NCBI GenBank assembly: GCA_030648515.1
Contig: JAUSHK010000005.1
Coordinates: 162,895 to 226,894, forward strand
Direction of reading: 5' to 3'
DNA length: 64,000 nt
Source of the DNA: Candidatus Jorgensenbacteria bacterium
Lineage (GTDB): Bacteria > Patescibacteriota > Minisyncoccia > UBA6257 > GWB1-50-10
Shown here: piece by piece, positions 1 through 64,000 of the stretch
Layout: every line of letters begins with the position of its first letter
Position numbering within the stretch: position 1 is the stretch's first letter
Notes under the pieces: generated by a model
Told to the model about the DNA's origin: nothing
The model's database searches: none
What the model saw: the letters and a program-made list of their open reading frames with translations, nothing else
Program-made: the position numbers and the translations under genes

Positions 1-696
1 AGTTCTTTTGTAACTTCCCGTACGAGGGTTTTTACATCAAGCGATGCGAGAATTTTCCGGATTGCGCCAGCGCCGCGGTCAGCTTCAAAAACATCGCCAA
101 AACGTTCCGCGAGCGTGAAGTATTCGGTTTCCGTGATGATGAGGCCTGGGCGCAATGCCGCGACAACCTCCTGCAATTTCTTCATTTTTTCCGCAAGCTC
201 CTCAACATTCGCGTCTTTCTCACTCCTCAATGATTTGAATTCCTTTGCAAGAGCGTCCAAGGCGCGTTTTCTGTTTTCCACATTCACCGATGTCACAATA
301 TATGCCGCGTAATAAATTACTTTTTCAAGTTTAGAAACCGAAAGGTCAAGCATGAGACCGAGTTTTGATGGGACCGTGCGGAGGAACCAAATATGCGCGA
401 CAGGAGTCGCGAGATTAATGTGCCCCATCCGTTCGCGGCGCACGATTGCGCGAGTAACTTCAACGCCGCACTTTTCGCACGTCACTCCCTTGTACCGAAC
501 TTTTTTATATTTTCCGCAGTAGCACTCATAATCTTTTGTCGGACCGAAAATGCGCTCGGAAAACAATCCATCTTTTTCTGGGCGCTGCGTGCGATAGTTC
601 AGTGTTTCAGCTTTTAAGACTTCGCCGTGCGACCACCCGATAATATCCTCTGGTGAGGCGAGTTTAATTGAAACGAATGCTGCTTTTTCTGTATTA
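1..696 (-). CDS. rpoC: DNA-directed RNA polymerase subunit beta-prime, N-terminal part (continues past window start)
   Basis: Reverse-strand translation from 696 gives [24 protein letters not shown]...[19 protein letters not shown]...CEKCGVEV (beta-prime N-terminal zinc-binding region). It lies immediately downstream of rpoB on the same strand. Confidence 0.85.
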
Positions 697-708
697 TTTT
701 CCATACAA

Positions 709-3700
709 TTATTTTTCTAAATCACTTAACCGGTCCTCAAGTTCGCCGTGATATTGGACATCAAGGCCGAGCGACTTTAATTCTGAAACGAGAACATTGA
801 AGGAAGCGGGGATGTTCGGCTTTTTAATATCATTCCCGCGGATAATCGCCTCAAACGCCGCGGAGCGCCCGAGAATATCATCCGATTTAATGGTGAGCAT
901 TTCCTGCAACGTGTGCGCGGCGCCGTATCCTTCAAGCGCCCACACTTCCATTTCGCCGAAACGCTGTCCGCCCAGCTGCGCCTTTCCACCCAACGGTTGC
1001 TGCGTAATCAGGGAGTACGGACCCGTTGACCGCATATGAAGCTTGTCTTCAACAAGATGGTTCAGTTTCATAACGTAGATGTACCCGACCATGACCGGCT
1101 CGCGGAACGGCTTTCCCGTCATACCATCAAGCACGGTGAGTTTTCCAGATTCAGGAAAACCTGCAGCAACAAGTTCTTCTTTAATATCCTCTTCGGTTGG
1201 TCCCACGAAGTTCGGGACGACGGCGCGATATTTTAATGCGTTTGCCGCAAGCCCCAAGTGCGTTTCAAGAACCTGACCGAGGTTCATACGAGAAGCGATA
1301 CCAAGCGGGTTTAAGACAACATCAACTGGAGTCCCGTCTTCAAGATATGGCATATCTTCAACAGGGCGGATTTGCGAAATAACACCTTTGTTTCCGTGGC
1401 GGCCAGCAAGTTTGTCGCCGGCGCGGATTTTCCGGAGCTGGGCAACTTCAACCTGAATCTTTTTAATAATGCCTGGCTCAAGCTTGTCGGCTTTGTCGCG
1501 CGAGAAAATTTTAATTCCGATTACCCGCCCCTGTTTGCCGTTCGGCATGGTGAGCGACGTATCTTTAATGTCGCGCGCTTTTTCACCGAAAATTGCGCGA
1601 AGTAAACGTTCCTCAGAACTTAATTCTGACTCGCCTTTTGGTGAAATTTTCCCGACGATAATGTCGCCTGTGCGAAGTTCCGCGCCTATGCGCACAATGC
1701 CTTCTTCATCAAGATTGCGAAGCTTGTCCTCTGAAACATTCGGAATGTCAGGTGTTGTGATTTCGGGGCCAAGTTTTGTTTCGCGCACCGAGCAGGTATA
1801 CGTTTCAATATGAATAGATGTAAAGAAATCTTCGCGCGCAACGCGTTCCGAAAGAACAATGGCGTCTTCAAAATTAGCGCCGCGCCACGGTAGAAACGCG
1901 ACGAGAAGATTCTGCCCCAAGGCAAGAACTCCTTTTTGCGTTGCCGGCCCGTCTGCAAGCACGGTTCCTTTTGAAACTTTATCTCCCACCGAAACAACCG
2001 GCCGCTGAGAAATGCACGTTGATTGATTGGAGCGCTGGAATTTGAGAAGCGGGAATTTTTTAGCTCCGCCCGCGGTTTTCACCGTAACACTGCGTCCGTC
2101 AACTTCAGACACGGAACCCGAAACATCTGAAATTACAACTTGCTGGGAATCGCGCGCAGCGATTTCTTCAAGCCCAGTGCCAACAAGCGGCGCCCGCGGA
2201 CGTATTGACGGAACTGCCTGACGTTGCATGTTCGCGCCCATCAGTGCCCTGTTTGCGTCGTCATGCTCAAGGAATGGAATCAAGGATGTCGCGACGCTGA
2301 TAATTTGGTCAGGGGAAACGTCAATCAAGTCAAGGTCTTCACGGGAACAAGTTCCCGGCGCTCCTTTTATGCGCGCAGGAATTACTGATTCTTCAATATG
2401 CCCTTTTTCATCAATTTTAATGTCCGATTGGGCGATGTTATATTCCTCTTCGGCAATCGCATCAAGCCAAACAGAGTCGGATGTAACCACGCCTTTCTTT
2501 ACTTTGAAATATGGCGTCTCAAGAAAACCCATATCGTTCACGCGGCTGAAGTTTGCGAGATAACTAACAAGACCAATGTTCGCGCCCTCAGGGGTCTGAA
2601 TCGGACAGATTCTTCCATAGTATGAAGGGTGCACATCGCGAACTTCAAAGCCGGCGCGCTCGCGGGTAAGACCTCCAGGTCCCATCGCGGAAAGGCGCCG
2701 TTTGTGCTCAAGCTCCGCAAGCGGATTCACCTGATCCATAAATTGCGAAAGCTGGGATGATGAGAAGAAATCGCGGACGACAGCCGTAAGAAGCTTGTAG
2801 TTTACAAGCTGAACCGGCTGGAGTGATATTCGTTCTAATGTTGACATACGGTCCTGCACGCCGCGGCGTAGACGGGCAAAACCGATGCGAAGGCGGGTTT
2901 GGACCAATTCGCCCACCGCACGAATTCGGCGGTTACCAAGGTGGTCAATGTCATCCGGCTCGGCAATCGGAGTATTATTCAAATGGATAATTTCCCGAAT
3001 GAGCGCGATAAGATCGTCTTTATTAAGCAATCCGTCTTTCTTTTCTTTTATCTCGAGGCGCTGGTTATATTTGTACCTTCCGACAGGACTCAGATCGTAT
3101 CGGTCAAAGCGCATGAACATCCCTTCGATGAGCGCCTTTGCATTTTCAACAGTTGTAAGGTCGCCTGGACGAAGACGGGCATGGACACCGAGAAACGACT
3201 CGTCTGCATTTTTTGCATCATCCTTCTTAAGCGTCGCTTGGATGTATTTCACTTCTCCGACATCAATATCCGCGAAAGCTTTTATAATATCTTCGTGCTC
3301 CGTAAGGCCGAACACGCGCAGAAGCTGTGTTATCGGGGCTTTGCGCTTTCGGTCAATTTTGACACCGATAAATCCGTCCGATTCTGTTTCTATTTCAAGC
3401 CATGCGCCACGGTTCGGAATTACTTTTGCGCCGAAAAGTTTTCTTCCGCGAAAAACGTTTGCGGTAAAGTAGGCGCCCGGCGAGCGCATCAACTGGGAAA
3501 TCACCACGCGCTCAACGCCGTTTACAATGAAGGTCCCGCGTTTCGTCATCATTGGGAAATCGCCGAGATAAACTTCCTGAGTTTTCGCCTGTTTTGTACG
3601 TTTATCGGTAAGGCGTAAATCTACGCGAAGCGCGGCCTCGTAGGTCTGGTCTTTTTCTTTTGTCTGTTCCTCGGTATACTTCGGCGGATCAAACTTATAA

Positions 3701-3885
3701 TCCATGAACGAGAGCTCCATTTCTTTGCCGGTATGGTCTTTAATCGGCGAAATTTCATCAAAAAGCTCTCGAAGCCCTTTCTTAATAAACCACTCGTAGG
3801 AAGCTCGCTGAATTTCAATCAGATCGAGACTTGGAAATTTCGGCCCTTTGTATGAAGAAAATATTTTTGGTTTAAACATTAACAT
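709..3885 (-). CDS. rpoB: DNA-directed RNA polymerase subunit beta
   Basis: 1058-aa ORF with hallmark rpoB motifs ([37 protein letters not shown]). Stop is TAA. Confidence 0.95.
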
Positions 3886-3934
3886 AATTATGAATAAAGT
3901 TGCGCTGATTTAGTTAAAATATTCCTGGCGACGC

Positions 3935-4990
3935 TTACTGATACTTCGACCTATTTTCGTTGTGCCCGTCGAGTGTTTTTGAAAATACAGTTGTTCCGTC
4001 TTTTCCAGTTAAATAATACAAATAGGAAGTCGCCGCCGGATCAATCGCCGCGCGGATTGACGATTGGCCAGGATTTGCGATTGGGGTCGGCGTCCAGCCG
4101 AGACGCTGGTATGTGTTATAGAGCGAAGCAGACGCTAGATCGCCTTTTCCGATTTGGATGTTCTCACAATTTATAAACAGTCCTGAGCATTTTGCATAGC
4201 TTACTGTCGCATCAACCTGGAGTGGCATTTTTATCTTTAGTCGGTTAAAAAGAATGCCAGCTACAATCCGCCTGTCGTCAAAACTTTTTACTTCCCGTTC
4301 AAGATACGAAGCGAGTGTAAGCCGATTGTACCAATCATTCCGCCCATCAAGGAGCGGCCACGCTTTCGCTTTAAAATTATCAAAAAATACTCGGAGCACT
4401 TCTTCAGGCGTTGATTGCAGTTTGAAACGATATGTATCTGGAAAGAGCAGACCCTCCAACGAATTAGCCCCCGCGAGCGGAGGATAATCGATTAAAATCT
4501 TTTGCCATGGGGAAGTAAGAAGCGATGTTTCAAGAACGCCTGAGGCGCGGAGCGTAGTGTCAATATCCTTTGCAGTATACCCTTCCGGAATCGTAACCGT
4601 CACATCGTTTTTGCCACCCTCGGTTAAAACATCAACAATCTGCGGAATGCTCATTGAACGCGAAAGCGTATAAAGCCCGGGTTGGAATTTTTGAGCGCGG
4701 CCGGCGAGTAATGAATAAAATTTAAACACGGTGATTGATCGAATAAGGTTTTGTTGCGATAGGTCCGCCCCGATGCGGCGGAATGTTTCTCCTTTTGTAA
4801 TCTTAAATTGCATGGGAGCTGATGCTGGCGTTGATGTCGCTATCACTTCTCCTTTTACTGACGACATCCCGGCAACCGGCTGTAAACTATAAAAAAAATA
4901 TCCGAGGCAAAGTAGGAAAAATAAAACAAGCCCAAGCCAGCTCAGGAGGCGCATGCTTATCGTCCCTTTTTGTTCAAGCTGAGGATTCAA
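3935..4990 (-). CDS. mltG: endolytic murein transglycosylase MltG/YceG family
   Basis: N-terminal TM segment followed by a YceG-like signature (LTLASYLEREV...ILFNRLKIKMPLQVDATVSY). The true start may be the internal Met (MRLLSW...). Confidence 0.75.
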   Translation of the reverse strand: MNPQLEQKGTISMRLLSWLGLVLFFLLCLGYFFYSLQPVAGMSSVKGEVIATSTPASAPMQFKITKGETFRRIGADLSQQNLIRSITVFKFYSLLAGRAQKFQPGLYTLSRSMSIPQIVDVLTEGGKNDVTVTIPEGYTAKDIDTTLRASGVLETSLLTSPWQKILIDYPPLAGANSLEGLLFPDTYRFKLQSTPEEVLRVFFDNFKAKAWPLLDGRNDWYNRLTLASYLEREVKSFDDRRIVAGILFNRLKIKMPLQVDATVSYAKCSGLFINCENIQIGKGDLASASLYNTYQRLGWTPTPIANPGQSSIRAAIDPAATSYLYYLTGKDGTTVFSKTLDGHNENRSKYQ

Positions 4991-6050
4991 GTCGTGTATG
5001 TTCTATGATACTCACGAGTATCGCCGTCGTCAAGAGGTTCGAACCGCCGTAGCTAAAAAAGGGAAATGTGACCCCCGCCACCGGCACTAGACCGAGATTT
5101 GAGCCTATATTGACGAAAAAATGGACTAGGAAGTACAGAGCGGCACCAAACGAGATTAGTTTAAAATAGTTATCGCGCGCTCCGATTCCAATATGAACTA
5201 TCCTATAGATGATGAAAAGAAAAGTCAAGAGCACCACAACTCCCCCAAGAATGCCCCACTCCTCTACAAAAGCGGCGAAGAGAAAGTCGGTCTGTGCCTC
5301 AGGAAGAAACCGCAGTTGCGTCTGTGTGCCGCTGCCAAATCCTTTTCCAAAAAGTCCCGCTGATCCTATAGCAATCTTTGCCTGAATAACATTGTAGTTC
5401 GCGCCAAGTGGGTCCGCCTGCGGGAAGATAAATCCCGTTATGCGTTCTTTTTGGTACGGCTTCATAAATGACGTCCAGAAAACTGCCACAAGAAGCGCTG
5501 CGAGAAGTACGCCGATTGAAAACCGTTTTATATTTATTCCCGAAACGAGAAGGAAACCGAGCCAGAGGCAAAAGATAATAAACGCGGCGCCGATATCTGG
5601 TTGGGTAATAATGAGCGCGGCGGGCACCGCAAAGTATACTAGTGAAATGAAAATATTCTTGCTTTGCCACGCATCAACATGTCGGCGGGAAAAGAAATGG
5701 GCAAAAATAAAAATGAGCGCGAGTTTTACAAGTTCCCCCGGCTCGTATTGCATCCCACCGAACGAGATCCAGCTTTTTGTCCCGCGAATTGCGCCAGGCA
5801 TAAGATGAGACACAACGAGAAGCGCAATAGCAAACCCGTAGAGCCCATAACGAAACCACGCTTGGCTCCCCAACCACCGCCAGTCAATATAACTGCCTCC
5901 TAAAATGATTGCGAATGCAATTACGTACCACAAAGACTGGCGCATAAAAAGCGTGTTGTTTGAACTTGCAAGCGAAAGTAGGCTAGCCGTCGCGAGGACT
6001 GCGAGCGCTCCGACTAGCATCCAATCAAAATGCCGAAGCCGTAACGTCAT
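4974..6050 (-). CDS. ftsW: SEDS-family peptidoglycan glycosyltransferase FtsW/RodA
   Basis: 358-aa polytopic membrane protein with the FtsW/RodA/SpoVE C-terminal signature (GGSNLLTT, FPFFSYGGS). Confidence 0.8.
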   Translation of the reverse strand: MTLRLRHFDWMLVGALAVLATASLLSLASSNNTLFMRQSLWYVIAFAIILGGSYIDWRWLGSQAWFRYGLYGFAIALLVVSHLMPGAIRGTKSWISFGGMQYEPGELVKLALIFIFAHFFSRRHVDAWQSKNIFISLVYFAVPAALIITQPDIGAAFIIFCLWLGFLLVSGINIKRFSIGVLLAALLVAVFWTSFMKPYQKERITGFIFPQADPLGANYNVIQAKIAIGSAGLFGKGFGSGTQTQLRFLPEAQTDFLFAAFVEEWGILGGVVVLLTFLFIIYRIVHIGIGARDNYFKLISFGAALYFLVHFFVNIGSNLGLVPVAGVTFPFFSYGGSNLLTTAILVSIIEHTRLESSA

Positions 6051-6781
6051 TCTTCGTAAACAAATACCTGCGTTGAAGTGGCGTCAGCCTCTTTTAGAAT
6101 TCCTGAATCGCGCGGAAAGAGAATTACGAATGTCCGTTCTTCAAACGGCGCAAGATTGCCAATGATAGTTTTGGACGCAAAGACATCGTCGCCAAAAGCA
6201 TTTCTCAAAATCGCAACAAGTTTTGTAGTTCCTGCCGCAAGCGAGCTTTCGTTCCGAATATAACCAGTTACTTTTATAGCGTCGTTTTCCACAATTGTCA
6301 TGGGTTCGCGCGAAAGCGTAATGTTAGGCAAGATAACGTCTTTCGCCGCTTCCGTGGTTATATTTGAGAAAGAAACGGCAACGCGCGAAATATCTGAAAC
6401 AAGCGTCGTTATTCCGTTGTCCACAATATATTCTTTTTGTGAAGCAAGAACCCTGCCGTTTCCGGAAACGGATTCAATAACGTACCCCGACACGCCGTAC
6501 ACTGAAAGCGCGTATGAAAAATGTTTGTGATAATCAGCGCTTGGATTTGCAACTTCAAAAAGAACAACGGCTTTTCCTGACTGCATTCCTAAAACTTCCG
6601 GCCCGCGGGAAACACGGAGCGCGTCTGCATTTGATGCGGCGGGCAGACGGACTGTCACGGCCGGATTAGCGGCCGGCGAAGGAGCAAGCACAATTTTATA
6701 TGCAACCGAGACGACGAAAAAAAGTATTACGAGATATAACAACCCATAGAGGATTTGCTTCGATAAACGAGACATATGCAT
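6047..6781 (-). CDS. hypothetical membrane-anchored protein
   Basis: 244-aa ORF with an N-terminal TM helix and a Ser/Val-rich extracytoplasmic body. No recognisable domain. Confidence 0.45.
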   Translation of the reverse strand: MHMSRLSKQILYGLLYLVILFFVVSVAYKIVLAPSPAANPAVTVRLPAASNADALRVSRGPEVLGMQSGKAVVLFEVANPSADYHKHFSYALSVYGVSGYVIESVSGNGRVLASQKEYIVDNGITTLVSDISRVAVSFSNITTEAAKDVILPNITLSREPMTIVENDAIKVTGYIRNESSLAAGTTKLVAILRNAFGDDVFASKTIIGNLAPFEERTFVILFPRDSGILKEADATSTQVFVYEE

Positions 6782-6817
6782 ATAATAGAGCAGTAAACAG
6801 CTCTAGGAAAGGCGTGT

Positions 6818-7552
6818 CTAAACTTTGAAATTCTGAACAATCGTCTTAAACTCCTCCGCCCTAAGACTTGCGCCGCCGACTAAGACTCCATCAATCCCGC
6901 CGCATTTCGCAATTGCGTGGGCGCTTCCACCTGACACTGACCCGCCATACAGCACATCAGGAACATTCTGCGCGCCGAATGTTTTTCTAAACCATTCTTT
7001 TATAAACATCGCCATTGTTTCAATATCATTCGGGGTCGCGGTGTCGCCTGTCCCAATTGCCCAAATCGGCTCATAGGCGACAATGATTGACTTTGCGTGG
7101 CGCGGGACCGCGACGGACTCAAGCCCGCGCTGGAGCTCATGCCTTATAAATTCTTCCGCATGGCGGATTCCCTTTTTCCGAACGTCTTTGTTTTCCCCAA
7201 CGCAAAAAATTACCGAGAGCTTCGCAGTGAGCGCCGCATGTATTTTTTTGTTTACCGTCTCGTCCGTTTCATGAAAATAATTTCTCCGTTCCGAGTGGCC
7301 GACGATAACGAATTTTACACCGAGTTTTACAAGCATCATTGGCGACACTTCGCCGGTGTAGGCGCCGGAGTCAGTCCAAAACACATCTTGCGCTCCAAGT
7401 TTCGCGTGTTTCAAAACATCTTTCACGCGCGAAAGAAATGGAAACGGCGGAACAATAACTACTTTTTTCATATCCGTGCCGCGGGCAAGTTCAGCCGCTT
7501 CCTCAATAGACATCGGATTCATTTTCCAGTTAGCAACGATTATTTTATTCAT
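6818..7552 (-). CDS. tpiA: triosephosphate isomerase
   Basis: NWKMN start motif and AYEPIWAIGTG active-site loop. Stop is TAG. Confidence 0.9.
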   Translation of the reverse strand: MNKIIVANWKMNPMSIEEAAELARGTDMKKVVIVPPFPFLSRVKDVLKHAKLGAQDVFWTDSGAYTGEVSPMMLVKLGVKFVIVGHSERRNYFHETDETVNKKIHAALTAKLSVIFCVGENKDVRKKGIRHAEEFIRHELQRGLESVAVPRHAKSIIVAYEPIWAIGTGDTATPNDIETMAMFIKEWFRKTFGAQNVPDVLYGGSVSGGSAHAIAKCGGIDGVLVGGASLRAEEFKTIVQNFKV

Positions 7553-7566
7553 AATTTGTTTATATT

Positions 7567-9921
7567 TTAACTCTTAAGCCTCTGATATGCTTCCGCTTCA
7601 ACATCTTCGCGCGGGCGGCCATATGCCATACGAGACATTTCGCGCGCGGCTTCCGCCGCTTTCGCGACTCCCTTGGGCGGAAACGGTACGAACATGGTGA
7701 ATGGGGCGGTAACCTCGTTTGCAATGATTAATTTTACATGGGCGTTCAAATTATCGATGTTCACTAAGTTGTGCTCGTCAAAAACCGGCGCAAATTGCTG
7801 TTTCAAAAATTCCGCGTCCTGCGCTCCAACCCGAAAAGCAACGATGGAGCCAACGTTTCCAAAAATAGCGTTCCGGATGTTCTCTTTGAGTTGGGCAATG
7901 AATTGGTGCGCGACCGTGAGGCATAGACGATATTTCCGAGCTTCGGAGAGAATTGTTGAAATACTCGGCGTTGTAAAACTCTGAAACTCGTCAATGTAGA
8001 GGTAAAAATCTTTACGGGATTCCATTGGAATATCCGTGCGCGAAAACGCCGCGAGCGTGAGCTTGCCGACAATAATCATTCCAAGAAGCCCCGCGTTCAG
8101 CTCGCCAATCTTGCCTTTTGAAAGGTTCACGAGAAGGATTTTCTGCTCGTCCATAATTTTCCGAAAGTTAATCGTGCTCTTTGATTGCGAGATGACTGGA
8201 CGGACATAGTCGTTGCCGATAAACGTGTTGAACTTTGAAGTAATGTACGGAACTAGATTTGCAAGCGAAGCTTCTCCTCCGGCTTTCTCCGCCTCTTTTT
8301 CCCAAAAATCTTTTGCAATAGGATTTTTGCATTTTTCAAGTAATCGTTTCCGGAACACCGAATCAGCGAGCACGCGCGGGACATCAAGAATCGTGAATCC
8401 GTCCGAGGGGTCGTCCATAAGCAGAAGAAGCGTGAAGCGAAGGTATTGTTCAAAAATCGGGCCGCCGGTTGTTTTTAAATCGTAGAGCGTGTCAAAGATG
8501 TTCAGCATTTCATTCACAATAAACGTCTTGTGCTCCGGAAACGCGGGGTCGTATTCAAGCATATTGAGTCCGATGGGACGCGCAAGATCTGACGGGTCAA
8601 AAATAATAACGTCCTTTGCGCGGTGTTCGGGAACGCGAGCAAGAACGTCTTCAAAAAGATCTCCATTAGGATCAATCACGCAAACCCCCTCGCCATTTTC
8701 AATATCCTGCCCTGAGAGATTATTTAAAAACACGGATTTTCCGGTGCCGGTCTGACCGATTGCATATAAGTGACGCCGCCTGTCTTCGTGAAGCATCCGC
8801 ACCTTGTGCGCCTGATTGCGAAACCTGTTTTCCCCAAGAACGACGCCTTCTTCTGGCAAATTCGGCGGCGGGGGCACTTCTCTGAACTTCAGATGTTTAA
8901 TTTTTGGAATTGAAGTGAACGGCGTCGGAAAATGAAATATGCTCGCAAGCTCCTCGCTATTTAATGTCATCGCGTCAGCGGCGTTAAATTCGCGAAACGA
9001 GTATTGTCGCACGATATCGCGGGTCTTTTTTGCTTCAACAACTTTAAGCTCGTTCCGTTCCGGCGCACTGAACTGCGAAAATCCTGCAGCGAGTCCTTCA
9101 AGAATGAGGTGCGCCTGATATTCGCTTGGCGCGGATGCAAGCACGCGCACATTCACTTCAAAGAACGGCTTTATAAGCTTTGCTTCAAGTGCTTTTACAA
9201 TCGCTTCTTCAACAATCGGCGGCTCTTTTCTTTCTTCTTTTTTCTCGGGGCTTATCGTCTTTGAAATTTCGTCAAATGTTTTTAATACCGATGATTTTGT
9301 AATTTCTTTAAACTTTTTTCCTTTCCGCATTTCACTTAAGATGCGTCGTACTTCTTTTACAGAAGACGCTTTGGCTGGCCGCGCAATTATTTGAAGCGCT
9401 CCGCCTTCGCCAACTTCGCTTATTTTTGAAAAGCCTCCAAGCATCGGGAGAAAGGTATCGGAATTTGCCTCATTATAGGTGCGAAGCGGGATGCCGAAGA
9501 AATTTTTTTGAACCACCTTAGCAGCGGCAACAGCTCCGGAGTAATTGAAAATATTATAATCTTCGGACGGGCGGACATCCGCCTCTTCCCATAATGCCTG
9601 GATTTGCCGCACAAATGCATCGCTTATTCCTTCCTCAATTGCCGCATAAAAATGAATTTCTTCGCCGACATACGGAACCGCAACCTCAAACGTAAACGGC
9701 TTCCGAAAAGCAGAGAGCGCTCCGAGAAGCTGTTCTGAGCGGGCGATTTCCTGCTTTAATTCTTTTCCTTCTGTTTTTTCCCTCGGAAGCCTGATTAAAA
9801 ACAACTTCAACCCAAGCTGTTCAAAAAGCCGCTTTTTAAACGCGCGGCGGGAGATAAAATACACAACAATGCCGACAAGGACCGCTGAAAAAATTACAAG
9901 GAAGATAAAAAGGAGTGGCAT
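7567..9921 (-). CDS. membrane-anchored FtsK/HerA/VirB4-superfamily ATPase (DUF87/TraD-like)
   Basis: 784-aa protein with an N-terminal TM helix, Walker A (IGQTGTGKS) and a Walker B region (ILLVNLSKGK...CLTVAHQF). It sits next to the pilus genes. Confidence 0.65.
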   Translation of the reverse strand: MPLLFIFLVIFSAVLVGIVVYFISRRAFKKRLFEQLGLKLFLIRLPREKTEGKELKQEIARSEQLLGALSAFRKPFTFEVAVPYVGEEIHFYAAIEEGISDAFVRQIQALWEEADVRPSEDYNIFNYSGAVAAAKVVQKNFFGIPLRTYNEANSDTFLPMLGGFSKISEVGEGGALQIIARPAKASSVKEVRRILSEMRKGKKFKEITKSSVLKTFDEISKTISPEKKEERKEPPIVEEAIVKALEAKLIKPFFEVNVRVLASAPSEYQAHLILEGLAAGFSQFSAPERNELKVVEAKKTRDIVRQYSFREFNAADAMTLNSEELASIFHFPTPFTSIPKIKHLKFREVPPPPNLPEEGVVLGENRFRNQAHKVRMLHEDRRRHLYAIGQTGTGKSVFLNNLSGQDIENGEGVCVIDPNGDLFEDVLARVPEHRAKDVIIFDPSDLARPIGLNMLEYDPAFPEHKTFIVNEMLNIFDTLYDLKTTGGPIFEQYLRFTLLLLMDDPSDGFTILDVPRVLADSVFRKRLLEKCKNPIAKDFWEKEAEKAGGEASLANLVPYITSKFNTFIGNDYVRPVISQSKSTINFRKIMDEQKILLVNLSKGKIGELNAGLLGMIIVGKLTLAAFSRTDIPMESRKDFYLYIDEFQSFTTPSISTILSEARKYRLCLTVAHQFIAQLKENIRNAIFGNVGSIVAFRVGAQDAEFLKQQFAPVFDEHNLVNIDNLNAHVKLIIANEVTAPFTMFVPFPPKGVAKAAEAAREMSRMAYGRPREDVEAEAYQRLKS

Positions 9922-9926
9922 AGGGC

Positions 9927-10340
9927 TTACTTCATCATTCCCCTTTTCTTTAATTCGGGAATAATGTGGTCAATGAGAGCGTCGTGAAACGCATCAAGAA
10001 CGAACGCTGGCCGTTTCACCGCCTCGGACTCCGCCTCAATGATTCCTTTCTGAAACGCGACTGAGATGAGGTGATTTACTTCTTCTTGCGCGGCAACATC
10101 TGATTTTTTTGCCGCCAGGTATGAGGGAAGATTCCCTGTTCCTACCGGGACATTATTTTGAGTCCCCTCCTCTTGCGGACGCGACACCGACTCAACCGCC
10201 CGTCTTATAATTTCCCGTTCCTCTAGACCGCGCGCTTCTGGATTTTCTTTTTGCCGTTCAACTTCGGCCCCTATTTCTCCAAGATGCTTTTCAAACGCTT
10301 CGTTAAAATTTATTTCAGCCATGGAATTATTATAGAACAA
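9927..10340 (-). CDS. hypothetical protein
   Basis: 137-aa acidic ORF, co-directional and tightly packed between the ATPase and the pilin-like gene. No recognisable domain. Confidence 0.4.
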   Translation of the reverse strand: MFYNNSMAEINFNEAFEKHLGEIGAEVERQKENPEARGLEEREIIRRAVESVSRPQEEGTQNNVPVGTGNLPSYLAAKKSDVAAQEEVNHLISVAFQKGIIEAESEAVKRPAFVLDAFHDALIDHIIPELKKRGMMK

Positions 10341-10445
10341 CGGCGTTGAAATGACTAATAAAATTCGAATGGCTCAATGTTCAATCTACCAGCTGGCGGA
10401 CCGAGGGATTACTAGAAGTTAAAAATTGCGTTTTTCTAAAAACGT

Positions 10446-11753
10446 TTAGATTCCCCACAAACGAAACGAGCCGGAACTGCTTGTAGCATTTACATTGGAC
10501 GAGCTTGAGTAGTACTTGCTTGAGCCGGTGTAGAAACCGCTCGCATCAAGTCCGCTGGACCAATCCGTTTGCTGAAACGTCGCGTTTTTCCAGCGGGTTA
10601 CGAAACTCGCTAGCGCCGCTTGAAGCGTTGACGCTCCGTTATTCCATTCCACAGTTGCAGTTACTTTTTGTGTTGATGGATCATCGCTTGATCCGCCGGC
10701 GCACGGCGATACGCCGCTTATCGTACTTGATGAATCTGCTGTCCTGCACACATTTTCTACAGAAAACCACCGCGTGAAAATCCTATTGTTATAAAGGCGT
10801 TTTACATCATCTGCCGAGAAAGCGAGGTTATAGATACGGACGTCGTCAATGTAGCCGTTCCAATAAAAACCACTACTATGCCTGCCGATGTAGAGAGTGT
10901 CACTGTTACTTAACGAGCCGCTCTTTGCTGCTATGGTATTTATTAAATCCCCATCTACATACAACGCGGTGCCATTTGTCCTGTCGGCAGAAATGGCAAT
11001 GTTGTACCATATTCCAGTGCTTATTGCGCTACTTGTTGCGAGCGATGAATTCCCACTGCTTACTTCATATCCACCTTGAAATACGTTTGATGGACTAATG
11101 CATAATTGGTAGTTCGGGTATGCAGCCGCATTTTTTGTGATTATACAGTGGTATGCGCCGTCCAAGGCATTTGTATTTACCCATGCCGTTATTGTGAAAT
11201 CCCCGGTTGTGATGTTATTAGTGTTTTCCGCAGTTACATAGGCGTCTACGCCGTTAAAACTCAGACAGTTGCCGATCTTACACGTTGATGATGCCCGCGT
11301 TGGACTGTTCGTGAGAGTCCCATTATTGTTATTTCCCGTCGCGTCATACGTTGTTGTACTCGTTGAGGTGACATCCTCGTCAAATTTCCATTCGCCGACA
11401 AGCCCGTTTGTAACATCATTATCTAAAATGCCTTCTTTCCCCTGAACAACGAAAAGCCTAGAACTTGACGCATTCAAGTAATACTGCGTACTCGTTCCCT
11501 TTGTGAGTCCATATAAGTTTTGCCAACTCTCTCCGCTCCATGCGTTTACTTTATCAATAAGTTCCTGCCCTATGGTTGAAGCGGACTGATTCCGTTCAAT
11601 GCCGACGTTCGAACGCAAAACACTCGAAATCGCTATCGTCGCCCCGCCGATAATAATCGCTCCGACTGACAAACCAATAAGCACTTCAACGAGGGACTGG
11701 CCGACTCGATTAGTTAGTAGTGAGTAGTGAGTAGTGAGTAGTTTTTTAGACAT
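10446..11753 (-). CDS. type IV pilin-like (pseudopilin) protein with C-terminal LamG/concanavalin-like domain
   Basis: The leader MSKKLLTTHYSLLTNRVG is followed by a prepilin cleavage/methylation motif G|QSLVEVLIGL (Glu at +5). The C-terminal LamG-like region reads WNGYIDDVRIYNLAFSADDVKRLYNN. The ORF is open further upstream to 11810 (MSRRDIV...). Confidence 0.7.
   Translation of the reverse strand: MSKKLLTTHYSLLTNRVGQSLVEVLIGLSVGAIIIGGATIAISSVLRSNVGIERNQSASTIGQELIDKVNAWSGESWQNLYGLTKGTSTQYYLNASSSRLFVVQGKEGILDNDVTNGLVGEWKFDEDVTSTSTTTYDATGNNNNGTLTNSPTRASSTCKIGNCLSFNGVDAYVTAENTNNITTGDFTITAWVNTNALDGAYHCIITKNAAAYPNYQLCISPSNVFQGGYEVSSGNSSLATSSAISTGIWYNIAISADRTNGTALYVDGDLINTIAAKSGSLSNSDTLYIGRHSSGFYWNGYIDDVRIYNLAFSADDVKRLYNNRIFTRWFSVENVCRTADSSSTISGVSPCAGGSSDDPSTQKVTATVEWNNGASTLQAALASFVTRWKNATFQQTDWSSGLDASGFYTGSSKYYSSSSNVNATSSSGSFRLWGI
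11712..11743. repeat. 32-nt heptamer-array repeat R, copy 1 (AGTTAGT + 3x AGTGAGT)
   Basis: agttagtagtgagtagtgagtagtgagtagtt matches the copies at 44333 and 46161 at 31 of 32 positions. On the coding strand it is CTACTCA x3.5 and encodes LLTTHYSLLT. Confidence 0.9.
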
Positions 11754-11791
11754 ATGTAAATACGATAAGATTATTTTATCAGTTCTATCTA

Positions 11792-11829
11792 CTATGTCCC
11801 TTCTGGACATCTCCCATAGGGAGACAAAC
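11792..11829. repeat. double-hairpin element H, copy 1 (ctatGTCCCttctGGACatCTCCCataGGGAGacaaac)
   Basis: Two adjacent 4-5 bp hairpins. The second copy, in reverse-complement orientation, is at 44518..44555 (34 of 38 identical). The GGGAG-ATG-TCC core encodes MSRRDIV on the minus strand. Confidence 0.85.
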
Positions 11830-11848
11830 TACCAACTACAAACTTCAC
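11824..11848. repeat. inverted heptamer-array repeat R-prime, copy 1 (acaaactaccaactacaaacttcac)
   Basis: Shares the 17-mer actaccaactacaaact with 46618..46648. Its reverse complement is built of the same AGTNNGT heptamer units as R (AGTTTGT AGTTGGT AGTTTGT). Confidence 0.8.
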
Positions 11849-13020
11849 TTTAGGTCATTATACATGCTCAACACCTCCGCTGCGGTGAGCGCGCGTTTAT
11901 AGATGCGGACCTCGTCAATTGAACCACTGAAATAATCCGTTGATTGCGCCCCTATTGCCGTATACCCGCCAACAGTTTCAGTGTTTGCCTGCGCTAATGT
12001 ATTTGCGCTAAGCGTTTCTTCTGTTCCATCAAGATACAATTTTGGCGTTGTCGCATTTACCCCTATCACAGCGCAAATGTTATGCCAACTTGTATCAATC
12101 GCGGATGTTGATTTAGCATCGCCGTGCCCGGTATGACTGTACCAAAAATTGCCATCTGAAGTTACGGTAAAAATATATCCGTTTGCGGTATTGTCTATTC
12201 CTCCATAATTAATTCTTGTAGAAACTATTCCGCCACCCACGCCGGTGTTTCTTTTTACCCACGCACATATCGTTTTTGCATCGTTTGCGCCTGCGCCTGA
12301 ATTAGTTAGAGCGCTTACATAACTACTTACGCCGTCAAAACTCAGACACCCTCCAGCTTTGCAGCTTGAACCGGAAGCCCAGGTCGGACTATTTGTTGCC
12401 GTGCCATTATTACCCTGTCCTGAAGCGTCATATGTTGTTGTCGCCGTTCCTTCATCAAAATGCCAGTATCCTACCATTCCAGATTCAAAGCGCGTCGTAA
12501 CGCTGCCGCGCGTATTTACAATCACATCTCCCATAAACGCATCAGCGGCGCCGGTTACAATTGATACAATTTTTTTTGATGAAAGCGCGCCTGTTCGCGC
12601 CGCGAACGCTAGGTCAAGCGTACTTGAGGTGTACGGGTTTGAAAATCTTACATTGCGGGTTGAAAGCGCATATGTATTTGTGGTAGTTCCAGCACTAAAG
12701 CTTGTTCCTTGAAACACGTCGTAGATTTGCGAAGAAGTCGTATTGATAAAGTGGACTCCCCACGCGAGCCCGCTCTCCTGGGCTATTGAACGATTTTTTG
12801 CATCGTTTATCGCCGCGGAAAGTTCGCGAAGCGTGAGTTTTATGTTTTGGCTTCCTCCAAATCGCCCCATTACAGCCACGCCAGCAACTGTGAGTATCAC
12901 CATAAGCCCAATCACAATTAAGAGTTCAATGAGGGTGAAACCACCGCACGCCTTGAAGCGCGTTGGTATTAAGTATCTAGTATCATGTATCATGTATTTT
13001 TTCTGCGTATTTTTTTCCAT
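11845..13020 (-). CDS. type IV pilin-like protein with C-terminal LamG domain
   Basis: Classical G|FTLIELLIVIGLM prepilin motif after the leader MEKNTQKKYMIHDTRYLIPTRFKACGG. LamG-like C-terminus reads SGSIDEVRIYKRALTAAEVLSMYNDLK. Confidence 0.75.
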   Translation of the reverse strand: MEKNTQKKYMIHDTRYLIPTRFKACGGFTLIELLIVIGLMVILTVAGVAVMGRFGGSQNIKLTLRELSAAINDAKNRSIAQESGLAWGVHFINTTSSQIYDVFQGTSFSAGTTTNTYALSTRNVRFSNPYTSSTLDLAFAARTGALSSKKIVSIVTGAADAFMGDVIVNTRGSVTTRFESGMVGYWHFDEGTATTTYDASGQGNNGTATNSPTWASGSSCKAGGCLSFDGVSSYVSALTNSGAGANDAKTICAWVKRNTGVGGGIVSTRINYGGIDNTANGYIFTVTSDGNFWYSHTGHGDAKSTSAIDTSWHNICAVIGVNATTPKLYLDGTEETLSANTLAQANTETVGGYTAIGAQSTDYFSGSIDEVRIYKRALTAAEVLSMYNDLK

Positions 13021-13053
13021 ACTTAATACTTTATACTTGCTACCTGATACTTT
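12980..13053. repeat. heptamer tandem arrays at the 5' end of the pilin-like gene: (GTATCAT)x2.5 inside the leader codons and (ATACTTN)x3+1 just upstream
   Basis: gtatcatgtatcatgtat lies at 12980-12997 (coding strand ATACATGATACATGATAC, each unit carrying an ATG). atacttaatactttatacttg...atacttt lies at 13019-13053. Confidence 0.8.
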
Positions 13054-13054
13054 C

Positions 13055-14257
13055 TTAGAACTGCGTCGTGAGTTGGTAAATCGGGATGATAATTGCGAGC
13101 GCTATTACGCCGATTACTACACCAATAAAAAGCAACAACACTGGCTCTAAGAATGAAACGAGTGATTTTACAGAGCCATCAATCTCTTTCATGTAGAAAT
13201 CAGCAAGCGTAGAGAGCACTTCTTCAAGATGCCCGGCGCGTTCGGAGATTGCCACAAGGTTTGTCACCGCCTGCGGAAAATACGGCTCACGTTTAAACGC
13301 CTCACCGATAGTGAGCCCCTTTGCGAGGCCTTCCCGCGAGATGCGCATGAGCGCGATTTTCAAATCAACATTTCCAACGGCGTTTGCAGTGATTTCAATG
13401 GCTTCTGTTATCGGCATACCGGCGCGGATTAAGGAAGAGAGAACCGACGCAAACCGCTGAACGGCGATTTTCCGAACAATATCCCGAATTACCGGAATCT
13501 CATCCACTACGCTCGTTATGAACCTCTTAAACGCCATCGATGATTTGTAGAGATAGGTAATGAAACCAATCACAACAGCGAGCGTCCCGAATATGAGAAT
13601 GCTGTGGTCGCTTAAGAAAAGACCCGCTGTAAAAACAATTTTTGAAAAAAGCGGCGGTTCAAATCCTCCCTGCAAAAATACATTCGCAATTTTAGGCAGT
13701 GCGAACATAACCAAAAAAACAAGAATGGTGACCGACCCCACGAAGAGCAGTGCCGGGTAAATGAGCGCGCCCTTAATCTGGTCGTGCAGTTCTTTCTGCC
13801 GCGTGAGCATGCCCGTGAGATTATCAAAAACATTCTCAAGATTTCCAGAGGCCTCGCCCGCGCGAATCAGATTCGTGTATACCTGGCTGAACACTTTTGG
13901 GTGGCGCGCGAATGTCGTGTAAAACGGATTGCCTTGTTCAAGCGAAGAGCGTATCTCAAGTAAAATATTTTTAACGGCCGGCTTATTAAAATCCGCGATT
14001 AAAATATTTACCGCCTCCATAAGCCCGGTCCCAATCTTTAACATGAGTGTCATATACTTTGAAAGGAAAATCTGGTCTGTGATAGTCACCGTCCCGCTAA
14101 AAATAGAGCGCCGCATTGCGCTTTCCGTCGGCCGCACAGAAACCGGCCGTAGGCCATTTTTCGAAAGAAGCAGAAGAACTTCATTTACATCTTTAGCGTT
14201 AACCTCGTTCTCAATGATTCTTCCGTCCTCCTGCGAAGCAACGTATCTAAATTTCAT
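13055..14257 (-). CDS. pilC: type II secretion/type IV pilus platform protein (GspF/PilC family)
   Basis: 400 aa, polytopic, with duplicated GspF-type domains. Adjacent to the PilB ATPase. Confidence 0.85.
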   Translation of the reverse strand: MKFRYVASQEDGRIIENEVNAKDVNEVLLLLSKNGLRPVSVRPTESAMRRSIFSGTVTITDQIFLSKYMTLMLKIGTGLMEAVNILIADFNKPAVKNILLEIRSSLEQGNPFYTTFARHPKVFSQVYTNLIRAGEASGNLENVFDNLTGMLTRQKELHDQIKGALIYPALLFVGSVTILVFLVMFALPKIANVFLQGGFEPPLFSKIVFTAGLFLSDHSILIFGTLAVVIGFITYLYKSSMAFKRFITSVVDEIPVIRDIVRKIAVQRFASVLSSLIRAGMPITEAIEITANAVGNVDLKIALMRISREGLAKGLTIGEAFKREPYFPQAVTNLVAISERAGHLEEVLSTLADFYMKEIDGSVKSLVSFLEPVLLLFIGVVIGVIALAIIIPIYQLTTQF

Positions 14258-14323
14258 AGTAATTGGTAATTGGCTTTTATGTTATTTTCTCAAATTTAAT
14301 ATCTAATTACTAGCTGTTAACCG

Positions 14324-16045
14324 CTATTCCCTAATAACTCTAAATATCTCTTCAATCGTTGTAAGTCCGCGCTCAACTTTTTTAAGCCCATCCTCAAACA
14401 TCGTTGTCATCCCCTCGGCGCGCGCGAGCTTTCTCAAATTATCAAGATTGAATTCGCTGCTGATAATGAGTTTCCGTACGGCTTCCGAGATATTCATAAT
14501 TTCAAAAATTCCCATGCGTCCAAGAAAGCCCGTGCCGGCGCAGGCATCGCACCCCTTCCCGCGGTAAAATGTTTTTGTGAGGCGCACTGCTTTTGGATCA
14601 ACGTCCAAGTCGCGCAACTCGCGTTCTATCACGGTGTAAATCTGCGGATCCGGAGTGTATGACTCAATACACTCAAGACAGATTTTTCTGACAAGCCGCT
14701 GGGCGATAATGTCGTTTATAACCGCGGAAACAAGAAACGGTTGGACACCCATATCAATCAAACGCGGAATTACTGTTGGGGCATCGTTTGTGTGAACGCT
14801 TGAGAGCACGAGGTGGCCGGTAAGCGACGCCTGCACGGCAATGTTTGCTGTTTCTCCGTCGCGGATTTCACCGACCATAATAATATTCGGGTCCTGGCGG
14901 AGAATAGACCTAAGCCCTGAAGCAAACGTAATGCCGGCGGCAACGTTTACCTGCACCTGGTTTACATATCGCATATCGTATTCTATCGGGTCTTCGACGG
15001 TCACGATATTAACCTCCGGGCGGTTTAAAATGTTCATTATTGAATACAGCGTCGTCGTTTTACCGCATCCAGTAGGACCGCACGCAAGCACCATACCGTA
15101 TGTTTTCCCAACTGCTTCAAGGATAAGTTTTTGTCCATCGTCAAAAATGCCGAGCTCCGTGAGTGAAAGCGGTTTCTGCGCCGCCGAAAGAAGACGAAGC
15201 ACCATTTTTTCGCCGTAGAACGTCGGGATTACCGAAACGCGGATATCAACTTCCGTGCCGCCGATTTCGTAGCGAAAGCGGCCATCCTGCGGATGCGTGT
15301 GTTCGTCAATGCGCAAGCTTGAAAGAATTTTAATACGGGCGACAATCGCCGGATGAATCTCCTTTGGCATTCTGATAACTTCATGGAGAATGCCGTCAAC
15401 CCGATAGCGCACGAGAACGCCGTCTTCAAGAACTTCAAAATGAACGTCTGAAGCGCGCGAGGAAATTCCGTACGAGAGCAGGTTATCGACGATGGCGACA
15501 ATCGGAAGATCTTTCGCGCTTTCCTCGAGAGTCACTCCTCGCGCCTGAGCGCGAAGCGAATCCTGAATGCTATTTTCAATGACAGTTTTGAAATCCTGTG
15601 TGAGCCGCTCGCTATATAGCGAGAATCCTTTGTTTAAATCGTCTTCTGTCGCAAGATACGGTTCAATCTGCCCGCCAAGCTTAAGAGCTAGAAAATCAAC
15701 CGTCTCAAGATCAATCGGGTCTTCCATCGCCACCTTGAATTGCCCAGTTTCTTCATTTTTTCCAAACACAATCGCCCGCCGTTTCCTGGCAATATCTTCC
15801 GGAATCATGCGGAGCAACGCTTCGTCAATTTTTATAAAGCTTAGGTTTGCCTGCGGAACGCCGAGCGCTTTTGCGGTAAGTGTAAAAAAATAATCTTTAC
15901 TAATGAGCCCGCGCGCAATAAGAATCTCGGCAATGTTTTGCTGTTTCCGCTCTGCTTCTATGCGCATCGTTTCAAACGTCGACTCGTCAAAAATGCCGGC
16001 GCGCAAAAAGATGTCGCGGAGTTTCTCGGCAGGAAGGTTAATCAT
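14324..16045 (-). CDS. pilB: type IV pilus assembly ATPase (GspE/PilB family)
   Basis: 573 aa, Walker A LACGPTGCGKTTTLYS, C-terminal tetracysteine motif CLEC...CDAC. Confidence 0.9.
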   Translation of the reverse strand: MINLPAEKLRDIFLRAGIFDESTFETMRIEAERKQQNIAEILIARGLISKDYFFTLTAKALGVPQANLSFIKIDEALLRMIPEDIARKRRAIVFGKNEETGQFKVAMEDPIDLETVDFLALKLGGQIEPYLATEDDLNKGFSLYSERLTQDFKTVIENSIQDSLRAQARGVTLEESAKDLPIVAIVDNLLSYGISSRASDVHFEVLEDGVLVRYRVDGILHEVIRMPKEIHPAIVARIKILSSLRIDEHTHPQDGRFRYEIGGTEVDIRVSVIPTFYGEKMVLRLLSAAQKPLSLTELGIFDDGQKLILEAVGKTYGMVLACGPTGCGKTTTLYSIMNILNRPEVNIVTVEDPIEYDMRYVNQVQVNVAAGITFASGLRSILRQDPNIIMVGEIRDGETANIAVQASLTGHLVLSSVHTNDAPTVIPRLIDMGVQPFLVSAVINDIIAQRLVRKICLECIESYTPDPQIYTVIERELRDLDVDPKAVRLTKTFYRGKGCDACAGTGFLGRMGIFEIMNISEAVRKLIISSEFNLDNLRKLARAEGMTTMFEDGLKKVERGLTTIEEIFRVIRE

Positions 16046-16108
16046 TCAACTTTAAGTATAACAAAACTCCCCGCACTATTGCGGAGAGTTTTATTTTCGT
16101 TTCGTGTT

Positions 16109-16696
16109 TTATAAGCTTAACGAGTTTCCTACTTCATACCAATCATTATCTGTTCCGCCGTCTTTTGTATCTGATTCAACATCGGAACCGCCGCTTGTTT
16201 TATATTTTGTGCTTTCCATACTCGCATTAAGTTCATATTGTTCACTTGTATTACTTGCGAATACGTACATGCATATACTGAGAGTGTTAGTACATGTCGT
16301 TGCTCCGTTATTCGGATCCATCGGTAGTTTCGCGAGCGGGGACCCGGACGAAATACTAGTGAAATCTATCGGAACCCAACCGCCGCCGCTTACGACGGTC
16401 GAACTTGACTGAGTGCATGTCTGAGTCATACTCGCCGGTTTCGTAGCTCCGCTTGTGCATTTGCCTACTGCGGTAAATGCCGGATTCGCAACATCTGAGA
16501 GATAAAGCGCAATGGAGCTGTTGAGCGCCGCAAGATCAGAAATGCGCGTGGAATCGCGCGCTTGTTTGATAAGTTCAACTGGATTCAGAACTAACACAAC
16601 CGCGGTTGCTAAAACTGCAAGGATAGCAATAACAATAAGAAGTTCAATAAGAGTAAAACCCCGTTTTGCAGTAATTACGGCGCGTTCTTTTTTCAT
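16109..16696 (-). CDS. type IV pilin (prepilin-type N-terminal cleavage/methylation domain)
   Basis: MKKERAVITAKRG|FTLIELLIVIAILAVLA class III signal. 195 aa. Confidence 0.8.
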   Translation of the reverse strand: MKKERAVITAKRGFTLIELLIVIAILAVLATAVVLVLNPVELIKQARDSTRISDLAALNSSIALYLSDVANPAFTAVGKCTSGATKPASMTQTCTQSSSTVVSGGGWVPIDFTSISSGSPLAKLPMDPNNGATTCTNTLSICMYVFASNTSEQYELNASMESTKYKTSGGSDVESDTKDGGTDNDWYEVGNSLSL

Positions 16697-16787
16697 TGAT
16701 TACTTTTCTTTATATAAATAATATCACACTTCACCTAAAACGCCCAATCAAAACTATCCACACCCCTAGAAAAGAAAGCGGCTTGCT

Positions 16788-17168
16788 CTATCTCATCTGC
16801 AAGAGCAATTTCGCCTGTTCCACAAGATCCTCAATTGAAAGCCTCGCTTTCACAAAATACTGGACGGCTCCGAGTGATTGGCCTTTCGCTATATCACTAT
16901 CCTGCCCGAGATTTGAAACAATGATGACTGGCGCGCGCTCAAACTGCGGGTCAATTTTTAACTGTTCCAAAACTTCAAATCCGGAAATTTTCGGAAGTAT
17001 GATATCAAGCAAAATGAGATCCGGCTTAAATTCACGAAGTGTTGCAAGCGCTTCCTCGCCGTCGCGCTTCAACACAACATTAATACCTTCGCGCTCAAGC
17101 CGCTGTTTTAACAAGTTACCTAGGAGCGGCTCATCCTCTACAAGCAAGACATTTTTTTGTTCTGGCAT
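16788..17168 (-). CDS. single-domain response regulator (CheY-like receiver)
   Basis: MPEQKNVLLVEDEPLL...DLILLDIILPKISGFEV...VIIVSNLGQ are receiver-domain motifs. The ORF is open to 17201 (MQIKVLRYSHT). Confidence 0.75.
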   Translation of the reverse strand: MPEQKNVLLVEDEPLLGNLLKQRLEREGINVVLKRDGEEALATLREFKPDLILLDIILPKISGFEVLEQLKIDPQFERAPVIIVSNLGQDSDIAKGQSLGAVQYFVKARLSIEDLVEQAKLLLQMR

Positions 17169-17333
17169 AGTGTGACTATATCGCAAAACTTTTATTTGCA
17201 CAACACCAACGGATTCCGATTTAGAGATTAAAGATTTTTTTAGTTATCCCAGCGGGCCGAGACATAAAGGCTCATCGGCTAACACCTTAATTTTAAACTA
17301 TACAATTTTAAAAACTGTATAACGACGAATATA

Positions 17334-18826
<1,493 letters not shown>

Positions 18827-19084
18827 ATGAGCAACCGCGAACGCAAGGATCGTTGAAACAATCCGTGTGTCCGTGATTACTCTCGAATACATTGGGACAA
18901 CTAAAAAAATCCTAAATCCGCTTTAATGCGCGGCGCTGCAGCCGCACTATTAAAGCTATTCTCTTTTTAACGAACAGTCGCTCTCCAAAGAGCAACGTAA
19001 GGTCCATTATAAGCACAGCTCGGCAGGAGTCAAGGGGATGGATTTATTGACTATTTTGAGGAGCACGGCTATTATTACCCCACT

Positions 19085-19336
19085 ATGAAAAAAGATATCC
19101 ATCCCGCATACCATAAGAACGCAACGGTAAAATGCGCCTGCGGAGCGAAACATTCCCTTGGTTCAACATCTGAACATATGGAAGTTGAAATCTGCAGCGA
19201 GTGCCACCCGTTCTATACCGGCAAGCAAACACTCGTTGATACTGCCGGACGCATTGAACGTTTTAAGGCGCGCAAAGAAAAAGCAGTCACGCAACCAAAG
19301 GTTAAGAAAGCTCGTGTTTCAAAAAATAAGGAGTAG
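19085..19336 (+). CDS. rpmE: 50S ribosomal protein L31
   Basis: [10 protein letters not shown]...CxC...[12 protein letters not shown] zinc-ribbon L31 signature. Confidence 0.9.
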
Positions 19337-19354
19337 TCCTCAAACGTATCCACT

Positions 19355-20017
19355 ATGGAACTTCATCTTTCACCAAGAACTGTCCTTGGAAAAAAAGTAA
19401 AACGCATTCGCGCGGAAGGCATTGTCCCAGGAGAACTTTATGGGCACGGCACCTCAAACCGCCATGTAAGCGTAAATAATAAGGAGTTTTTGAAAGTTTA
19501 TCGAGCATCAGGCGAGAACACTATTGTAACCGCCGACATTGAAGGAAATGGGAAAGCCCCTGTTCTTATTTCCCACGTTGACCGTGACGCAATTTCCGGC
19601 GCTATTTTATCCATTGATTTTCACCAAATCAGAATGGACGAAAAAATCACCACTCAGGTTCCTATCGCGTTTCATGGCGAATCGCCTGCTACAAAAGCCG
19701 GCCTTGTGGTGATTAAAGTGCTGCACGAAATCAATATTGAATCGCTTCCGGGAAATATCCCGCATGAGTTTCGTGTGTCTCTCGAGAAGCTTGAGAAAAC
19801 CGGCGACAGCATCGCGGTACAAGACATTCCCGTACCGAACGGCGTAAAGATTTTAACGTCGGCTGACATGACTGTTGTGACGGTCCAGGAAAAAACGAGG
19901 GAGGAAGTACAGGCACCAGCGGCTGTTCCAATCGCGACAGAGACGACAACAGCTGAAACAAAAGCTGAAACCGCGCCGACCGCGAAAGCATCTGAACAGA
20001 AAACCGAGAAAAAATAG
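19355..20017 (+). CDS. rplY: 50S ribosomal protein L25 / general stress protein Ctc
   Basis: N-terminal L25 fold (RTVLGKKVKRIRAEGIVPGELYGHG), acidic C-terminal tail. Confidence 0.85.
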   Translation: MELHLSPRTVLGKKVKRIRAEGIVPGELYGHGTSNRHVSVNNKEFLKVYRASGENTIVTADIEGNGKAPVLISHVDRDAISGAILSIDFHQIRMDEKITTQVPIAFHGESPATKAGLVVIKVLHEINIESLPGNIPHEFRVSLEKLEKTGDSIAVQDIPVPNGVKILTSADMTVVTVQEKTREEVQAPAAVPIATETTTAETKAETAPTAKASEQKTEKK

Positions 20018-20096
20018 CGCGAGTTTGTCGCGCGCATTCCCCGGCCCCACGGGGAATTTTTGTTTCTAACGTTCTCCTTGTATACTTATACTATAC

Positions 20097-21479
20097 ATGC
20101 AAAGCGCACAGAAAAATCTTTGGATGCTTGGTTTAATTTTTGTTTGTGCGGCCGCACTGCTTTTCAGCGTTTTTCTTGGCGCGCCTACTACTCAGGCGCA
20201 AAGCGCTTCGAATTCGCAAAGCACGCAGGACCAGCGTAGCGCGCTTGAAGCACAGCTCGCGGAACTTGAAAAGCAAGAAGCAGAATACGAAAAGACGGTG
20301 GCTAAGTACCAGACACAAGGAAAAACATTAAAGGGGGAAATTTCGGTGCTTACCGCGAAAATTTCTCAGCTTAAAAAGCAAATCACAACTGTCACGTTGA
20401 ACCTCCAAAAAATCAACGAGGAAATTACCGCCACTCAGCAGAACATCAACAAGACGGAAAACAAAATCGGCGACCATCTTAATGCAATCGCAAGCGCTCT
20501 CCGTAGTTTAAATGAAGCGGATCGGGAAAGTCTGCTTACTATTATGATGGCAAACCGTCAGCTCTCCGATTTCTTTGGAGATATCACAAATGTCGTTTTA
20601 GTTCAGCAAAGCATTAAAACCGCGCTCGACGAGATTATCAAGCTTCGCGAGGAACTGCTCCAACAAAAAGAACAATTGAGTAATGAGCGGACTGACGCGG
20701 AAAACCTTCGTCTTATCCGCCTCTCTCAGCAAAAACAGATTGAAGTTACGCAAAAAGAGAAAACCAAAATTCTTACGGTCACTAAAGGAAAGGAGTCCGA
20801 ATATCAAAAACTTCTTAAAAAAACCCAGGAGAGCGCGGCACAAATCAGGAGCCGTATCTTTGAGCTTCTAGGCGGCGGCGAACTTACATTTGAAAAGGCG
20901 TACAACTATGCAAAGCTTGCGGAAAGCGCGACAGGCGTGCGCGCAGCGCTTACTCTCGCAATCCTTGACCGCGAATCCCTACTTGGGAAAAATGTCGGGA
21001 GGTGCAATTATCAAACCGCGATGCACCCGACGCGGGATATTCCTTACTTCCTTGATTTATTAAGAAGACTCGGCATTGACCCAAACTCTGCGGCCGCATC
21101 AGTTTCATGCCCGATTTCCGCCCATGGTTCTTATGGCGGCGCAATGGGTCCCGCGCAATTTATTCCGTCAACGTGGAAATTGTATGAAACTGAGATTTCC
21201 AAGATTACGAGTAACAACCCGGCAAATCCCTGGAACAATTCAGACGCGTTTGTCGCAACCGGGCTTTATATCCAAGATCTTGAAGCTTCTGACAGCTGCA
21301 AGAGCTATGCCAATGCTAATAGCGCCACATTACCGAGACAGACGCTTATTGAGCGTTGCGCAGCCGCGAAATATTATTCAGGAAGCAGCTGGTACACATA
21401 TCGGTTTTGGTACGGCCAACCAGTGGTTGATAAAGCCAACAAGTTCCAGCAGGATATTAATGTCTTAACGGGAGCGTAA
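20097..21479 (+). CDS. secreted coiled-coil protein with C-terminal MltB-like lytic transglycosylase (SLT_2) domain
   Basis: Signal peptide, about 250 aa of heptad-rich coiled coil, then GAMGPAQFIPSTW (GxMQFxPxTW motif of family-3 lytic transglycosylases). Confidence 0.6.
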   Translation: MQSAQKNLWMLGLIFVCAAALLFSVFLGAPTTQAQSASNSQSTQDQRSALEAQLAELEKQEAEYEKTVAKYQTQGKTLKGEISVLTAKISQLKKQITTVTLNLQKINEEITATQQNINKTENKIGDHLNAIASALRSLNEADRESLLTIMMANRQLSDFFGDITNVVLVQQSIKTALDEIIKLREELLQQKEQLSNERTDAENLRLIRLSQQKQIEVTQKEKTKILTVTKGKESEYQKLLKKTQESAAQIRSRIFELLGGGELTFEKAYNYAKLAESATGVRAALTLAILDRESLLGKNVGRCNYQTAMHPTRDIPYFLDLLRRLGIDPNSAAASVSCPISAHGSYGGAMGPAQFIPSTWKLYETEISKITSNNPANPWNNSDAFVATGLYIQDLEASDSCKSYANANSATLPRQTLIERCAAAKYYSGSSWYTYRFWYGQPVVDKANKFQQDINVLTGA

Positions 21480-21486
21480 ACTAAAA

Positions 21487-21520
21487 CCGCCGCGGCGGCG
21501 CGGCGGAATTTTCGATTTTT
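21487..21520. terminator. bidirectional rho-independent terminator between convergent genes
   Basis: CCGCCGCG-GCGG-CGCGGCGG hairpin followed by AATTTTCGATTTTT, with an A-rich run on the other side. Confidence 0.7.
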
Positions 21521-22256
21521 ATTTACTAAACGCTTTCACGATTTGCTCCATTTCGCCGCCCAGTATTTTTTCAATATTGTGAAATTTTTTCCCAATTCTG
21601 TGGTCAGTGATTCTGTCTTCCGGGAAATTGTACGTTCTGATTTTCTCCGCCCGCTCGCCCGAGCCAATTTGTTCGTTGCGCAGTTCGCCGACTGATCCGA
21701 CAGCTTGCTCTTTCTGCATTTCAAAAAGTTTTGCGCGCAGAACCTCCATCGCTTTCTCGCGGTTCGCGTGCTGTGAGCGTTCTTCGCGGGACCCTACCAC
21801 TAACCCGGTTGGTTTATGCGTAATACGAACGGCGGTTTCAACTTTATTAACATTCTGCCCGCCGGGACCGCCAGCGCGCGAAAACGTAACCTCTAAGTCG
21901 CTTTCTTTTACATCCACTGCCTTCGCTTCAACGACCGGCAAAACCGCCACTGATGCGGTTGATGTATGAATTCTTCCCTGCCGCTCGGTTTCAGGAATTC
22001 GCTGTACTCGGTGCACGCCTGATTCTTGCTTCAAGGCATCGTAAACGCCGAGGCCCGCTATTTCCGCGACAAGCGTTTTATATCCGCGTGCGCCGCTCAT
22101 ACTTGAATCGAGCGTCACAAACTGCCACCCGCGCTTCGCGGCATATTTCTGATACATCCGTGCCAAGTCGCCCGCAAAAAGCGACGCTTCGTCTCCACCG
22201 GTTCCCGCGCGCACTTCAAGAATGATTTTATTAATTGTGGTTTCCATAAATACCAT
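21519..22256 (-). CDS. prfA: peptide chain release factor 1-like protein lacking N-terminal domain 1
   Basis: GGQ motif ([14 protein letters not shown]), RF1-type tripeptide region [14 protein letters not shown] (PxT class). The ORF is 245 aa and aligns to RF1 from about residue 107. An in-frame TAA lies directly upstream of the start. Confidence 0.75.
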
Positions 22257-22338
22257 TTAAACACAAGAAACGCTGTTCAGCAATTGCCTTATTTCTAAAT
22301 TGCTGTATGTGATTAGATGGGGATGCTCCTTGTTCTAT

Positions 22339-22374
22339 AGCACAGGTGGTATGACATGTCATACCACCTGTGCT
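22339..22374. promoter_or_regulatory. 36-bp perfect palindrome overlapping a -10-like TATAAT in a divergent intergenic region (candidate operator)
   Basis: agcacaggtggtatgacatgtcataccacctgtgct is immediately followed by tataat (22374-22379), about 19 nt before the probable start of the HTH gene. The GGTGGTATGAC arm recurs at 22812-22835. Confidence 0.6.
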
Positions 22375-22397
22375 ATAATTATGTTATAGCTAACAAT

Positions 22398-22784
22398 ATG
22401 CCATCTCCGCTACCGTTGAAAAACCTTTCTTTATCGCACAAGGAATTGGAAAGGATGTATTGGAAGAAGATATTGAAATCCGAAAAACTTTTTGATTCGC
22501 TGATTACCTCGAGCGAACGCCACAACATAGTTATGCGTGCCGCAGTAGCGGAACTTGTAGATTCAGGAATGGGGACTCGACAAATCTCAAGAGAGCTTAG
22601 TATTTCTCGGCAAACCATAAGCAATATAAAAAGGATTACTAAAGAGAGTGCTTATAAAAGTTACCGCGAACGAGGTAAAACAGAACGGAGAAAGAAAGCG
22701 TATAACGGCAACTCTTCTCAGAAGAAAAAAGAACATGACCAGCACTACCGCCAAACTAAGTACGGAAAAGTTTACTTGCCTTGA
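22398..22784 (+). CDS. TrpR-like / YerC-YecD family helix-turn-helix protein
   Basis: ERMYWKKILKSEKLFDSLITSSERHNIVMRAAVAELVDSGMGTRQISRELSISRQTISNIKR resembles YerC/YecD and the Trp-repressor fold. The ORF is open from 22356 but the palindrome overlaps that start. Stop is TGA. Confidence 0.55.
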   Translation: MPSPLPLKNLSLSHKELERMYWKKILKSEKLFDSLITSSERHNIVMRAAVAELVDSGMGTRQISRELSISRQTISNIKRITKESAYKSYRERGKTERRKKAYNGNSSQKKKEHDQHYRQTKYGKVYLP

Positions 22785-22802
22785 TTACTTGATATTAAAT
22801 TT

Positions 22803-22849
22803 CAGATTTTGGGTGGTATGACACGTCATACCACCGCGCTTTAAATCTG
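22803..22849. terminator. extended hairpin between convergent genes (bidirectional terminator candidate; shares an arm with the 22339 palindrome)
   Basis: cagatttt-G-GGTGGTATGAC-ac-GTCATACCACC-gcgc-tttaaatctg. The outer stem overlaps the fba stop codon. Confidence 0.55.
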
Positions 22850-23710
22850 TGTTCTATTAAACAAACGCAGTTTTTTCTCTATCACCTTTTCCATTTCTCC
22901 AACAACATCCGCCATTACTTTATACGGCGCAACTTCGTTTTTATTTTCTTCTAGTTCATGCTCAACTCCGCTGCGCCACGCGGCGCGCAATTCCGTTGAA
23001 ATGTGAATTATGGAAATGCCGGCGTCAATCGCGGAAATAAAATCTTCATCCGATATTCCCGAACCGCCGTGTAAAACTAATGGGATATTTACCGATTGTT
23101 TTATCGCGCGAATGCGCGGAATATCAAGCCGCGGATTCGGCGCGTTCTTGAACATCCCGTGGACGTTCCCGACTGCCGGCGCAAGCAAGTCAATACTGGT
23201 TTCTTTTACAAATTTTTGAGCGTCTTCCGGCTTCGTAAAACTTTCGGCGGATATCGCGGCGTCTTCCGGCAATTTTTCCAAAATCTCAGACCCTCCGCCG
23301 ATATACCCGAGTTCTCCCTCAACTAAAACATCCGACGCGATAGATTTTGCAACATGGATTGCTTCTTGTGTTTGTTTTATATTCTCATCAAGTGGTAATT
23401 TTCCGCCGTCAAAAAGAACCGCGTCAAATCCCGCTTCAACTGCCTCGCGGACTTTTTCTGTTGAATGCGTGTGGTCGGCATTCAAGTATATTTCTAAGCC
23501 CTCATTTCGGAAGCTTTCAATAAGCGCAACCACTTGATCAACGCCTATAAATTCGCGTTCGCCTTCCGAAACGCCCACAATAACAGAAACATTCAGTTTC
23601 CTTACGACGCCAACAATTGCATTTAATTGCTCAAGGTTTGACACATTAAAATGTCCGATGGCAATTTTTTTCTTCTCCGCGTCTTTTATAACCTCGGCAA
23701 GGCTTCTCAT
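22841..23710 (-). CDS. fba: class II fructose/tagatose-bisphosphate aldolase
   Basis: 289 aa. HFNVSNLEQLNAIV..., GGSGISDEDF and His-rich Zn-site motifs of the class II ketose-bisphosphate aldolase family. Confidence 0.8.
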   Translation of the reverse strand: MRSLAEVIKDAEKKKIAIGHFNVSNLEQLNAIVGVVRKLNVSVIVGVSEGEREFIGVDQVVALIESFRNEGLEIYLNADHTHSTEKVREAVEAGFDAVLFDGGKLPLDENIKQTQEAIHVAKSIASDVLVEGELGYIGGGSEILEKLPEDAAISAESFTKPEDAQKFVKETSIDLLAPAVGNVHGMFKNAPNPRLDIPRIRAIKQSVNIPLVLHGGSGISDEDFISAIDAGISIIHISTELRAAWRSGVEHELEENKNEVAPYKVMADVVGEMEKVIEKKLRLFNRTQI

Positions 23711-24711
23711 AATTTATTTACTTTTATTGCTAATTTTTTCCATCGCGCATCGTGATACTCACGCTTATGCAAAATTCCCTTCTGCGCTCCAACATATTCC
23801 ACGACGGACGCCGAATTCGCCATTCCCATGCGAATTGCTTCCTCGATGCTTTTTGTTTTCATTATGCCAACCACGAATGCCGAGCTGAACGCATCGCCTG
23901 CGCCTGTGCTGTCAATAAATTTTTCTTTATGGAAAGCGGGGGATTCAAATATATTCGAACCGTCCGACACAAACGCGCCTTTCTTTCCGTCAGTCATAAC
24001 CGCGATGCCGGGCACGATATCGTCAAACTTTTTAAAAATCCCGCGCGTGTTTTCATATGAAACGCCGGTTATACGCGACGCCTCCTCGCGGTTTACGAGA
24101 ACGATGTCAACTTCATGCAGTATTTTGTGCAGTTTTGCTTTCGGAAGCGCGATGTAGTGTTTTGAAGGATTAAATGCAATGAATGTATTGTTTTTCTTTA
24201 ATGTCGCGACGATTTTTTCAATTACAGGAAATGAAATTCCTCCTGGGGCGATATATGCCCATTTTGCGTTTAGTTTACTGAAGGGTACTTCTCTTTCTTC
24301 TAAAGATTCGGATGCTCCGCGATATACAAGAATTGTGCGTTCTCCGCCTGACGAGAGAAGAATGGTTGAATATGCCGTTCTGCGCTTCGCATCGCGAACT
24401 ACAAATGCTTCAATTTTTTCTTTTTTTAACGATGAAGTTATTTCGTCTCCGGATGGGTCATTTCCTATTCGAATGAGCGACGCCGTTTTTAACCCGTATC
24501 GCGCGAAGGTAACCGCGGTATTCGTCGCTCCGCCACCGACGGTAATTTCCGCGTCCTCAATCTCAATTTTTGAGCCAAGAGCGAAGCATTCCGCCTCGCC
24601 TGTTATAAATCCGAGCTTTTCAAGATGCTTCTTGGCACGCAAAATTTTAAAAAGTTTGCTTTTTAAAAATACATCACGCGTTGCGGTTCCGATGGTTATA
24701 ATGTCGAACAT
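23707..24711 (-). CDS. PfkB-family carbohydrate kinase (probable phosphofructokinase-type sugar kinase)
   Basis: Ribokinase-superfamily motifs GGGATNTAV and DSTGAGDAFSSAF. It lies between the aldolase and transketolase genes. Confidence 0.75.
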   Translation of the reverse strand: MFDIITIGTATRDVFLKSKLFKILRAKKHLEKLGFITGEAECFALGSKIEIEDAEITVGGGATNTAVTFARYGLKTASLIRIGNDPSGDEITSSLKKEKIEAFVVRDAKRRTAYSTILLSSGGERTILVYRGASESLEEREVPFSKLNAKWAYIAPGGISFPVIEKIVATLKKNNTFIAFNPSKHYIALPKAKLHKILHEVDIVLVNREEASRITGVSYENTRGIFKKFDDIVPGIAVMTDGKKGAFVSDGSNIFESPAFHKEKFIDSTGAGDAFSSAFVVGIMKTKSIEEAIRMGMANSASVVEYVGAQKGILHKREYHDARWKKLAIKVNKL

Positions 24712-24712
24712 T

Positions 24713-25705
24713 CTATTTTTTCCGTTTCAAAACTTTTTTGACCGCTTTCACGATATCCCGCGTGGTGAGGCCGTATTTTTTCATGAGGTCGTCCGGATTC
24801 CCTGATTCGCCGAACGTGTCATGGATTCCGACCATCTCAATCGGAAGCGGAAAATGTTTTGCGAACAGTTCCGCGATTGCGCCTCCGAGTCCCCCGCTTA
24901 TCTGATGCTCTTCCGCGGTTACCATTGCTTTTGTCTGCTTTCCATATTTCAAAAGCGTTGCTTCATCTAACGGCTTTATTGTGTGAATGTTTAAAACAAT
25001 TGCGCCGATTTTTTCTTTTTCAAGCTCGCGCGCGGCGAGAAGCGCTTGGTAGACCATTGTCCCGCACGCGGCAATCGTTACACTCGGTCTAGTGGATTCC
25101 CAAAACACTTCTGCTTTTGCCGGAGTGAACGGCGTGTCATTAGTTGTAACCACCGGCGTTTTCTCGCGCGCAAACCGGATATATACCGGACCCATAATAT
25201 GCGCCGCGGCTTCCGTTGCTTTTTTCGCTTCAATCGCATCGCACGGAACAAATACTTTCATATTCGGCATTACGCGCATAATTGCAATATCCTCCGTCGC
25301 TTGATGTGTTGCGCCGTCCGGACCCACTGATATGCCGGCGTGATGCCCCGCGATTTTCACATTCGCGTCATTATACGCAATCGTCGTGCGAATTTGTTCC
25401 CAGTTTCTGCCTGGGGAAAACACCGCGTATGAAGAAACGAACGGAATCTTTCCCGAAATGCCGAGGCCCGCCGCGATTGTCGCGAGATTTTGCTCCGCAA
25501 CGCCAACCTCAAAAAACCGCTCCGGAAACCTTTTCGCAAACTCTTCGCACCGCGTTGATTCGCGCAAATCAGCCGAGAGCGCGACAATATTTTTATTTTC
25601 TCCGCCGGCAATTACCAACCCTTCGCCGTAGCCGTCCCGAATGGCTTTCATTTCCACATCATCCTTGAATAACCCGCTATTTAATTTTGCCTCTTTATTT
25701 AACAT
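24713..25705 (-). CDS. transketolase, C-terminal subunit (split transketolase)
   Basis: Pyrimidine-binding and C-terminal domains (FEVGVAEQNLATIAAGL...). Abuts the N-terminal subunit gene. Confidence 0.85.
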   Translation of the reverse strand: MLNKEAKLNSGLFKDDVEMKAIRDGYGEGLVIAGGENKNIVALSADLRESTRCEEFAKRFPERFFEVGVAEQNLATIAAGLGISGKIPFVSSYAVFSPGRNWEQIRTTIAYNDANVKIAGHHAGISVGPDGATHQATEDIAIMRVMPNMKVFVPCDAIEAKKATEAAAHIMGPVYIRFAREKTPVVTTNDTPFTPAKAEVFWESTRPSVTIAACGTMVYQALLAARELEKEKIGAIVLNIHTIKPLDEATLLKYGKQTKAMVTAEEHQISGGLGGAIAELFAKHFPLPIEMVGIHDTFGESGNPDDLMKKYGLTTRDIVKAVKKVLKRKK

Positions 25706-25709
25706 ATGA

Positions 25710-26570
25710 TTATTCGTGCTCTGATTTTATTCTATTTCCAAGCGTGCGAAGTTCTGAAATTGCTTTTCTCGCCTCGTCTTTTGTCGGCGGCTTTCCGTGC
25801 CAGCGGTAATCCTGTTCCATAAAATCAACGCCTTTTCCCGGAATCGTGTGGGCGATTATCGCCGTCGGCGCTTCGTAGACCGCCTGTGCTTCACGAATCG
25901 CATCAATGATTTGTTCAATATTATGCCCGTCAATTTCCAAAACGTGCCAGCGGAACGCCTCGTATTTTTTGCGCAATGATTCAAGCGGCATTATATCTTC
26001 CGTAAACCCGCTGATCTGGATGTTGTTGCGGTCAATAATCGCCGTGAGGTTTGCGAGCCGGCGTTTTCCCGCAAACATAATCGCTTCCCATGTGTTGCCT
26101 TCCTGGTGTTCCGCGTCCGACATCATGCAATAGATCTGCCGGCGCGATTTATCCAATTCCGCCGCGAGCGTCATGCCGATTGCCTGTGAGAGGCCGCTTC
26201 CTAAGGGGCCTGACGTTGTTTCAATTCCTGGGATGGACCCGCGGTGCGGGTGCCCTTGAAGCCGCGAATTGATTTTTCGGAGCGTTTTGAGTTCTTCAAT
26301 CGGAAAATACCCCGCAAGCGCAAGCGCGGCATATTGCACTGGGCAGATGTGGCCGTTTGAAACAACTAATCTGTCGCGCTCGCTCCAGTGCGGATTTTTG
26401 GGGTCGTGTTTTAAAATATGAAAATAGAGCGCGGAAAAAATATCCGCCATTCCTAATGGTCCGGCGGAATGTCCGGAACCGGCCTCAACCAACATTTCAA
26501 CAATGTGTTCGCGAATCCTGTTTGCGGTTAATTCAAGATATCTTGTCTTCTTTTCTGTGAGTGAGTCCAT
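25710..26570 (-). CDS. transketolase, N-terminal subunit (TPP-binding)
   Basis: GHSAGPLGMADIFSALYF and GxG...N TPP-binding motifs. 286 aa. Confidence 0.85.
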   Translation of the reverse strand: MDSLTEKKTRYLELTANRIREHIVEMLVEAGSGHSAGPLGMADIFSALYFHILKHDPKNPHWSERDRLVVSNGHICPVQYAALALAGYFPIEELKTLRKINSRLQGHPHRGSIPGIETTSGPLGSGLSQAIGMTLAAELDKSRRQIYCMMSDAEHQEGNTWEAIMFAGKRRLANLTAIIDRNNIQISGFTEDIMPLESLRKKYEAFRWHVLEIDGHNIEQIIDAIREAQAVYEAPTAIIAHTIPGKGVDFMEQDYRWHGKPPTKDEARKAISELRTLGNRIKSEHE

Positions 26571-26641
26571 TAGAAATAATTATACCATTGTAATAACCTC
26601 CTCTATGCACTCACGTGAGTGGTTTCCTGGTAAAGTAAAAA

Positions 26642-26667
26642 CCCCGCATCAATAAATTGACGCGGGG
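26642..26667 (-). terminator. rho-independent terminator candidate downstream of the hypothetical gene at 26696
   Basis: CCCCGC-aTCAATaaATTGAc-GCGGGG hairpin. A U-run on the minus strand follows it (plus-strand gtaaagtaaaaa precedes it). Confidence 0.55.
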
Positions 26668-26695
26668 AAATAAATCAGTTTCTTATTATTCCTAT

Positions 26696-27103
26696 TTAAA
26701 TGAAACGATCTACTGCATTTGCAATTAGGATAAATGATTCGGCGCCGGTCGGCCACAAGTGACGAAAATTAGTTTCCAGGCCTACAATCGTGACTTCTTC
26801 TCCTCTAGAGGAGAACCGTTTGAATTTCCCTTTCTTGCTTTTAGGACGTATCACTATGTCAAAATCTCCATTATCAGAAGGGTTTGTTTTCGGATGGTAG
26901 AAGTAATATTCACACCTATCTCCAACGCCTCCAAAATCAACTTTCACAAATGCATATCCTAGGCATTTAAAACGCTCGCCATTCTTAATAATTTTTGGAG
27001 CTCGAAAAGCCGTCTCAAGCGTCTCAAGAAGCGACTCAAATGAATTAGCTTCGTATTCGACTTCATGCGGAAATTTTAGATTTACTAACATGAAAGTTTC
27101 CAT
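26696..27103 (-). CDS. hypothetical protein
   Basis: 135-aa ORF with no recognisable motif. Isolated between terminator-like hairpins. Confidence 0.4.
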   Translation of the reverse strand: METFMLVNLKFPHEVEYEANSFESLLETLETAFRAPKIIKNGERFKCLGYAFVKVDFGGVGDRCEYYFYHPKTNPSDNGDFDIVIRPKSKKGKFKRFSSRGEEVTIVGLETNFRHLWPTGAESFILIANAVDRFI

Positions 27104-27213
27104 TACATACTCCTTTCTTGCTGTTTTGGGATTTGTTAATTACAACTAAACTATTTAAAAAATAGCACAGTATCTATTTATAGTCAAGTTTTTAGAGCCT
27201 AGCTCTTAACCTT

Positions 27214-28818
27214 CTATTGTTTCAGCGCCGCGCCGATAAATCCTAAAAACAGCGGGTGCGGTTCAAGGAAACGCGATTTGAATTCAGGATGCGCCTGCGT
27301 CGCGACGAAAAACGGATGGCCAGGAAGTTCAATGAAGTCAACGAGCCGCGCGTCTGATTTCGCAAAACCGGAAAAAACGAGTCCGTTCTTTTCGAGCGCC
27401 GCGTGATATTTCGGATTTACTTCGTAGCGATGGCGGTGGCGCTCGGCGATTTCCTGTTTTCCATATAATTTCGCGACAAGCGTCCCCTTTTTCGCCCGCA
27501 CTTTCCAGCTCCCGAGGCGCATCGTGCCGCCAAGATTTTTTACATCTTTTTGCTCCGCTAAAATATCAACAACCGGATGCGGCGTTTTCACATCAAATTC
27601 GGTGCTGTTCGCGCCCTTGAGTCCGCATTTGTTCCGCGCAAATTCAATCACCGCGGTTTGAAGACCGAGGCATAATCCCAAAAACGGAATCTTATGTTCG
27701 CGGGCATATTGGATTGCCGCGATTTTCCCTTCAACGCCGCGCTTTCCGAAACCGCCCGGAACTAAAATGCCGCGGGCATCCTTGAGCATGTCCCCAACAT
27801 TGTCGTTTTCCGCGTCAATGTGGACTATTTCAATTTTCGCCCCGTGCGCGATGCCCGCTGAAAAAAGCGCCTCCTCAACAGATATATATGCGTCCGAGTG
27901 CTCAGTGTATTTTCCGACCAATGCGATTTTGATATGCTTTCGCATTGATTTCACGCGCTGGATTGCGTGCCGCCACTCTACAAAATCCGGCTTTTTGGGC
28001 CGCACACCGATTTCTTCTAAAATAAGGTCGTCTAAACGCGCTTTTTTGAAATTGAGCGGAGCTTCGTACACAGTTGTCGCAACATCAATGCCCTGAATAA
28101 TGTGATTTTGGGGAACGCTCGTGAATAGAGAAATTTTTTCCTGGTTGTCTTTTGAGAGCGGGCGCTTGCACCGGACGATTAAAAAGTTCGGCTGGATTCC
28201 TTTTGAGCGAAGAAGCGCGACTGATTGCTGAATCGGCTTTGTTTTGCTTTCATCGGACGGAAAGATGTAATCAATTTTCACAACCTGCACGAATTTCACG
28301 TTCTCGCTTCCGTAGTCGCGGTGAATCTGCCGCGCCGCTTCAAGGAACGGCTCGCCTTCAATGTCACCGACCGTGCCGCCGATTTCAATAATAGTAATAT
28401 CGGGCTTGTGCTTCCGCGACGCCGTGATAATCCGCCGTTTGATTTCATCCGTCACGTGCGGAATCACCTGAATCGTTCTTCCTAAGAAATCTCCGCGGCG
28501 CTCCAAGTCCATCACGTGAGCGTAGACAGAACCGGACGTAAAATTTGAGTCCCGCGTGAGACTCAAACCAGTGAAACGTTCATAGTGCCCGAGGTCAAGA
28601 TCGGTTTCCGCGCCATCATCCGTCACAAACACCTCGCCGTGCTGGTACGGATTCATCGTGCCCGCGTCTTTATTTAAATATGGATCTGCTTTTATCGGCA
28701 GAACCGAAATGCCACGCGATTGCAGAAGGCTCGTGATTGAAGCAACAGTAACTCCTTTTCCGATTCCCGACACGATTCCGCCAAGCACAAAAATAAATTT
28801 TTGATTTTGTTTAGGCAT
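27214..28818 (-). CDS. pyrG: CTP synthase
   Basis: KFIFVLGGIVSGIGKGV N-terminal P-loop and a C-terminal glutamine amidotransferase domain (GLCLGLQ). Probable start is MPKQNQ at 28818; the ORF is open to 28899. Confidence 0.9.
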   Translation of the reverse strand: MPKQNQKFIFVLGGIVSGIGKGVTVASITSLLQSRGISVLPIKADPYLNKDAGTMNPYQHGEVFVTDDGAETDLDLGHYERFTGLSLTRDSNFTSGSVYAHVMDLERRGDFLGRTIQVIPHVTDEIKRRIITASRKHKPDITIIEIGGTVGDIEGEPFLEAARQIHRDYGSENVKFVQVVKIDYIFPSDESKTKPIQQSVALLRSKGIQPNFLIVRCKRPLSKDNQEKISLFTSVPQNHIIQGIDVATTVYEAPLNFKKARLDDLILEEIGVRPKKPDFVEWRHAIQRVKSMRKHIKIALVGKYTEHSDAYISVEEALFSAGIAHGAKIEIVHIDAENDNVGDMLKDARGILVPGGFGKRGVEGKIAAIQYAREHKIPFLGLCLGLQTAVIEFARNKCGLKGANSTEFDVKTPHPVVDILAEQKDVKNLGGTMRLGSWKVRAKKGTLVAKLYGKQEIAERHRHRYEVNPKYHAALEKNGLVFSGFAKSDARLVDFIELPGHPFFVATQAHPEFKSRFLEPHPLFLGFIGAALKQ

Positions 28819-28831
28819 ATTTGCGTGCGCG

Positions 28832-29467
28832 TTAAGCTGCCTCAAGTTTTCTATAACTTTCGAGCGGATTTTGGCTTTCGAAAATGTACGATCCAACAAC
28901 TACACTGTCGGCACCGGCTTTTCTAACTTCGGGAATTATCTCGGGCGTAATTCCTCCATCGGTTTCTATCGTAGCACTGGGAAAATGTTCGCGCAAAAAG
29001 GAAATCTTCCCGAGCGCAGAACGATTGAACACTTGGCCCGACGGCCCCGGAGGAACGGCAAGAACCTGGATAAAAGTTATGTATTCTCCATACGGAATGA
29101 GGGTTTCGGGCGCCGTGTCCGGCGCGATTGCGAAGCCGATTTCGCTCTCGTGAAGCTCGGCGTCAAGCGTTTTTATATCCACAGGTCCCGGGTGGACAAT
29201 AATTCGTTCCGCTCCAATACGCATCCATTGTGTCGCGCGGTCAAGTACGTTTTTTGCCATAATATGCACCTCAAGGTGCACATGGCGCGGGCAATGCATG
29301 GCAAGTAATTTCTTGAATTCTTCCGGCTCGTCCCACGTTGAAATATGCGCAAAATCTTTTTCCGCTACATCAATATGCACCCAGTCCGACGGCAATGTTG
29401 CGAGAATTTTTATTCTGTTTTCAGCGCATGCCTTATCCGCACAATTGATGGAAGGGATGATTTTCAT
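28832..29467 (-). CDS. rpe: ribulose-phosphate 3-epimerase
   Basis: 211-aa TIM-barrel with a PSINCAD...HIDVAEKDF start and the usual His/Asp metal-ligand pattern. Confidence 0.75.
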   Translation of the reverse strand: MKIIPSINCADKACAENRIKILATLPSDWVHIDVAEKDFAHISTWDEPEEFKKLLAMHCPRHVHLEVHIMAKNVLDRATQWMRIGAERIIVHPGPVDIKTLDAELHESEIGFAIAPDTAPETLIPYGEYITFIQVLAVPPGPSGQVFNRSALGKISFLREHFPSATIETDGGITPEIIPEVRKAGADSVVVGSYIFESQNPLESYRKLEAA

Positions 29468-29472
29468 AAAAA

Positions 29473-29952
29473 TTATAATCCGCGGTCATGCTTTATTTCG
29501 GCGACCACTGTTTCAATGTGATCAATTTTGCGAAGGCGGTTTTTGTGCCGCTCATCTTCAGAAAACGGCGTTTCGAGCCATGTGGATATGATTTTTATAG
29601 CATCTTCCGGCTCAATATAATTTGCGCCGAGTGAAAGGATGTTTGAATTGTCGTCAGCGCGGCTATCAAATGCCTGATTCGGGGTTCCGGCAAGCGCCGA
29701 ACGGACGTGCGGAAATTTATTCGCCACGATATCAACGCCAACACCGGAACCACAGAATAAAATTCCCCTGCCGCGTTCAAAATCAACGCTTACTTTTTGC
29801 GCAACTTTTTGCGCAAAGTCCGGATAGTCGTCGGATTCGTCATACACTGCGTTTCCTAAATCCACCACCGGATACCCGCGATCAAGCAGAACTTGTTTTA
29901 CGTGCTCTTTTAATTGAAATCCGCGGTGGTCCGCGCCGAGATAGATAACCAT
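29473..29952 (-). CDS. rpiB: ribose-5-phosphate isomerase B
   Basis: MVIYLGADHRGFQLKEH...GSGVGVDIVANKFPHVRSA matches the RpiB/LacAB family. The ORF is open to 29994, but a start at 29952 avoids overlapping the upstream stop. Confidence 0.8.
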   Translation of the reverse strand: MVIYLGADHRGFQLKEHVKQVLLDRGYPVVDLGNAVYDESDDYPDFAQKVAQKVSVDFERGRGILFCGSGVGVDIVANKFPHVRSALAGTPNQAFDSRADDNSNILSLGANYIEPEDAIKIISTWLETPFSEDERHKNRLRKIDHIETVVAEIKHDRGL

Positions 29953-29959
29953 GGTTCCA

Positions 29960-30994
29960 TTATAGCCCAACGGCTTCTGGCTGGAAATCACCATTTAGTT
30001 GAATTTTCATTTGGCTTAATTCCGCTATTTTATTTCCTTTAATATCTACTTTTAAAAGCAAGCCCTCCATTGTTTCTTTTGAGAAATACTGGTCAAAAAC
30101 GAAATTCCCTAAACTATACGCAATCCATCCGTTTTTGTACTGCTCAACTTCCTGGACCACGTGCGGATGGTGTCCAATTATCAAATCGCCGCCGGCATCA
30201 ATCATTGCGTGGGCTATCACTTGCTGTTCTTCTGATGATTTCGTTTCATATTCATTCCCCCAGTGAAATGAAATAGCCACAATATCAGCTTCTGTACGGA
30301 GATGGCGCACATTTTCTTCTGCGGAGGCGAGTGAAAACTTACTTGTTTCTGCCTGCGCTATGCCTGCGCACGCAGGAGGCGTGCCTGCACACGTTTCAGT
30401 CGCCAGTCCGCCAGCTGACGGATTCGGCTGATACACAAGCGTGTACGCGAGAAAACCGATTTTGATTCCGTTCGCGTTTATGATAATCGACGCGTTCGCT
30501 TCTTCACTGTCTTTTCCGGCGCCCACAGTACGGATTCCGCGGCCCGATAATATATTTATTGTTTCAAGGAGCGCGCCGCTTCCCCAATCCATGTTGTGAT
30601 TATTCGCGAGCGAAAGGATATCAAATCCGGCAAATGAGAGTCCTTCCGCGGCCTGAGGCGCCGCTCTAAACGAAAAATAATTTCCTTGGTCTTCCCCGCC
30701 AGCAGCTATCAGACTTTCCAAATTTCCGAACGCCACATCCGCCACCTGGATTATCGGCGCGATATTTCGAAACGGAAAAATGAAATCGCCGGACGAAGCA
30801 ATCCTTCTTCCTACCGCGCGCGAAAGCATAATGTCCCCAACGGCGACAAGCGTTGCTTCCGGCTCGGCCTCAACCGCGAGCGCCGATGCCCGAAGCGGAA
30901 CTACTTCGCCTTGCGGGCGTATTTCATGAAACAAACCGGCGCCCGAGAAAAACCCGAGCGCCAATCCGATAATTACAACAATTAACGCCCGCAT
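29960..30994 (-). CDS. CapA/PgsA-family metallophosphoesterase-like protein
   Basis: Signal/TM N-terminus, ISFHWGNEYE and GHHPHV motifs typical of CapA-family proteins. Confidence 0.65.
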   Translation of the reverse strand: MRALIVVIIGLALGFFSGAGLFHEIRPQGEVVPLRASALAVEAEPEATLVAVGDIMLSRAVGRRIASSGDFIFPFRNIAPIIQVADVAFGNLESLIAAGGEDQGNYFSFRAAPQAAEGLSFAGFDILSLANNHNMDWGSGALLETINILSGRGIRTVGAGKDSEEANASIIINANGIKIGFLAYTLVYQPNPSAGGLATETCAGTPPACAGIAQAETSKFSLASAEENVRHLRTEADIVAISFHWGNEYETKSSEEQQVIAHAMIDAGGDLIIGHHPHVVQEVEQYKNGWIAYSLGNFVFDQYFSKETMEGLLLKVDIKGNKIAELSQMKIQLNGDFQPEAVGL

Positions 30995-30997
30995 CGC

Positions 30998-32011
30998 TTA
31001 TGGGAGATGTGAAATGTGCTTCAGTAACGCTGAAACGTATCCCATTTCGTTGTCGTACCATGACAAAACTTTTACGAGGTTTCCATCCACTACCTTTGTA
31101 AAACTCAAATCAATAATTGCCGGGTACGGTTCGCCGACGATGTCGGAGGAAACAATCTGGTCTTCCACAATTTTTATAATGCCCTGCCATCGCGGGTCTA
31201 CCGCCGCCTTTTTGAATATCCCGTTTATTTCCTCAACAGATGTAGGCCGTTTTGCGATAAATGTTATGTCGGCAATTGACCCCGTCGGAACCGGCACGCG
31301 CATTGCAATTCCGTCAAACTTACCGGTTAGTTCTGGAATAACGCGCGCAACTGCAATTGCGGCGCCAGTCGTTGAAGGAATAATGTTCTGCGCCCCAGCA
31401 CGCCCGCGCCTCCAGTCGGAACCCTTAACCGGACTATCAACAATGCTTTGCGTTGCAGTGTATCCGTGCACCGTGGTTAAAATAGCTTTCTCAACGCCAG
31501 GATTCTCTCTCATGATTTCCATGACAGGCGATGCGGCGTTCGTGGTACACGAACCATTAGACGTAATTGCAACATTTTTCGCAGAATCTTCATTTACTCC
31601 GACTAAGACGGTCTGCCCGAGCGTGCCGTCTCCGTCTTTTGCCGGCGCGGTGATAACCACTCGCTTCGCTCCAGCATCAAGATGCGCTTTGGCTTTTTCA
31701 TATGATTCAAACGCTCCCGTTGATTCAACCACCACGTCAATGCCAAGCGAGCCCCACGGCAGTTTCGCTGCATCTTTTTCCTGCGAGAAGGCGATTTCTT
31801 TACCGTCAACAATCAGCTTGGAATCAGAGACGGAAACTGATTTGTCATATCGTCCATACACCGTGTCGTACTGTAAGAGATAGGCAAAATTCTTTAGATC
31901 CCCGAGGTCGTTGATTGCGACGATATCAAATGCCGGGTTCCCAAACACGTAGCGGAAAAACAAGCGACCAATCCTCCCGAAGCCATTAATGGCGATTTTT
32001 TTGGTTTGCAT
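30998..32011 (-). CDS. gap: type I glyceraldehyde-3-phosphate dehydrogenase
   Basis: INGFGRIGR NAD-binding start and SCTTN active-site Cys motif. 337 aa. Confidence 0.9.
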   Translation of the reverse strand: MQTKKIAINGFGRIGRLFFRYVFGNPAFDIVAINDLGDLKNFAYLLQYDTVYGRYDKSVSVSDSKLIVDGKEIAFSQEKDAAKLPWGSLGIDVVVESTGAFESYEKAKAHLDAGAKRVVITAPAKDGDGTLGQTVLVGVNEDSAKNVAITSNGSCTTNAASPVMEIMRENPGVEKAILTTVHGYTATQSIVDSPVKGSDWRRGRAGAQNIIPSTTGAAIAVARVIPELTGKFDGIAMRVPVPTGSIADITFIAKRPTSVEEINGIFKKAAVDPRWQGIIKIVEDQIVSSDIVGEPYPAIIDLSFTKVVDGNLVKVLSWYDNEMGYVSALLKHISHLP

Positions 32012-32025
32012 GGTACTAGTATAAA

Positions 32026-32538
32026 TTATTGTTGCGAATTTTGCACAAATGGGCGAATACGAACTACATCCCCTACGCCGGCCCTGAATAGTCCTGTCCT
32101 TCCGGCTTTAAGCTCAAGCACGCGTTTTGCCGGCGCGGGCGGATAGTATGCTTTAAGAAGATTCTGTACAATGCCCGGCTGGGGTTCAACATTTTTAGTT
32201 ATTCCTATAATGACGTCTTTTTCATCTATCCAAACAATATCAATAGGAAACTTCATTCCCTTCATCCAAAACGAGTGTTTCCCGGGCTTATCAAACACAA
32301 ACAACATTCCTTCGTTTACTCCGATGCTTCCCCTGCCGGAGAGCCCCTGCGCGCGGGTTATCGCGTTACTCGCAACTTCCGCGTTAATAAGCTGGTCGCC
32401 GATTTTTATTTCTACCTTGCTTCCGATAGTATCAAGGCTCTTTAAGTACGGTATGCTCGCAACCGCCGCGACAAGCAGTATTCCAATGAGTACGAATGAG
32501 AATTTGAAAAATAGAGAGTCCATATCTTGATTATACAC
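32026..32538 (-). CDS. DUF192-like secreted/membrane-anchored protein
   Basis: N-terminal TM segment and an MKGMKFPIDIVWID motif characteristic of DUF192. Confidence 0.55.
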   Translation of the reverse strand: MYNQDMDSLFFKFSFVLIGILLVAAVASIPYLKSLDTIGSKVEIKIGDQLINAEVASNAITRAQGLSGRGSIGVNEGMLFVFDKPGKHSFWMKGMKFPIDIVWIDEKDVIIGITKNVEPQPGIVQNLLKAYYPPAPAKRVLELKAGRTGLFRAGVGDVVRIRPFVQNSQQ

Positions 32539-33007
32539 CCGAGCACATTCCGTATACCGCTATACCAAACGCGACGCTTACATTAAGCGATTCTTTCATT
32601 CCATGCATCGGAATTTCAAGAACTTTATCACACGCGCTTAGTACAGACGGCGGAAGCCCCCGCACTTCATTTCCAAACACGAGCGCTATCTTTTTTTGTT
32701 TTGTTTTGAGCCGATTATACGGAACTGAACGAGGCGATTGTTCAATGGCGCATACAAGGTAGCCGTCTTCGCGCAGTTTTTTTATGGTTGATGCCGTTCT
32801 CGCCGCGTACTCCCACGGCACCGTTTTTTCCGCGCCGAGCGAAACTTTTGTAAAGTCCATTCTGAATTTTCCCAACCTGTCTAACGGCGTCGGCGTTATG
32901 CCGGTAAGGTATATTTTTGAAACGCCGACCGCGTCCGCCGTGCGGAAAATGGAGCCGACGTTATGTACGCTCCTGATATTATGCAAAACAGCCACGATGG
33001 TTTTCAT
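32531..33007 (-). CDS. SpoU/TrmH-family RNA 2'-O-methyltransferase (TrmL-like)
   Basis: 158 aa with NVGSIFRTA, LVFGNEVRGLP and the trefoil-knot motif KVLEIPMHG...SLNVSVA. Confidence 0.75.
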   Translation of the reverse strand: MKTIVAVLHNIRSVHNVGSIFRTADAVGVSKIYLTGITPTPLDRLGKFRMDFTKVSLGAEKTVPWEYAARTASTIKKLREDGYLVCAIEQSPRSVPYNRLKTKQKKIALVFGNEVRGLPPSVLSACDKVLEIPMHGMKESLNVSVAFGIAVYGMCSGV

Positions 33008-33087
33008 TGTTGTTCTATTCTACACCAAAAATGATAACCCCCAGGTATTTAATATTAAGTACCGGGGGGTTATAAAAATTTTTGAAT

Positions 33088-33375
33088 CTATATGGCCACG
33101 CGGCGTATTATTCTTTCTTGTGTAGGCGTAAGCCTAACGCGCTCTCCAACTCCTCCAATTCCATGCGGAAGTTCGCGTTTGGATTTCCGTCCTTTCCACT
33201 TTCCTTGACGCCCATTTGTTAAAACTTCCTTTTTAGGGATGGTTTTAAGTACCTCCCGAAGCGTTCCAGGCTGTCCGCAACGTGGGCACTTACCCCTTAG
33301 CGCCTCGCCAAGTTTATAATTGGCTTCTCGTTCTACTACTTCTCCACAATTTGTACACTTTGCCTTATGAGCCAT
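33088..33375 (-). CDS. small zinc-ribbon protein (hypothetical)
   Basis: 95 aa with CTNCG...CPRCG and a basic C-terminus. Confidence 0.45.
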   Translation of the reverse strand: MAHKAKCTNCGEVVEREANYKLGEALRGKCPRCGQPGTLREVLKTIPKKEVLTNGRQGKWKGRKSKRELPHGIGGVGERVRLTPTQERIIRRVAI

Positions 33376-33519
33376 GACCTACTCCTTGTGTTTTGAATTA
33401 ATAAAAGGCGGAGGAGAACTAGATTGGTCTCCGCAGTGGATGAGTGAGAATGTTCTAGTTTTTCAGTTTATAACATTACAAAATTAATATCAATAACTCT
33501 GTGGATAATGAATAAAATA

Positions 33520-33545
33520 CCCTTCCGATCCCGGGATCGGAAGGG
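33520..33545 (-). terminator. rho-independent terminator of the minus-strand tRNA cluster
   Basis: 26-nt perfect palindrome CCCTTCCGATCCCGGGATCGGAAGGG followed on the minus strand by GUAUUUUAUU. Confidence 0.6.
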
Positions 33546-33620
33546 TTTGTGCTGCACAGAAGCGGGAATTTAACCCGCGAGTTTTCTTTGTGAGAAAAGA
33601 CGATCGTTTTCTGCGCTGCG

Positions 33621-33690
33621 CGGCGGGAGAAGGATTCGAACCTCCGTAATCCCATTTGAATAGGATGCTCTGCCTCTAAGCTATCCCGCC
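33621..33690 (-). tRNA. tRNA with non-canonical anticodon loop (6- or 8-nt; candidate anticodons CAA/UCA), G73 discriminator
   Basis: Good acceptor (GGCGGGA/TCCCGCC), D arm and canonical T arm (GGAGG-TTCGAAT-CCTTC). The anticodon region ATCCT-ATTCAAAT-GGGAT only folds with an 8-nt loop; the alternative TCCTA/TGGGA stem leaves a 6-nt loop. Confidence 0.55.
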
Positions 33691-33718
33691 TAAGAAATAT
33701 AATGATGTAAAACTGTCG

Positions 33719-33820
33719 AGGCCCTAACTGGATTCAAACCAGTGACCATCTCGTTATCCAATCAATGCTATAAACATTGACCGGCGAGGCACTCTGACCA
33801 TAACTCTGAGCTATAGGGCC
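33719..33820 (-). tRNA. atypical 102-nt tRNA-like gene with extended (about 15 bp, bulged) anticodon arm; candidate anticodon UAU
   Basis: Perfect 7-bp acceptor (GGCCCTA/TAGGGCC), GCTCAG D-arm start and T arm ACTGG-TTTGAAT-CCAGT. The central hairpin is CCTCG-CCGG-TCAATG-[TTTATAG]-CATTGA-TTGG-(ATAA)-CGAG. Confidence 0.4.
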
Positions 33821-33824
33821 GTCG

Positions 33825-33897
33825 AACGGGGAGAAGGACTTGAACCTCCGACCTAATGCTCCCGAAGCACTTGCTCTACCAGCTGAGCTATCCCCGT
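33825..33897 (-). tRNA. tRNA-Pro (anticodon CGG)
   Basis: ACGGGGA-TA-GCTC-AGCTGGTA-GAGC-A-AGTGC-TTCGGGA-GCATT-AGGTC-GGAGG-TTCAAGT-CCTTC-TCCCCGT-T. A1-U72 and U73 are atypical for tRNA-Pro. Confidence 0.7.
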
Positions 33898-33902
33898 AAT
33901 CG

Positions 33903-33975
33903 CTGGGGGGTAAGGGACTCGAACCCCTGACGCACGGATTTAACGTCCGCCGCTCTAACCAACTGACCTGCCTGC
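33903..33975 (-). tRNA. tRNA-like sequence with an intact T arm but disrupted acceptor and anticodon regions (possible pseudogene)
   Basis: The reverse complement has D arm AGTTGGTTAGAGC and T arm AGGGG-TTCGAGT-CCCTT, with 3' end ACCCCCCA. The best anticodon stem is GCGGA/TCCGT with loop CGTTAAA (no U33). No complementary 5' acceptor strand is present unless the upstream palindrome is skipped. Confidence 0.35.
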
Positions 33976-33987
33976 GCAGGCAGGGCT
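33968..33987. repeat. GC-rich perfect palindrome CCTGCCTGCGCAGGCAGG (GCCTGCC...GGCAGGC family)
   Basis: An 18-nt perfect palindrome directly 5' of the tRNA-like sequence. A related palindrome GCCTGCCGGCAGGC lies at 36209-36222. Confidence 0.7.
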
Positions 33988-34045
33988 AACCCCCGAACAA
34001 AAAACTGTTTTAGAGTGTACCTCTATGATTTTATTCCGTCAAGAT

Positions 34046-35503
34046 TTACGGCGTCTGCGAGTTTTGCGGCGATGGAGATGGCCTAATTGTAAATTCATTA
34101 CTTGTCCATGCGGCGCGCTCATAGCTCTGCCCTTTCAAAATTTCTGTCCAACTTGCTTCATCAGTTTTTTCTCCCGACGCGTTATAAATCACAACCGCGT
34201 TATTCGTGTACGCAAGTGAATACGAGTGCGGCCACACAACATCCAAAATCGGTTCTCCTGTATATCCGGTTTCGTTCCCAAGGAGGAAAAATTTCTTTGG
34301 TTGTATGCTTTTTCCTTCGAGTCGGCTTATGGCAACAAATGATGATTCGCTTCCCGAAGAACTTTTCTTTTTAATAGTCCACCCGGTAAGGTCTGCTTGG
34401 GTGTCGCCCGCGTTATAGAGTTCAATAAAATCAAAATCAGCGTTTCCTTCCATGCCCGCCATCACTTCGCTTATTAAAACGCGTGCTGGCTGTTGTGGTG
34501 TTTCTGACGGCGATTGCGGCGGCGGTGCTTCCGGCGTTTGTTGTAGCTGTTGCGATGCTCCACCGCTTTCCGGCTCCTCTGCGACTGATGTCTCCGCGGT
34601 AACTATGGTTCGCGGTGAATTTTGTATCTTCGGCGTTCCACCTGGAATGCTCGAGGTATACCACGAGAAATCCGTAGCACGCTCCATCGTTGCTTTTGTT
34701 TCATTGTTTCCGGCGGGCCACGCTGGCAAAGCCGATACTTTATCAATCGGGCGACACCCAGCGTCAAAAAGCGTAAGTTCTTCATCGCTGTTATTTATCG
34801 TTCCAGAAAACGCTGCGTCCGCGCCATCCGTCCAATTTTTATCCTTGCCCTGCCTTGCTAAAACAAACGTACCGCCGGCGGAGAGCACCGCATCGTTTCG
34901 TATTACCGTTTTTATCGTCCTGCTTTTATCAAACAGCTGCCAGCCGCCGATCGGAATTACTGCTGACGATATATTTTTTAGCTCAATCCATTCGCGCTGA
35001 GCACTTACAGCGTCCCCCATCCATGCAACTTCGTTAATAATTACCGGGTCGTTGGCTGGCGGCGCGCCAGTTTCCAAACAAAAAACCGGCTCCTTTTGCA
35101 CTGGTCGTGCCGGAACCGGCGGTTGCGCCATCACTACCGGCGATTCTGGTTCTTCAGTTTCAGTTGTCGTGGCTTGTTTTTTCTGTTTAACGGCGGTTTT
35201 CGCCACAGAATTTACCGCGACCGCTGTTTTTTGGGTTTTTATATTTCCTGCCGTGCGTCCCTGAGCCGCGACAATATTATTTTGTAAACCGCTTGCAGAT
35301 TTTTCCTCTACTACCTCCATATCAGTTCTGAGCGGAATTTCATCAACGAGCGTACCGGCTTCAAAACTATTTACAGGAAACAAGCTTGCTATAAGCGCGC
35401 CGTTTTTAAAACTTTCTGACTGAAACACTTCTTTTCCGGAAAAAAACCCGCTGGCGCACAAAATGATGGTCCCTAGAATAATTGCGAGTTTGTTTACTGC
35501 CAT
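34046..35503 (-). CDS. secreted lamin-tail-domain (LTD) protein
   Basis: Signal peptide. Two LTD-like segments (AWMGDAVSAQREWIELKNIS...GGWQLFD and DFDFIELYNAGDTQADLTGWTIKK), separated by Pro/Ser/Gln-rich linkers. Confidence 0.55.
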   Translation of the reverse strand: MAVNKLAIILGTIILCASGFFSGKEVFQSESFKNGALIASLFPVNSFEAGTLVDEIPLRTDMEVVEEKSASGLQNNIVAAQGRTAGNIKTQKTAVAVNSVAKTAVKQKKQATTTETEEPESPVVMAQPPVPARPVQKEPVFCLETGAPPANDPVIINEVAWMGDAVSAQREWIELKNISSAVIPIGGWQLFDKSRTIKTVIRNDAVLSAGGTFVLARQGKDKNWTDGADAAFSGTINNSDEELTLFDAGCRPIDKVSALPAWPAGNNETKATMERATDFSWYTSSIPGGTPKIQNSPRTIVTAETSVAEEPESGGASQQLQQTPEAPPPQSPSETPQQPARVLISEVMAGMEGNADFDFIELYNAGDTQADLTGWTIKKKSSSGSESSFVAISRLEGKSIQPKKFFLLGNETGYTGEPILDVVWPHSYSLAYTNNAVVIYNASGEKTDEASWTEILKGQSYERAAWTSNEFTIRPSPSPQNSQTP

Positions 35504-35556
35504 AACACGCTTGAGTTTTTTCTATTCGTTGTTTTTATTTTAACACAAAAAAATAA

Positions 35557-35588
35557 CCGCTCGGTTCACTTTACAGTGAGACGAGCGG
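35557..35588 (-). terminator. rho-independent terminator candidate
   Basis: CCGCTCGgTTCACTttacAGTGAGaCGAGCGG hairpin, followed on the minus strand by a U-rich run (plus-strand cacaaaaaaataa precedes it). Confidence 0.55.
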
Positions 35589-35602
35589 CGAAATATTGAG
35601 AG

Positions 35603-36061
35603 TTACCATCTTTTAAACGCGACTTCCAAATGAAGTCTTGCGCAAAAAAGGCAGTTTCCGAGGCTTGACCGGAAGAATGTTTTCCTCATATTCCTTACCG
35701 GCATAATGAAAAAATTATGAACGCGGTTGCGGACTCTTTTTGTAAACTCACCTAACTTGTCGGTAAATTTACTAATATCTCTTTTAAAAACTTGCCATGC
35801 TGATATTGCGAACAGCGCGGAGAAAACCGTAAGCGCAAACGGCAGATTTTGAACTTCTTGAGGAAATCGCGCATATATTACTGCCAGTAACACAATCGAT
35901 GAAGCAGAGAATGCTGTCCCTGATAAACCGAGATAGAATTTCAAAATTTCGTTTTTGCGGTTTCGTCGTAAACTCCCGTTTCTATTTGACATTGATGCAA
36001 TGGCAATCCCAACAACGGAGAACGTAGATACCATAAAAAACACCGCCAATATGATAAGCAT
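35603..36061 (-). CDS. hypothetical membrane protein
   Basis: 152 aa with 3-4 predicted TM helices. No recognisable motif. Confidence 0.4.
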   Translation of the reverse strand: MLIILAVFFMVSTFSVVGIAIASMSNRNGSLRRNRKNEILKFYLGLSGTAFSASSIVLLAVIYARFPQEVQNLPFALTVFSALFAISAWQVFKRDISKFTDKLGEFTKRVRNRVHNFFIMPVRNMRKTFFRSSLGNCLFCARLHLEVAFKRW

Positions 36062-36173
36062 ATCTTCCTCCTTTATCTTAATTTTATTTGTTTGCGCGGT
36101 TTTTAGCGCCTAACTTTATACTGGTTAAATTTTAGCATAACCCAAGTTATTTTGTCAACCCAGTTAGAAATAG

Positions 36174-36222
36174 CCTGCCCACAGGCCTTTTGGGCGCGCA
36201 GGCGCTCTGCCTGCCGGCAGGC
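36174..36222. repeat. cluster of GC-rich hairpins in a 230-bp intergenic region (candidate structured element or ncRNA)
   Basis: GCCTGcccaCAGGC, GGCGCGCAGGCGC and GCCTGCCGGCAGGC fall within 50 nt, in a region otherwise below 50% GC. Confidence 0.5.
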
Positions 36223-36290
36223 ATGGACTTCTAATGGGGTTAATACAAACAACCTAGGGGACCAGCAACGGACGGGGTTTGTTATGTTAT

Positions 36291-37217
36291 CTAATAACAA
36301 GTCCAGTTTGTGAGTTGACTTCCATCGCCACTTGCGCAGTTACATGAATACCCAGGAGGATTTGATGTTCCGTCAAAGCCAGTGGCAGGCCTGTATGTTG
36401 GGACGGAACTTGATTCATTAACACAGCCTGTATCTGACCTCCATCTAGAGTTATACGCAACGCTTCCTGTAGTGGGCGCGTTTCCAAAATCAACGGCCCA
36501 TTGGTTGTAACAGTTGCCGACTATTCCAAAGTAGTCCGGTTTAACAGGAAGCCATTCTCCTCCGCCTCCACCGCCCCCGCCTGGGTTTAAGGAAGCTGTA
36601 CTACAATCCATATCCCACGGATCAAACCTCGTGTTCTTAGCAACAATGCTGCCACCGCAGTCAGCTTCGCTATACCATTGCGTTTCTGTGTAAGTAGCTT
36701 TATACGCCCCATCCCACGATTCCGGAGTGTGGTTAGTCCCAAGTGACATGTTAACATCAACATCTGAATCGCAATTATCGTCCCAATTACTGTTACAGGA
36801 TCCTGTAGCGCCTGGGTTTATACTCGCTATTCCATCATTACAATCACTGCCACCGTTGTTAGTAGAAAGACACGCCGTTGTCGCCGCCCCATCACTATCC
36901 GTATCTGCCGTCACACAACTGCTTCCGTTCCAGCATTCACCGACGGCACAGCATTGCGCCGAAGTCGTGCTCGGCGGTAGATTGCTCAAAAATGTTGACC
37001 ACTCGCCCGCTGTATTCGTCGGAACAAAATATGTATCGCCCGAGGTGTTATTAATTTTTCTGCACGCGTCGCTTCTGCTTGCCGCGTTAATCGTTATATT
37101 TGAACTTGGCGTGCTCTGGTATCCTTCGCTTAATGTATTAATGCCGTAAAGCGCCAATGGCAGAAAGAGAATAACCAGCGCGAAAATGAGCCGGTATTTT
37201 TTTATAAACTCAAGCAT
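36291..37217 (-). CDS. secreted Cys-rich hypothetical protein
   Basis: Signal peptide, many Cys in CxxGxC-type spacing, and a GGGGGGGEW run. No recognisable catalytic motif. Confidence 0.45.
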   Translation of the reverse strand: MLEFIKKYRLIFALVILFLPLALYGINTLSEGYQSTPSSNITINAASRSDACRKINNTSGDTYFVPTNTAGEWSTFLSNLPPSTTSAQCCAVGECWNGSSCVTADTDSDGAATTACLSTNNGGSDCNDGIASINPGATGSCNSNWDDNCDSDVDVNMSLGTNHTPESWDGAYKATYTETQWYSEADCGGSIVAKNTRFDPWDMDCSTASLNPGGGGGGGGEWLPVKPDYFGIVGNCYNQWAVDFGNAPTTGSVAYNSRWRSDTGCVNESSSVPTYRPATGFDGTSNPPGYSCNCASGDGSQLTNWTCY

Positions 37218-37219
37218 TT

Positions 37220-38299
37220 CTATCTTATTTTTTTACGAAGCGCCTCAAGTTCTATTTTCAATTTATTAATCTGCTTTTGCTGTTCCTTTACTGCCTCAAT
37301 AAGCGGCGCAACTAAGTTTGCGTACTGAAGCGACATCACGCCGGTTGCTTCATCGGTTGAGACAAGCTCTGGAAAAACTTTTTGCGTATCTTGTGCGATG
37401 AGCCCTATGCTCCCACTTCCATCTTTTTTCCATTCAAATGAAACGCCCTGCAACTGCATTATTTTCTGAAGCGAGTTCTGAAGTGGCTTTATATTTTCTT
37501 TCATCCTGACATCGGATGAATAATAAAACGCTGTTGCCTGAACATTTCCGGTTACGGCTAATTTATATGAGCCCGGGTTTGTGTTTCCTATGCCAACGCT
37601 ATAACTCGTTGAGGACGCATAAAGGTTGGAACCGGAAAGAGTCCAGTGGTTAGACACGTTTGCTGCGGCTGTAGTTTGAATAGTATTGTCTGAAAATACA
37701 ATTCCATAACTTGAACTCGCGATTCGCATATTTCCGTTTGATATAGTGCTTGTACCAACTATGTGAAGAGGCGTTGCAGGATTAGTTGTCCCGATACCTA
37801 CCAGGCCAGCGGAACTGATTCGCATTACTTCAGTGCTTGAGCCAAGGCGCACGCCACTTTGAACATCAAGTTTATACGCCGGCGCGTTAGTCCCGATGCC
37901 GATGCGTTCATTTGTAGCATCAACAAAGAGAACTGTATTAGCCGACGCGGCTCCCTGAAAAGTGTAGTTGCCTTTTCCTACTACCGAGCCAAAAACTCCG
38001 GTTGAAACGTTCCCGGCGGACGTCGTTGTAGCTACGGACCCGCTTACGGCTGATGTCTGCGTGGTGCCGTCAAAAAATTTAATTCCGTTTAATGCATAAA
38101 TCGTGCCGGCTCCCTGGCTTGTTGTTGTGCCCACTGAAAGACTTCCGAGAATAGTGGTTGTTGACGCGTTTAATATTCTATAAACACCATCAAAATCAAG
38201 GTCGCTGCCAACGTTTATGGCCGCCGTCAGAGAAACAGTTCCTAGAAAAAGCGTGACGGCTAAAACTATAAAAATTACTCTTTTATTTTTTTCTCCCAT
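37220..38299 (-). CDS. tail-fibre-like surface protein with C-terminal intramolecular chaperone (peptidase S74-like) domain
   Basis: Signal peptide and GIGTxxPxxxL-type beta-helix repeats (RIGIGTNAPAYKLDV, LVGIGTTNPATPLHIV). The C-terminus LQGVSFEWKKDGSGSIGLIAQDTQKVFPELV...LVAPLIEAVKEQQKQINKLK matches the endosialidase chaperone / S74 domain pattern. Confidence 0.6.
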   Translation of the reverse strand: MGEKNKRVIFIVLAVTLFLGTVSLTAAINVGSDLDFDGVYRILNASTTTILGSLSVGTTTSQGAGTIYALNGIKFFDGTTQTSAVSGSVATTTSAGNVSTGVFGSVVGKGNYTFQGAASANTVLFVDATNERIGIGTNAPAYKLDVQSGVRLGSSTEVMRISSAGLVGIGTTNPATPLHIVGTSTISNGNMRIASSSYGIVFSDNTIQTTAAANVSNHWTLSGSNLYASSTSYSVGIGNTNPGSYKLAVTGNVQATAFYYSSDVRMKENIKPLQNSLQKIMQLQGVSFEWKKDGSGSIGLIAQDTQKVFPELVSTDEATGVMSLQYANLVAPLIEAVKEQQKQINKLKIELEALRKKIR

Positions 38300-38352
38300 T
38301 TTAAAATCGTTTAGTTATATGGCCTTTTATCTTGTTTATTATACCACGAGCT

Positions 38353-38892
38353 TTATTTCAATTTATTAACAATGAGCGTTCCACCCACTTTATCTCGTCC
38401 AACGCACGAATCGCGGCAAAAGAATTCATATTGGCCGTAGGAAGCAGCGCTAAATTGCAGGCGACCAGTTTCTCCTTTTAATACCTTCCTGTATGAGCCG
38501 GTGTCCGGCAAGAAAAAGTCGTAAGCATTGTCAATCGCTTTTATTCTTAAATCCACTGTATCGCCCTCGTTTACAACAATCACCGACGGCACGTATTTAT
38601 TATTATTCCCTTGGATTTCAAATACGCGAAAAGCGTACGAGCCTTGTTTGTTCACGCTAATTGGCACAGCAACTCCAGTGGGTGTTGATGTCGCGCCATC
38701 CGGAGTTTCTATGTCTATAGAAAGTTTTTCCCTTGTGCCTCCCTGCACGCTTGGAAGCGCGTCTGAATTCCACGGGCGGAACCCATCAAGCTTGCGCGTT
38801 GATTTTTCATAATAACTCCAGCTGAAATAGCCGGCTATAAGCAGGACTATTAAAAGCCCTATAATTAGATCGCGTTTGACGTTAGAGTCCAT
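38353..38892 (-). CDS. membrane-anchored cupredoxin-fold paralog (Cu ligands absent; CxxxC present)
   Basis: N-terminal TM helix, then a beta-sandwich domain ending YEFFCRDSCVGRDKVGGTLIVNK. Paralogous to 40448, 41037 and 46657. Confidence 0.45.
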   Translation of the reverse strand: MDSNVKRDLIIGLLIVLLIAGYFSWSYYEKSTRKLDGFRPWNSDALPSVQGGTREKLSIDIETPDGATSTPTGVAVPISVNKQGSYAFRVFEIQGNNNKYVPSVIVVNEGDTVDLRIKAIDNAYDFFLPDTGSYRKVLKGETGRLQFSAASYGQYEFFCRDSCVGRDKVGGTLIVNKLK

Positions 38893-38923
38893 TCTAATTT
38901 AGTTTTATTATATCAAACCGGCT

Positions 38924-40441
38924 TTATAAAAAACTTACTTTGTAATCAAGACGCAGGCGGTCAAGAAACGGCGTGGTTTCTGTGTCGCTGTCAGGAGTGA
39001 ATCGCGCGCGCCACAAAAGCCGGCTTCTGTTTTCTCCGCTAAAACTAACGTCTTGATTAAGCGTGGCAGGCACCCATGTTACGCCATCACTTGAAAGCGC
39101 AAACTCAACTTTCCCTCCTGAAGTAGAAAAATCTAGTTCTGAAATTTTTGCGCTTCGTACTTCAGCCGGATAGTTGTTGATATTCGCCGATGTTACTTCA
39201 CGCGATTTGCTTTTATCAAAGCCGTCGTCTTTTATCTCCCAAAATTCTGTATTCAGCGCATTGCCAGTTTTCGCGCGTAAAACCACCTCGCCTTTTTGAG
39301 TTGCCTCAATATTAAACGAGGCATTTGAAGCGTTCCGTAATGGCCCAACGAGAGACGTGAGGTCGGCTATGCCTTGGATTTCTCTGGTTTTATTTTGAAA
39401 TAGTTTTATAAGTTTTGGATTGCCGGACGTGAGGCTGAAAATATACCACGCAGTAGATTCCGAATCGTTCCCGACTTGCGTACGCAGAACAACTGGCTGA
39501 AAACCATCATCCATAAGTCGCGAGTGAAAGAAGTATGAAAGATCTGTTGGTGTTTCGCCCCCACGAATTCGATACGCGATGCCTTCATACGCGCCATACA
39601 TCGCAATCCAATCATTGTCGTTCCCGCCGAAACCAAGCGTCCCTGGGTACTGTGAAACAAAAGGATTCCCCTCCCCGCCAAACACCTTACTGAAATTCTT
39701 GCCGTCAAAGTAAAATGCCCATCCCTCATATGTTCCATCATTGCGCCGAGTCACTGCGCCAAGCAAAAGCAACGCATCTAAGTTCCCGACGGAAATATTT
39801 ACTAGCTGTTTTCCTTGTAAGTCTGCTGGAAGCGAAAGCTGGCTACCTTGAAATAAAAGCTCAAAATCGCGCTGGGAAAAACATTTACTGCCCGCGCAAC
39901 GGACGTCCTCTCCATTCGACCCGCGTTCAACGAACCCGTTCGGCTGGCTCAGAGCAGGTCTTCCCGCGAAAGCCGTGATTTTTTGCGCTGATATTACTGT
40001 CGGAAACATAAACGCCGTAGCCGACCTGTCCTGGTGCATTGTCGTTTTTGACTGGTCAATCCATCCGACGCCAGAAAAAAGATCAGTAAAACTTGAGAGC
40101 GTGAGATTTTCTTCTGCTTTCTGTTGAACGGCGAATGGCGATCCTGGCGGAAGCGGCTCTTTGGTGATTACTGGAGCAATACTTGGCTTTGTGCCAAATT
40201 GAATTGATAAAGGCGGTCTTATTCCTGATGGTGCCGTTCCGATTTTCTGCTCCGTTTCAAATGTCCGTAAATTTGTAAGAAGCTGTTTCCCAAGTCCAGC
40301 CTCAAACCATGAGCGGAGCAAACTTGCCCCGCCGATTATAAGCACTGCGAACCCGAGAATAAGAACCATCGTAGTAAATGCAACGCCGACGCCGGAGAAG
40401 ACGCGGCGCAGTGAATCACGGTTTTTAAAAACTCGATTCAT
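38924..40441 (-). CDS. large membrane-anchored extracellular hypothetical protein
   Basis: 505 aa with an N-terminal TM helix and a long extracytoplasmic domain. No recognisable motif. Confidence 0.45.
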   Translation of the reverse strand: MNRVFKNRDSLRRVFSGVGVAFTTMVLILGFAVLIIGGASLLRSWFEAGLGKQLLTNLRTFETEQKIGTAPSGIRPPLSIQFGTKPSIAPVITKEPLPPGSPFAVQQKAEENLTLSSFTDLFSGVGWIDQSKTTMHQDRSATAFMFPTVISAQKITAFAGRPALSQPNGFVERGSNGEDVRCAGSKCFSQRDFELLFQGSQLSLPADLQGKQLVNISVGNLDALLLLGAVTRRNDGTYEGWAFYFDGKNFSKVFGGEGNPFVSQYPGTLGFGGNDNDWIAMYGAYEGIAYRIRGGETPTDLSYFFHSRLMDDGFQPVVLRTQVGNDSESTAWYIFSLTSGNPKLIKLFQNKTREIQGIADLTSLVGPLRNASNASFNIEATQKGEVVLRAKTGNALNTEFWEIKDDGFDKSKSREVTSANINNYPAEVRSAKISELDFSTSGGKVEFALSSDGVTWVPATLNQDVSFSGENRSRLLWRARFTPDSDTETTPFLDRLRLDYKVSFL

Positions 40442-40447
40442 AATCCG

Positions 40448-41026
40448 CTACTGCACCACCATTGTTCCTCTTTCGCTTCCGTGATTTGGAACATCGCAGT
40501 GAAATGTATATGTGCCGCGCGCCGGAGCGTTGAAGGTTATGGCGCGCGTCTCGTTCGGCCCGATTCCCATCGCAACAGCAGAAAGAGACGGATCGTCAAA
40601 TTTAAATACGTGCGTTTTCTCATCGGTTGATGAAATCGCAAGTGTTATTACGTTTCCAGCTGACACGGAGAATGTCGCGGGCAAAAAACCGCCCGTCGAC
40701 ACCGAGAGTTTTATTGCTTTCGAGGGCAGTTGTTTTTCTGAAATAGAATTAGATTGTTGTGGCGCTTCCTGCGTGCCGGGCACTGCGTTTAATTTTACTG
40801 GGGCACCATTTTGCGTCACTACCTTCCCCGTTTCTGAAACCGGGCTGGCCCCAGGCACCAGTGGAACAAGTAAGGTATTTTTTGTTGCTGTTTGTGTCCC
40901 GGAAACAGTTCCGTTGTTTGGAGTTGTTGGCGATTTTGAGTTGCTTCCCCAGACCGCAAAATAAATTATCGCGATAGCGCCTACTACGCCGATTACAATC
41001 CAGGCTTTTGAGTTATTTTCTTCCAT
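40448..41026 (-). CDS. membrane-anchored cupredoxin-like protein with a candidate type-1 copper site
   Basis: TM anchor, STPG-rich linker, then KTHVFKFDD...GTYTFHCDVPNHGSERGTMVV. This is a His...Cys-x4-His-x6-Met pattern in a cupredoxin-like (PF13473-type) domain. Confidence 0.55.
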   Translation of the reverse strand: MEENNSKAWIVIGVVGAIAIIYFAVWGSNSKSPTTPNNGTVSGTQTATKNTLLVPLVPGASPVSETGKVVTQNGAPVKLNAVPGTQEAPQQSNSISEKQLPSKAIKLSVSTGGFLPATFSVSAGNVITLAISSTDEKTHVFKFDDPSLSAVAMGIGPNETRAITFNAPARGTYTFHCDVPNHGSERGTMVVQ

Positions 41027-41036
41027 TCGCTATTTA

Positions 41037-41618
41037 TTATTTTACAGTCATTTTTCCCACAAGACCTTGCGCGGCCTGGCCAGGAACTGCCGAGCGGAAA
41101 TCATATACCCCAGGAGCCGGCGCATTGAAATTGATAACCCTTGATTGGCCGGGCGGCACGCCAACCGTAACTGCCGAGAGTGACGAATCGTCAAATGCAA
41201 AAAGATAACTTTGACCATCAAGCGAAGTGACTGCGAGTGTCACCACGGAGCCCGACCGTACTTCAAATGTTGACGGAGAAAACCCTTTTGATGATGCCGT
41301 GATTTTTATCGCTGTCGGCGGAATGCTTCCTTGTCCGACTACAACTGATTGCTTCGGCGCATCGGCAGAGCCCGGCGCTGCGTTATTTTGTGCGGTTTTA
41401 CCCGATTCAGTGATTACTTCTCCGCCCTTAACCTGACTAATACCCGGCAATGTTGTCCCTGGTGTTGCTATAGGCATTCCCCCTCCAGGCACTACGGTTC
41501 CGCTACTAAGATTATTTCCTGCTGGAGTCCATCGAGTAAAAATAACTAGTGCGAGAACTGCAACGGCGGCAACTACTCCGATTATAATCCATATTATTGT
41601 TGTTTTGTTTTCTTCCAT
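41037..41618 (-). CDS. membrane-anchored cupredoxin-fold paralog (metal ligands lost)
   Basis: Same architecture as 40448. The C-terminus YDFRSAVPGQAAQGLVGKMTVK lacks Cys and His. Confidence 0.5.
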   Translation of the reverse strand: MEENKTTIIWIIIGVVAAVAVLALVIFTRWTPAGNNLSSGTVVPGGGMPIATPGTTLPGISQVKGGEVITESGKTAQNNAAPGSADAPKQSVVVGQGSIPPTAIKITASSKGFSPSTFEVRSGSVVTLAVTSLDGQSYLFAFDDSSLSAVTVGVPPGQSRVINFNAPAPGVYDFRSAVPGQAAQGLVGKMTVK

Positions 41619-41797
41619 AGAATTAACTTATAACTAATAATGTATAACCTATGACCCATGACGATTGCTGTTATTTGTTATTGGTTATTTGTTATACGTT
41701 GCTTTTATTTTTGACCTTTCATTGACGGCCGACGACCTATGACATCCAATGGCCGTAATTAGTTCCTTGTCGTTTGTCATTAGTTATTAGTCATTTG
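41619..41797. repeat. AT-rich intergenic region with several short direct and inverted repeats (candidate promoter/regulator-binding region)
   Basis: ttatttgttat x2, three ATGAC-centred copies (cctatgac, ccatgacg, cctatgacat), and ttgtcattagtta/ttagtcatttgtcac. Confidence 0.45.
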
Positions 41798-44227
41798 TCA
41801 CCTGAATATTACATCACTTCCGAAAATCACGTTACTTCCGAGCGAGATTTCCTGCGATTCGCCCGTTGTGAATGACGTATATGAACCATAACTTGTTCCT
41901 CCGGAATTTGTGGCAAAGGCACGAACATAATACGTTACGCCCGCGGAAAGTTCCGATACTAACAAACTATATTCCCCCGTTCCGTATGACCCGCTTTCGC
42001 TAACTGTCCATGTGTCGTCTTGCGTAAGGCCATATTTGAAACCGCGAGCCGTTGCATTTGCTCCGCCGGTAGCTGTAATATTCCCATTTAATGTTGAGCT
42101 CGATACCCCAATGTTTGTTATACCGCTTGTTGTTATTGTCGGTGCGACTGCTGGAGTTGCAAACGAAACATACGAACCATACGCCGTACCTTGAGCGTTC
42201 GTAGCAAAAGAACGCACATAATAAGTTGTTCCAGGCGAAAGTCCGGTCAAAGAACCCGTGTACGCGCCGGTATCGTAAGTTCCGCTTTCGCTCACTGTCC
42301 ACGTGTCGGTCTCAGTCAAGCCGTATTTGAAACCACGAGTAGTCGGCGACGAACCTCCTATATCCGTTATGTTTCCATTCGCAGTTGCCGTTGTTGAGCT
42401 TACGCTTGATGCCGCTTGCGTTGTCACTACCGGAGATGCTGTAATAGTCGCAAAAGAGACATAGGAGCCATAACCAAAACTAGTAATAGAATATTGGTAA
42501 ACTTTCCCCTGACCAATATCAAGAAGGTACATACTGGTTCCGTCTGGCTTGAAATATGAACTTGTAAGCGTTACAGAAGGACTGTTTGCAAAACTTACAC
42601 TGTCGTAACTCGCAGTTGAAACATCCCATGGAGTAGATAGGGTATATTGATATGAGTTCGCCACGCCATATCCGGCGCTGAACATTTTAGTTCCGTCCGA
42701 ATTAAAGAATACAGCGTCTGAACGGCTTAACTGGCTCCCGACAGAAAAGGACTTACTATCATAACTTGCTGTAGAAACATCCCACGGGGTTGATAAGGAA
42801 TATTGGGTGACAATTTTCGTATCATAAGGGCTTACATACATCTTAGTTCCGTCTGATTTAAAATAAGCGTTAATTGGGGATCCTGAAGCCGTGCTCATAA
42901 ATTTAGTATCATAGGTTGCGCTTGTCACGTCCCAGGCGGAACTTAATGAATATTGGAATACTTTTTGTGCACCGTAATCAGTCACGTACATTTTAGTTCC
43001 GTCACCTTTAAAGAATACTCCAGCTGTAAAATAAGATTGGCCTGCCACGCTATAACTTGAATTATAACTTGCCGTAGAAACATCCCACGGGGTTGATAAT
43101 GTATATTGGCCAACTATATGATAAGTAGCGTCGTATGAAGTAATATACATACTGGTTCCATCTGGCTTGAAAGAAACACCAAACTTGTTATCTTTAGCAT
43201 TCGTTATAGCGTAGTTCACGCTGTCATAACTTGCCGTTGATAGGCTCCAAGGCGTCCCTTTCATAGCAAACGCACGGGAATAGTAAGTAGTACCAGGTGA
43301 AAGCCCGGTTAACGAACCCGTGAACGCCCCCGTTCCAAATGAACCATCTTCGCTTATACTCCACGTGTCTGTTTCCGTGAGGCCGTACTTGAAACCGCGA
43401 GTTGTGGCGTTGGCTCCATTGGTAGCAGTGATGTTGCCGTTCCCAGTCGCAGTTGTCGATCCAACACTGGATGCCGCTTGTGTGGTGACTGTCGGCGCGA
43501 TTGCAAGTGGATAAGCCAAACCATTTCCAGAATTATATAAAGTTGTTACTTCAGTAGAAGTTAAAGCCCTACTCCACACTCCTATTTCATCCATATCTCC
43601 TGAATAAAACCATGCAGTTTCGTCGTAACTTGCTCCAAAAGTAACATCTGCTCCAATATCTATTGAACCAAGCCCTGTTAATTGTGTGCTTTGTATTCCA
43701 TCTAAATAAATATACGCTGTTGCTCCTGAATAAGATAAAACTACATGGTGCCAGGCGTTATCGGTTGGAGTTGCTAAATTACTTTCTTTTACTGTTGCGT
43801 TGTCCAAAAACCCAAGAGTGTTTGCTGCTCTGTTTAAATGAAACATAAATCTTGGCGAATAACTATCAAGTAAAGATCTATATGTTCCGCCCGCTGTTTT
43901 TATCCACATTGAAATTGAATAGGCAGTTCCCAACGATGACAATCCGTTCACTGAAATATAATCATTCCCGCTAAGCGTATACGCCGTCCCTATTTTTCCG
44001 GTAGTGCCGTATGTCATTGTGGCACTGACTGTCCCAGTATTTGCTCCGGCGCTATCCGCCGCGTTTCCGCTTGCTTCGTCAAATTTGTAATAAGAAACCA
44101 AACTATCGGTTAAAGCGGCTGCCTTCGTTGTAAAAATGCCTGCTCCGAAATATGTAAGAATGAGCGCGACGACTGCGAGGACGCTGGTTATTTCGTGCGC
44201 AAGTTTTTTTATTTTAGTTTTATTCAT
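41798..44227 (-). CDS. giant membrane-anchored surface protein with LamG domain, YxLSTPWDVSTASYD repeats and Ig/FN3-like repeats
   Basis: TM anchor, then a LamG region (LVSYYKFDEASGNAADSAG...YIYLDGIQ). Then at least 6 copies of the Q(Y)xLSTPWDVSTASYDS repeat and 3 copies of the TTQAASSVxSTTATxNGNIT...RGFKYGLT repeat. Confidence 0.6.
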   Translation of the reverse strand: MNKTKIKKLAHEITSVLAVVALILTYFGAGIFTTKAAALTDSLVSYYKFDEASGNAADSAGANTGTVSATMTYGTTGKIGTAYTLSGNDYISVNGLSSLGTAYSISMWIKTAGGTYRSLLDSYSPRFMFHLNRAANTLGFLDNATVKESNLATPTDNAWHHVVLSYSGATAYIYLDGIQSTQLTGLGSIDIGADVTFGASYDETAWFYSGDMDEIGVWSRALTSTEVTTLYNSGNGLAYPLAIAPTVTTQAASSVGSTTATGNGNITATNGANATTRGFKYGLTETDTWSISEDGSFGTGAFTGSLTGLSPGTTYYSRAFAMKGTPWSLSTASYDSVNYAITNAKDNKFGVSFKPDGTSMYITSYDATYHIVGQYTLSTPWDVSTASYNSSYSVAGQSYFTAGVFFKGDGTKMYVTDYGAQKVFQYSLSSAWDVTSATYDTKFMSTASGSPINAYFKSDGTKMYVSPYDTKIVTQYSLSTPWDVSTASYDSKSFSVGSQLSRSDAVFFNSDGTKMFSAGYGVANSYQYTLSTPWDVSTASYDSVSFANSPSVTLTSSYFKPDGTSMYLLDIGQGKVYQYSITSFGYGSYVSFATITASPVVTTQAASSVSSTTATANGNITDIGGSSPTTRGFKYGLTETDTWTVSESGTYDTGAYTGSLTGLSPGTTYYVRSFATNAQGTAYGSYVSFATPAVAPTITTSGITNIGVSSSTLNGNITATGGANATARGFKYGLTQDDTWTVSESGSYGTGEYSLLVSELSAGVTYYVRAFATNSGGTSYGSYTSFTTGESQEISLGSNVIFGSDVIFR

Positions 44228-44230
44228 GTT

Positions 44231-46240
44231 TTATTTAATAATAAAGCTTGCTTTTTCATTTTGATCTTTCGCTAATGTGGGCCAATTTTTCCAATCAAAT
44301 CGCTTTCCGACGAGGCGGAAGGAGATGGGAATAGTTTGTAGTGAGTAGTGAGTAGTGAGTAGTTGAGCGGAGAAGATGACTTTGTTGCCGGAGATTGCGT
44401 ATGAAACTGGGGCTGATACTCCGATTGGGGTGGCAAAAACATCAACATTGTCAGCGGAAAAATCCACGGCGTTTTTCCAGACCCACAGGTCCGAGCCCAC
44501 CTCGACTTTAGAAAAGTCGATGACGTGCTCGTAGGAGTTTGTCTCCCTACGGGAGATGTCCCGTAGGGACATAGTTGGGACAAGAGTCGCGCGACCGATA
44601 AATTCTTCACGGACGCCTCCGGCGATTGCCGACGCGTATGTTGAATATTTTTTCCCATCAATTTCATAGAGCGGATCGATAGTCGCCGCAGTGATTTTAT
44701 TTACTCCTACAAGATTATTGTTATTCATATTCAAATTTGTGATCGCCGCGCCGCCGAATGAAAGATTGCCGTTCAGCGACGATGTTCCGGTGACGAGAAA
44801 TGTTCCTTCAACAGAGAGCGTGTTTGTCGGAGTTGTCGTTGCGATGCCGACTGCTCCGGAAGTCGTGAGCGAGTATGGCATCTGCCCCGCATCGGGATCA
44901 AAATAATACGAGGAATCCGCAACGTCGTAATAAACGCCGGCCGAGAGATTGCCGTGGATGATGGCACTTTTTACGAACGATCCTGCCGGGCCGACTTCCA
45001 AGTATTCCGTCGGGGATGTGGTTGCGATACCAACTTTCCATGCCGTGCTTGATGCGTATATCGTGCTTCCGTTGAGCAACCAGAGTCCGGCGCTACCACC
45101 CGAGATAGCAGAGTCAACATAACTTTTCGTTGTGGCATCACTATCGCCTACTGGCGTCCCCACGACTACTGGCTGGGAAAAATACGAAGTGCCATTTACT
45201 TCAAATTTGTATGACGGGGAAGTAGTCGCTATACCGACGTTTCCGCCGTTTGGATTTAATAACAATGGTATTTCTGTCGCGAGATTACTTGAGTCATAAC
45301 CCTGTAGCCATGCCCCATATGGGGATGAAAGAGCTACGCCCATATCTAGAGCACCATTTGTGTTTCCGCTCCAAATACGAAATAACCCATTAGTAGTTGT
45401 TCCGGATGTTGCGGGTCCCACTGCAGCACCTGCAATAATTAATTTTGCATTTGGAAAATTTAATCCACCCCAAGTGTTGACTCCAATAGATGCGCTGCCA
45501 ATAACATCTAATTTATTTACCGGAGTACTGGTACCAATTCCAACATTTCCTGCTGTCGTCGCAAGCGTTGTTGTGCCGGTTATGTTTGTTGTACCAAGCG
45601 TGTAAAATGTCGCCGGCAAATTGCTTGTTGTTGAAGTACCAACAGCTAGACCGAGCGGAAACGCGTAATTTGCAGTTGTAAATGGACCGCCTAAAACATT
45701 CGCGGCGTCAATACTTGAAAGATACGCGCCCGTCCCGCGAAACGCGCCGTTTACTGTGCGTATGTCGCCCCCAACAATTAGCCGTTCATCAACGCCTGTT
45801 GAGGTCGCTTTAATGCCGATTCCAATACTGCCAAACTTATTAATGTCCATAACGACAAATCCTGGTAGGTTATCTGGCGCCCCTGATTCTCGATAAAGCT
45901 GGAGATTGCCAAAATTGCGGGCCGACCAAATATATGAATGGCCCGAGGTAAGGTTCTTTACGCCGACTCCAGGACTTGTTGTTGAAGCTACTATAAACAC
46001 GTACCCGTGCGACGACGAGCCGCTTTCCGTTGAGGTGGTGTTAAAAGTACTAACTGGGGAAGGCGCCGTTGTTCCAAAACCGATATTTAAATTTGAATCA
46101 ACACTAAACAGTCCCCCGCCGGTGCCCGCGGATTGGGTAGGACCGATGAAGGCACGGACAGTTTGTAGTGAGTAGTGAGTAGTGAGTAGTTCGAAAACGA
46201 GAATTACTACTACAAAGAAAGTTCTAGGGAAGTTTTTCAT
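44231..46240 (-). CDS. tail-fibre-repeat surface protein (contains the R repeat at both ends and the H element)
   Basis: Hydrophobic N-terminus, multiple VGIATTSPxxxLEV-type repeats, and a long Gly/Thr/Ser-rich beta-helix-like body. R copies lie at 46161-46192 (codons 17-27) and 44333-44364 (near the C-terminus). H lies at 44518-44555, antisense. Confidence 0.5.
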   Translation of the reverse strand: MKNFPRTFFVVVILVFELLTTHYSLQTVRAFIGPTQSAGTGGGLFSVDSNLNIGFGTTAPSPVSTFNTTSTESGSSSHGYVFIVASTTSPGVGVKNLTSGHSYIWSARNFGNLQLYRESGAPDNLPGFVVMDINKFGSIGIGIKATSTGVDERLIVGGDIRTVNGAFRGTGAYLSSIDAANVLGGPFTTANYAFPLGLAVGTSTTSNLPATFYTLGTTNITGTTTLATTAGNVGIGTSTPVNKLDVIGSASIGVNTWGGLNFPNAKLIIAGAAVGPATSGTTTNGLFRIWSGNTNGALDMGVALSSPYGAWLQGYDSSNLATEIPLLLNPNGGNVGIATTSPSYKFEVNGTSYFSQPVVVGTPVGDSDATTKSYVDSAISGGSAGLWLLNGSTIYASSTAWKVGIATTSPTEYLEVGPAGSFVKSAIIHGNLSAGVYYDVADSSYYFDPDAGQMPYSLTTSGAVGIATTTPTNTLSVEGTFLVTGTSSLNGNLSFGGAAITNLNMNNNNLVGVNKITAATIDPLYEIDGKKYSTYASAIAGGVREEFIGRATLVPTMSLRDISRRETNSYEHVIDFSKVEVGSDLWVWKNAVDFSADNVDVFATPIGVSAPVSYAISGNKVIFSAQLLTTHYSLQTIPISFRLVGKRFDWKNWPTLAKDQNEKASFIIK
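44333..44364. repeat. 32-nt heptamer-array repeat R, copy 2
   Basis: agtttgtagtgagtagtgagtagtgagtagtt is identical to 46161-46192. Confidence 0.9.
44518..44555. repeat. double-hairpin element H, copy 2 (inverted relative to copy 1)
   Basis: gtttgtCTCCCtacGGGAGatGTCCCgtaGGGACatag is the reverse complement of the 11792-11829 architecture. The plus-strand ATG at 44536 opens a 37-codon ORF MSRRDIVGTRV... Confidence 0.85.
46161..46192. repeat. 32-nt heptamer-array repeat R, copy 3
   Basis: Identical to 44333-44364. Lies just inside the 5' end of ORF 44231..46240 and 45 nt downstream of the avd-like gene's stop. Confidence 0.9.
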
Positions 46241-46614
46241 AGACTGTTTACTAATTTATTCAACATTTTCATCACTTCACTTAATAGTTTTTGAGATTCG
46301 CCACAAAATTCGGTATTGTTGCAAAAATTTAGTTGTCTTGCAATTTCAATTTGAGTTTCTAGCTCAGCGCCGGACCCATAAGCGTTTAGTAAAAAATGTC
46401 GAAAATCTTTTCGTGAACTTCTTCTGCTTCCTTCGGCGATGTTTGAAGGTATTGAAACTACGGCTCGCTTCATCTGTATCCCAAGCGCGTATGTTTCCGT
46501 TTGTGGAAATTGATTAACTAATTTGTAAATTGATTTCACTAATTCCATGGATTTATTCCAAACTATTAAATCTTTGTATGAGCTTATTTTATCTGTTGAG
46601 TTTTGTTGTTCCAT
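46237..46614 (-). CDS. four-helix-bundle protein (23S rRNA intervening-sequence protein / Avd-like, TIGR02436 family)
   Basis: YKDLIVWNKSMELVKSIYKLVNQFPQTETYALGIQMKRAVVSIPSNIAEGSRRSSRKDFRHFLLNAYGSGAELETQIEIARQL is the canonical pattern of this family. Confidence 0.8.
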   Translation of the reverse strand: MEQQNSTDKISSYKDLIVWNKSMELVKSIYKLVNQFPQTETYALGIQMKRAVVSIPSNIAEGSRRSSRKDFRHFLLNAYGSGAELETQIEIARQLNFCNNTEFCGESQKLLSEVMKMLNKLVNSL

Positions 46615-46617
46615 TTT

Positions 46618-46648
46618 CTACTCACTACCAACTACAAACTACTCACTG
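46618..46648. repeat. inverted heptamer-array repeat R-prime, copy 2
   Basis: ctactcactaccaactacaaactactcactg lies 4 nt upstream of the avd-like start codon. It is inverted relative to R at 46161-46192. Confidence 0.8.
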
Positions 46649-46656
46649 CTTCATTC

Positions 46657-47181
46657 CTATGGAATGACAATCAGCTGTCCCTGAATCTTTCCTCCCGACG
46701 GGCAGTGATCACGGCACTCGAAGAGAAACGAACCAACTGTGCCGGCTTTAAAACTGATTTGTTTTGTCTCTCCTTTTGGCGCTGTTATGTAAAATCCGAA
46801 ACTTTCCGAAAACATATCGTACGCATTATCCACGGCGGTAAAGTCAATCGTCACAATATTTCCGCGCCCAACAGTGAGCACTGCCGGATCGTAGCCATTT
46901 TTTGTCGCTTTTACTCCGTAAAATCCCTGCCGTTTTGTTTCTCCCGGGTCGGGTTTGATATCGACAGCGGGAGGCGTAAGTGCTGCGTTTTTAGGAACTT
47001 CCGGCGTGAAAGCCGGAATAATTTCCGGCACAGCCGGCCTTTCATTTGTTGATGTCGCCGTTTGCGTAGTTCCGCCTGTCCCCGGCAATGCCGCCTTTTG
47101 GCGCGCAAAAAAACCGGCCGCCGCGATACCAATAATAACAAGTACGAGCGCAACAATAAGCCCGAGATCTTTTTTGCTCAT
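46657..47181 (-). CDS. membrane-anchored cupredoxin-fold paralog
   Basis: TM anchor, TP-rich linker, then TIDFTAVDNAYDMF...SFLFECRDHCPSGGKIQGQLIV. Paralogous to 38353. Confidence 0.5.
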   Translation of the reverse strand: MSKKDLGLIVALVLVIIGIAAAGFFARQKAALPGTGGTTQTATSTNERPAVPEIIPAFTPEVPKNAALTPPAVDIKPDPGETKRQGFYGVKATKNGYDPAVLTVGRGNIVTIDFTAVDNAYDMFSESFGFYITAPKGETKQISFKAGTVGSFLFECRDHCPSGGKIQGQLIVIP

Positions 47182-47326
47182 CTCACCTAGAATTATATCA
47201 AATGGGCGCCCTAACTTTTACTGAGCGTCCAAAATGCGGTCGGGATGCGTTGGTATATAATGAAATAGCAAACAGGAAATCATAGCGGCGGGAAAAAATA
47301 TTATTTATCATTCATAATCCACCCAT

Positions 47327-48295
47327 ATGCGCGCATTAAAGATTCTTTTTTGGGCCTGTATCGGCACCGTGCTTCTTCTCGCTTCAATCATCGCGGCGTT
47401 TTCAAATCGCGCAAGCGCGGCGACAAATATAAGTTCAACCGTAACTGAACATTTTGCATGGAACGATACTATGGGGTGGATTGATTTTTATACACCAAAC
47501 ACTGTTTGGGTGTGGGGGTACAAAGTTGAGGGGTACGCAAGTTCAAGCGTCGGCGATGTGTCGCTTGATTGCACAACAACAAGAAACGGGAATATATGTG
47601 CTACTTCGAATTATGGAATCTGTAATGGAGTTTACTCCACGTCAACTGGGTGCACCGCGGACGCTTCAGGAGATTTAAGCGGCTACGCATGGAACGATAC
47701 AATGGGGTGGATTAGTTTCAGTTGCTACAATCACGGCAATTGCTCTCCGTCTTATGGAGTATCGGTGAATGGAAACACCGGCGAATTCAGCGGCTACGCA
47801 TGGAATGACACTGTCGGGTGGATTAGCTTTAATTACACGAACCCCGGGTCTCCGACTTCCACGACCTATTTTGTAAATACAAATTGGCGGGCCACTTCGA
47901 GTATCGGCTACATTGAATCCGCCACAGTTGATACACAAGTTGTTGGCGGTGCAACGCTAAATAGTATTACGTGGAAAGGCACAAAGAGCGCGAACGGAGT
48001 CTCAAGCGCGACGTATGTTGATTTCCAAGTCGCTGCCTCAAATAGCTCCGCCGGACCATGGACATTTGAAGGCCCGGACGGAAGTGAAACCGATTATTAC
48101 GGGGCGTCATGCTCTGATGCTGGGTTTACCGGAGGAACAGCAATAAACGGGGCCGACCCCGACGTGCCGATTTGCATTAACCCCGCGCAAGTCGCAAACT
48201 ATCGGTATCTCCGATACAAAGTCCGCCTGCGAAGCAACCTGATTCAAAATGACACACCGAGGGTTGATGATGTTATTTTAAACTGGAGCATATAA
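47327..48295 (+). CDS. secreted repeat protein (4x YAWNDTMGWISF-type repeats)
   Basis: Signal peptide and four copies of (F/Y)AWNDTxGWI(D/S)F, each followed by Cys-containing spacers. A -10-like TATAAT lies at about 47256. Confidence 0.5.
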   Translation: MRALKILFWACIGTVLLLASIIAAFSNRASAATNISSTVTEHFAWNDTMGWIDFYTPNTVWVWGYKVEGYASSSVGDVSLDCTTTRNGNICATSNYGICNGVYSTSTGCTADASGDLSGYAWNDTMGWISFSCYNHGNCSPSYGVSVNGNTGEFSGYAWNDTVGWISFNYTNPGSPTSTTYFVNTNWRATSSIGYIESATVDTQVVGGATLNSITWKGTKSANGVSSATYVDFQVAASNSSAGPWTFEGPDGSETDYYGASCSDAGFTGGTAINGADPDVPICINPAQVANYRYLRYKVRLRSNLIQNDTPRVDDVILNWSI

Positions 48296-48298
48296 CGC

Positions 48299-49696
48299 AT
48301 GAAAATATACAATACCTTATCTCAAAAAAAAGAACTCTTTAAACCGCTACATGGAAAGCGCGTTGGCTTATATACCTGCGGGCCGACGGTTTATAACTAC
48401 GCGCACATTGGGAATTTGCGAACATATATTTTTGAGGACATTCTTGAACGCGCGCTAGAATACGACGGGTATAGCGTAAAACGCGTTATGAACATCACGG
48501 ATGTCGGCCATCTTACATCCGATGCCGACAGCGGCGAGGACAAGCTTGAACGCGGGGCTGAGCGCGAGAAGAAAACCGTGTGGGACGTCGCCAAGTTTTA
48601 CACTGACGCGTTTTTTGCCGATTTGAAATCTTTAAATATTGAAAAACCGAAAATTACCGCGCCGGCGACAAAATTCGTGCCGGAGCAGATAAAAATAATA
48701 AAAAAGCTTTTTGAGTGCGGCTTTGCGTACGAAACCTCAAGCGCGGTTTATTTTGACACAAGCAAATTTAAAAAATATACAAAACTCTCGCGGCAAAAAC
48801 TTTCCGAAAAAAGAACTGCCTCGCGCGAAGCCGTTGTGGAAGATTCCGAGAAGCGCAATCCGTCGGATTTCGCGCTTTGGTTTAAGCTAGTCGGAAAATT
48901 TAAAAATCACACTATGCAGTGGAAGTCCCCGTGGGGGACCGGATTCCCGGGGTGGCACATAGAGTGTTCGGCAATTTCCACGAAGTTTCTCGGACAGCCG
49001 TTTGATATTCACACCGGCGGAATTGACCACATTCCAGTGCATCACACGAATGAAATTGCGCAATCCGAGGGCGCATTCGGAAAACCGCTTGCCAAGTATT
49101 GGATGCACGGCGAATTTTTAGTAATAGACCAGGCGCGCATGGGAAAATCCGCCGGCAACTTTTTAACTCTCAAAACATTGGAGGAAAAGGGATTCAACCC
49201 GATGCATTACCGTTATCTTGTTTTAACAGCGCACTACCGCTCCCCGCTTAATTTCACGTGGGAAAGTTTGGAAGCGGCAAAAAATGCGTACGAACGGCTT
49301 AAAGAACAAATAGCCACTGCTGTCGCCGTGAAGTCAAAAGAGCCGGCGGGGAAATTTACAGAGGTGTTTCTTAAAAAATTTAATGCCGCAATCAATGACG
49401 ATCTTAACGCTCCGGTCGCGCTCGCGGCCTTGCATGAATTTTTAAGCGTCTGCGCCGTGCATTCAGTTTCGGGAGTGAGCGCGCGCGAAACAATCAAAAA
49501 AGCGGATTCCGTGCTCGGGCTAGAGCTTTTGAAACAGGACAAAATCCCAGCAAATATCATACGTTTGGCGCGCGAACGAGAGTTATACAGAGGAAGTAAA
49601 CAGTTTGTGCAGGCCGACTACTTGAGAAAACAAATAGAATCGCTAGGATACAAGGTAAGCGATACGCCGTCCGGACCGGTTGTTCGGCGGACGTAA
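48299..49696 (+). CDS. cysS: cysteine--tRNA ligase
   Basis: Class I HIGH (NYAHIGNLRTY) and KMSKS-type (RMGKSAGN) motifs, with the typical CysRS Zn-binding Cys (YTCGPTVY). Confidence 0.9.
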   Translation: MKIYNTLSQKKELFKPLHGKRVGLYTCGPTVYNYAHIGNLRTYIFEDILERALEYDGYSVKRVMNITDVGHLTSDADSGEDKLERGAEREKKTVWDVAKFYTDAFFADLKSLNIEKPKITAPATKFVPEQIKIIKKLFECGFAYETSSAVYFDTSKFKKYTKLSRQKLSEKRTASREAVVEDSEKRNPSDFALWFKLVGKFKNHTMQWKSPWGTGFPGWHIECSAISTKFLGQPFDIHTGGIDHIPVHHTNEIAQSEGAFGKPLAKYWMHGEFLVIDQARMGKSAGNFLTLKTLEEKGFNPMHYRYLVLTAHYRSPLNFTWESLEAAKNAYERLKEQIATAVAVKSKEPAGKFTEVFLKKFNAAINDDLNAPVALAALHEFLSVCAVHSVSGVSARETIKKADSVLGLELLKQDKIPANIIRLARERELYRGSKQFVQADYLRKQIESLGYKVSDTPSGPVVRRT

Positions 49697-51068
49697 GAAA
49701 CGCTTATCAAATATGTCTAAACTTCCAAATGACTTGCGGGTGCCGCCGCAGGATATTGACGCAGAAATATCAGTGCTTGGCTCGCTCATGCTAGACAAGA
49801 ACGCGATTGTAAAAATCGCGGACGTTTTAACAGCAAATGATTTTTATCATCCCGCGCACCAAAGAATTTACGAGGTTATTATTGAACTATTTGAACACAC
49901 GAAGCCAATTGACCTTCTCACTGTCTCGCACGAGCTTAAAACAAAAAAGCAATTAAAAGACATCGGCGGATCGCAGTATCTTGCCGACCTTGTGGCGCGC
50001 GTGCCGACGTCGGCGCATATTGCGGAATACGCCGAGGTGGTTCGCGAGAACCGCGTGCGCCGCGACCTTATTAACGCCTCATCTGAAATCAATGAGAAGG
50101 CGATGGAGAAGCGGGATTTTGAAAGTTTGCTTGATGACGTTGAACAGAGAATTTTTAATATTTCCCAGCGCTCGCGCACGCAAAAGTTTATGCCGCTCAA
50201 AGACGAGCTCTCTATCGCTTACGAACGTTTTGAAAAACTTCATCGTGGTGAACGCGACACGTATCGCGGCATCCCGACTGGTTTCCGCCAGCTTGATAAT
50301 CTTCTCTCGGGCCTCCAAAAATCCGACCTGATTCTTTTGGGAGCGCGGCCATCATACGGAAAAACATCGCTTGCACTGGACATCGCGCGGCAAGCGGCGC
50401 TTATGGGACGCTCAGTCGGCGTTTTCTCGCTTGAAATGTCGCGCGATCAGGTTATTGACCGGCTTATCGCAAGCCAGGCAAATGTTCCGTTGTGGCGGCT
50501 TCGAAGCGGACACTTAAACGACGAGCTTGAATTCGCGATGATTCAGCAGGCGCTTGATGAGCTTTCAAAGATACCGCTTTTTATCGACGACTCCGGTTCG
50601 CAAAATATTTTGCAAATGCGCTCTATGGCGCGCCGGCTTCAGATCGAGCACGGGCTTGAGCTTGTTGTTATTGATTACCTCCAGCTTATCCAGCCGCGGA
50701 CCACGAGCGACAATTTAGTCCAGCAGATAACTGAAATATCGCGCGGTTTGAAATCGCTAGCCCGCGAACTCAACGTGCCGGTGCTTGCGCTCTCTCAGCT
50801 TTCCCGCGATGTTGAAAAACGCGAAACAAAAGTTCCGCGCCTTTCCGACTTGCGCGATTCCGGTTCGCTTGAACAGGACGCTGATGTTGTTATGTTTATT
50901 CACCGCAAAGATCGCGACCGCACCGACATTTCTGATGAAGAGAAAAACACGATTGAGCTTATTATCCAAAAACATCGGAATGGCCCGCTTGGCACAGTCC
51001 AGCTGAAATTTGATCCTGAGCGCGTAACGTTTAGAAGCATTGACACGGAACACGCGCCGGCAGAATAA
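49680..51068 (+). CDS. dnaB: replicative DNA helicase DnaB
   Basis: AEISVLGSLML N-terminal domain, Walker A GARPSYGKTSLAL, no intein. The start may be the internal Met (MSKLPND). Confidence 0.9.
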   Translation: MFGGRKKRLSNMSKLPNDLRVPPQDIDAEISVLGSLMLDKNAIVKIADVLTANDFYHPAHQRIYEVIIELFEHTKPIDLLTVSHELKTKKQLKDIGGSQYLADLVARVPTSAHIAEYAEVVRENRVRRDLINASSEINEKAMEKRDFESLLDDVEQRIFNISQRSRTQKFMPLKDELSIAYERFEKLHRGERDTYRGIPTGFRQLDNLLSGLQKSDLILLGARPSYGKTSLALDIARQAALMGRSVGVFSLEMSRDQVIDRLIASQANVPLWRLRSGHLNDELEFAMIQQALDELSKIPLFIDDSGSQNILQMRSMARRLQIEHGLELVVIDYLQLIQPRTTSDNLVQQITEISRGLKSLARELNVPVLALSQLSRDVEKRETKVPRLSDLRDSGSLEQDADVVMFIHRKDRDRTDISDEEKNTIELIIQKHRNGPLGTVQLKFDPERVTFRSIDTEHAPAE

Positions 51069-51072
51069 GAGC

Positions 51073-51672
51073 ATGATTCCTGAACAAATCCAGAAATTCA
51101 TTGAGCTTTTTTCAAAGCTTCCTTCAATCGGCCCACGGCTTGCAACGCGGCTTGCGTTTTATTTGGTCGGCAAAGATACTTCTACTATCTCACGCCTTGA
51201 AGAAGCTCTCGGGGGTTTAAAAAAACTTGACCGGTGCGAGCGGTGCTTCTTTCTTAAAAATACTGACAAAAAACTGTGCGACATATGCTCCGATAAAAAA
51301 CGCGATCCGGGAAGTATTGCGATTGTTGAGAAAGAGACGGATTTAATCACTATTGAAAAAACTGGCGCATTCCACGGACATTACCTTGTTTTGGGCGAGC
51401 TTGCGGAGCGCGGAGTTTTTGAGAGCGCGCAGAAATTGCGGCTTCAGCACTTAAAGGCGCGGATTAATAAAGAGCTTAGCGGGAAAGCAAAAGAGATTGT
51501 CATCGCCTTAAGCCAAAACAGTTTCGGGGATTTCACCGCAACGCTTATTGAACAGGTTTTTAAAAACTCAGCCGAGAAAATAACTCGCATCGGGCGCGGC
51601 GTCCCCACTGGCGGTTCTATTGAGTTCGCGGATGAGGAAACGATTATGAGCGCGTTTAAGAGGAGAAACTAA
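51073..51672 (+). CDS. recR: recombination protein RecR
   Basis: PSIGPRLATRLAFYL helix-hairpin-helix, CxxC...CxxC zinc finger and Toprim region. The ORF is open from 51040. Confidence 0.85.
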   Translation: MIPEQIQKFIELFSKLPSIGPRLATRLAFYLVGKDTSTISRLEEALGGLKKLDRCERCFFLKNTDKKLCDICSDKKRDPGSIAIVEKETDLITIEKTGAFHGHYLVLGELAERGVFESAQKLRLQHLKARINKELSGKAKEIVIALSQNSFGDFTATLIEQVFKNSAEKITRIGRGVPTGGSIEFADEETIMSAFKRRN

Positions 51673-51728
51673 AAATGCCCAGTTTGGGGCATTTTTATTC
51701 CTACACCAATGGAATTGGTAGTGGGGAT

Positions 51729-52055
51729 TTATTTGATTTCAGTGATTTTTACTTCGGAATAATCTTGGCGGTGGCCCTTTTTGCGCATGTGGCGGGTTTT
51801 GGAATGAAACTTAAAGATTATCTTTTTGTCCCCGCGGCCCTGCTTTACCATAGTGCCATCAACTGACGCGCCGGCGATGAATGGCGCCCCAACCTCAACA
51901 GAGGAACCGTCTGCTTTGAGTAAAACCTGCCCAAAAGAAATCTGCGCGCCTGCCTGCGCGGGAGAGCCATCCGCACCGTCAAGCCTTTCAATCTGGATTG
52001 TATCGCCTTTTGCAACCTTATATTGTTTTCCGCCTGTTTCAATCACGGCAAACAT
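51729..52055 (-). CDS. rplU: 50S ribosomal protein L21
   Basis: MFAVIETGGKQYKVAKGDTIQIERL...FHSKTRHMRKKGHRQ. The ORF is open to 52124 but the L21 homology begins at the Met at 52055. Confidence 0.85.
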   Translation of the reverse strand: MFAVIETGGKQYKVAKGDTIQIERLDGADGSPAQAGAQISFGQVLLKADGSSVEVGAPFIAGASVDGTMVKQGRGDKKIIFKFHSKTRHMRKKGHRQDYSEVKITEIK

Positions 52056-52151
52056 AATAGTGAGATGATACCACGGGTTTTCTAAAATGCAAACCCCGCC
52101 TGTCCGTGGACAGGCGGGGTGCATAATATTAGCAACTAACAGTTACCTCTA

Positions 52152-52829
52152 TTACTCCGTGTGCTGTTTGAGCTTCGAGATTAATGATGCCGCATAATCC
52201 TTTCCGCCCAAGCCAAAGGCAATGCCGCCAGCAAGCGCTATCATTGCGACAAATCCTGTGACGATCGAGTTGATAATCGCAACTGCGATCCCAAGCTGTG
52301 AAAGCGCGGTAAGAAATCCGAAGATTACGACCGCCCACCATGTAAGCGAGCCTAGGAAGTTTGCCGCATGAAGCCTGGCGCCCCTCACGGACACCCGGAC
52401 CAATTTCCTGAGGAAATTTGCGATAACAACCGCCGCGAGCATGATAAGCACCGACACAATCACGTTCGGAATGTAGAGAAGTGTTTCACGCAGGAAGTTT
52501 GAAAGCGAGTAAAATCCGAGAATGTCCGTCGCGGCGAGCAAAAAGACAATAACCAAAAACCAATACACAAGCCGCCCGAAGAACTTCCCTGTGTTTATCG
52601 CAATCCCCGCGCGCTCAAAGTGCTCTTTGAGGCCAAGTCCGACCAGAACCCGGTCGAGCTTGATTAACTTCACAAACCGCTCAACCAAAGCCCCAATTCC
52701 GCTAGCTACAATGAGGCCGATGATGAGTACAATAAGCGCTCCTAAGATTCCTGCGAGTACGCCTATTGTTCCCGTCCAGAGGTTTTGGAGGGAACCAGCA
52801 ACCAACGCTGCCCAATTTTGAACGTACAT
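52152..52829 (-). CDS. hypothetical polytopic membrane protein
   Basis: 225 aa with about 5 TM helices. No recognisable motif. Confidence 0.4.
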   Translation of the reverse strand: MYVQNWAALVAGSLQNLWTGTIGVLAGILGALIVLIIGLIVASGIGALVERFVKLIKLDRVLVGLGLKEHFERAGIAINTGKFFGRLVYWFLVIVFLLAATDILGFYSLSNFLRETLLYIPNVIVSVLIMLAAVVIANFLRKLVRVSVRGARLHAANFLGSLTWWAVVIFGFLTALSQLGIAVAIINSIVTGFVAMIALAGGIAFGLGGKDYAASLISKLKQHTE

Positions 52830-52944
52830 AAATACGTTTGTACTTTTTATCTCCCGACAACGCCCATTTCGTGGGCTATATCGGAGAATTGATTTAAAAA
52901 CTCGACCTTTACCTGATGTGGTACTATTATAGCATATTTATTTT

Positions 52945-53367
52945 ATGAAACCCGCGCGCCTCAGTGGATTACTCGTTGCCGCTACGCTTCTTATTGTCCT
53001 CGGGCACGCGCTTGGGATGAAAGAGCTTATGAATTTATATTACCGCGTTCCGTATTACGATTCGCCGATGCACTTTTTAGGCGGCATCTGGATTGGATTG
53101 ATTATTATCGCTTTCTGGGACCGGTTCTTTGAGCCGCTCAGCCTTGAGCGCTCGCTCAGCAACGCGCTCAAAGTAGCTGGTATTGTGCTTATTATCGGGC
53201 TTTTCTGGGAGCTTTTTGAGTTTTCCCTCTACTCGCTCCACGTGCAGTTCGGAATCGGCATATATCAAAATATGGAACTTGCCGACACGCTTAAAGACAT
53301 GACCTTGGATCTACTTGGCGGAATTACCGCGTTTTTACTTGTTTCGCGGCGAAATATAAACAATTAA
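52945..53367 (+). CDS. hypothetical membrane protein
   Basis: 140 aa with 4 predicted TM helices. Confidence 0.4.
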   Translation: MKPARLSGLLVAATLLIVLGHALGMKELMNLYYRVPYYDSPMHFLGGIWIGLIIIAFWDRFFEPLSLERSLSNALKVAGIVLIIGLFWELFEFSLYSLHVQFGIGIYQNMELADTLKDMTLDLLGGITAFLLVSRRNINN

Positions 53368-53390
53368 GCCCCGTTAAGTGGCTTAATTGT

Positions 53391-54413
53391 TTATATAGCT
53401 GCTTCTTCATCAACTGATCTCCAAACGTCGCGAAGCGTTTTTAGTTCTGGATTTCCTTCTAACGCCTCTTCCCATGTTTTATATCTTGCCCGTTGTTCGT
53501 TATTAGCGTCCTCCATACTGCGCACACTCGCAAAACCTTCCATTTTGCGCTCTAACTCAAGCGACACATCGAGTTTAAAGTCTGGTTCTTCTAAGTGGAA
53601 CTCTTCCGCTTGTTTCTTTATTATTTCAGTTGTTCCCTCCGCTTCTTTAACTAGTTCGCTGTATAGTTTGCTCGTTTTACTAATATTCAACTCAACTACT
53701 TGTAGTTTTGACCCGAGCTGTTTAAGAGTCTCATCTTGTTCATCTACAAGCTGAAGCCATCCTCTTTTTTCCGAAAGAAGCTTATCAATCGCAGTTTTAT
53801 CAAAAATTTCGAAAAACTTTGTATCTTTGCGTTTTTCTTCCAAAAGTTTAATAATCTCGGCTCCTGATTTTGCATTTACTAGTTCCTCGTGTCCTTTGAT
53901 AAGACTTTTTATATTTTCCCACGCTTTTTTATGTTCTTTTTCCCTAATTTTAACCTCGCGTTCAAGTTCATGCTTCCTATCAGCAAGATTCTTAATTATC
54001 TCGGCAATATCGCGAGCCCTTAAACAGAGTTTTTCTTTTGTCGTCCGTATGTATTCTTTTGCTTTTTTCTTTTTTTCTTCATACTGTTTTTCCCATTCCA
54101 TTACTTCCGGTTTGGATCCTATTTTTTTAACTTCGCCGACTATTTCTATCTGTCTGCTTTTAATTTTTTTAATGAGGTCCCTGACATCGCCTAGGTCAAC
54201 TCCAGCTGGCGGGGTTTTTAATGTATTCTCTAGTTTTAAAAGTTTTCCTTGATTACTTTTAAGTTCATTCACTAATTCTGTCCTTTTTTCCAGTTCTTTC
54301 ATAAGCGGGCTATTTTGCTCATTAACTGCCGGGCCACCGCCAATACGCGCTCCACGAGTTTCGTGCGCATTCTCTTCTGTTCTACGAATTTGGGGTGTTT
54401 CAAATGGAGGCAT
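53391..54413 (-). CDS. coiled-coil hypothetical protein
   Basis: 340 aa, Lys/Glu-rich heptad-like sequence throughout. Confidence 0.4.
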   Translation of the reverse strand: MPPFETPQIRRTEENAHETRGARIGGGPAVNEQNSPLMKELEKRTELVNELKSNQGKLLKLENTLKTPPAGVDLGDVRDLIKKIKSRQIEIVGEVKKIGSKPEVMEWEKQYEEKKKKAKEYIRTTKEKLCLRARDIAEIIKNLADRKHELEREVKIREKEHKKAWENIKSLIKGHEELVNAKSGAEIIKLLEEKRKDTKFFEIFDKTAIDKLLSEKRGWLQLVDEQDETLKQLGSKLQVVELNISKTSKLYSELVKEAEGTTEIIKKQAEEFHLEEPDFKLDVSLELERKMEGFASVRSMEDANNEQRARYKTWEEALEGNPELKTLRDVWRSVDEEAAI

Positions 54414-54549
54414 ATTATTTTTATATCTGTATCGTACACCTTTTATCTTGTTGTGTCAAGTGTGTGTTTTGGGTTAGATCTTGGCTCTTATATTGTTTGA
54501 CTTTTCTTTTATTGGCTTCATTATACAACTTTCTTTGCGAAATCAAACT

Positions 54550-54623
54550 TGGTGGACCCAGCGAGAATCGGACTCGCGCCTCGGCAATGCGAATGCCGCG
54601 TAATACCACTTTACTATGGGCCC
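54550..54623 (-). tRNA. tRNA-Ala (anticodon CGC), CCA encoded
   Basis: GGGCCCA-TA-GTAA-AGTGGTA-TTAC-G-CGGCA-TTCGCAT-TGCCG-AGGC-GCGAG-TCCGATT-CTCGC-TGGGTCC-A-CCA. The G3:U70 wobble Ala identity element is present. The T loop has C at position 55. Confidence 0.8.
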
Positions 54624-54691
54624 GTTTTCAATTTGAACCAGCAAAAGAATAATAACCGCCTATAGCGCGGTAGTCAAAATAAACGAAACCG

Positions 54692-55285
54692 TTATTCGTA
54701 CGCCCTGTCGCTTTTCTTTTTTTTGTAGTAATGAAGAAAGGCAAGTATAGCGATGATACCAATGCTGATTGAGAGGGCGCCGATGAATTCAAGAATTGAG
54801 TTTGCCTTTCTAACCGCCTCGCCGAAATAAAAGCCGACAAGGAGGAGCGCTAAGGATTTCAAAAGCGTCGCAACCATATTCGCCCCGAGAAATTTCAAAA
54901 AAGGCATCCGCACCAGTCCCGCGGCGACGAGAAATATCGCGCCGATGCCATGCGCTAATTTACCAAAGAGAAGCGTCTTGCCGCCGTGTTTTTCAAAATG
55001 CGTTTCAATGCGCGCGATCACGTCGGGTTTTAGTCCGATATATTTGCCCCACCGATTCAAAAATTTTTCCCTTCCATAGCGCCCGATGGCGTAGTATATC
55101 GCGTCACCTGCTAGATCCCCAATTACAATAACGGCGTAGGCTATAAACAGGTTCATAAAACCCGTCGCCACCACCAGTCCCGCTATAACGGTTACAATCG
55201 GCCCCTCAACTACAACAATGGGGAACAAAATTAGATATTTGTAATGAAGCAATAACTGTAAAACTTGGTCTAAAGAAAAAAACAT
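54692..55285 (-). CDS. DedA/TVP38-family membrane protein
   Basis: 197 aa. YLILFPIVVVEGPIVTVIAGL...GRYGREKF DedA signature. Confidence 0.7.
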   Translation of the reverse strand: MFFSLDQVLQLLLHYKYLILFPIVVVEGPIVTVIAGLVVATGFMNLFIAYAVIVIGDLAGDAIYYAIGRYGREKFLNRWGKYIGLKPDVIARIETHFEKHGGKTLLFGKLAHGIGAIFLVAAGLVRMPFLKFLGANMVATLLKSLALLLVGFYFGEAVRKANSILEFIGALSISIGIIAILAFLHYYKKKKSDRAYE

Positions 55286-55289
55286 TTTG

Positions 55290-55360
55290 TCGGGCTGCTG
55301 GGAATCGAACCCAGTCTACACCGACCCGAACGGTGCGTACTACCGGTATACTACAGCCCG
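55290..55360 (-). tRNA. tRNA-Pro (anticodon CGG)
   Basis: CGGGCTG-TA-GTAT-ACCGGTA-GTAC-G-CACCG-TTCGGGT-CGGTG-TAGA-CTGGG-TTCGATT-CCCAG-CAGCCCG-A. C1-G72 and A73 fit Pro. The 3' end is 4 nt from the dedA start codon. Confidence 0.8.
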
Positions 55361-55402
55361 CCTTCGCTACTTAAGATAACACAGAAAAAAATAAAGAAAA
55401 GT

Positions 55403-55789
55403 CTACCGCGGCGGCAGGCGTTGTTCTATTTTTTCAAGTTTGTCAGAAATAACTTTGAGTTCTTTTTTCACATTTGCGAGCGCGCCTGATTCTTCTTCAA
55501 CCTCGGTTTCCGTTTTCTCAGCTAATTTTTTTTCATGGCGCAAGCCGGAAATGATAATCTGGTCGCCGATAAAAACCGAGACAAGCAACCCCGTGACAAG
55601 TAATAAAACGACACTGGTAACGAGCGAACCGACTGCGCTTAAATCAAGGCCATCAGCAATGTACCACACGCCGCGCCAAAAAAGCACAACACCAACACCG
55701 CCGATAAGGCCGTATATAATCGGGAAGTGGCTGAGTGCCCCACGAATGCGGTCCTCCAACCTATCAAAAAATTTCATGATGCCTTTCAT
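55403..55789 (-). CDS. hypothetical membrane protein with C-terminal coiled coil
   Basis: 128 aa with two TM helices, then a Lys/Glu-rich helix. Confidence 0.4.
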   Translation of the reverse strand: MKGIMKFFDRLEDRIRGALSHFPIIYGLIGGVGVVLFWRGVWYIADGLDLSAVGSLVTSVVLLLVTGLLVSVFIGDQIIISGLRHEKKLAEKTETEVEEESGALANVKKELKVISDKLEKIEQRLPPR

Positions 55790-55791
55790 GG

Positions 55792-57264
55792 TTATTGTAC
55801 ATAATACTTCTTTTTCATCTCGCCTTCAATCGCCGAGTTCGCTTCATCCTTTTTTGATTTTGCCTCTTCGGCTTTTTTCTTCAAGCCGGCGTCCGGCAAT
55901 TTTCCAAGTTCCGTTGCGCGTATAGTGAGATATTCTTTTGTGTTTCTCGTTGGATCATCCAGCACATCTTCAAGCAAAATCATTAAAATCATGCCGATGT
56001 GCGGCCCCGGCTTAACGTCTAAAAGCTTCATGAGCTCGTTGCCGTCCAGGGCGAGCATTTTGGGATGCAATGGGTCGTGCTTCACTTTTTCAATCATGAA
56101 AAGGAGATGGCGAATTTTGTATGGCGCCGCTTTAGGTACGCCCGAACCGATGCGGTCCGCCTCGCGCACTTTTATCAAATCGTCAATATTTTCCGGACCA
56201 ACGCGCGCGAGAAATCTTCGCACGCCAGCTTCGGTTACTTCGCCGACATTGTAGTAAAAGAGGTGGTGGCGGACGAGATGGATAACCTTTCCCGCTATCT
56301 CTTTTGAAAAACGGAGGCGGTCCACAATTTTTGTAGCCATCCGCGCGCCGATTACCTCGTGACTGTAAAACGTGGAGTCAATCCCCTCGCCGCGCTTTGA
56401 CTTCGGCTTTCCTACGTCATGGAGCAGTGCCGCGAGCCGCACCTCAAGCGAATATCCTTTTTCCGCGGTGTAGTTCAGCGCCCGCACATTGTGGTCAAAA
56501 ACGGTATAGATGTGATGCTTGTTTTGGCCGATGGCGATTCCTTCGCGCAATTCGGGAATCACGTACCGAAGAAGCCCGAGATCTTCAAGAAGAATAATCC
56601 CCTCCGCCGCGCGCGGTGTCATAATCATTTTTGTAAGCTCGTCGCGAACGCGCTCTTTCGCAATCATTTCAAGTAACCCCGCGTTTTCGCGTATGGCGCG
56701 CGCCGTTTCGTGTTCTATTTCAAATCCCAATTGCGCTGCGAGACGCACGGCGCGCATAAGGCGGAGCGCGTCTTCTTCAAACCGCGTTCCGGGATCGCCG
56801 ACGGTTGAAATTACTTTTTGGCTTATGTCATTCAAGCCGCCGTGCTGGTCTATAAGCTTTCCGTTTTTAGAATTCAGATCAAGCGCAATCGCATTAATCG
56901 TAAAGTCGCGCCTATCAAGATCATCCTCAACATTTTTCGCAAATTTAATTTCGTCCGGGTGACGCTTATCCGTATATTTTCCTTCAAGCCGAAACGTGGT
57001 CACTTCAACAATTTTGAGCGTTTCATCGTCGCTTCCAGTCTTTACGCCGACCGTGCCAAAATCATTTTCATACACGCTCTCGGGGAAAATTTCCTGGATT
57101 TTTTCCGGCTCCGCGCTCGTTGTAATATCCCAGTCCTTGGGCTCACACTTCATAATGAGGTCGCGAACACAGCCGCCCACGAGATACGCCTCATAGCCGG
57201 CTTTTGTAAGGCCGTTTGCGATTTCATTCACCTCTTTTGGAACTTTAAAATCCATGAATTCCAT
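55792..57264 (-). CDS. cca: CCA-adding enzyme / tRNA nucleotidyltransferase with HD domain
   Basis: Pol-beta nucleotidyltransferase head (GGCVRDLIM...DWDI) and an HD domain (HDVGKP...H). 490 aa. Confidence 0.75.
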   Translation of the reverse strand: MEFMDFKVPKEVNEIANGLTKAGYEAYLVGGCVRDLIMKCEPKDWDITTSAEPEKIQEIFPESVYENDFGTVGVKTGSDDETLKIVEVTTFRLEGKYTDKRHPDEIKFAKNVEDDLDRRDFTINAIALDLNSKNGKLIDQHGGLNDISQKVISTVGDPGTRFEEDALRLMRAVRLAAQLGFEIEHETARAIRENAGLLEMIAKERVRDELTKMIMTPRAAEGIILLEDLGLLRYVIPELREGIAIGQNKHHIYTVFDHNVRALNYTAEKGYSLEVRLAALLHDVGKPKSKRGEGIDSTFYSHEVIGARMATKIVDRLRFSKEIAGKVIHLVRHHLFYYNVGEVTEAGVRRFLARVGPENIDDLIKVREADRIGSGVPKAAPYKIRHLLFMIEKVKHDPLHPKMLALDGNELMKLLDVKPGPHIGMILMILLEDVLDDPTRNTKEYLTIRATELGKLPDAGLKKKAEEAKSKKDEANSAIEGEMKKKYYVQ

Positions 57265-57298
57265 TGTACACTGAAGTCTGGAATTGAGAAACTTTTCC

Positions 57299-57370
57299 GC
57301 CCCTGTAGTGAAACGGATATCACGCGACGCTTCGGACGTCGTATTCCGGGTTCGAATCCTGGCGGGGGCA
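57299..57370 (+). tRNA. tRNA-Arg (anticodon TCG)
   Basis: GCCCCTG-TA-GTGA-AACGGATA-TCAC-G-CGACG-CTTCGGA-CGTCG-TATT-CCGGG-TTCGAAT-CCTGG-CGGGGGC-A. Ends 1 nt before the ATG of the next CDS. Confidence 0.85.
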
Positions 57371-57371
57371 C

Positions 57372-57692
57372 ATGTCTTGGATTATACCGATTTCAATTTT
57401 AATACTGTTTGAGTTAATCGCTGACGTGCTTGCGAAAGAGTGGTCAATGCACGGTCTTGCAATACGTTGGATAGGCGCGCTCGTCGCGTATCTTTTGGGA
57501 AATATGTTTTGGCTTTTCGCGCTTAAAAACGGCTCTGGACTTGCCCGCGGAGCGATTATTTTTTCTGTCGTTTCGGCTATTCTCGCAATAGTGATCGGAA
57601 TTATCTTCTATCGCGAAGAACTGACAACTACGCAAATCGCCGGTATTATCGTCGGCATCATCTCAATTGTGCTTATTTTCTGGAATTCATAA
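57372..57692 (+). CDS. small multidrug resistance (SMR/EmrE-like, DMT superfamily) transporter
   Basis: 106 aa with 4 TM helices. Conserved membrane Glu in TM1 (ELIADVLAKEW). Confidence 0.65.
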   Translation: MSWIIPISILILFELIADVLAKEWSMHGLAIRWIGALVAYLLGNMFWLFALKNGSGLARGAIIFSVVSAILAIVIGIIFYREELTTTQIAGIIVGIISIVLIFWNS

Positions 57693-57729
57693 ACTCTTTC
57701 CAAATATAAGAATTTCAGGTATATAATTA

Positions 57730-57802
57730 TGTAGCAATCGCCCCGTTAGCTCAGTTGGTAGAGCAACTCCCTCTTAAGGAGATGGTCGTAGGTTCGAATC
57801 CT
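57730..57802 (+). tRNA. tRNA-Lys (anticodon CTT)
   Basis: GCCCCGT-TA-GCTC-AGTTGGTA-GAGC-A-ACTCC-CTCTTAA-GGAGA-TGGTC-GTAGG-TTCGAAT-CCTAC-ACGGGGC-A. Confidence 0.85.
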
Positions 57803-57830
57803 ACACGGGGCACTAGTATTGGAAATCGGA

Positions 57831-57861
57831 AATAAAAAAAGCCGCTTCCCCCGAGAGCGGC
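57831..57861. terminator. bidirectional rho-independent terminator
   Basis: A7 tract, GCCGCT-tcccccgag-AGCGGC hairpin, TTTCTATTATT. Confidence 0.7.
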
Positions 57862-57889
57862 TTTCTATTATTGTATTTCCGAAACCCGG

Positions 57890-58396
57890 CTAGAAATCCG
57901 GGTATACTTCGATTTTGATTTCCCGGATAATAACTCTCGTATTTTCATTTTCCCCGGTCATCACATATTTTGCATGAAAATTCACTTTTCTATTATTGAG
58001 TAAATCTAACATGCCTAATGGCAATTTTTCGTCTGTGTCAAGAAATTCCACAGACACTTTCGCGTCATACCGATCAAACTCGCCTTGCCATTCCGCCGTT
58101 ATCATTTTTTCACCATCGACAGCATTGGACCAAACCCTAATTCCACCTATCTCGCCGGCAATACAAATTTGTCGGCTTGTGTCCAGAACTGACTTAATTT
58201 TGAATACTCCGCATCCTATTACGTAGTGCGTTGCCTTGGCTGCTTTTTGTCCTGTGGCACTTTTTAAAGTCTTTTCTTTGGCCGGCTTTGTTTTGTTAGC
58301 CGAGGTACTTTGTGCCTCAACGTTGGCAAAAAATCCGATTGTTATTGCAAATACTAACAACAAAGTTAGTAACGACGCGAAAAAAGATTTTTTCAT
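57890..58396 (-). CDS. secreted hypothetical protein
   Basis: 168 aa with a signal peptide (MKKSFFASLLTLLLVFAITIGFFANVEA). No recognisable motif. Confidence 0.45.
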   Translation of the reverse strand: MKKSFFASLLTLLLVFAITIGFFANVEAQSTSANKTKPAKEKTLKSATGQKAAKATHYVIGCGVFKIKSVLDTSRQICIAGEIGGIRVWSNAVDGEKMITAEWQGEFDRYDAKVSVEFLDTDEKLPLGMLDLLNNRKVNFHAKYVMTGENENTRVIIREIKIEVYPDF

Positions 58397-58515
58397 TGCG
58401 TTTTCTCCTTGTTTATATGTTAAAAACAGCGGTTGTTTATTACTGGTTACAACATATCATATTATATATTATATGTCAATCATCGCAGCGTTTCGAAAAG
58501 CGAGTAAAATAGTAG

Positions 58516-60654
58516 TTGATTATGGATATAGCAACGCCGCTTTCTGAAATTAAAGGCATCCCTCCCCGCTTTCTGCCGAAACTCAAAAAACTTGGGATTG
58601 AAACTGCCCGTGATTTATTGTGGCACATTCCGTCTCGCTACGTTGATTTTTCGCGCGTTCTCCATATTAGCGAGCTAAAAGCGCAAGAAGAAGCGACGAT
58701 TCACGGCACAGTGGAAAAAGCGCGGGCGCGACGCACATGGAAGCGGAATCTGTATCTTATGGAGGCGTTTATCCGCGACGAGAGCGGCACTATCCGAGCG
58801 ACGTGGTTTAATCAGCCATATATAAAAAATATTTTGACGCCGGGGCGCGAGGCAAATTTTTCAGGGAAACCGACGCTTTCAAAAGACGGCGAGTTGTATC
58901 TTTCAAATCCGACGTACGAACTCGTTTCAATGTCGGAAACCGATACAAAGCACACCGCGCGCGTTGTTCCGATATATCCGGAAACGCGCGGGCTTACATC
59001 AAAAGGCATTCGTTATCTTGTCTCAATACTTTTTAAACAAAATGTGCCGCTTGAAGAACCGCTTCCCCAAAATATACTTGATTCTGAAAAACTTCCCGCG
59101 CTTCGCGATGCGATTCGCGCGGTGCATTTTCCCGACACGCTTGATGATGCCGCGCACGCAAAGCGCCGGTTCGCGTTTGAGGATTTATTTTTAATACAGC
59201 TCCGCAACATAACGGAACGCGCGAAACTGAATAATTTAAAAGCGCATTCGACTCCTCCGAATGTCGAACTAATGAAAGAACTTATTGACCAACTGCCGTT
59301 TCCCCTTACCGTCTCGCAAAAAAAATCACTTTGGGAAATTCTTCAGGGGCTTCAAGAACCACACCCAATGAACCGCTTGCTTCAGGGCGATGTCGGTTCC
59401 GGAAAAACGATTGTCGCCGCGCTTGCGGCGATGAATATCGCAGAGTCAGGGCTCCAGGCCGCATTTATGGCTCCTACGGAAATTCTTGCGCGGCAACATT
59501 ATCAAACTATCAAAAAATTCTTTCCTGAGTTTGAAAAAGGAACCGCGCTTTTGACGTCAAGCGAGGCGCGCATTTTTTACGGACAAGGAATGGAAACAAC
59601 AACCAAAAAGCCAGCGATTTTACGCGAGCTTTCCGCGGGGCGAATAAAAATCATCATCGGCACGCACGCGCTCATTCAAAAAAACGTTACGATTCCAAAT
59701 CTTGCGCTGGTTGTTATTGATGAACAGCACCGTTTTGGCGTCCGCCAGCGCGCAGAACTTTTACAGGGCAAACGCGAGGCGCGCGTCCCGCATCTCTTAA
59801 GCATGTCCGCAACTCCTATCCCCCGCACGTTGAGTTTAACCATTTTCGGCGACTTGGATCTTTCGCTTATCAATGAACTTCCCAAAAACCGCAAGGCCAT
59901 TATTACAAAGGTTGTTTTGCCGACCGAACGAGACAGCGCGTATCATTTCATCAGAGAACAGATCAATGAAGGGCGACAGGCGTTCGTGATTTGTCCGCGC
60001 ATTGAGCAAACTGTAAAAATTGATGGCGATGCTCTTGAATTATCTGAATTTGAGCTCTCTCGCATTGAGATGAAAAACGTGAAAGACGAGTATGAAAAAT
60101 TATCAAAAAAGATTTTTCAGGAATTTGAAGTCGGAATGCTGCACGGGAAACTTCATCCGAAAGAGAAAGAACATATTATGAAAAAATTTGCTGGCGGCGA
60201 AATTAATGTTCTCGTCGCGACATCAGTCGTTGAAGTCGGCGTAGACGTGCCGAACGCGACGGTGATGATGATTGAAAGCGCCGAGCGGTTCGGGCTCGCC
60301 CAACTTTACCAATTTCGCGGGCGTGTTGGCCGAGGAGAACACCAATCGCATTGCCTTCTCTTTACCGAGTCAAAATCGCAGGAAACAAAAAAACGCCTCC
60401 TATCAATCGTGGAAGCGAAAAATGGATTTGAGCTTGCTGAAAAAGATTTGGCTATCCGCGGGCCCGGAGAATTCTTGGGAGAAATCCAAACAGGAATGCC
60501 CGATATCGCGATGACCGCGCTTCAAAATCCAGAACTCGTTAAACACTCGCGCGAATTGGCAATCGCGCTTCTACGCGACGACCCACCGCTTAAAAACCAT
60601 CCGCTTCTTAAATCCCAGCTCGAGCAATTCCAAAAATCTGTGCATTTGGAGTAA
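58516..60654 (+). CDS. recG: ATP-dependent DNA helicase RecG
   Basis: Wedge domain, Walker A GDVGSGKT, DEQH box (VVIDEQHRFGV), helicase C motifs (QFRGRVGRG). 712 aa. Confidence 0.9.
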   Translation: MIMDIATPLSEIKGIPPRFLPKLKKLGIETARDLLWHIPSRYVDFSRVLHISELKAQEEATIHGTVEKARARRTWKRNLYLMEAFIRDESGTIRATWFNQPYIKNILTPGREANFSGKPTLSKDGELYLSNPTYELVSMSETDTKHTARVVPIYPETRGLTSKGIRYLVSILFKQNVPLEEPLPQNILDSEKLPALRDAIRAVHFPDTLDDAAHAKRRFAFEDLFLIQLRNITERAKLNNLKAHSTPPNVELMKELIDQLPFPLTVSQKKSLWEILQGLQEPHPMNRLLQGDVGSGKTIVAALAAMNIAESGLQAAFMAPTEILARQHYQTIKKFFPEFEKGTALLTSSEARIFYGQGMETTTKKPAILRELSAGRIKIIIGTHALIQKNVTIPNLALVVIDEQHRFGVRQRAELLQGKREARVPHLLSMSATPIPRTLSLTIFGDLDLSLINELPKNRKAIITKVVLPTERDSAYHFIREQINEGRQAFVICPRIEQTVKIDGDALELSEFELSRIEMKNVKDEYEKLSKKIFQEFEVGMLHGKLHPKEKEHIMKKFAGGEINVLVATSVVEVGVDVPNATVMMIESAERFGLAQLYQFRGRVGRGEHQSHCLLFTESKSQETKKRLLSIVEAKNGFELAEKDLAIRGPGEFLGEIQTGMPDIAMTALQNPELVKHSRELAIALLRDDPPLKNHPLLKSQLEQFQKSVHLE

Positions 60655-60728
60655 TAAATAATCCCTCGGAAATTATCCAAGGGATTATTAGTAAAAATTC
60701 AGAAAAATTCGCTGAGATCTGATTTGAG

Positions 60729-61379
60729 TTATATTGCAAACGCGAACCCTGTTTTTTTAGACCATAAATCACCAGGGGTGAAACCGCCACATCCCCTCAA
60801 AAATTCGCTACCACCACTACGATCCGTTCTAAACAGGAGGCCCGGACCGCCTTGCGGACCATTAACAAGTTCGTGCATTGCGACAATTTCGATAAGACCC
60901 ATCATAGCGATTTCCTTTTCCGTGAATGCTTCGTGAATCAGGCATGATTCTTCGGTGTTCGGCTCCCTAAGACCCAGATCCTTAGCTTTGACTCGAACAT
61001 CTCTCGTATGTCGTTTATTGATATTGAATAATGTCCCCTTAAGAACAGCGATTTTTGTTGTTACATTACTTGTTGGCGTAAAATCCTCCTCAGGGATCTG
61101 GAATCTGTCTTGTGAGAGAAGTGTGTCTCGCGCGCATTCTCCAATACGGAAGCCCTTTTCCGACTCTGGGCGGTTAACCCATTCCTCGCCTGTCATACCG
61201 CTTGAAGTGACTGAGAAATAGATGATACCCTTTTTTTCGTTCCATTTACGTGGCGATTCGGAAACCGTTAGAGTGCCACGGAGAAGCTTGATAGCCGCGT
61301 CATGTCCGCCTAGCTTTTTAACAATGGCGTTCAATTGGCCAGCTGTAAGATTAGCTGATGCAAATTTCCCACTCATCAC
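60729..61379 (-). CDS. hypothetical protein
   Basis: 216-aa soluble ORF with no recognisable motif. Confidence 0.4.
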   Translation of the reverse strand: MMSGKFASANLTAGQLNAIVKKLGGHDAAIKLLRGTLTVSESPRKWNEKKGIIYFSVTSSGMTGEEWVNRPESEKGFRIGECARDTLLSQDRFQIPEEDFTPTSNVTTKIAVLKGTLFNINKRHTRDVRVKAKDLGLREPNTEESCLIHEAFTEKEIAMMGLIEIVAMHELVNGPQGGPGLLFRTDRSGGSEFLRGCGGFTPGDLWSKKTGFAFAI

Positions 61380-61447
61380 TACCTCCTACGCTCAATTGCG
61401 CGTTTTTATTTTCCTCTCATCCGAGGCGGAACTTGTGGCCATTATGG

Positions 61448-61496
61448 TCACAGCCAAAAATCTCGGGCTAGGCCAGGAACTTTTGGCTATGACCAC
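61448..61496. repeat. imperfect inverted repeat GGTCACAGCCAAAA...TTTTGGCTATGACC (14/15-nt arms, about 22-nt loop) downstream of pheS
   Basis: Arms at 61448-61461 and 61483-61496. A (TGAATCT)x2 heptamer lies at 61597-61610, just past the pheS stop. Confidence 0.5.
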
Positions 61497-61614
61497 TTAA
61501 CATTTGTAAGTTTCTAATGACAATTGTACTATTCTATTTTCTATCTGTCAACTATCCTCAATTCTTGTGATTCACTTTTCGCAATTCTTAAATCCTGAAT
61601 CTTGAATCTTTCCA

Positions 61615-62754
61615 TCACCGAACCACAGCGTTGAATTCAGCCTTCGTGCGGAATTCTATGTCCTTGTGGATTTTGTCCACTTCTTCATTTGTGAGCGTGC
61701 GCTCGTTTGAACGATATGTGATGCGGAATGTATAACTGATTTTATCCTTGCCGAATTTTTCTTCGTTCTCATACTTATCAAAAAGTTTTACCTCTTCAAC
61801 TAAATCCCCCGCGCAGTCGCGGACTATTTCATAATAACTATTTAAGCTCACATTTTTATCAACGACGAATGAAATGTCGCGGTACGTCATCGGATACTTG
61901 CTGACTTCGTGGTACGCGCTGTTTAAATCTTTAAATTGGCTTGTTATCCGCTTGTCGGTTGACCAGAAAATCCGAATGTCTGGAATGTTCATCTTTGTCA
62001 TAGCCAAGCGCTCCAAACCAAAGCCAAACGCCCAGCCGTTATAAACATCCGGGTCAAGTCCCAGTTTTTTCAAAACTTCCGTGTGCACAACGCCGGAACC
62101 TAAAATTTCAAGCCAATTACCATTAAGTTGTATCGCCATTTCAATGCTCGGATTTGTGAATGGAAACGTGTCCTCAGAAATTTTGTATTTCACGTCTGCG
62201 CCGTAAATGTTTTTCGCGATATCGACCAATACTTCCGTGAGCTCCGGTATACCAATAATTTTTTTGTCTTTTTTACACACATACCATCCGTCTATTTGAT
62301 GGAATGCCGGGTAATGTGAGCGGTCAATTTCGTCTTTCCTGTACACCTTGCCATAACATAACGCTCCAACCTCGCCATCCTTTTCTAATCTTTTTCTGGT
62401 TTCTTCTGATAGGTGGTACGGCCACATCACTGTCGTGTGCGTACGGAGTATCCAATCTTTTTCCAGATAGTATGTGTCAGTTTCCCTCCGGCTCGGGTGG
62501 TCCGGCGGCGTGTTCAATAAGTCAAAGTTATTTTTTACGTTTACGATTTCTGGAATTTCCAAAACATCAAAATCTTTAAAACGCGGTATTTTAAGAATCG
62601 CGTCAATAAAAAACTTGAGCGGAGAGCCCACGGTTCTCGTGAGATCAGGCAGTACTAGAAGCCGCTTAATGCGCCGGTTTTTGAAATCGTCTTTTTTCTC
62701 AAGCCACGCAAGGATTGCGTCAGCTTCCCTGTCATCAATCTTTATATTCCTCAT
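61615..62754 (-). CDS. pheS: phenylalanine--tRNA ligase alpha subunit
   Basis: Class II motifs FPFTNPSIE and GWAFGFGLERLAM. 379 aa. Stop is TGA. Confidence 0.85.
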   Translation of the reverse strand: MRNIKIDDREADAILAWLEKKDDFKNRRIKRLLVLPDLTRTVGSPLKFFIDAILKIPRFKDFDVLEIPEIVNVKNNFDLLNTPPDHPSRRETDTYYLEKDWILRTHTTVMWPYHLSEETRKRLEKDGEVGALCYGKVYRKDEIDRSHYPAFHQIDGWYVCKKDKKIIGIPELTEVLVDIAKNIYGADVKYKISEDTFPFTNPSIEMAIQLNGNWLEILGSGVVHTEVLKKLGLDPDVYNGWAFGFGLERLAMTKMNIPDIRIFWSTDKRITSQFKDLNSAYHEVSKYPMTYRDISFVVDKNVSLNSYYEIVRDCAGDLVEEVKLFDKYENEEKFGKDKISYTFRITYRSNERTLTNEEVDKIHKDIEFRTKAEFNAVVR

Positions 62755-62756
62755 GT

Positions 62757-62826
62757 TGCGGGGGTGGGAATTGGACCCACTACCTCAAGGTTATGAGCCT
62801 TGCGAGCAACCGTTACTCTTCCCCGC
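62757..62826 (-). tRNA. tRNA-Met/Ile2-type (anticodon CAT), atypical T loop
   Basis: GCGGGGA-...-G-CAAGG-CTCATAA-CCTTG-AGGTA-GTGGG-TCCAATT-CCCAC-CCCCGC-A. A7 and C66 are unpaired and the T loop has C55. The 3' end is 2 nt from the pheS ATG. Confidence 0.5.
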
Positions 62827-62963
62827 GTAGTGAGAATACCAAACCCTGGACATATTTTCAACTTGCGCATTCATATGAAAATCGTGTTTAATGATGATAT
62901 CAGCCCACGCCTCTGGCGGGGCGCTGAAAATTATAACTTCGTTTCACATCAGGTAATTTTCGC

Positions 62964-63036
62964 GCCGGCGTAGCTCAGTGGTTAGAGCGAGCGCTTCATA
63001 AGCGTTAGGTCGGAGGTCCGATTCCTCCCGCCGGCA
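62964..63036 (+). tRNA. tRNA-Met (anticodon CAT; G1-C72 paired, so elongator or lysidine-Ile type)
   Basis: GCCGGCG-TA-GCTC-AGTGGTTA-GAGC-G-AGCGC-TTCATAA-GCGTT-AGGTC-GGAGG-TCCGATT-CCTCC-CGCCGGC-A. Confidence 0.8.
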
Positions 63037-63099
63037 CACGAGTTTTCTCCGAGCGTAAGATTGCCAGTTTTAAAAAAGTTGGTACAATAGAAATGTTTT

Positions 63100-63174
63100 G
63101 GGCACGTAGTGTAGCCTGGTTAACACGTCTCCCTGTCACGGAGAAGATCACCGGTCCGAATCCGGCCGTGCCCG
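63100..63174 (+). tRNA. tRNA-Asp (anticodon GTC)
   Basis: GGGCACG-TA-GTGT-AGCCTGGTTA-ACAC-G-TCTCC-CTGTCAC-GGAGA-AGATC-ACCGG-TCCGAAT-CCGGC-CGTGCCC-G. Confidence 0.8.
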
Positions 63175-63251
63175 CATTAGTTTTAACGCACAGAACTTTG
63201 TATCGTGTTATAATGTCAGAAAGTCGGAGTTTTGAACTATCACCATAGCTA

Positions 63252-64000
63252 TGTATAAAAAACTATTTCTCATCGGCATTATTTCAGCCATACTCATTGC
63301 ACAAGTAAATGTGGCGTCGGCACAAAGCATTACTGTGGTAACGCCCTTTGAAGCAATACAGGTGATGATACTGCAAATACAGAAGCAGATTGATATATTA
63401 CGCGAGCAAATCGCTCTCTTAACAGCAAAATCCAGTATTATCGCCACTACTACAGCACCAATAGCTGTAACGCAAACTAATTCCCCGGAGCCAGTTTTAA
63501 CGCCGGTTTCAACCTCGTCTCAGTTAGTATCTACATCGTCTATATCAACGGAGGCACTGGTTTCTACTTCGTCCCAATCCAATGCAGTATCTACATCGAC
63601 GGAAACATCTACAATAGTTCCGCCAAATCGTCATGTATCTGGCCCGAATGAATATCTTCCTACTGATACGACGGTAGCTATCCTTAAACCGAACGGCGGG
63701 GAAACATGGCAAACGGGATCGACGCATGCGATTAAGTGGCGTCTCAACGCCGGTAGCAGCTCCGAGGCTTTTAAGACCTCAATCCTTTTACAGTCAGCGA
63801 ATGCGGGCGTCCGTGAAACTGCCGTTACTATTTCCACTTCCACGTTATCAATTGACGGAGAAAATCAGCTTATATGGACTGTTCCACAGACTGTTAATCC
63901 GGCGGCAAACTACCGCGTATATATTCAAATGAACCAAATGGCATACATAACTTCGCTTGTATACGCCACCGGCGATTGGACATATCCAAAAGACGAGTCG
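63252..64000 (+). CDS. secreted Ser/Thr-rich hypothetical protein (partial, continues past window end)
   Basis: ATG at 63252 gives MYKKLFLIGIISAILIAQVNVASAQS (signal peptide), then a coiled segment and STS-rich linker. It is not in the ORF track because there is no stop before the window end. Confidence 0.5.

Follow-up and report, generated by a model that had tools for sequence, protein, structure and literature searches.

Inverted heptamer arrays form a hairpin element across the start of a minor-pilin-like gene in a Patescibacteria pilus operon

The two heptamer arrays at the start of a LamG-domain minor-pilin-like gene are the arms of a single dyad-symmetric hairpin element of ~87 bp, which fills the gap between the stop codon of the upstream pilC-like gene and the final few prepilin leader codons. 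In the following, the window denotes the whole stretch of DNA analyzed (64,000 nt), which comes from a Candidatus Jorgensenbacteria MAG. We consider it probable, with some room for doubt, that the element is a cassette devoid of an ORF, from a palindromic, intervening sequence (IVS)-like family whose members occupy cistron junctions and supply the start codon and leader of the downstream gene, and that the arrays represent its arms. A mobile mRNA 'intervening sequence' would be a stronger claim, which we make only tentatively. The features of the junction are as follows.

13055..14257, minus strand: pilC-like gene (Pfam T2SSF, E=8e-50; ORF list)
13018..13052, minus strand: 5' arm, five heptamers AAGTATC AGGTAGC AAGTATA AAGTATT AAGTATG (sequence, TRF, motif statistics, inverted-repeat pairs)
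12998..13017, minus strand: A-rich apical loop GAAAAAAATACGCAGAAAAA (sequence; an A-rich centre is also present in the aligned GTAT-family junctions)
12966..12997, minus strand: 3' arm ATACATG ATACATG ATACTAG ATACTTA ATAC (sequence, TRF, inverted-repeat pairs)
12940..12965, minus strand: last leader codons, PTRFKACGG, up to the predicted prepilin cleavage site between G and FTLIELL (translation, N_methyl motif at residues 23-46, ortholog alignment)
11845..13020, minus strand: LamG-domain minor-pilin-like gene, 391 aa (Pfam N_methyl and Laminin_G_3)

The TAA of the pilC-like gene occupies 13057-13055, and two nucleotides separate it from the 5' arm. In coding-strand orientation, the stretch of 118 nt that begins with this stop codon and ends at the cleavage site consists of TAA GA, the 5' arm, GAAAAAAATACGCAGAAAAA, the 3' arm and CAACGCGCTTCAAGGCGTGCGGTGGT, followed by TTC ACC CTC ATT GAA beyond the cleavage site. 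All in-frame start codons of the pilin gene lie inside the element: the first one (ATG 13020-13018) belongs to the last heptamer of the 5' arm, AAGTATG, at the boundary with the loop, and the other (ATG 12993-12991) is located in the 3' arm, at the loop edge in the computed hairpin fold. Therefore, if ATG 13020 is used, the leader MEKNTQKKYMIHDTRYLIPTRFKACGG is encoded by the loop (which then reads EKNTQKK) together with the 3' arm; its removal by prepilin peptidase is implied by the N_methyl motif and the cleavage site. The pilin gene has 192 homologues, for the most part in Patescibacteria. The only rRNA gene of the window is a 16S gene at 17328-18826, and the element is situated not in rRNA helices but between the pilC-like and pilin-like coding sequences.

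A preliminary description of this DNA had reported heptamer arrays at the gene start, a pair of ATGs out of frame with each other at a distance of 7 nt, two homopolymer runs, and a pilin-like product. The coding-strand sequence and TRF bear out both arrays, with five units in each arm; ATG 12993 is in frame and ATG 12986 (12986-12984, also in the 3' arm) is out of frame; the loop holds A7 (13016-10) and most of A6 (13002-12997); and the Pfam matches agree with the gene assignment. According to TRF, one tract is perfect over 18 nt (2.6 units) and the other extends over 20 nt at 92% (2.9 units), the remaining units being degenerate. The pattern GTATNNNGTATNNNGTAT has six matches in the 64-kb window, all of them at the pilC-pilin element, against 0.11 expected.

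What the preliminary description had overlooked is that the 5' and 3' arrays are reverse complements of each other. Arms of 28 nt (12971-12998 and 13025-13052) are 79% complementary, a perfect 11-nt pair joins 12966-76 with 13019-29, and GTATNNN units on both strands converge toward a centre near 13008. The predicted RNA fold consists of helices of 4-7 bp interrupted by a small bubble every 7 nt (dG -19.4 kcal/mol, z -3.3 against dinucleotide shuffles), and the whole pilC-pilin junction folds with a z of -5.0. The sense and antisense strands have equal energies and G.U strand bias is absent; since both strands fold equally well, the energies give no evidence for selection at the RNA level, as opposed to the DNA level, or for any selection at all. 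No Rfam family matched the site at E<=1, and neither an intrinsic terminator nor a sigma-70 promoter-like site was seen at 12966-13053. We also considered the abutment of the 5' arm on the stop codon as a sign of target choice and rejected it, because the ancestral spacer is only ~8-15 nt and any insert would abut.

Period-7 arrays are not restricted to this junction. The window contains nine lag-7 segments (identity >=16/21), compared with 0.1 in dinucleotide-shuffled sequence, and 7 was the only enriched period. They are found at the pilB-pilC junction, at both LamG-pilin starts, at a LamG-FN3/cupredoxin-like junction, on both flanks of a PF05635 gene, and at a solitary site (44333-44363), and at least six unrelated heptamers are involved. 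Besides the pilC-pilin element, four of these sites were delineated.

11712..11844, minus strand: junction of the next pilin-like gene (pilin 2), with the same architecture as that of pilin 1 (motif search; fold dG -45.5, z -4.1)
14258..14323, minus strand: pilB-pilC junction, (CCAATTA)x2.1 just 5' of the pilC ATG with a partial inverted partner AGTAATTAG (TRF; lag-7 identity 0.54)
41619..41800, minus strand: LamG-FN3/cupredoxin-like junction, CTAATGA-type and ATAACAA-type arrays (TRF, lag-7 scan)
46160..46647, minus strand: PF05635-carrying relative, 5' arm AGTGAGTAGTTTGTAGTTGGTAGTGAGTAG (46647-46618) and 3' arm ACTACTCACTACTCACTACTCACTACAAACT (46190-46160) (Pfam, motif search)

At pilin 2, the 5' arm AGTTTGTAGTTGGTAGTTTG (11844-11825) begins directly after the TGA stop, the 83-nt loop contains a double mini-hairpin (11824-11795) and ATGs at 11810 and 11753, and the 3' arm is a (CTACTCA)n array at 11741-11712. 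The ATAACAA-type array has an inverted GTTAT partner just 5' of ATG 41618. The loop at 46160-46647 holds a PF05635 four-helix-bundle gene (46237-46614), that is, a '23S rRNA intervening sequence protein' gene. Thus, the recurrence of heptamer arrays at pilin-like starts, which the preliminary description had pointed out, stands, whereas their being specific to pilins does not, arrays also accompanying the pilC start, the cupredoxin-like and LamG-FN3 genes and the PF05635 gene. CTAC-type arrays occur five times at three loci of the window, with two copies of their loop module. The GTAT-type element has no second copy in the 64-kb window, and mobility of its family is thus inferred solely by comparison with other genomes.

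The gene order pilB-pilC-LamG pilin 1-LamG pilin 2-small ORF-TraG-like ATPase is conserved, and we compared 24 orthologous pilC-pilin junctions, each taken from the stop codon to the cleavage site. Period-7 arrays are present in 12 of them and period-8 arrays in a further 3-4, while eight have no arrays (two long hairpins of unique sequence, five short unstructured junctions of 29-60 nt, and one with a weak hairpin only). Array-bearing junctions fold with z values of about -2 to -6, mostly -3 to -6, and the short junctions do not fold in this way. The arms vary by genome (AAGTAT/ATACTT, AGTTTGT/CTACTCA, TATGAAT/ATTCATA, GTTTTAG/CTAAAAA, TTTTCAA/TTGAAAA), and complementarity between them is kept within each array junction although the sequences differ among genomes. 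Several homologues possess leaders with a 7-residue period (MSKKLLTTNYSLLT, QLQPTTYNLQP, KYLILNTKYLL, LKTINYKLKT), which result from translated arms.

In the closest relative found (L086), PilC is 80% and the pilin 52% identical, and the junction is an unrelated one of 172 nt with other arrays and a TTG start; it could not be aligned with the window junction, though the flanking genes align. Turnover of the junction is therefore far more rapid than that of the flanking genes. GTAT-type relatives were detected at pilin junctions of two other genomes, twice in L003 and once in L008. Throughout the three genomes of this family, the GTAT/ATAC cores are invariant, the 3-nt spacers vary, and a terminal GTATG start is followed by an A-rich loop; this retention of the GTATG start favours ATG 13020 as the real start codon of the pilin. 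Moreover, the family AGTTTGTAGTNGGTAGT ... ATG-TCx-AAAAAA-CTACTCA is located at pilin 2 in the window and at pilin 1 in L002, the loop module TCTCCCTAYGGGAGATGTCC...GGGACA of the CTACTCA family recurs at 44536-44578 and, with octamer arms, in L016, and synteny in L120 breaks exactly where the 3' array ends. These three observations indicate that whole modules have probably been exchanged.

Although the loop of the element under study contains no ORF, some of its counterparts do. The same pilC-pilin slot carries a PF05635 ORF between inverted arrays at five loci (L004, L006, L014, L015 and L110) and a PDDEXK_3 ORF between inverted repeats at two (L111 and L112). PF05635 genes elsewhere, also outside CPR, are likewise flanked by inverted heptamer arrays: this is the case in L113 (a kinase operon of Nitrospirae), in L116-121 (downstream of a Mg-chelatase-like gene) and in L122; the arrays around those outside the pilus operon often share GTAG/CTAC cores. 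Direct copies of a heptamer array flank the PF05635 gene of L072, and the inverted partner lies further downstream. PF05635 ORFs are 60-70% identical across phyla and have >3,898 homologues at E<1e-10, whereas their host pilins are only ~40% identical. In the related Patescibacteria (CPR) loci (547 kb), a total of 47 period-7 and 12 period-8 arrays were counted, whereas the loci of other phyla (284 kb) yielded one period-7 array. Of the 47 period-7 arrays, 26 have an inverted partner at a distance of up to 700 nt, against none in shuffled controls, and the rest (about half) are solitary. Forty of the 47 lie between genes or within the first 150 nt of an ORF, where 23% would be expected.

Taken as an IVS-like cassette, the element would belong to a class that appears to be gained, lost and exchanged at cistron junctions of Patescibacteria. 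Its tolerance at this junction may rest on the cassette carrying an ATG of its own and on the prepilin leader being dispensable. Within the transcript, base pairing in the stem would join the first ~30 coding nucleotides of the pilin to sequence just past the pilC stop, and pilin translation would probably respond to stem opening, which terminating pilC ribosomes could bring about, or to cleavage specific for double strands. As the stem links the pilin start to sequence after the pilC stop, translational coupling of pilC and pilin would be the most likely consequence. The 7-nt period most likely reflects replication slippage that lengthened both arms, and not a frame-switching device. No empty-site/filled-site pair was found between near-identical genomes, and neither a target-site duplication nor a mobility enzyme was identified. 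A more general proposal, which we put forward tentatively and regard as possible but doubtful, is that heptamer arms mark a hitherto undescribed class of mobile 'intervening-sequence' cassettes. Such palindromic units with short-period arms would reside in both mRNAs and rRNA, be empty or carry PF05635/PDDEXK_3 genes, land at cistron junctions, donate a start codon and a disposable leader, and be common to several phyla.

Several other explanations could account for parts of these data. The hairpin might have been evolved by the host as an intercistronic control structure, its arms having grown in place by slippage around the original start and the IVS-protein ORFs being secondary invaders; the proposed benefit would be translational coupling between the pilC stop and the pilin start, display of the start codon in an A-rich loop, or a site of RNA processing. 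The start codon does lie at or near the loop in most junctions, every operon junction in the window and in L086 has such a structure, and, with most genes devoid of an SD and the 16S rRNA as assembled devoid of CCUCC, structure could dominate initiation. The array duplication around the PF05635 gene of L072 also looks like insertion into a pre-existing hairpin. We nevertheless judge this explanation unlikely, given that five orthologous junctions work at 29-60 nt without structure, that the junction is completely replaced between close relatives, that a G.U strand bias is missing, and that one element family occupies different junctions in different genomes. A purely DNA-level origin of the hairpin by slippage and quasi-palindrome template switching is possible, and template switching between quasi-palindromic arms could maintain complementarity without function. 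If spacers and cleavable leaders, as unconstrained DNA, simply accumulated 7-nt units favoured by polymerase slippage while template switching kept the arms alike, the arrays would be neutral by-products with neither function nor mobility. Their location where constraint is lowest and the lack of strand bias fit such an origin, as does the report that, among long SSRs, those with heptanucleotide units form the commonest class in many prokaryotes (Mrazek et al. 2007, as summarised in PMC4679880). It is rendered very improbable, however, by specific multi-unit sequences and loop modules common to several loci and genomes, by conserved cargo ORFs tightly associated with the arrays in several phyla, and by the coincidence of the L120 synteny break with an array end.

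The preliminary description had itself offered two functional explanations, repeat-mediated phase variation and a repeat-binding regulator. According to the former, the locus would be a slipped-strand contingency locus in which changes in 7-nt units or in A7/A6 shift the frame and toggle a tip/adhesin pilin. Tandem heptamers indeed overlap the start, the two ATGs 7 nt apart differ in frame, and in silico removal of one ATACATG unit abolishes all in-frame ATGs. There is also a precedent in the HMW adhesins of Haemophilus influenzae, which phase-vary via heptamer SSRs (PMC8262952, PMC12721329), the effect passing through a 5' UTR targeted by RNase III (PMC12721329); the heptamer repeats of hmw1A/hmw2A, which are upstream of an adhesin gene and beside a structured 5' region tied to RNase III, bear a resemblance to those described here. 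On the other hand, length polymorphism has been demonstrated for the HMW tracts, which are long and perfect, whereas those at our loci comprise 2.6-5 degenerate units and no polymorphism was seen in them. The best tracts of the pilin junction reach only 2.6-2.9 units, and most unit changes preserve an in-frame ATG: one additional unit, changes in the 5' arm and A7+/-1 all leave ATG 12993 in frame. The one other contig with this locus, obtained by exact-protein look-up, is identical, and a flank-anchored variable-gap search of metagenome contigs for copy-number variants gave no hits. The arrays flanking identical PF05635 genes are constant in 6 and 3 independent assemblies, whose flanks differ by <=0.9%, and the L004 and L110 junctions differ by substitutions, with four units in both. 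Since the arrays are, in addition, paired as inverted repeats and are carried by non-adhesin genes too, we regard slipped-strand switching as highly improbable. As for a regulator, it would bind GTAT cores at 7-bp spacing on both arms of a dyad-symmetric operator and control minor pilin transcription. The GTATNNN units converge on the centre with perfect symmetry, the cores are invariant and the spacers variable in three genomes, and the operon is headed by a receiver-domain gene, all of which could be read in its favour. We give it hardly any credence, because the element sits within the operon 2 nt past a stop codon and has no promoter-like site, the receiver protein is without a DNA-binding domain, neighbouring junctions of the same operon use unrelated heptamers, and a 7-bp spacing would place successive sites on different faces of the helix. 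Another candidate role, as substitutes for SD sequences matching the odd 3' tail of the 16S rRNA, was rejected as a general mechanism: AUACAUGAU is complementary to the tail over 9 nt, yet the upstream regions of 58 genes pair no better than background, and the heptamers of other junctions are unrelated.

Among known systems, IVSs of 23S rRNA with their PF05635/TIGR02436 ORFs resemble the present element family in that inverted flanks form a long stem in a transcribed region while the host gene product stays intact, and in that the loop is either empty or contains a PF05635 four-helix-bundle ORF. Unlike them, the present element lies in an mRNA, at a cistron junction and in the region encoding a leader, its arms are built of 7-8-nt tandem units, and it has no ORF. 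RNase III excision is the defining processing step of 23S IVSs; the stems described here, AU-rich and with a mismatch bubble per 7 nt, are ill suited as classical RNase III substrates. REP/BIME and MITE-like elements are short, palindromic, multi-copy sequences at gene junctions, and an arm/loop module is seen at several loci here as well, but no single consensus exists within the genome and no RAYT or transposase was seen in the window; furthermore, the elements are usually placed at gene starts and partly translated, whereas REPs lie downstream of genes. The arrays themselves are reminiscent of TAACTGA repeats, which run as direct heptamers up to start codons in Beggiatoaceae, Cyanobacteria and Bacteroidetes (MacGregor 2015, PMC4679880), and of cyanobacterial STRR repeats. 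These consist of 2-6 tandem heptamers, are overwhelmingly intergenic and end a few nucleotides from the start; their genes mostly lack an SD, and strains differ in 7-nt steps. However, they rely on the same heptamer throughout a genome and on one forward orientation, apart from a single inverted case reported, whereas many heptamers are employed here, half of the arrays are paired inversely into hairpins, and the arrays run into the coding region and can carry ORFs. In the literature searched, we found no description of heptamer hairpins in CPR or of repeats flanking PF05635 genes, nor of inverted pairing into hairpins, the use of many different heptamers, an arm translated as a leader, or PF05635/PDDEXK_3 cargo.

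For the pilus, these results argue against a phase-variable adhesin and would point instead to post-transcriptional coupling of pilC and the minor pilins. More broadly, they link the excess of heptanucleotide repeats near start codons in some bacteria with the very abundant PF05635/PDDEXK_3 'IVS' genes, and they provide a testable architecture for both; over-representation of heptanucleotide SSRs in prokaryotes is mentioned in work cited in PMC4679880. If the mobile-cassette reading is true, the empty pilin hairpin would be the minimal form, and the 30-year-old puzzle of the 23S IVS ORF would become a question about a selfish hairpin element. Independently of mobility, gene starts in Patescibacteria should be read differently, the apparent long leaders of pilins and other surface proteins with a 7-residue period being translated hairpin arms. 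Because the arms are translated, gene callers sometimes fuse IVS-protein ORFs to pilins: the cargo ORF has been joined to the pilin in P0029, P0044, P0039 and P0053, and other cargo ORFs end in an overlapping stop/start (TAAATG or ATGA), as at 46237-46240 in the window.

The 3' arm of the hairpin at the start of the first LamG pilin gene, an ATAC-type heptamer array (12966-12997, minus strand), contains two copies of AUACAUGAU (12982-12997, minus strand), a 9-nt perfect complement to the assembled 16S rRNA 3' tail, AUCAUGUAU (about 17332-17340). Because pairing with this tail was not above background in the regions upstream of 58 genes, the complementarity may have arisen by chance or from GTAT-type palindromes that the two sites share. 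The features considered here are as follows:

17328-18826, minus strand, 16S rRNA gene
17202-17345, minus strand, region considered for the 16S rRNA 3' end

In the window, the 3' end of this gene reads ...GTGGATCA followed by TGTATATTCGTCGTTATACAGTTTTT. The canonical anti-Shine-Dalgarno CCTCC after GGATCA is absent from it, its place being occupied by a small GTAT/ATAC-type palindrome (TGTATA...TATACA), and no CCTCC was found in the approximately 125 nt past the 16S end, as far as the next gene start (17201). Shine-Dalgarno motifs are missing from most genes in the window, strong ones (AAGGAG or AGGAGG) being present in a few genes (33375, 36061, 58396, and 61379).

The double mini-hairpin found in the loop of the hairpin at the start of the second LamG pilin gene (11712-11844, minus strand) has a second copy, in reverse orientation relative to the first:

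44536-44578, plus strand, double mini-hairpin module, second copy (AGTTTGTCTCCCTACGGGAGATGTCCCGTAGGGACATAGT)

It falls in the C-terminal coding portion of an ORF (44231..46240, minus strand) whose 669-aa product has no Pfam domain. Approximately 170 nt from this copy lies a solitary 31-nt array (44333-44363), identical in sequence to the 3' arm beside the PF05635 gene of the window (46160-46190); the two form direct repeats that enclose nearly all of the ORF.

Several Patescibacteria carry a PF05635 or PDDEXK_3 ORF that continues in frame, without a stop, through the 3' array into a LamG pilin lacking its own ATG:

L004, 735-2207, read-through ORF
L110, 2501-3973, read-through ORF
L111, 2501-4012, read-through ORF
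L112, 89-1660, read-through ORF

Such a pilin would either have to be produced as a fusion, its N-terminal ~125-170 residues then being removed at the prepilin site, or it is not produced. A PF05635-like gene in another locus (L072, 3160-3730) has a direct duplication of ~35 nt on both sides (TTCAAAAATCAAAAATCAAAATG...TGTAAAAT), with an inverted partner, TTTTGATTTTTGA, farther downstream. Such an arrangement is what one would expect if the gene had inserted into a heptamer hairpin that was already there and the target had been duplicated. In two further loci, from other Patescibacteria (L080, 3160-3950; L061, 12850-13260), Avd-like four-helix-bundle genes adjoin a reverse-transcriptase-like ORF, and the preceding gene ends in stretches rich in Asn codons (AAC). 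They probably represent diversity-generating retroelements and have no relation to the heptamer cassettes.

Two genes follow the two LamG pilin genes in the window:

7567-9921, minus strand, TraG/VirD4-like coupling ATPase
9927-10340, minus strand, small ORF with no match in Pfam or NCBIfam

Conservation of this position in L002 and L003, two related pilus loci, suggests that both genes are part of the pilus system.

Follow-up and report, generated by a model that had tools for sequence, protein, structure and literature searches.

What is the function of a 12-kb run of genes for exported proteins in a Candidatus Jorgensenbacteria bacterium? A sequence-only reading proposed a host-attachment module. 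We analysed it within the whole 64,000-nucleotide stretch of DNA (the window). The open reading frames were found at the coordinates first given, and every domain named there was recovered by Pfam, NCBIfam or PHROGs matches. The region from 36.3 to 47.2 kb is a chromosomal operon of ten co-directional genes on the minus strand, running from 47181 to 36291 with tight intergenic gaps. In order of transcription, the genes are:

46657..47181, minus strand: CupD, operon gene 1, a single-pass membrane-anchored protein with a cupredoxin fold, CupA/CupD clade.
46237..46614, minus strand: IVP, a four-helix-bundle protein of the 23S-rRNA-intervening-sequence family, previously called "Avd-like".
44231..46240, minus strand: Fib669, an exported fibre in which an N-terminal signal and a conserved N-domain are followed by tail-fibre-type repeats and, at the C-terminus, by a conserved knob.
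41798..44227, minus strand: LamG809, with a signal or anchor, a LamG lectin-like domain, three FN3-like modules and beta-propeller-like repeats of ~50 aa.
41037..41618, minus strand: CupC, a membrane-anchored CupB paralogue in which the Cys and the second His ligand are lost.
40448..41026, minus strand: CupB, a membrane-anchored blue-copper-type cupredoxin with His140, Cys177, His182 and Met189.
38924..40441, minus strand: U505, with a TM helix, a Pro-rich disordered linker, a predicted beta-propeller and a predicted C-terminal beta-sandwich; restricted to Patescibacteria, and the operon marker gene.
38353..38892, minus strand: CupA, membrane-anchored, CupA/CupD clade, with C-x3-C and without His ligands.
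37220..38299, minus strand: S74fib, exported and tail-fibre-like, with a C-terminal S74 intramolecular-chaperone domain.
36291..37217, minus strand: CysRich, the last operon gene; its protein is exported, rich in Cys and shows a weak MopE-like motif for metal binding.

A Kyte-Doolittle scan detected an N-terminal hydrophobic segment in 12 of the 13 consecutive genes between 34046 and 48295. The scan reports a hydrophobic N-terminus, which can be a signal peptide or a TM anchor. The sole exception is IVP; the claim that every gene is exported or anchored thus applies to twelve of them and fails for this one. These signals speak against an intracellular location of the proteins.

The locus had been described as an ad hoc island of surface proteins. 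We found instead a fixed gene order, consisting of a cupredoxin, the knob-bearing fibre, the blue-copper-type cupredoxin, U505, a further cupredoxin and the S74 fibre. Whole or partial, this core is common to at least 40 species of ultra-small Patescibacteria, counted as the 40 species loci that hold the U505 gene. The knob-bearing fibre is directly upstream of U505 in 26 of these 40 loci. A cupredoxin is upstream of U505 in 21/40 and downstream in 19/40, and no other element of the operon recurs as regularly across related loci as the cupredoxins. A Brennerbacteria genome presents the same order, CupD-(IVP)-Fib-CupB-U505-CupA-S74fib, adjoining CysRS-DnaB-RecR. Both flanks of the operon, SpoU/DUF192 and YAWND-CysRS-DnaB-RecR, are syntenic in relatives. 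Locus L049 has the backbone from YAWND through RecG as in the window, and in locus L046 the cluster is joined to SpoU-DUF192. In some relatives, the backbone is the same but the operon is missing from this site. The turnover expected from a comparison of relatives was observed: fibre length and accessory genes differ between species. Two features flank the operon:

47327..48295, plus strand: YAWND, a secreted protein conserved in Patescibacteria, with three AWNDTxGWI repeats, divergently transcribed.
34046..36061, minus strand: a neighbouring unit with a 3-TM protein (35603-36061) and an LTD protein (34046-35503).

The three YAWND repeats read AWNDT(M/V)GWI. Identity is 45-69% among the best 120 of its 606 matches. 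This gene keeps with CysRS-DnaB-RecR even in relatives without the operon, and we therefore assign it to the housekeeping backbone. Its repeats and N-terminal segment were as first described, but it is not part of the module. The LTD protein had also been placed inside the island. Its gene lies outside, and a promoter-like site at 36158-36129 indicates that it is probably in a separate transcription unit. LTD homologues are often near the operon in relatives.

Could the operon be a degraded prophage, or a phage-derived island that kept only its tail-fibre genes? The PHROG tail-fibre matches of S74fib are strong, relatives show weak Phage_phiTE_241_C matches, and tRNA genes are nearby (33620-33897); however, the island lies 5' of the tRNAs and not at their 3' ends. 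We searched 41 of the ~56 larger window ORFs with Pfam, and the ten island proteins with PHROGs. Neither set contained a capsid, terminase or integrase gene. Likewise, no portal or other phage gene was present in the scanned window ORFs or in five annotated related loci. The GC content of the operon resembles the remainder of the window, without compositional anomaly. The knob and U505 are absent from the 2.9 million IMG/VR viral contigs searched. In addition, order and position are kept in the 40 species, and the flanks in relatives are housekeeping genes, not phage genes. A prophage origin is close to refuted, in agreement with the sequence-only reading.

The name "Avd-like" hinted at a diversity-generating retroelement (DGR). 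In that case, the Avd-like protein would help to mutagenise the C-terminal domain of the fibre, and the locus would be a DGR target. The following features bear on this point:

44234..44803, minus strand: CTD (knob), Fib669 residues 480-669, a conserved C-terminal domain of ~190 aa.
46617..46649, minus strand: R' arm, the IVP cassette's 5' arm, reading GCAGTGAGTAGTTTGTAGTTGGTAGTGAGTAG on the mRNA strand.
46160..46191, plus strand: R arm, the 3' arm of the IVP cassette, AGTTTGTAGTGAGTAGTGAGTAGTGAGTAGTT, within Fib669 codons 18-28.
44536..44575, plus strand: H module, a twin-hairpin repeat that contributes MSLRDISRRETNS in-frame at loop site 1 of the knob.
44333..44364, plus strand: R module, which contributes QLLTTHYSLQT in-frame at loop site 2 of the knob.
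11710..11845, minus strand: an "empty" R/H/R' element that surrounds the start of a LamG-pilin gene, outside the operon.

The IVP gene matches PF05635 (23S_rRNA_IVP) with 1.3e-35 and 122 bits, and TIGR02436 with 3e-35. Its similarity to Avd is weak, with 26 bits for bAvd against a cutoff of 40 and 1.5e-7 for PHROG Avd. No reverse transcriptase was found in the Pfam-scanned window ORFs or the Pfam-annotated related loci, nor was a long near-identical repeat pair of the TR/VR type. The knob of this surface protein does present variable loops. However, they vary by indels of repeat modules and not by adenine-specific substitutions. A DGR is thus highly improbable.

The R/H repeats themselves are real, with observed counts that no shuffle reached. 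The R' arm is conserved in the L012 orthologue, and the RNA fold (z = -4.1) has it base-paired with the 3' arm. In the operon transcript, the two arms would form a stem of ~35 bp around the IVP ORF. The R arm encodes LLTTHYSLQT in the c-region of the Fib669 signal peptide, and the R module of the knob is 100% identical to it. The H module and the reverse complement of 11791-11830 agree at 93% identity, and the R module of the "empty" element encodes part of a prepilin leader peptide. Only two loops of the Fib669 knob are indel-prone, and the in-frame arm copies are at exactly these two. IVS-type cassettes are enriched within this operon among relatives. The IVP gene is an IVS-type cassette enclosed by inverted heptamer-repeat arms, not a working DGR part. 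The repeats do not demonstrate the proposed repeat-mediated variability; they are arms of such cassettes, found also in-frame in leader peptides and in the two knob loops.

The two proteins announced as carrying tail-fibre repeats, Fib669 and S74fib, do have these repeats in common (BLASTP 9e-8). The S74 chaperone C-terminus attributed to one of them is supported by Pfam Peptidase_S74 (2.7e-17, above threshold) and by the motif SDVRMK at residues 262-267. S74fib also matches PHROG tail fibre (2e-34), Bdellovibrio Bd2133 in the PDB (8OND, 1.6e-7, over the shaft and capping-loop repeats) and a T4-type long tail fibre (6F45, 8.6e-7). Because of these matches to MAT adhesin fibres and phage tail fibres, host attachment by the operon is plausible.

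The knob of Fib669 belongs to a family of 1187 representative clusters. It is at the C-terminus, or within a few residues of the end, in all 150 of the clusters listed. The AlphaFold model (pLDDT 76) gave weak matches to reovirus sigmaC/sigma1 heads, Helix pomatia agglutinin and pyocin fibres (Foldseek E >= 4e-3, TM 0.26-0.58). The modelled knob is thus weakly similar to the trimeric heads with which viruses attach and to an H-type lectin.

In most fibres, the tip that binds the receptor varies more than any other part. Here, the knob is conserved across species, which is evidence against attachment. Conservation of both the knob and the N-domain, in place of diversification, would suit a general envelope structure, such as a surface layer, a sheath or wall-spanning fibres, serving integrity or shape in Paceibacteria without a role in host recognition. 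So would a core that is widespread and chromosomally fixed beside housekeeping genes, with the highly conserved YAWND protein adjoining. On the other hand, fibre length differs more than tenfold among species, with shafts of between roughly 170 and more than 3000 aa, and lectin-like accessory genes come and go from one species to the next. Among characterised proteins, the nearest relatives are the adhesins of a bacterial predator and the receptor-binding fibres of phages, and some relatives do without the operon at this site. We consider a purely structural role unlikely.

The cupredoxins raise a different objection. All four paralogues previously reported were recovered, although only one of them, CupB, has the full set of copper ligands. 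CupA, CupB and CupC are above the gathering score of Cupredoxin_1 (CupB 2.6e-13). CupD remains below it (2.1e-5, 24.9 bits, under the 27-bit cutoff), but the clade alignment places it clearly in the CupA/CupD clade. In CupD, Y-D replaces the first His ligand, and the C-x3-C-P motif is present. The ligands His...Cys-x4-His...Met of CupB are kept in most orthologues of the aligned loci, and its Cys and His are in register with those of plastocyanin and auracyanin. Such conservation points to a redox or copper role that an adhesin need not have.

The operon could then be an extracellular copper/redox system, with the cupredoxins and U505 performing electron transfer, copper handling or oxidative modification at the surface. 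The fibres would be substrates or scaffolds instead of adhesins, and CupA and CupD would derive from CuA-type domains. Weak NCBIfam matches of the cupredoxins to the CuA regions of NosZ and CoxB are in line with this, as are their regular recurrence and a Cu-oxidase_4 gene 1.6 kb from the cluster in L049. However, the CupA/CupD clade is without His and Met ligands, and CupC of the window has no Cys or second His. The Met of CupB is 9 residues after the second His in orthologues (7 in the window), an unusual spacing for type-1 sites. U505, which the model predicts to be a membrane-tethered propeller plus sandwich, has no invariant His or Glu for a metal or catalytic centre, and no respiratory or other redox genes were seen within the window. 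As the function of the whole operon, such a system seems doubtful to us. The conserved cupredoxins may still have a copper or redox role.

LamG809 and CysRich are lineage-specific cargo. LamG809 matches Laminin_G_3 (5.4e-20) and has FN3 fragments and the repeats D1, D3, D5, D7 and D8. The description as a LamG/FN3-like giant was accurate for its domains; with 809 aa, it is not a giant. It has no orthologue in 48 related loci, and CysRich has a relative in L046 only.

We favour, with a probability of about 0.5, an envelope apparatus that is passed on vertically and presents trimeric fibres. Its likeliest job would be to bind glycans or proteins on the surface of a host cell or substrate. Gene order suggests that the core consists of three pairs, each with a single-pass membrane-anchored protein of cupredoxin fold followed by a large exported protein (CupD and Fib669, CupB and U505, CupA and S74fib). 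Sec would export each fibre; the tail fibres of phages and the MAT adhesins of the predatory Bdellovibrio are its relatives. We infer a trimeric assembly, oriented with the conserved N-terminal domain near the membrane and the tip at the far end of a shaft whose length varies. The tip of Fib669 would be the knob with its two indel-prone loops. That of S74fib would be released by the autoproteolytic S74 chaperone. U505 would contribute a beta-propeller/beta-sandwich ectodomain, tethered to the membrane by a flexible linker. To this core, lineages would add cargo such as the LamG/FN3 and Cys-rich proteins.

The cassette recalls the IVS of 23S rRNA genes with a PF05635 protein, also known from insertions in CPR 16S/23S rRNA (bioRxiv 10.1101/2024.02.27.582315). 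Its ORF is of the same family, and the inverted repeats around it fold into a long stem. Unlike these, it lies between protein-coding genes of an operon, its 3' arm is coding sequence of the next gene, and solo arms are in-frame in a prepilin leader and two fibre-knob loops.

CupB resembles the type-1 blue copper proteins plastocyanin, auracyanin and amicyanin in its cupredoxin signature, its aligned His-Cys-His and the conserved Met that follows. It differs by its N-terminal TM anchor and long linker, its Met spacing, and its place in a fibre operon in a window without a visible respiratory chain. Three of the four window paralogues also lack the ligand set.

Phage tail fibres and tailspikes with a Peptidase_S74 intramolecular chaperone, such as the K1F endosialidase, the T5 L-shaped fibre and the T4-type long tail fibre 6F45, are also close to this system. 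S74fib shares with them the S74 domain, SDxxxK, the PHROG tail-fibre matches and a C-terminal coiled segment. However, it has no phage context, and a Sec-type signal or anchor takes the place of the baseplate-attachment N-terminus.

Bdellovibrio bacteriovorus, which lives on other bacteria, displays mosaic adhesive trimer (MAT) fibres (Caulton et al. 2024, PMC10769870; PDB 8OND, 8OJN, 8OML). That paper divides the surface fibres with which prey is recognised into an S74 and a non-S74 type. Both systems have chromosomal genes, signal peptides (MAT) or export signals, phage-tail-fibre-like proteins, and an S74 group with the SDxxxK motif beside a non-S74 group. In contrast, the fibres of Patescibacteria share a fixed operon with membrane-anchored cupredoxins and a beta-propeller protein, partners that the consulted portions of PMC10769870 do not mention for MAT fibres. 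The non-S74 fibre of Patescibacteria also ends in its own conserved knob family, which has no Pfam model. Finally, the organism that bears the operon is presumably a monoderm CPR bacterium.

Ten genes, all on the minus strand, run from CupD (47181) to the gene for a Cys-rich protein (36291). The gaps between them measure 2-53 nt, with a single exception of 179 nt. The operon and the features around it are as follows.

47181 to 36291, minus strand: operon, in the order CupD, IVP, Fib669, LamG809, CupC, CupB, U505, CupA, S74fib, Cys-rich gene
47327-48295, divergent from the operon: YAWND gene
46617-46649 and 46160-46191: inverted arms around the IVP gene, built of the GTAGTGA heptamer
46237-46614, minus strand: IVP gene, of the 23S rRNA intervening-sequence type
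44536-44575 and 44333-44364: H and R repeat modules within Fib669

The sequence-only reading had described 36291-48295 as an island of surface or secreted proteins. Its ORFs were found at their coordinates, and each domain call was reproduced. The S74 fibre was recovered by Pfam (2.7e-17) and as a PHROG tail fibre (2e-34). Three of the four cupredoxins exceed the Pfam threshold, and the fourth is a clear member of the clade. The LamG plus FN3 protein came back in the domain search. The Cys-rich protein was also recovered, with a weak MopE-like motif, and the last gene holds three AWNDTxGWI repeats. In a hydrophobicity scan of 13 consecutive genes (34046-48295), 12 showed a hydrophobic segment at the N-terminus; the exception is the IVP gene. 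The LamG/FN3 "giant", however, measures 809 aa, and the LTD gene, counted as a member of the island, falls outside its range. It has a strong promoter-like site to itself, located ahead of a 3-TM gene.

The window is part of the chromosome of a Patescibacteria (CPR) bacterium and also encodes rpoB, RodA, glycolysis and pentose-phosphate genes, eight tRNAs, CysRS, DnaB, RecR, RecG, and a type IV pilus locus that includes LamG-pilins. Next to the pilus genes (PilB 14324-16045, PilC 13055-14257) is the gene for a VirD4/TraG-like coupling ATPase (7567-9921, 784 aa), which has a TM segment at its N-terminus. Near-perfect 24-nt palindromes (GGTGGTATGACATGTCATACCACC) lie at 22336-22377 and 22812-22835, on either side of a small ORF (22356-22784, 142 aa). 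They may represent paired operators or else the ends of a small mobile unit.

The 505-aa beta-propeller protein U505 belongs to no curated family. It has 31 homologues, and wherever the source gives a name, this is a Patescibacteria lineage; an identical copy is on record from a 278-kb contig of a Candidatus Jorgensenbacteria MAG. With one genome scanned per species, 43 U505 loci were found, and their record titles nearly all name Patescibacteria lineages or an unclassified "bacterium". In these related loci, ORFs were called and then searched with the window proteins. Among the 40 loci with a complete U505 gene, a fibre protein is encoded directly upstream in 26, and a cupredoxin upstream in 21 and downstream in 19; contig ends interrupt many of the others. 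A Brennerbacteria genome keeps the window order (CupD, IVP, fibre, CupB-type cupredoxin, U505, CupA, S74-type fibre), and its cluster likewise adjoins YAWND-CysRS-DnaB-RecR. Another locus (L049) repeats the window backbone through RecG. In a Liptonbacteria locus, the cluster is joined to SpoU-DUF192, the left flank of the window. LamG809 has no orthologue in the related loci searched, and the Cys-rich protein has one among them. These two proteins are lineage-specific cargo.

The operon occupies the same chromosomal site in L002, L040, and L049 as in the window. In L050 (Parcubacteria LiPW_41), about 6.7 kb of unrelated genes stand in its place between conserved flanks, PGA_cap-GAPDH ... DUF192-SpoU on one side and YAWND-CysRS-DnaB-RecR on the other. 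Across the wider group, then, the content of this slot varies. In this respect the word island holds, but deviant GC, an integrase, and a junction at a tRNA 3' end are missing. The GC of the operon region (0.44-0.48) is similar to the rest of the window, and no integrase was found for it. We rejected an integrative island at the tRNA genes, since the neighbouring tRNAs face away from the segment and no att-like repeat was found. One tRNA gene of the window (33620-33690; Rfam tRNA 55 bits) has an anticodon left unassigned by ARAGORN ('ca' at position 33).

The YAWND gene had been included in the module. It stays with the backbone in L050, where the operon is missing, and also in L051; it is part of the backbone, not of the operon module. 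It represents a large and uniform Patescibacteria family (~320 aa) that matches no Pfam family, and cysS adjoins it almost always. Identity to the window protein is 45-69% among the best 120 of 606 matches, with a near-constant length.

As regards a prophage, PHROGs gave tail-protein matches for the S74 fibre only, among ten island proteins. Phage genes appeared neither in the window ORFs scanned (41 of the ~56 larger ones with Pfam) nor in five pre-annotated related loci, and Pfam scans of the flanks returned housekeeping genes. The fibre knob and U505 have no relative in 2.9 million viral contigs, and the operon is conserved in position and order. Hence, a prophage origin is rejected, with a probability close to nil. 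The sequence-only reading had reached the same view, and indeed no capsid, terminase, portal, or integrase genes were seen.

Fib669 and S74fib have fibre repeats in common. Each starts with a hydrophobic N-terminal segment, a putative signal peptide. In the homologue alignment, the predicted signal peptide of Fib669 ends in ...A, followed by F(I/V)GP. S74fib scores 63 bits on PF13884 (cutoff 22), and its catalytic SDxxxK motif is SDVRMK (residues 262-267); autoproteolysis is putative. Its residues 56-230 align to the shaft of the Bdellovibrio MAT fibre Bd2133 (8OND; phmmer E 1.6e-7), and motifs of the MRIxxxGxVGIGTxxP and IKFPDGSVQTTAA types are among the aligned parts. It also aligns with a T4-type long tail fibre (6F45).

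Homologues of Fib669 in Patescibacteria conserve the N-terminal ~250 aa. The shaft of this family varies from ~170 to over 3000 aa, and the C-terminus is a conserved ~190-aa domain, the knob, for which Pfam has no model. The knob family comprises 1187 clusters at 50% identity. In 150 of the 150 clusters listed, the domain lies at the C-terminus or within a few residues of it. The AlphaFold model of the knob (pLDDT 76) gave structural matches that are all weak: the heads of reovirus sigmaC and sigma1, Helix pomatia agglutinin, and the fibre tips of pyocin and adenovirus. Weak as they are, these model-based matches point one way.

In the model of U505 (pLDDT 84), a TM helix is followed by a Pro-rich linker that is disordered, and then by a beta-propeller and a beta-sandwich. 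The family alignment revealed no catalytic signature.

The four cupredoxin-fold paralogues proposed earlier are there, but only CupB has the full type-1 blue copper ligand set (His140, Cys177, His182, Met189), and it is predicted to bind copper. Most of its orthologues in the aligned loci keep His...Cys-x4-His...Met, and the Cys and His are in register with those of plastocyanin and auracyanin. CupA, CupC, and CupD do not have the full set. CupC lost the Cys and the His. CupA and CupD group apart in a clade of their own, where Y-D replaces the first His and a C-x3-C-P motif resembles CuA domains. The regular pairing with cupredoxins in the operon is unexpected, and one type retains the blue-copper ligands in bacteria where respiration is largely absent. 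A copper or redox function is a serious rival to the reading that follows, although an improbable one.

We consider that the fibre operon may encode a membrane-tethered surface apparatus that binds surface molecules of a host or substrate, with a probability of roughly one half. Each cupredoxin-fold protein would partner the large protein whose gene comes next, and the fibres would be trimers projecting a lectin-like tip. A general envelope structure is the second serious rival and also seems unlikely.

Patescibacteria represent a large share of bacterial diversity and presumably live in attachment to host cells. Few of the molecules that make this contact are known. The operon is a concrete and testable candidate for the contact apparatus, with its fibres of phage and MAT likeness, the beta-propeller ectoprotein, and the cupredoxins as partners. 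We found no account specific to it in the literature on cupredoxins or tail-fibre adhesins in CPR bacteria, and for U505, the knob, and YAWND, neither a Pfam or other curated model nor a paper. New here are the fixed operon in which fibres are combined with U505 and cupredoxins, the family of the knob, and the association of the operon with IVS-type cassettes. U505, the fibre knob, and YAWND are usable as metagenome markers.

The IVP gene had been called Avd-like. Its four-helix bundle was confirmed, and the family is 23S_rRNA_IVP (122 bits). The similarity to Avd is weak and misses the cutoffs by far (NF033474, 26 bits vs 80; bAvd, 26 vs 40). A diversity-generating retroelement (DGR) was rejected on these scores and on the lack of its other parts. 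No reverse transcriptase family (RVT) was detected by Pfam in 41 of the ~56 larger window ORFs or in those related loci that are annotated. A long near-identical repeat pair of the TR/VR kind is likewise missing from the window, whose only long repeats are internal and FN3-like (69-73% identity). We regard a DGR as practically excluded.

The arms of the cassette pair into a ~35-bp stem around the ORF (minus-strand RNA fold, z = -4.1), in the MFE and centroid structures alike. The 3' arm also forms part of the signal-peptide coding region of Fib669 (LLTTHYSLQT). IVP genes of L002, L011, L012, L023, and L026 are flanked by inverted arms too, made of genome-specific 7-nt units and often adjoined by a GC hairpin. 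In Jorgensenbacteria GW2011_GWA1_48_11, the orthologous cassette conserves the arms more than the ORF. In the 40 species loci, 17 IVP genes lie inside the operon span and one outside, in about equal amounts of sequence; the p-value is no more than indicative, since the events depend on one another. The Paceibacterota locus L023 (5767-10526) has five IVP-family ORFs, three of them full-length, at successive intergenic positions of the operon, and two full-length cassettes are near-identical. In L012 (3818-3842), from a related Jorgensenbacteria, an R-type heptamer repeat lies inside the LTD coding region, a further in-frame repeat in a surface-protein gene.

At 11.7 kb, the start of the LamG-pilin gene is surrounded by an "empty" version of the cassette, and some of the prepilin leader is encoded by its R module. 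The start of this gene (10446-11860) is probably the ATG at 11753 (MSKKLLTTHYSLLTNRVG followed by QSLVEVL...) and not 11810, with the R-repeat peptide in the leader. The RBS and start codon lie within a stem made by R, H, and R' (z = -4.1).

A gathering-score scan of Rfam matched the R/H elements to no known RNA family. An exact 25-mer from the 5' end of Fib669 had no match in JGI metagenomes, and a (GTAGTGA)n 25-mer matched more than 120 contigs. At 80 of those loci, no relatives of IVP, cupredoxins, knob, or U505 are encoded. For this reason, the matches were discarded as heptamer copy-number variants, which would have spoken for phase variation, and are unrelated microsatellites.

Across 150 diverse knob domains, indels are limited to two sites. 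The H and R modules of Fib669 fill exactly these two sites, in frame. In L002, L011, L016, L017, L026, L032, and L038, the DNA of the knob sites has copies elsewhere in its own locus, often in operon intergenic regions or beside IVP genes. Each species has its own repeat sequence. In the orientation in which they occur in genes, the heptamer units have no stop in any of the three frames. This could reflect selection for tolerable insertions, and it would also turn a change of copy number into a frameshift switch.

The 17 to 1 distribution of IVP genes, the arms conserved beyond the ORF, and the in-frame modules at the knob sites hint that the IVS-type cassettes and their genome-specific heptamer or hairpin arms are functionally coupled to the fibre operon, which we consider quite doubtful. 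They could act in RNA processing and thereby set the stoichiometry of the operon products. Alternatively, they could remodel the two exposed knob loops independently of a retroelement, which might proceed by insertion, gene conversion, or slippage of 7-nt units. PF05635 is a widespread family for which we know of no function; if the cassettes act on the operon or the knob loops, it gains a role outside rRNA.

Compared with rRNA intervening sequences, the IVP cassette has the same architecture, a PF05635 ORF inside an inverted-repeat stem. However, those sequences sit inside rRNA genes, and the cassette has CupD and Fib669 as its neighbours. For rRNA, the window has just a solitary 16S gene (17328-18826), with no 23S or 5S nearby and no insertion detected in its full-length Rfam match. 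CupB alone resembles type-1 blue copper proteins in combining a cupredoxin fold with the ligands His, Cys, His, and Met. MAT proteins are described as surface fibres of a predatory bacterium, with S74 and non-S74 groups, implicated in prey recognition (PMC10769870). Both fibres of the operon share with this superfamily the N-terminal signal, judged by hydrophobicity, and S74fib shares the S74 domain and a beta-helical shaft with capping-loop repeats; a trimer is putative. Among known systems, the operon comes closest to the trimeric adhesins of the MAT/phage-tail-fibre class.

Follow-up and report, generated by a model that had tools for sequence, protein, structure and literature searches.

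Intervening sequences (IVS) lodged in helix 9, 25 or 45 of 23S rRNA carry, in Coxiella burnetii, Leptospira and Xanthomonas, an ORF for an S23p protein of the family PF05635, the family to which the protein described here belongs. To our knowledge the mobility of these IVS, long suspected, has never been shown. In the Coxiella IVS three copies of the heptamer GACAGAT lie directly upstream of the S23p ORF, within a stem of terminal inverted repeats that is cut by RNase III (PMC4990558). The cut falls at the first heptamer, and the number of repeats differs among strains (PMC4990558).

Two other systems bear upon this locus. Avd of the diversity-generating retroelements (DGRs) has a homologous fold, which in its case is a pentameric barrel. 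Within the RNA of a DGR, spacer RNA downstream of avd pairs with the 3' end of that gene. The Avd pentamer touches one RNA stem-loop with all five of its protomers (bioRxiv 10.1101/2023.10.23.563531). Cyanobacteria and Beggiatoaceae, for their part, possess tandem heptamers (STRR; TAACTGA repeats) which are intergenic and provide stops in all three frames, point to the downstream start, usually without a Shine-Dalgarno sequence in the interval, and in some cases overlap the stop codon of the preceding gene (PMC4679880). That account makes no connection of the heptamers to PF05635 genes.

The window, that is, the whole stretch of 64,000 nucleotides analyzed, contains a gene for a four-helix-bundle (4HB) protein between a cupredoxin-like gene and a gene for a secreted surface protein (Table 1). 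The 4HB protein matches the PF05635 profile at 122.2 bits (cut-off 33.8; residues 14–120) and that of TIGR02436 at 120.7 bits (cut-off 24), and on score, full-length coverage and size (~120 aa) it is a member of both families; apart from these only Avd-type models match. Its nearest solved structure is the pentameric XCC0516 [PDB 2GSC; sequence match E = 4.9e-22]. PADLOC gave zero matches to this protein, its profile matches include no HUH/Y1 or other catalytic signature, and no recombinase, transposase or reverse transcriptase (RT) is recognizable among what the cassette encodes. The stop codon of the cupredoxin-like gene is followed after 8 nt by the first unit of R', the 5' arm. At the other end the ATG of the surface-protein ORF (46238–46240) overlaps the 4HB stop TGA (46237–46239), giving ATGA at 46237–46240.

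Table 1. Features of the 4HB cassette and of related repeats, in positions of the window
Feature	Position	Strand	Remarks
4HB gene, PF05635/TIGR02436, 125 aa	46237..46614	-	ORF and profile matches
Upstream cupredoxin-like gene	46657..47181	-	TAG stop at 46657-46659
Downstream secreted surface protein, 669 aa	44231..46240	-	homologues in Jorgensenbacteria, Brennerbacteria and others
5' start of the 669-aa ORF (MKNFPRTFFVVVILVFE...)	46190..46240	-	inside the part differing from syntenic L082
5' arm R'	46618..46648	-	five units, gene sense CAGTGAG TAGTTTG TAGTTGG TAGTGAG TAG
3' arm R	46159..46192	-	gene sense CTACTCA CTACTCA CTACTCA CTACAAA CTG
3'-arm-type array of ORF-less hairpin	11711..11741	-	translated in leader of type IV pilin-like gene
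5'-arm-type array (degenerate R') of ORF-less hairpin	11826..11848	-	overlaps TGA stop of upstream pilin-like gene
Repeat P copy in ORF-less hairpin, beside R'	11789..11832	not assigned	
Repeat P copy (two adjoining small hairpins), in frame TMSLRDISRRETN	44536..44577	-	in 669-aa protein
Solo heptamer array, in frame (LLTTHYSLQT)	44332..44362	-	in 669-aa protein

Five 7-nt units make up each arm; read in gene sense, those of the upstream arm follow (TAGNNNN)n and those of the downstream arm (NNNNCTA)n. The units of R' place stops in all three frames and end 3 nt from the 4HB ATG, while R is open in all frames in gene sense and is translated as LLTTHYSLQT, a part of the signal peptide of the surface protein. 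Over 31 nt (46159–46189 and 46618–46648) the complementarity of the arms is 81%, and within a 23-nt core it is 91%. With up to 3 mismatches this core matched 7 overlapping positions in the window against 0.00 expected (100 shuffles), which amount to four sites: 11712, 44333 and 46160 on the plus strand and 46618 on the minus strand; the search passed over the degenerate R' of the pilin locus, which is visible by eye in the sequence. Period-7 runs of TAG are confined to the arm and array sites of the window, and periods of 5, 6, 8 and 9 give zero. RNA folding predicts, for the 4HB as well as for the pilin locus, a minimum-free-energy structure in which R' and R are paired (z = -3.6 and -2.9).

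These results bear out the preliminary description in placing a TIGR02436-type gene between inverted repeats, in view of the profile scores and of 31-nt repeats of which none is expected by chance, and its spacing of about 45 nt between the 4HB stop and R agrees with the sequence. R' is, as it said, positioned just upstream of the ATG, the distance being 3 nt instead of the 4 nt given. That description overlooked the nature of the repeat as a heptamer array with TAG every 7 nt, the third, solo copy, and the translation of R.

The complement of a TAGTGAG-type array has no stop in any frame, which allows its copies to be translated as parts of leader and signal peptides that are cleaved off and of a surface loop. 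We had supposed that the 3' arm is always translatable, which is false: calculated from the base frequencies at position 7 of the units, ~46% of them would make CTAA or CTAG, and the stop-free 3' arm belongs only to the heptamer class ending in G, the class found in this window. The shared frame of the translated copies (LLTTHYS) was likewise dropped as evidence, since every frame of a heptamer array yields the same cyclic 7-aa repeat.

The only rRNA gene in the window is a 16S gene ~27 kb from the cassette, there being no LSU rRNA, and of the homologous loci the 20 whose intergenic gaps are widest were searched with Rfam, none of them (0/20) showing rRNA. An RT motif (YxDD ORF), a TR/VR-like repeat pair and a second copy were likewise sought, and none was found in the 64-kb window. 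The cassette was originally held to sit in neither an rRNA nor a DGR context; within the window this is so, and no DGR RT or template repeat, for which a search of the remaining genome was recommended at the time, occurs in these 64 kb. Comparison with 23S IVS, also recommended, revealed a likeness that goes beyond the protein. In both the ORF lies within terminal inverted repeats forming a stem of ~30 bp (here the 31-nt arms, paired in the predicted fold), tandem heptamers stand directly upstream of the ATG, as they do upstream of the S23p ORF in Coxiella, and the size is ~430–500 nt. The host differs, the cassette being flanked by protein-coding genes at a junction within an mRNA operon and not inserted at the tip of a 23S rRNA helix. 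Furthermore one arm of the cassette is translated, and its heptamer bears TAG whereas the GACAGAT repeat of Coxiella reads as TGA. Nor is this an integron cassette, with a single 3' attC and with an integrase and attI, for the repeats stand on both sides of the ORF and are heptamer arrays.

A pair of arrays without an ORF lies at the pilin locus. The leader of the pilin-like gene containing the translated array reads MSKKLLTTHYSLLTNRVG followed by QSLVEVL; as to R being a length insertion there, a homologue has a leader of similar length, MSKKIEKIKRIIKERGG. The short R/R' pair at 11712–11848, proposed earlier to be an empty or miniature element, is real, the degenerate R' being evident in the sequence, and ORF-less hairpins proved to be common elsewhere, with polarity and placement matching those of the cassettes.

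Besides the translated 3' arm the 669-aa protein contains two more repeat-derived in-frame inserts. The solo array occupies an indel-variable loop directly ahead of the conserved C-terminal motif FRLVGKRFDW... and is missing from three homologues; in a close relative (P0122/L081-L082) a different repeat-derived insert is found at the same spot. Judged from these alignments the C-terminal copy looks like a fixed in-frame insert. The in-frame copy of repeat P is missing from homologues P0133 and P0137. Such inserts resemble Rickettsia palindromic elements in being short structured repeats translated in frame within conserved proteins, but they are far shorter (30–42 nt) and their heptamer arrays are tied to a protein-coding cassette.

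The same gene junction occurs in three states. In L084 the insert is absent and the two flanking genes are 6 nt apart; the window has the present cassette; and L082, which is syntenic with the window (flanking proteins 69% and 66–72% identical), has a non-homologous PF05635 cassette, with arms of the CTAATNN type and a PF05635 gene showing no BLASTP similarity to the 4HB gene of the window. Homology between the window and L082 stops ~8 nt past the upstream stop and restarts at the inner end of R. Since they are absent or replaced at the same junction in relatives, these elements move or are exchanged. No target-site duplication is evident in the junction alignments, the genomes compared being highly diverged. 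Like TIR transposons and MITEs, the cassette joins inverted repeats to presence/absence polymorphism.

The generality of the arrangement was examined in relatives at least ~50% identical and a handful of distant ones. At least three TAG units are present in both arms at 65/77 related loci, mostly from CPR, versus 10/403 control windows, and the commonest array is of five units per arm. The flanking inverted-repeat score has a median of 29 at the gene flanks and of 16 in displaced controls (95th percentile 20, maximum 25), 67/78 loci exceeding the 95th percentile of the controls. Taken as a class, the repeats are thus conserved around homologues of the gene at other loci (67/78 and 65/77), a point that the preliminary description had itself raised. 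The arms are nevertheless specific to each cassette, with a median self-pairing of 32.5 as against 16 across loci (p = 1e-31), and their similarity follows protein identity (Mantel r = 0.33, p = 0.001); one genome has two cassettes whose proteins are 79% identical and whose arms are different yet self-complementary. Recurring in dozens of genomes, the design looks like a widespread kind of mobile cassette.

Polarity is fixed, 80 adjacent TAG-then-CTA pairs standing against one short-gap pair reversed. Against the general pattern, the arrays of the cyanobacterial L093 are direct, not inverted, and one hairpin of L081/L082 has TAG-less heptamers and the opposite polarity. On cyanobacterial plasmids heptamer arrays flank the PF05635 gene in 5/6 loci, wedged between adjacent operon genes such as cas6 and cas4, cmr2 and cmr3, or nrdB and nrdA. 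Here the likeness to the STRR heptamers is apparent, as these too are intergenic, stop-bearing and in tandem; unlike the cassette arms, they were described as standing in direct orientation, inverted pairs being all but absent (PMC4679880).

Cassettes begin at the stop codon of the gene upstream, which is often itself the first TAG of their array, and reach to ~4 nt short of the next ATG. Neighboring genes are co-directional upstream at 64/70 loci and downstream at 60/69. The upstream neighbor ends in TAG at 53/60 loci (27% in the background), this stop being the first TAG of the array at 27 loci, the second at 3 and the third at 5, and at 49/70 loci an ORF of 80 aa or more follows the 3' array, its ATG standing a median of 4 nt past the array's end. 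At 59–60 loci the neighbors include aminoacyl-tRNA synthetases, transketolase halves, PolA, pyruvate kinase, LexA and CorA; transposase, RT and integrase families do not occur among the 25 commonest neighbor families listed, although a rare neighbor could escape such a list. The suggestion that the cassette had colonized surface-protein operons was accordingly too narrow, since neighbors of all kinds occur, housekeeping genes included. The earlier proposal of an IVS-like mobile cassette is largely supported, the unit being discrete, bound by inverted repeats and known in three junction states; a preference for surface-protein operons is not shown by these neighbors. Genes for pilins, PrgI and T4SS pilins nonetheless often stand downstream.

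We think it reasonably likely that the cassette belongs to a widespread class of small insertions which have no promoter and share their type with the 23S rRNA IVS. Each consists of a PF05635 ORF between inverted stop-bearing heptamer arrays and lies in sense orientation exactly in a stop-to-start gap. The arms (~30 nt each) would pair in the host transcript and loop the insert out, thereby holding the upstream stop beside the downstream start in an operon; ribosomes coming from either strand would stop in all three frames, and in rRNA the same stem would be a substrate of RNase III. The 4HB protein would be translated from the host transcript and, by analogy with the grip of pentameric Avd on an RNA stem-loop, it probably binds its own five-unit arms. 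The arrays can become part of coding sequence. Against this explanation, the loop contains the ATG of the downstream gene at L002, L004, L020 and L034 as well as in this window, and cleavage of the stem would then behead that mRNA.

Alternatively, and in our opinion this is rather unlikely, the arms work in DNA. The cassette would then be a REP/RAYT- or IS200/IS605-like hairpin element, moved by a host enzyme through single-stranded DNA at the replication fork, and the ORF-less hairpins would be its non-autonomous copies. A gene between inverted short repeats, together with scattered ORF-less doublets in intercistronic positions, does recall the REPtrons (REP/REPIN + RAYT); polarity is fixed and identical on both strands, and empty and replaced sites exist. 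Fork-dependent insertion also predicts an orientation bias, and the alignment with genes could equally be one with replication, such as is seen in elements that transpose as single-stranded DNA. A G.U bias of the arm mismatches, considered as an indicator of a sense-RNA stem, gave no signal: 91 are G.U-compatible, 78 of A.C type and 296 of transversion type. The mismatches therefore lend no specific support to an RNA stem or to selection for sense-RNA pairing, and arm complementarity could be maintained at the DNA level or by inter-arm conversion. Unlike the flanked gene of REPtrons, an HUH/Y1 transposase, the cassette gene encodes a four-helix bundle with no HUH/Y1 motifs or other catalytic signature, from an RNA-binding family, and there are many cassettes per genome, each with its own arms. 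The rRNA version, moreover, is known as an RNA handled by RNase III, and among the 25 commonest neighbor families listed there is no transposase, though a rare one could escape.

The translated heptamer tracts might also be slipped-strand phase-variation switches for the pilin-like gene and the surface protein, which one 7-nt unit more or less would turn off and on, an explanation compatible with an IVS-type insertion and one that we regard as improbable. Such switching is familiar from the opa genes of Neisseria, where CTCTT repeats turn expression on and off. Both genes do have a tandem repeat of 4–5 units in the 5' coding region (pilin leader, surface-protein signal peptide) with a unit of 7 nt, not a multiple of 3; the pilins of L002, L004, L020 and L034 show the same layout, and heptamer copy number varies among Coxiella strains. 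The tracts are, however, short and imperfect (TAGTTTG, TAGTTGG and TAGTGAG being mixed), which implies a lower rate of slippage. At other loci the arrays are mostly intergenic, and the C-terminal copy resembles a fixed in-frame insert.

DGRs are common in CPR genomes, and one might see in the 4HB protein an orphan Avd acting in trans with a DGR elsewhere in the genome, its repeats being unrelated to it. It has weak matches to the Avd models PF22296 and NF033474 (both 26.2 bits) and to the PHROG family "Avd protein of DGR" (E = 1.5e-7). These scores fall far short of what the two Avd models require, 40 and 80 bits respectively; no RT motif, template/variable repeat pair or second copy occurs in the 64 kb, where a DGR reading is rejected; the 25 commonest neighbor families listed for 59–60 homologues include no RT; and the repeats are closely tied to the gene in 65/77 loci. 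Taken with these points, the orphan-Avd idea is very improbable. Scarcely credible is an invertible DNA switch for the surface-protein and pilin genes, rejected on orientation statistics because homologous cassettes are sense-oriented in 64/70 cases: the inverted repeats do enclose the start codons of both genes, but the same layout occurs between housekeeping genes, no invertase is close by, and no contig in the inverted state was recovered.

A wider scheme may be put forward, tentatively and with considerable doubt. PF05635 genes and stop heptamers of CPR, of cyanobacteria (maybe including STRR) and of the 23S IVS of pathogens would form one unrecognized class of mobile element. The pentamer would bind the arms as RNA, one protomer per unit, after the manner of Avd and its stem-loop, and the ribonucleoprotein would direct copying or insertion at stop-start junctions and RNA hairpin tips, possibly by way of a borrowed RT; ORF-less hairpins and in-frame arrays would be non-autonomous copies or footprints. 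Searches of open-access literature turned up no account of heptamer arrays beside PF05635 genes outside rRNA, an absence there that is not proof of novelty.

The protein of the 23S IVS ORF and the cyanobacterial STRR heptamers have each been without a function or an origin for ~30 years. What joins them is a shared, rule-bound architecture in which inverted arrays of stop-bearing heptamers, usually five to an array, span the gap from stop to start; one site is known in the empty, the filled and the swapped state. The appearance of "23S rRNA IVP" as CRISPR-associated is probably due to cassettes sitting in cas operons. Gene calling in CPR is affected as well, as the arrays give upstream genes their stop codons and join leader peptides, and so bear on where starts and ends are called. 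The architecture yields a testable question, namely the binding of the array by the pentameric protein, and it would account for the abundance of Avd-like proteins outside DGRs.

The four-helix-bundle (4HB) gene of the window specifies a protein which matches pentameric Xanthomonas XCC0516 (2GSC, E = 5e-22). That it is bracketed by an inverted repeat, as the preliminary description held, is confirmed: the upstream arm R' and the downstream arm R, each of 31 nt, show 81% complementarity, with 91% over a 23-nt core. Seven overlapping matches to the core motif, grouped at four sites, occur in the window, whereas shuffled sequence is expected to give none. The arm repeat is a heptamer array displaying TAG at 7-nt spacing, and TAG runs at periods 5, 6, 8 and 9 are absent from the window. 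Read in the sense of the gene, the upstream arm (CAGTGAG TAGTTTG TAGTTGG TAGTGAG TAG) presents stops in all frames, its last unit ending 3 nt short of the 4HB ATG, while the downstream arm is its complement (CTACTCA...) and contains no stop in any frame. RNA folding paired the arms both here and at the pilin-locus hairpin, the short repeat pair of the preliminary description, which is likewise real.

Features of the window and of homologous loci (L numbers; positions are then those of the locus)
Feature	Position	Strand	Remarks
4HB ORF	46237-46614	minus	125 aa; PF05635 122 bits, TIGR02436 121 bits
Upstream arm R'	46618-46648		
Downstream arm R	46159-46189		array to 46192
4HB stop/next ATG overlap	46237-46240		ATGA
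Surface-protein gene	44231-46240	minus	669 aa
Cupredoxin-like gene	46657-47181	minus	
Third array copy	44332-44362		30-nt in-frame insert
Pilin-locus hairpin	11711-11848		
Repeat P	11789-11832		inside pilin-locus hairpin; one copy
Repeat P	44536-44577		in frame in 669-aa surface protein; encodes TMSLRDISRRETN
Weaker palindrome resembling P	46651-46667		adjoins R'
Trp-repressor/HTH-like gene	22356-22784		142 aa
Palindromes flanking it	22336-22377; 22812-22835		first copy within perfect 42-nt palindrome
16S rRNA gene, tRNA-like gene and release-factor ORF (joint entry)	17328-18826; 33620-33690; 21519-22256		
TAG arrays within 4HB ORFs	L016 3308-3397; L063 3281-3394		in 3' part of ORF
TAG-less hairpin	L081 2140-2290		same as L082 downstream of surface-protein gene
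Stable-RNA sites (joint entry)	L056 1678-2189; L014 3404-3475		
Long direct arrays, Pseudanabaena galeata	L093 1070-1700		(CTAAAAG)x16 upstream, (CCAAAAG)x10 downstream
Cyanobacterial plasmid cassettes L089, L093, L092	NC_019429, NZ_CP112875, NZ_CP016476		in type I-D cas6/cas4, type III-B cmr2/cmr3

The comparison covered 80 loci, mostly of CPR/Patescibacteria, which code for relatives at 50-66% identity to the query. The best inverted repeat between a locus's own flanks had a median score of 29 (78 loci) versus 16 for displaced controls (95th percentile 20, maximum 25). Since 67/78 loci exceeded the control 95th percentile, the repeats are, as a class, conserved around homologous 4HB genes elsewhere. 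The arms are built of TAG plus four, sometimes five, variable bases; at least three units were present in both arms in 65/77 loci versus 10/403 control windows, five units per arm being the mode (32/77 and 33/77 loci) and longer arms rare. Polarity is fixed, a TAG array preceding a CTA array in 80 adjacent pairs as against one reversed short-gap pair. The variable bases differ among cassettes yet match between both arms of one cassette, with a median pairing score of 32.5 for self versus 16 across loci (p = 1e-31). One genome carries two cassettes whose proteins are 79% identical and whose arms are different but self-complementary. Arm type is correlated with protein identity (Mantel r = 0.33, p = 0.001), and the type found in the window (TAGTGAG/TAGTTTG/TAGTTGG) is met again in Campbellbacteria, Colwellbacteria and further lineages. 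One distant PF05635 paralogue (L017) carries TAATTGT-type arms, which contain TAA. In two loci TAG arrays lie within 4HB ORFs, for which nested or partial cassettes may account, and upstream of L022 and L051 entire array blocks have undergone tandem duplication.

In 64/70 loci the cassette runs in the same direction as the upstream gene, and in 60/69 it runs in that of the downstream gene. The upstream gene ends in TAG in 53/60 loci, against a background of 27%. Within the array, this stop coincides with the first TAG in 27 loci, with the second in 3 and with the third in 5, a distribution far from the 1:1:1 to be expected if arrays did no more than catch read-through. In 49/70 loci a long ORF begins shortly after the 3' array, the median distance to its ATG being 4 nt; the element therefore takes up precisely the space between stop and start. 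The ORF-less version proposed from the pilin locus has counterparts in approximately 17 ORF-less hairpins of the same polarity at these loci, several of which span stop-start junctions. The idea that surface-protein operons in particular had been colonised takes too narrow a view. Although PrgI (7/59), type IV pilins and T4SS pilins are recurrent downstream neighbours, the neighbours are of all sorts, including aminoacyl-tRNA synthetases, transketolase halves, PolA, pyruvate kinase, FtsW, LexA and CorA. One ORF-less TAG/CTA heptamer hairpin lies immediately 3' of a tmRNA gene, and in another locus a tRNA gene follows a cassette by about 45 nt or less, which suggests that the ends of stable-RNA genes also serve as sites.

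Mobility, as had been proposed, draws support from three states of one junction, that between the cupredoxin-like and surface-protein genes. The window has the present cassette there. In L084 the junction is empty: the same two genes are 6 nt apart, arrays are absent from the junction, and neither R nor P is inserted in the surface protein. In L082 (Hainich groundwater), whose flanking proteins share 69% and 66-72% identity with their counterparts in the window, the cassette is replaced by another PF05635 gene (E = 1.5e-12) with arms of CTAATNN/CAATTAC type, the product of which has no BLASTP similarity to the 4HB protein of the window. The two sequences, that of the window and that of L082, cease to be homologous about 8 nt past the upstream TAG and are so again from the inner end of R onwards. 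L081 and L082 also carry, between the stop of the surface-protein gene and the ATG that follows, a TAG-less heptamer hairpin of reversed polarity, (AATTNCC)x4 ... (GNNAATT)n; the heptamer family thus differs between sister genomes.

In the window the downstream arm is coding sequence of the next gene, the start of which overlaps the 4HB stop. The array specifies LLTTHYSLQT within the surface-protein signal peptide, MKNFPRTFFVVVILVFE-LLTTHYSLQT-VRA/FIGPT. In the type IV pilus cluster an array again lies within a pilin-like leader (MSKK-LLTTHYSLLT-NRVG/QSLVEVL), this gene having no alternative start codon after the array. The 3' arm is also translated within a pilin leader in L002, L004, L020 (with the same ATGA overlap) and L034; evidently the stop-free array class is tolerated by cleaved leaders. 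A third copy forms an insert in the 669-aa protein, close to its C-terminus, and is followed by 33 residues (FRLVGKRFDW...PTLAKDQNE...IIK) that are conserved among homologues; in three of these the insert is absent. At the same spot L082 has an in-frame insert of AATTAC-containing repeats resembling the arms of its own cassette. Repeat P (approximately 42 nt) is a pair of small neighbouring hairpins, ATGTCCC..GGGACAT and TCTCCC..GGGAGA, and the stretch which it encodes in the surface protein is missing from homologues P0133 and P0137.

Elsewhere in the window, the Trp-repressor/HTH-like gene has copies of a palindrome, GGTGGTATGACA(T/C)GTCATACCACC, on both flanks; these are probably the regulator's operator sites and unrelated to the heptamer arms. 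The solitary 16S rRNA gene adjoins the pilus cluster, and ARAGORN could not assign the anticodon loop of one tRNA-like gene. At only 245 aa, and with a match to the PCRF domain model that starts at model position 100, the release-factor ORF may be N-terminally short or frameshifted.

We presume that the arms would pair in the host transcript, looping out the insert. In the rRNA version RNase III would cut the stem; in the operon version the stem would hold the stop of the upstream gene next to the start of the downstream one. Ribosomes arriving from either strand might be halted by the stops, which face outwards, and the 4HB protein, presumably made from the host transcript, may bind the arms of its own cassette. 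This model has its weak points: the arm mismatches bear no G.U signature, the orientation bias could come from replication instead of transcription, no catalytic protein is present in the cassette, and where the ATG of the next gene lies inside the loop, as in some loci, cutting of the stem would be to the detriment of that gene. Its chief competitor is a DNA-hairpin mechanism as in REP/RAYT elements. Heptamer slippage might plausibly act, as a side-effect, as a phase switch of pilin and surface genes. An invertible switch is not supported, given the predominant co-directionality with the upstream gene, nor is a diversity-generating retroelement (DGR) by a search of the 64 kb; as there is also no 23S rRNA gene in this stretch, the earlier placement of the gene outside both contexts stands.

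Among known systems, the Coxiella 23S intervening sequence (IVS) has, inside a terminal stem of 28 bp, GACAGAT three times in tandem, placed between the site of RNase III cleavage and the ATG of S23p and differing in copy number among strains (PMC4990558). By our own reading this repeat would set TGA at period 7. The IVS resides in rRNA, whereas the element of the window lies in operon junctions. On cyanobacterial plasmids PF05635 genes occur between nrdB/nrdA, cas6/cas4 (twice), cmr2/cmr3 and hlyD/ABC, and heptamer arrays flank five of the six genes, those of Nostoc being (TAGGGAG)n/(CTCCCTA)n and those of Anabaena sp. 90 (GGTGACA)n/(CTGTCAC)n. The very long direct arrays of Pseudanabaena galeata mean that neither inverted orientation nor five-unit length is universal. 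A large clustering study scored "23S rRNA IVP" as CRISPR-associated (PMC10910872), which the cas-operon sites probably account for. Directly repeated TAACTGA heptamers that follow the same stop-codon logic are known from Beggiatoaceae and cyanobacteria (PMC4679880), although they were described without a tie to the PF05635 family. In the pentamer of Avd, the DGR accessory protein, all five protomers bind one RNA stem-loop (bioRxiv 10.1101/2023.10.23.563531). The open-access literature searched yielded no description of five-unit inverted stop-codon heptamer arms, of a first array unit doubling as the upstream stop codon, of cassette swapping at one site, or of arms absorbed into leader peptides. 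The finding is real and generalises well beyond the window, and the element is best regarded as an operon-junction variant of the IVS-type four-helix-bundle element.

Follow-up and report, generated by a model that had tools for sequence, protein, structure and literature searches.

Three protein genes begin directly downstream of tRNA genes

The window, by which we mean the whole stretch of 64,000 nt of DNA that was analysed, belongs to the MAG of a tiny groundwater bacterium, Candidatus Jorgensenbacteria (Patescibacteria/CPR). Nine tRNA genes were identified in the window with Rfam and eight with ARAGORN, and three of the nine end right before the ATG of a long open reading frame on the same strand (Table 1). 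The three abutting tRNAs score 23-30 bits over the Rfam cutoff for tRNA (29 bits), the minimum free energy (MFE) fold of each is a cloverleaf, and encoded CCA is absent from all three genes.

The junctions were then read nucleotide by nucleotide. At the tRNA-Arg junction, the discriminator A57370 is followed by C57371 and ATG57372, which corresponds to the 1-nt spacer that a sequence-only reading of the same DNA had given; likewise, at the tRNA-Pro junction the discriminator A55290 is followed by CAAA and ATG55285, in agreement with the 4 nt counted earlier. At the junction with the phenylalanyl-tRNA synthetase (PheRS) gene on the minus strand, A72 of tRNA-Met is position 62757, followed by the discriminator A62756, C62755 and ATG62754. 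The spacer thus amounts to 1 nt and not to 2 nt as previously counted, because the discriminator had been left out. Spacers of 1-4 nt are too short for a promoter, a terminator or a Shine-Dalgarno (SD) sequence, and the earlier statement that the junctions offer no room for an SD motif or a 5′ UTR was borne out. The tRNA in front of PheRS, which carries the anticodon CAT, has a C1xA72 mismatch and an A11:U24 pair and was therefore assigned as initiator. Its T-loop reads UCCAAUU, and nucleotide 1 is unpaired in the fold. The anticodon stem of this tRNA, CAAGG/CCTTG, has two G:C pairs adjoining the loop instead of the canonical three in a row.

Table 1. Features of the window discussed in the text, with positions in the window and the basis of each assignment.
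Feature	Position	Strand	Basis and remarks
16S rRNA 3′ end, GGAUCAUGUAUAUU, without CCUCC anti-SD	17328..17341	-	Rfam full-length, model positions 1-1533; sequence
DedA/VTT-domain membrane protein, 197 aa, ATG55285	54692..55285	-	Pfam VTT_dom
tRNA-Pro(CGG)	55290..55360	-	Rfam 55.4 bits; ARAGORN; fold; discriminator A55290
Extended -10-like element TGtTATCTT, 12 nt upstream of tRNA-Pro	55373..55382	-	Read by eye; not in promoter scan output
CCA-adding enzyme, PolyA_pol, RNA-binding and HD domains	55792..57264	-	Pfam; promoter scan match 57290-57263
Candidate promoter TTTAAA, 17 nt, TACACT (tRNA-Arg/transporter)	57244..57272	+	Read by eye; below promoter scan threshold
tRNA-Arg(TCG)	57299..57370	+	Rfam 58.9 bits; ARAGORN; MFE cloverleaf; discriminator A57370; without encoded CCA
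Spacer C between discriminator and ATG, 1 nt, tRNA-Arg precursor position 74	57371	+	Sequence reading
EamA/SMR-like small membrane transporter, 106 aa, ATG57372	57372..57692	+	Pfam EamA
Monomeric PheRS, class II core and FDX-ACB domain, 379 aa, ATG62754	61615..62754	-	Pfam
Initiator-type tRNA-Met(CAT)	62756..62827	-	Rfam 52.2 bits; missed by ARAGORN; fold z = -3.3
Promoter-like TTGAAA, 17 nt, TATTCT with TG extension (TGgTATTCT)	62833..62861	-	Promoter scan; ends 5 nt before tRNA-fMet

The abutting tRNAs and start codons are not annotation artefacts

The junctions might reflect faulty annotation, if the tRNAs were pseudogenes or remnants of attachment sites, or if the real starts were located further downstream. 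The three abutting tRNAs indeed have, but for one, the lowest Rfam scores among the nine of the window, the T-loop of the initiator is unusual (C55) and ARAGORN did not detect this tRNA, and a second, different tRNA-Pro(CGG) is encoded at 33825-33897. Against this stand the margin over the cutoff and the cloverleaf folds described above, the occurrence of the same C55 T-loop in a high-scoring elongator tRNA-Met, and syntenic copies of the tRNA-Arg and tRNA-Pro genes in relatives. The start codons were assessed by comparison with homologues. The transporter has 286 homologues, mostly of 105-106 aa, and homologues of PheRS and DedA measure 379-385 aa and 195-197 aa, respectively. The N-terminus of the transporter follows the pattern MxWIxP with an invariant W3, the DedA N-terminus MFFSL is conserved, and in PheRS D8 is near-invariant, D23 and R28 are invariant, and no alternative in-frame start occurs within the first 30 codons. 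Real starts further downstream, which the sequence-only reading had named as the finding that would speak against it, were ruled out, as residues right after the ATG are conserved or invariant in all three proteins. By homologue length and N-terminal conservation, the three ATGs are the genuine, conserved starts of the transporter, PheRS and DedA. An artefact is therefore already largely refuted as an explanation, and we consider it highly improbable.

tRNA-ATG junctions recur across related genomes

The distances between tRNA genes and coding sequences, which the sequence-only reading had proposed to survey, were determined on loci of relatives. Sample 1 comprised 80 loci around the PheRS gene of GTDB Paceibacteria genomes (1.25 Mb, 132 tRNAs including those of the window), and sample 2 comprised 80 metagenome loci around the EamA-like gene (0.68 Mb, 91 tRNAs), together 160 loci, 1.9 Mb and 223 tRNAs. 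The tRNAs counted were those followed on the same strand by an ATG-ORF (of at least 80 aa in sample 1), a distance below 10 nt between tRNA end and ATG was scored as close, and the divergent orientation served as control. Close ATGs were found for 13 of the 94 such tRNAs in sample 1, compared to 0 of 50 in divergent orientation, and for 11 of 65 compared to 1 of 38 in sample 2. Combined, this gives 24/159 versus 1/88 (Fisher p = 1.4e-4). Also when compared to random positions, close ATGs were more frequent at tRNA ends in sample 1 (9.8% versus 3.3%, p = 5e-4). Thus, abutments of tRNAs and ATGs exceed chance across the lineage, involving some 10-15% of the tRNAs in relatives and 3/9 in the window.

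The junctions of sample 1 represent at least 12 independent tRNA-gene pairs, among them Lys-RecG, Lys-277-287-aa protein, Met-NlpC/P60-like, Asp-nucleotidyltransferase, Pro-tRNA-binding protein, Arg-EamA and Val-RluA. Depending on the genome, PheRS is preceded by a tRNA for Met, Thr or Leu. Across lineages, the EamA-like gene abuts six tRNA identities (Arg, Glu, His, Gly, Thr, Trp) at 1-10 nt, and it is also found behind a 3′-half remnant of tRNA-Thr. The start codons at tRNA junctions are predominantly ATG (ATG:GTG:TTG = 13:1:1). Spacings are skewed to 1-9 nt, with 10-19 nt being rarer, and the commonest spacer is a single nucleotide (discriminator A, then C, then ATG); no ATG begins before position 75. 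Position 74 is a C in about 125 of 132 and in 87 of 91 tRNA genes of the two samples (~95%), and position 75 is usually an A.

The 16S rRNA lacks an anti-SD sequence and SD motifs are not enriched

The 3′ end of the full-length 16S rRNA in the window reads GGATCATGTATATT where GGATCACCTCCTTA would be expected. It ends on GGAUCAUGUAUAUU, the position at which other bacteria have GGAUCACCUCCUUA, and the CCUCC anti-SD is therefore gone, as had already been noticed in the sequence-only reading. No CACCTCCTT-like copy occurs near the 16S gene or elsewhere in the window, which rules out an anti-SD hidden behind an rRNA insertion. No other 16S 3′ end, which was sought to relate abutment to anti-SD status, was present among the fetched loci of relatives. 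Loss of the anti-SD in part of the Parcubacteria is already known, without a proposed mechanism of translation start: earlier work on the same clade described the same 16S feature in a Parcubacteria subgroup, with the CCTCCT motif found in just 48% of Parcubacteria (Tsurumaki et al., 2022, RNA; PMC9297842). Translation start was not addressed there, and leaderless mRNAs or junctions of tRNAs and start codons were not mentioned.

SD-like 4-mers were counted upstream of 5 of 55 genes in the window and in 6 of 55 cases in a control window further upstream; overall, such 4-mers precede 9-13% of genes and occur at about the same frequency in the control window. Upstream of 821 first-in-unit genes of all loci, the frequency was 11.6% versus 6.5%. 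By these counts, SD motifs are not enriched in the window or its relatives. The previous claim that SD motifs are absent from the window hence holds statistically; it does not hold for five hypothetical genes, in which AAGGAG or GGAGG stands at the canonical distance.

The tRNAs are preceded by promoter-like elements, and other genes have such elements at leaderless distance

Each of the three tRNA genes is preceded by a candidate promoter element (Table 1), the extended -10-like boxes before tRNA-Arg and tRNA-Pro being weaker than the site before tRNA-fMet. The TACACT of the putative tRNA-Arg promoter overlaps back-to-back with the -10 box of the divergent gene for the CCA-adding enzyme, and TACACT is also the -10 box before PheRS in relatives. 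The CCA-adding enzyme, which is needed because the tRNA genes lack CCA, probably starts at its second ATG (57255), 7 nt after TACAAT, and would thus be translated from a leaderless mRNA; its gene sits between two of the abutting tRNAs. A similar leaderless-type box, TATACT followed by 6 nt, precedes the GAPDH gene of the window. Gaps of 8-12 nt after the -10 box, corresponding to short leaders, are common in the window as well. -10 boxes upstream of tRNAs, which were inspected for transcription of tRNAs from the mature 5′ end, showed a broad distribution of 5-12 nt. On the downstream side, the promoter scan placed a promoter-like site and a terminator-like hairpin behind dedA and a promoter-like site behind the PheRS gene, and a separate TATAAT box belongs to the tRNA-Lys that follows the transporter gene.

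A clear pattern emerged from the 821 first-in-unit genes of all loci. The extended motif TGnTAnnnT peaks sharply at a gap of 6 nt before the ATG (44 occurrences versus a background of ~3), and the simple TANNNT occurs 120 times versus a background of ~33. A -10 box at this distance is the classical signature of transcripts that are predicted to start on the A of the AUG. The same genes that follow a tRNA in some genomes are found behind such boxes in others. For the EamA-like gene, 60 distinct upstream contexts were compared: TANNNT (mostly TGnTAnnnT) stands at a 6-7-nt gap in 24 of them, a tRNA or its remnant lies at most 10 nt upstream in about 10, and an SD-like motif is present in 1. The DedA orthologue of locus L081 starts 7 nt after TGgTATTAT, and PheRS orthologues of several genomes start 8 nt after TACACT. 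As orthologues have leaderless promoters where the window has a tRNA 3′ end, the two elements appear to replace one another in front of a given gene.

Transcription of the three protein genes could alternatively start at promoters of their own inside the tRNA genes, for example with the T-loop TTCGAAT or the anticodon-loop CATAAC as weak -10 box, giving a short tRNA-derived leader independently of tRNA processing. Hexamers such as TCGAAT, TCCAAT and CATAAC are indeed present in the tRNAs, at distances of 14-40 nt from the downstream ATGs, and the short leaders common in the window would suit such starts. However, none of these hexamers combines an A at position 2 with either a TG extension or a -35 partner, the promoter scan returned none of them, and every tRNA contains the same T-loop sequence. 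Nothing is located at the 6-7-nt gap typical of real promoters in the clade; within the 20 nt of tRNA preceding any of the three ATGs there is no TANNNT hexamer. A GC-rich leader derived from the acceptor stem would also differ from the other 5′ regions of the clade. Promoters inside the tRNAs had been raised as an objection in the sequence-only reading, and the promoter-like elements were found upstream of the tRNAs and none inside. We therefore regard such internal promoters as quite improbable.

The junctions are evolutionarily labile

The three junctions of the window are missing from most of the close relatives examined (L001-L005, L089, L091). In the nearest GTDB relatives (L001-L005), the Met tRNA is encoded on the opposite strand and a -10 box precedes PheRS, and in L089 a protein gene lies upstream of PheRS. 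In L090, whose PheRS is 85% identical, the tRNA 3′ end is followed by a GC-rich insert of ~100 nt, and 17 nt of the tRNA end are then repeated immediately in front of the PheRS ATG. In L091, with a transporter 97% identical, a different tRNA-Arg is followed by a 150-nt insert, a 3′ remnant of tRNA-Arg, TAAAAT and the ATG, and the 5′ end of tRNA-Lys carries a 14-nt duplication. Half of a tRNA-Thr is located immediately before the ATG in L085 and L102. The tRNA-Arg is kept in L092 (transporter 94% identical), where it is followed by the 5 nt CTGAT and the transporter ATG. The lack of conservation in most nearest relatives indicates that the arrangement is labile rather than ancient and that the three junctions are young. 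The inserts, remnants and repeats mark tRNA genes as hot spots of rearrangement at which junctions are often gained and lost, and the absence of the junctions from most close relatives suggests that the arrangement may be tolerated rather than selected.

Such lability also fits the possibility that the abutments are by-products of compaction and of rearrangement or insertion at tRNA genes. The protein genes would then be translated from the uncleaved co-transcript or another RNA by SD-independent internal initiation, as on unstructured A/U-rich starts, and the tRNA would be released separately, e.g., by 3′-to-5′ trimming after decay of the mRNA. This possibility gains from the rearrangements seen in L090, L091 and L085/L102. 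Moreover, operon-internal genes of the lineage must start without SD anyway, and CPR bacteria retain the nucleases PNPase and RNase J (PMC12641178). It would also bypass an enzymatic difficulty, as cytidines right after the discriminator strongly suppress RNase Z of B. subtilis and wheat (PMC7479834), making C74 unfavourable for these model enzymes. On the other hand, with a folded tRNA 1-4 nt ahead of the AUG, the ribosome would meet structure where it needs single-stranded RNA, and internal initiation does not predict the tight skew to 1-9 nt and the lower number at 10-19 nt. The preference for ATG and the interchange with promoters whose -10 box lies at 6 nt rather fit a need for a 5′-terminal AUG. 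Exonucleolytic maturation would, in addition, make each essential tRNA, including the initiator, await the destruction of a whole mRNA. Rearrangement explains the origin of the adjacency and not the expression of the genes, and it is therefore kept as a partly complementary explanation; as a full account of the junctions we find it unlikely.

tRNA 3′ processing as a putative route to leaderless mRNAs

In the reading that we prefer, and to which we assign a probability of roughly 60%, processing of the tRNA 3′ end takes the place of a transcription start and produces a 5′-terminal AUG. Each of the sequence-level tests able to refute this reading turned out favourable to it. Transcription from the promoter upstream of each tRNA would give a co-transcript of the tRNA and the next protein gene. 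RNase P would trim the short 5′ leader of the tRNA, and an endonuclease, RNase Z or a functional equivalent, would cut at the tRNA 3′ end, after the discriminator or the conserved C74, leaving an mRNA with its 5′ end 0-4 nt before the AUG. Release of the tRNA would be obligatory since one of the three is the initiator, and with its excision the mRNA would probably begin at its AUG. As the anti-SD is lost and 5′-terminal AUGs seem to be routine starts for the ribosome of this lineage, the freed RNA would be translated as a leaderless mRNA. The tRNA 3′ end would thereby do the job of the AUG-placed transcription start site that most other first genes appear to use. We infer co-transcription, the cleavage site and its enzyme as well as translation of the processed RNA from sequence.

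The near-universal C74 is a caveat for cleavage by a classical RNase Z. The window and the 1.9 Mb of relatives' loci yielded neither an RNase Z gene nor a gene or RNA of RNase P, a negative of little weight given that a single locus covers only a small fraction of a genome. The Pfam annotation of ~50 window proteins contained no RNase P or RNase Z, no metallo-beta-lactamase ORF was found in the window or the loci, and RNase Z-like ORFs with the HxHxDH motif were absent from all fetched loci. A processed mRNA would carry a 5′-monophosphate, which might expose it to RNase J.

For the lineage as a whole, we tentatively propose, at slightly less than even odds, that in Paceibacteria without anti-SD the start at a 5′-terminal AUG is the default and that tRNA 3′ maturation has been repeatedly co-opted as a second route to it, as a convergent counterpart of mitochondrial punctuation. 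C74 would then reflect an unusual cut after this nucleotide; with the ATG at position 75, the resulting mRNA would start precisely with its AUG.

If correct, 5′-terminal AUGs generated by transcription or by tRNA processing are a candidate answer to the question of how bacteria without anti-SD start translation. The junctions between tRNA and AUG, which cover more than a dozen different tRNAs and spacers of 1-9 nt, offer a natural test set. It would also mean that a mitochondria-like mode of expression (no SD, leaderless mRNAs, tRNA punctuation and a monomeric PheRS) evolved independently in free-standing ultra-small bacteria, which would inform ideas on genome reduction. On the practical side, gene callers with an SD model will place starts wrongly in these genomes and may run ORFs into tRNAs, and heterologous expression of CPR genes should allow for leaderless starts.

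Comparison with known systems

A search of the available literature found no report of leaderless mRNAs in CPR bacteria or of tRNA-punctuated mRNAs in these or other bacteria. The closest counterpart is the tRNA punctuation of mitochondria, reportedly described for animal mtDNA by Ojala, Montoya and Attardi in 1981. As in the window, tRNA genes there abut ORFs with zero to few nucleotides in between. In mitochondria, excision of the tRNAs by RNase P and RNase Z sets the mRNA 5′ end, and the same is proposed here from sequence alone; mitochondrial leaderless mRNAs are read by ribosomes without anti-SD, and here the anti-SD is missing and SD motifs occur at background frequency. The PheRS of the organism is likewise of the monomeric, mitochondrial type. 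Unlike in mitochondria, only ~10-15% of the tRNAs are involved, the units are short (promoter, tRNA, one gene) and not genome-length polycistrons, tRNAs do not set the mRNA 3′ ends, and stop codons are complete. The host is, moreover, a bacterium with a genome of ~1 Mb. The parallel to mitochondrial punctuation drawn in the sequence-only reading can thus be upheld for the proposed mRNA 5′ ends, and the full mitochondrial definition fails because 3′ ends are not defined by tRNAs and only a minority of tRNAs takes part. Cuts by RNase P and RNase Z at tRNA shapes also set the ends of neighbouring RNAs at the t-elements, or tRNA-like punctuation, of plant mitochondria and at the mascRNA of MALAT1. 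These are tRNA-like decoys in organelles and nuclei, whereas the tRNAs here are genuine and apparently essential, including the initiator.

Co-transcription of tRNAs with a protein gene is familiar from the thrU-tyrU-glyT-thrT-tufB unit of E. coli, in which the protein gene has a normal leader. In Thermococcus kodakarensis, a tRNA-Lys resides within the 159-nt 5′ UTR of TK0306 (PMC4247193). In both cases, as proposed here, the tRNA and the downstream gene share a promoter and the tRNA is cut from the mRNA precursor. The spacers differ, measuring tens to more than 100 nt with the ribosome-binding site kept, and the processed mRNA is therefore not leaderless; a spacer of the tufB type carrying a ribosome-binding site is not found at the three junctions with their 1-4 nt.

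Leaderless mRNAs that arise by transcription initiation at the AUG are known from Mycobacterium, Streptomyces and Deinococcus (PMC4633059, PMC4681348). They share with the mRNAs proposed here the 5′-terminal AUG, the lack of an SD motif and a strong preference for AUG, and the clade shares the leaderless trait in that many of its genes have a -10 box 6-7 nt ahead of the start codon. Unlike in those bacteria, the 5′ ends at the junctions would be processed and carry a 5′-monophosphate in place of the primary 5′-triphosphate, and the anti-SD itself is lost. On sequence statistics, we regard the arrangement as a probable bacterial variant of tRNA punctuation, which would join the 5′ half of the mitochondrial type to leaderless translation of the actinobacterial type.

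Start sites and genes with SD-like motifs

At 57255-57272 the -10 boxes of two divergent genes, the CCA-adding enzyme gene (TACAAT, minus strand) and the tRNA-Arg gene (TACACT, plus strand), lie back-to-back and overlap. The CCA-adding enzyme probably starts at its second ATG (57255), 7 nt past its -10 box, and with this start its mRNA would be leaderless. Despite the loss of the anti-SD, five genes of the window are preceded by strong SD-like motifs (AAGGAG/GGAGG). In Pfam searches three of the five had no match, and the other two gave just weak hits below the threshold. One of the five is placed between tRNA-Lys and recG; at exactly this position in the relatives L001 and L004, two of the loci collected around the PheRS gene, tRNA-Lys abuts recG. 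The five genes may be recent foreign acquisitions.

Positions of the features discussed (window coordinates unless a locus is named)
Feature	Position	Strand	Remark
SD-like-motif gene	57890-58396	-
SD-like-motif gene	26696-27103
SD-like-motif gene	33088-33375
SD-like-motif gene	35603-36061
SD-like-motif gene	60729-61379
GC-rich insertion	L090 31-131
GC-rich insertion	L091 374-503
GC-rich insertion	L091 909-989
tRNA with odd anticodon loop	33621-33690	-	Rfam 55 bits
tRNA-like sequence	~33902-33996	-	undetected by Rfam and ARAGORN
tRNA-like sequence	~33717-33819	-	undetected by Rfam and ARAGORN
CAT-anticodon tRNAs with C55	62964-63036; 62756-62827; also L059	+; -; 	T-loops UCCGAUU, UCCAAUU
Release-factor gene	21519-22256	-	245 aa
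16S rRNA gene and the response-regulator gene after it	16788-18826	-
'23S rRNA intervening-sequence protein' gene	46237-46614
PheRS gene	61615-62754	-	379 aa

tRNA genes and their surroundings

Of the tRNA genes of the window and of the relatives' loci L001-L171, about 95% have a C immediately 3' of the discriminator, and over half have an A at the position beyond it (CA 123, CC 56); a complete CCA is encoded in only about 20-25%. This conserved 'N73-C-A' tail may be tied to recognition by RNase P or to 3'-processing.

In the close relatives' loci L090 and L091, small insertions (85-150 nt), rich in GC and hairpins, were observed within or beside tRNA genes. Each side is bordered by a duplicated stretch of 14-17 nt from the tRNA end, and the insertions may represent a family of miniature elements targeting tRNA genes.

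One tRNA, whose anticodon loop (UUCAAA) measures either 6 or 8 nt, cannot be given a normal anticodon; its ARAGORN label is 'SeC|Leu (ca)', and UCA, if central in the loop, would read UGA. Of the two tRNA-like sequences nearby, one becomes a tRNA that would read the UAA stop codon (anticodon UUA) when an 18-nt D-arm hairpin is taken out; the other resembles tRNA-Ile(GAT) with a 24-nt anticodon-loop insert, a candidate that ARAGORN did not confirm. Separately, T-loop position 55 is C rather than the universal U (pseudouridine) in CAT-anticodon tRNAs of this clade.

Release factor, rRNA genes and PheRS

The short release factor lacks the N-terminal domain and retains RF-1 together with a C-terminal portion of the PCRF domain; the space upstream is too small for a frameshifted first part. 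After the 16S rRNA gene comes a gene for a response regulator rather than a 23S gene, and neither 23S nor 5S genes occur within the 64-kb window, indicating that the rRNA genes are unlinked. The intervening-sequence protein gene lies far from the 16S gene.

PheRS is one chain, in which a class II core is followed by a C-terminal FDX-ACB anticodon-binding domain. A genome scan confirmed 444 related stretches; the best 80 loci retained (L001-L080) come from Patescibacteria MAGs. The single chain resembles mitochondrial PheRS, whereas bacterial PheRS has the alpha2-beta2 form.
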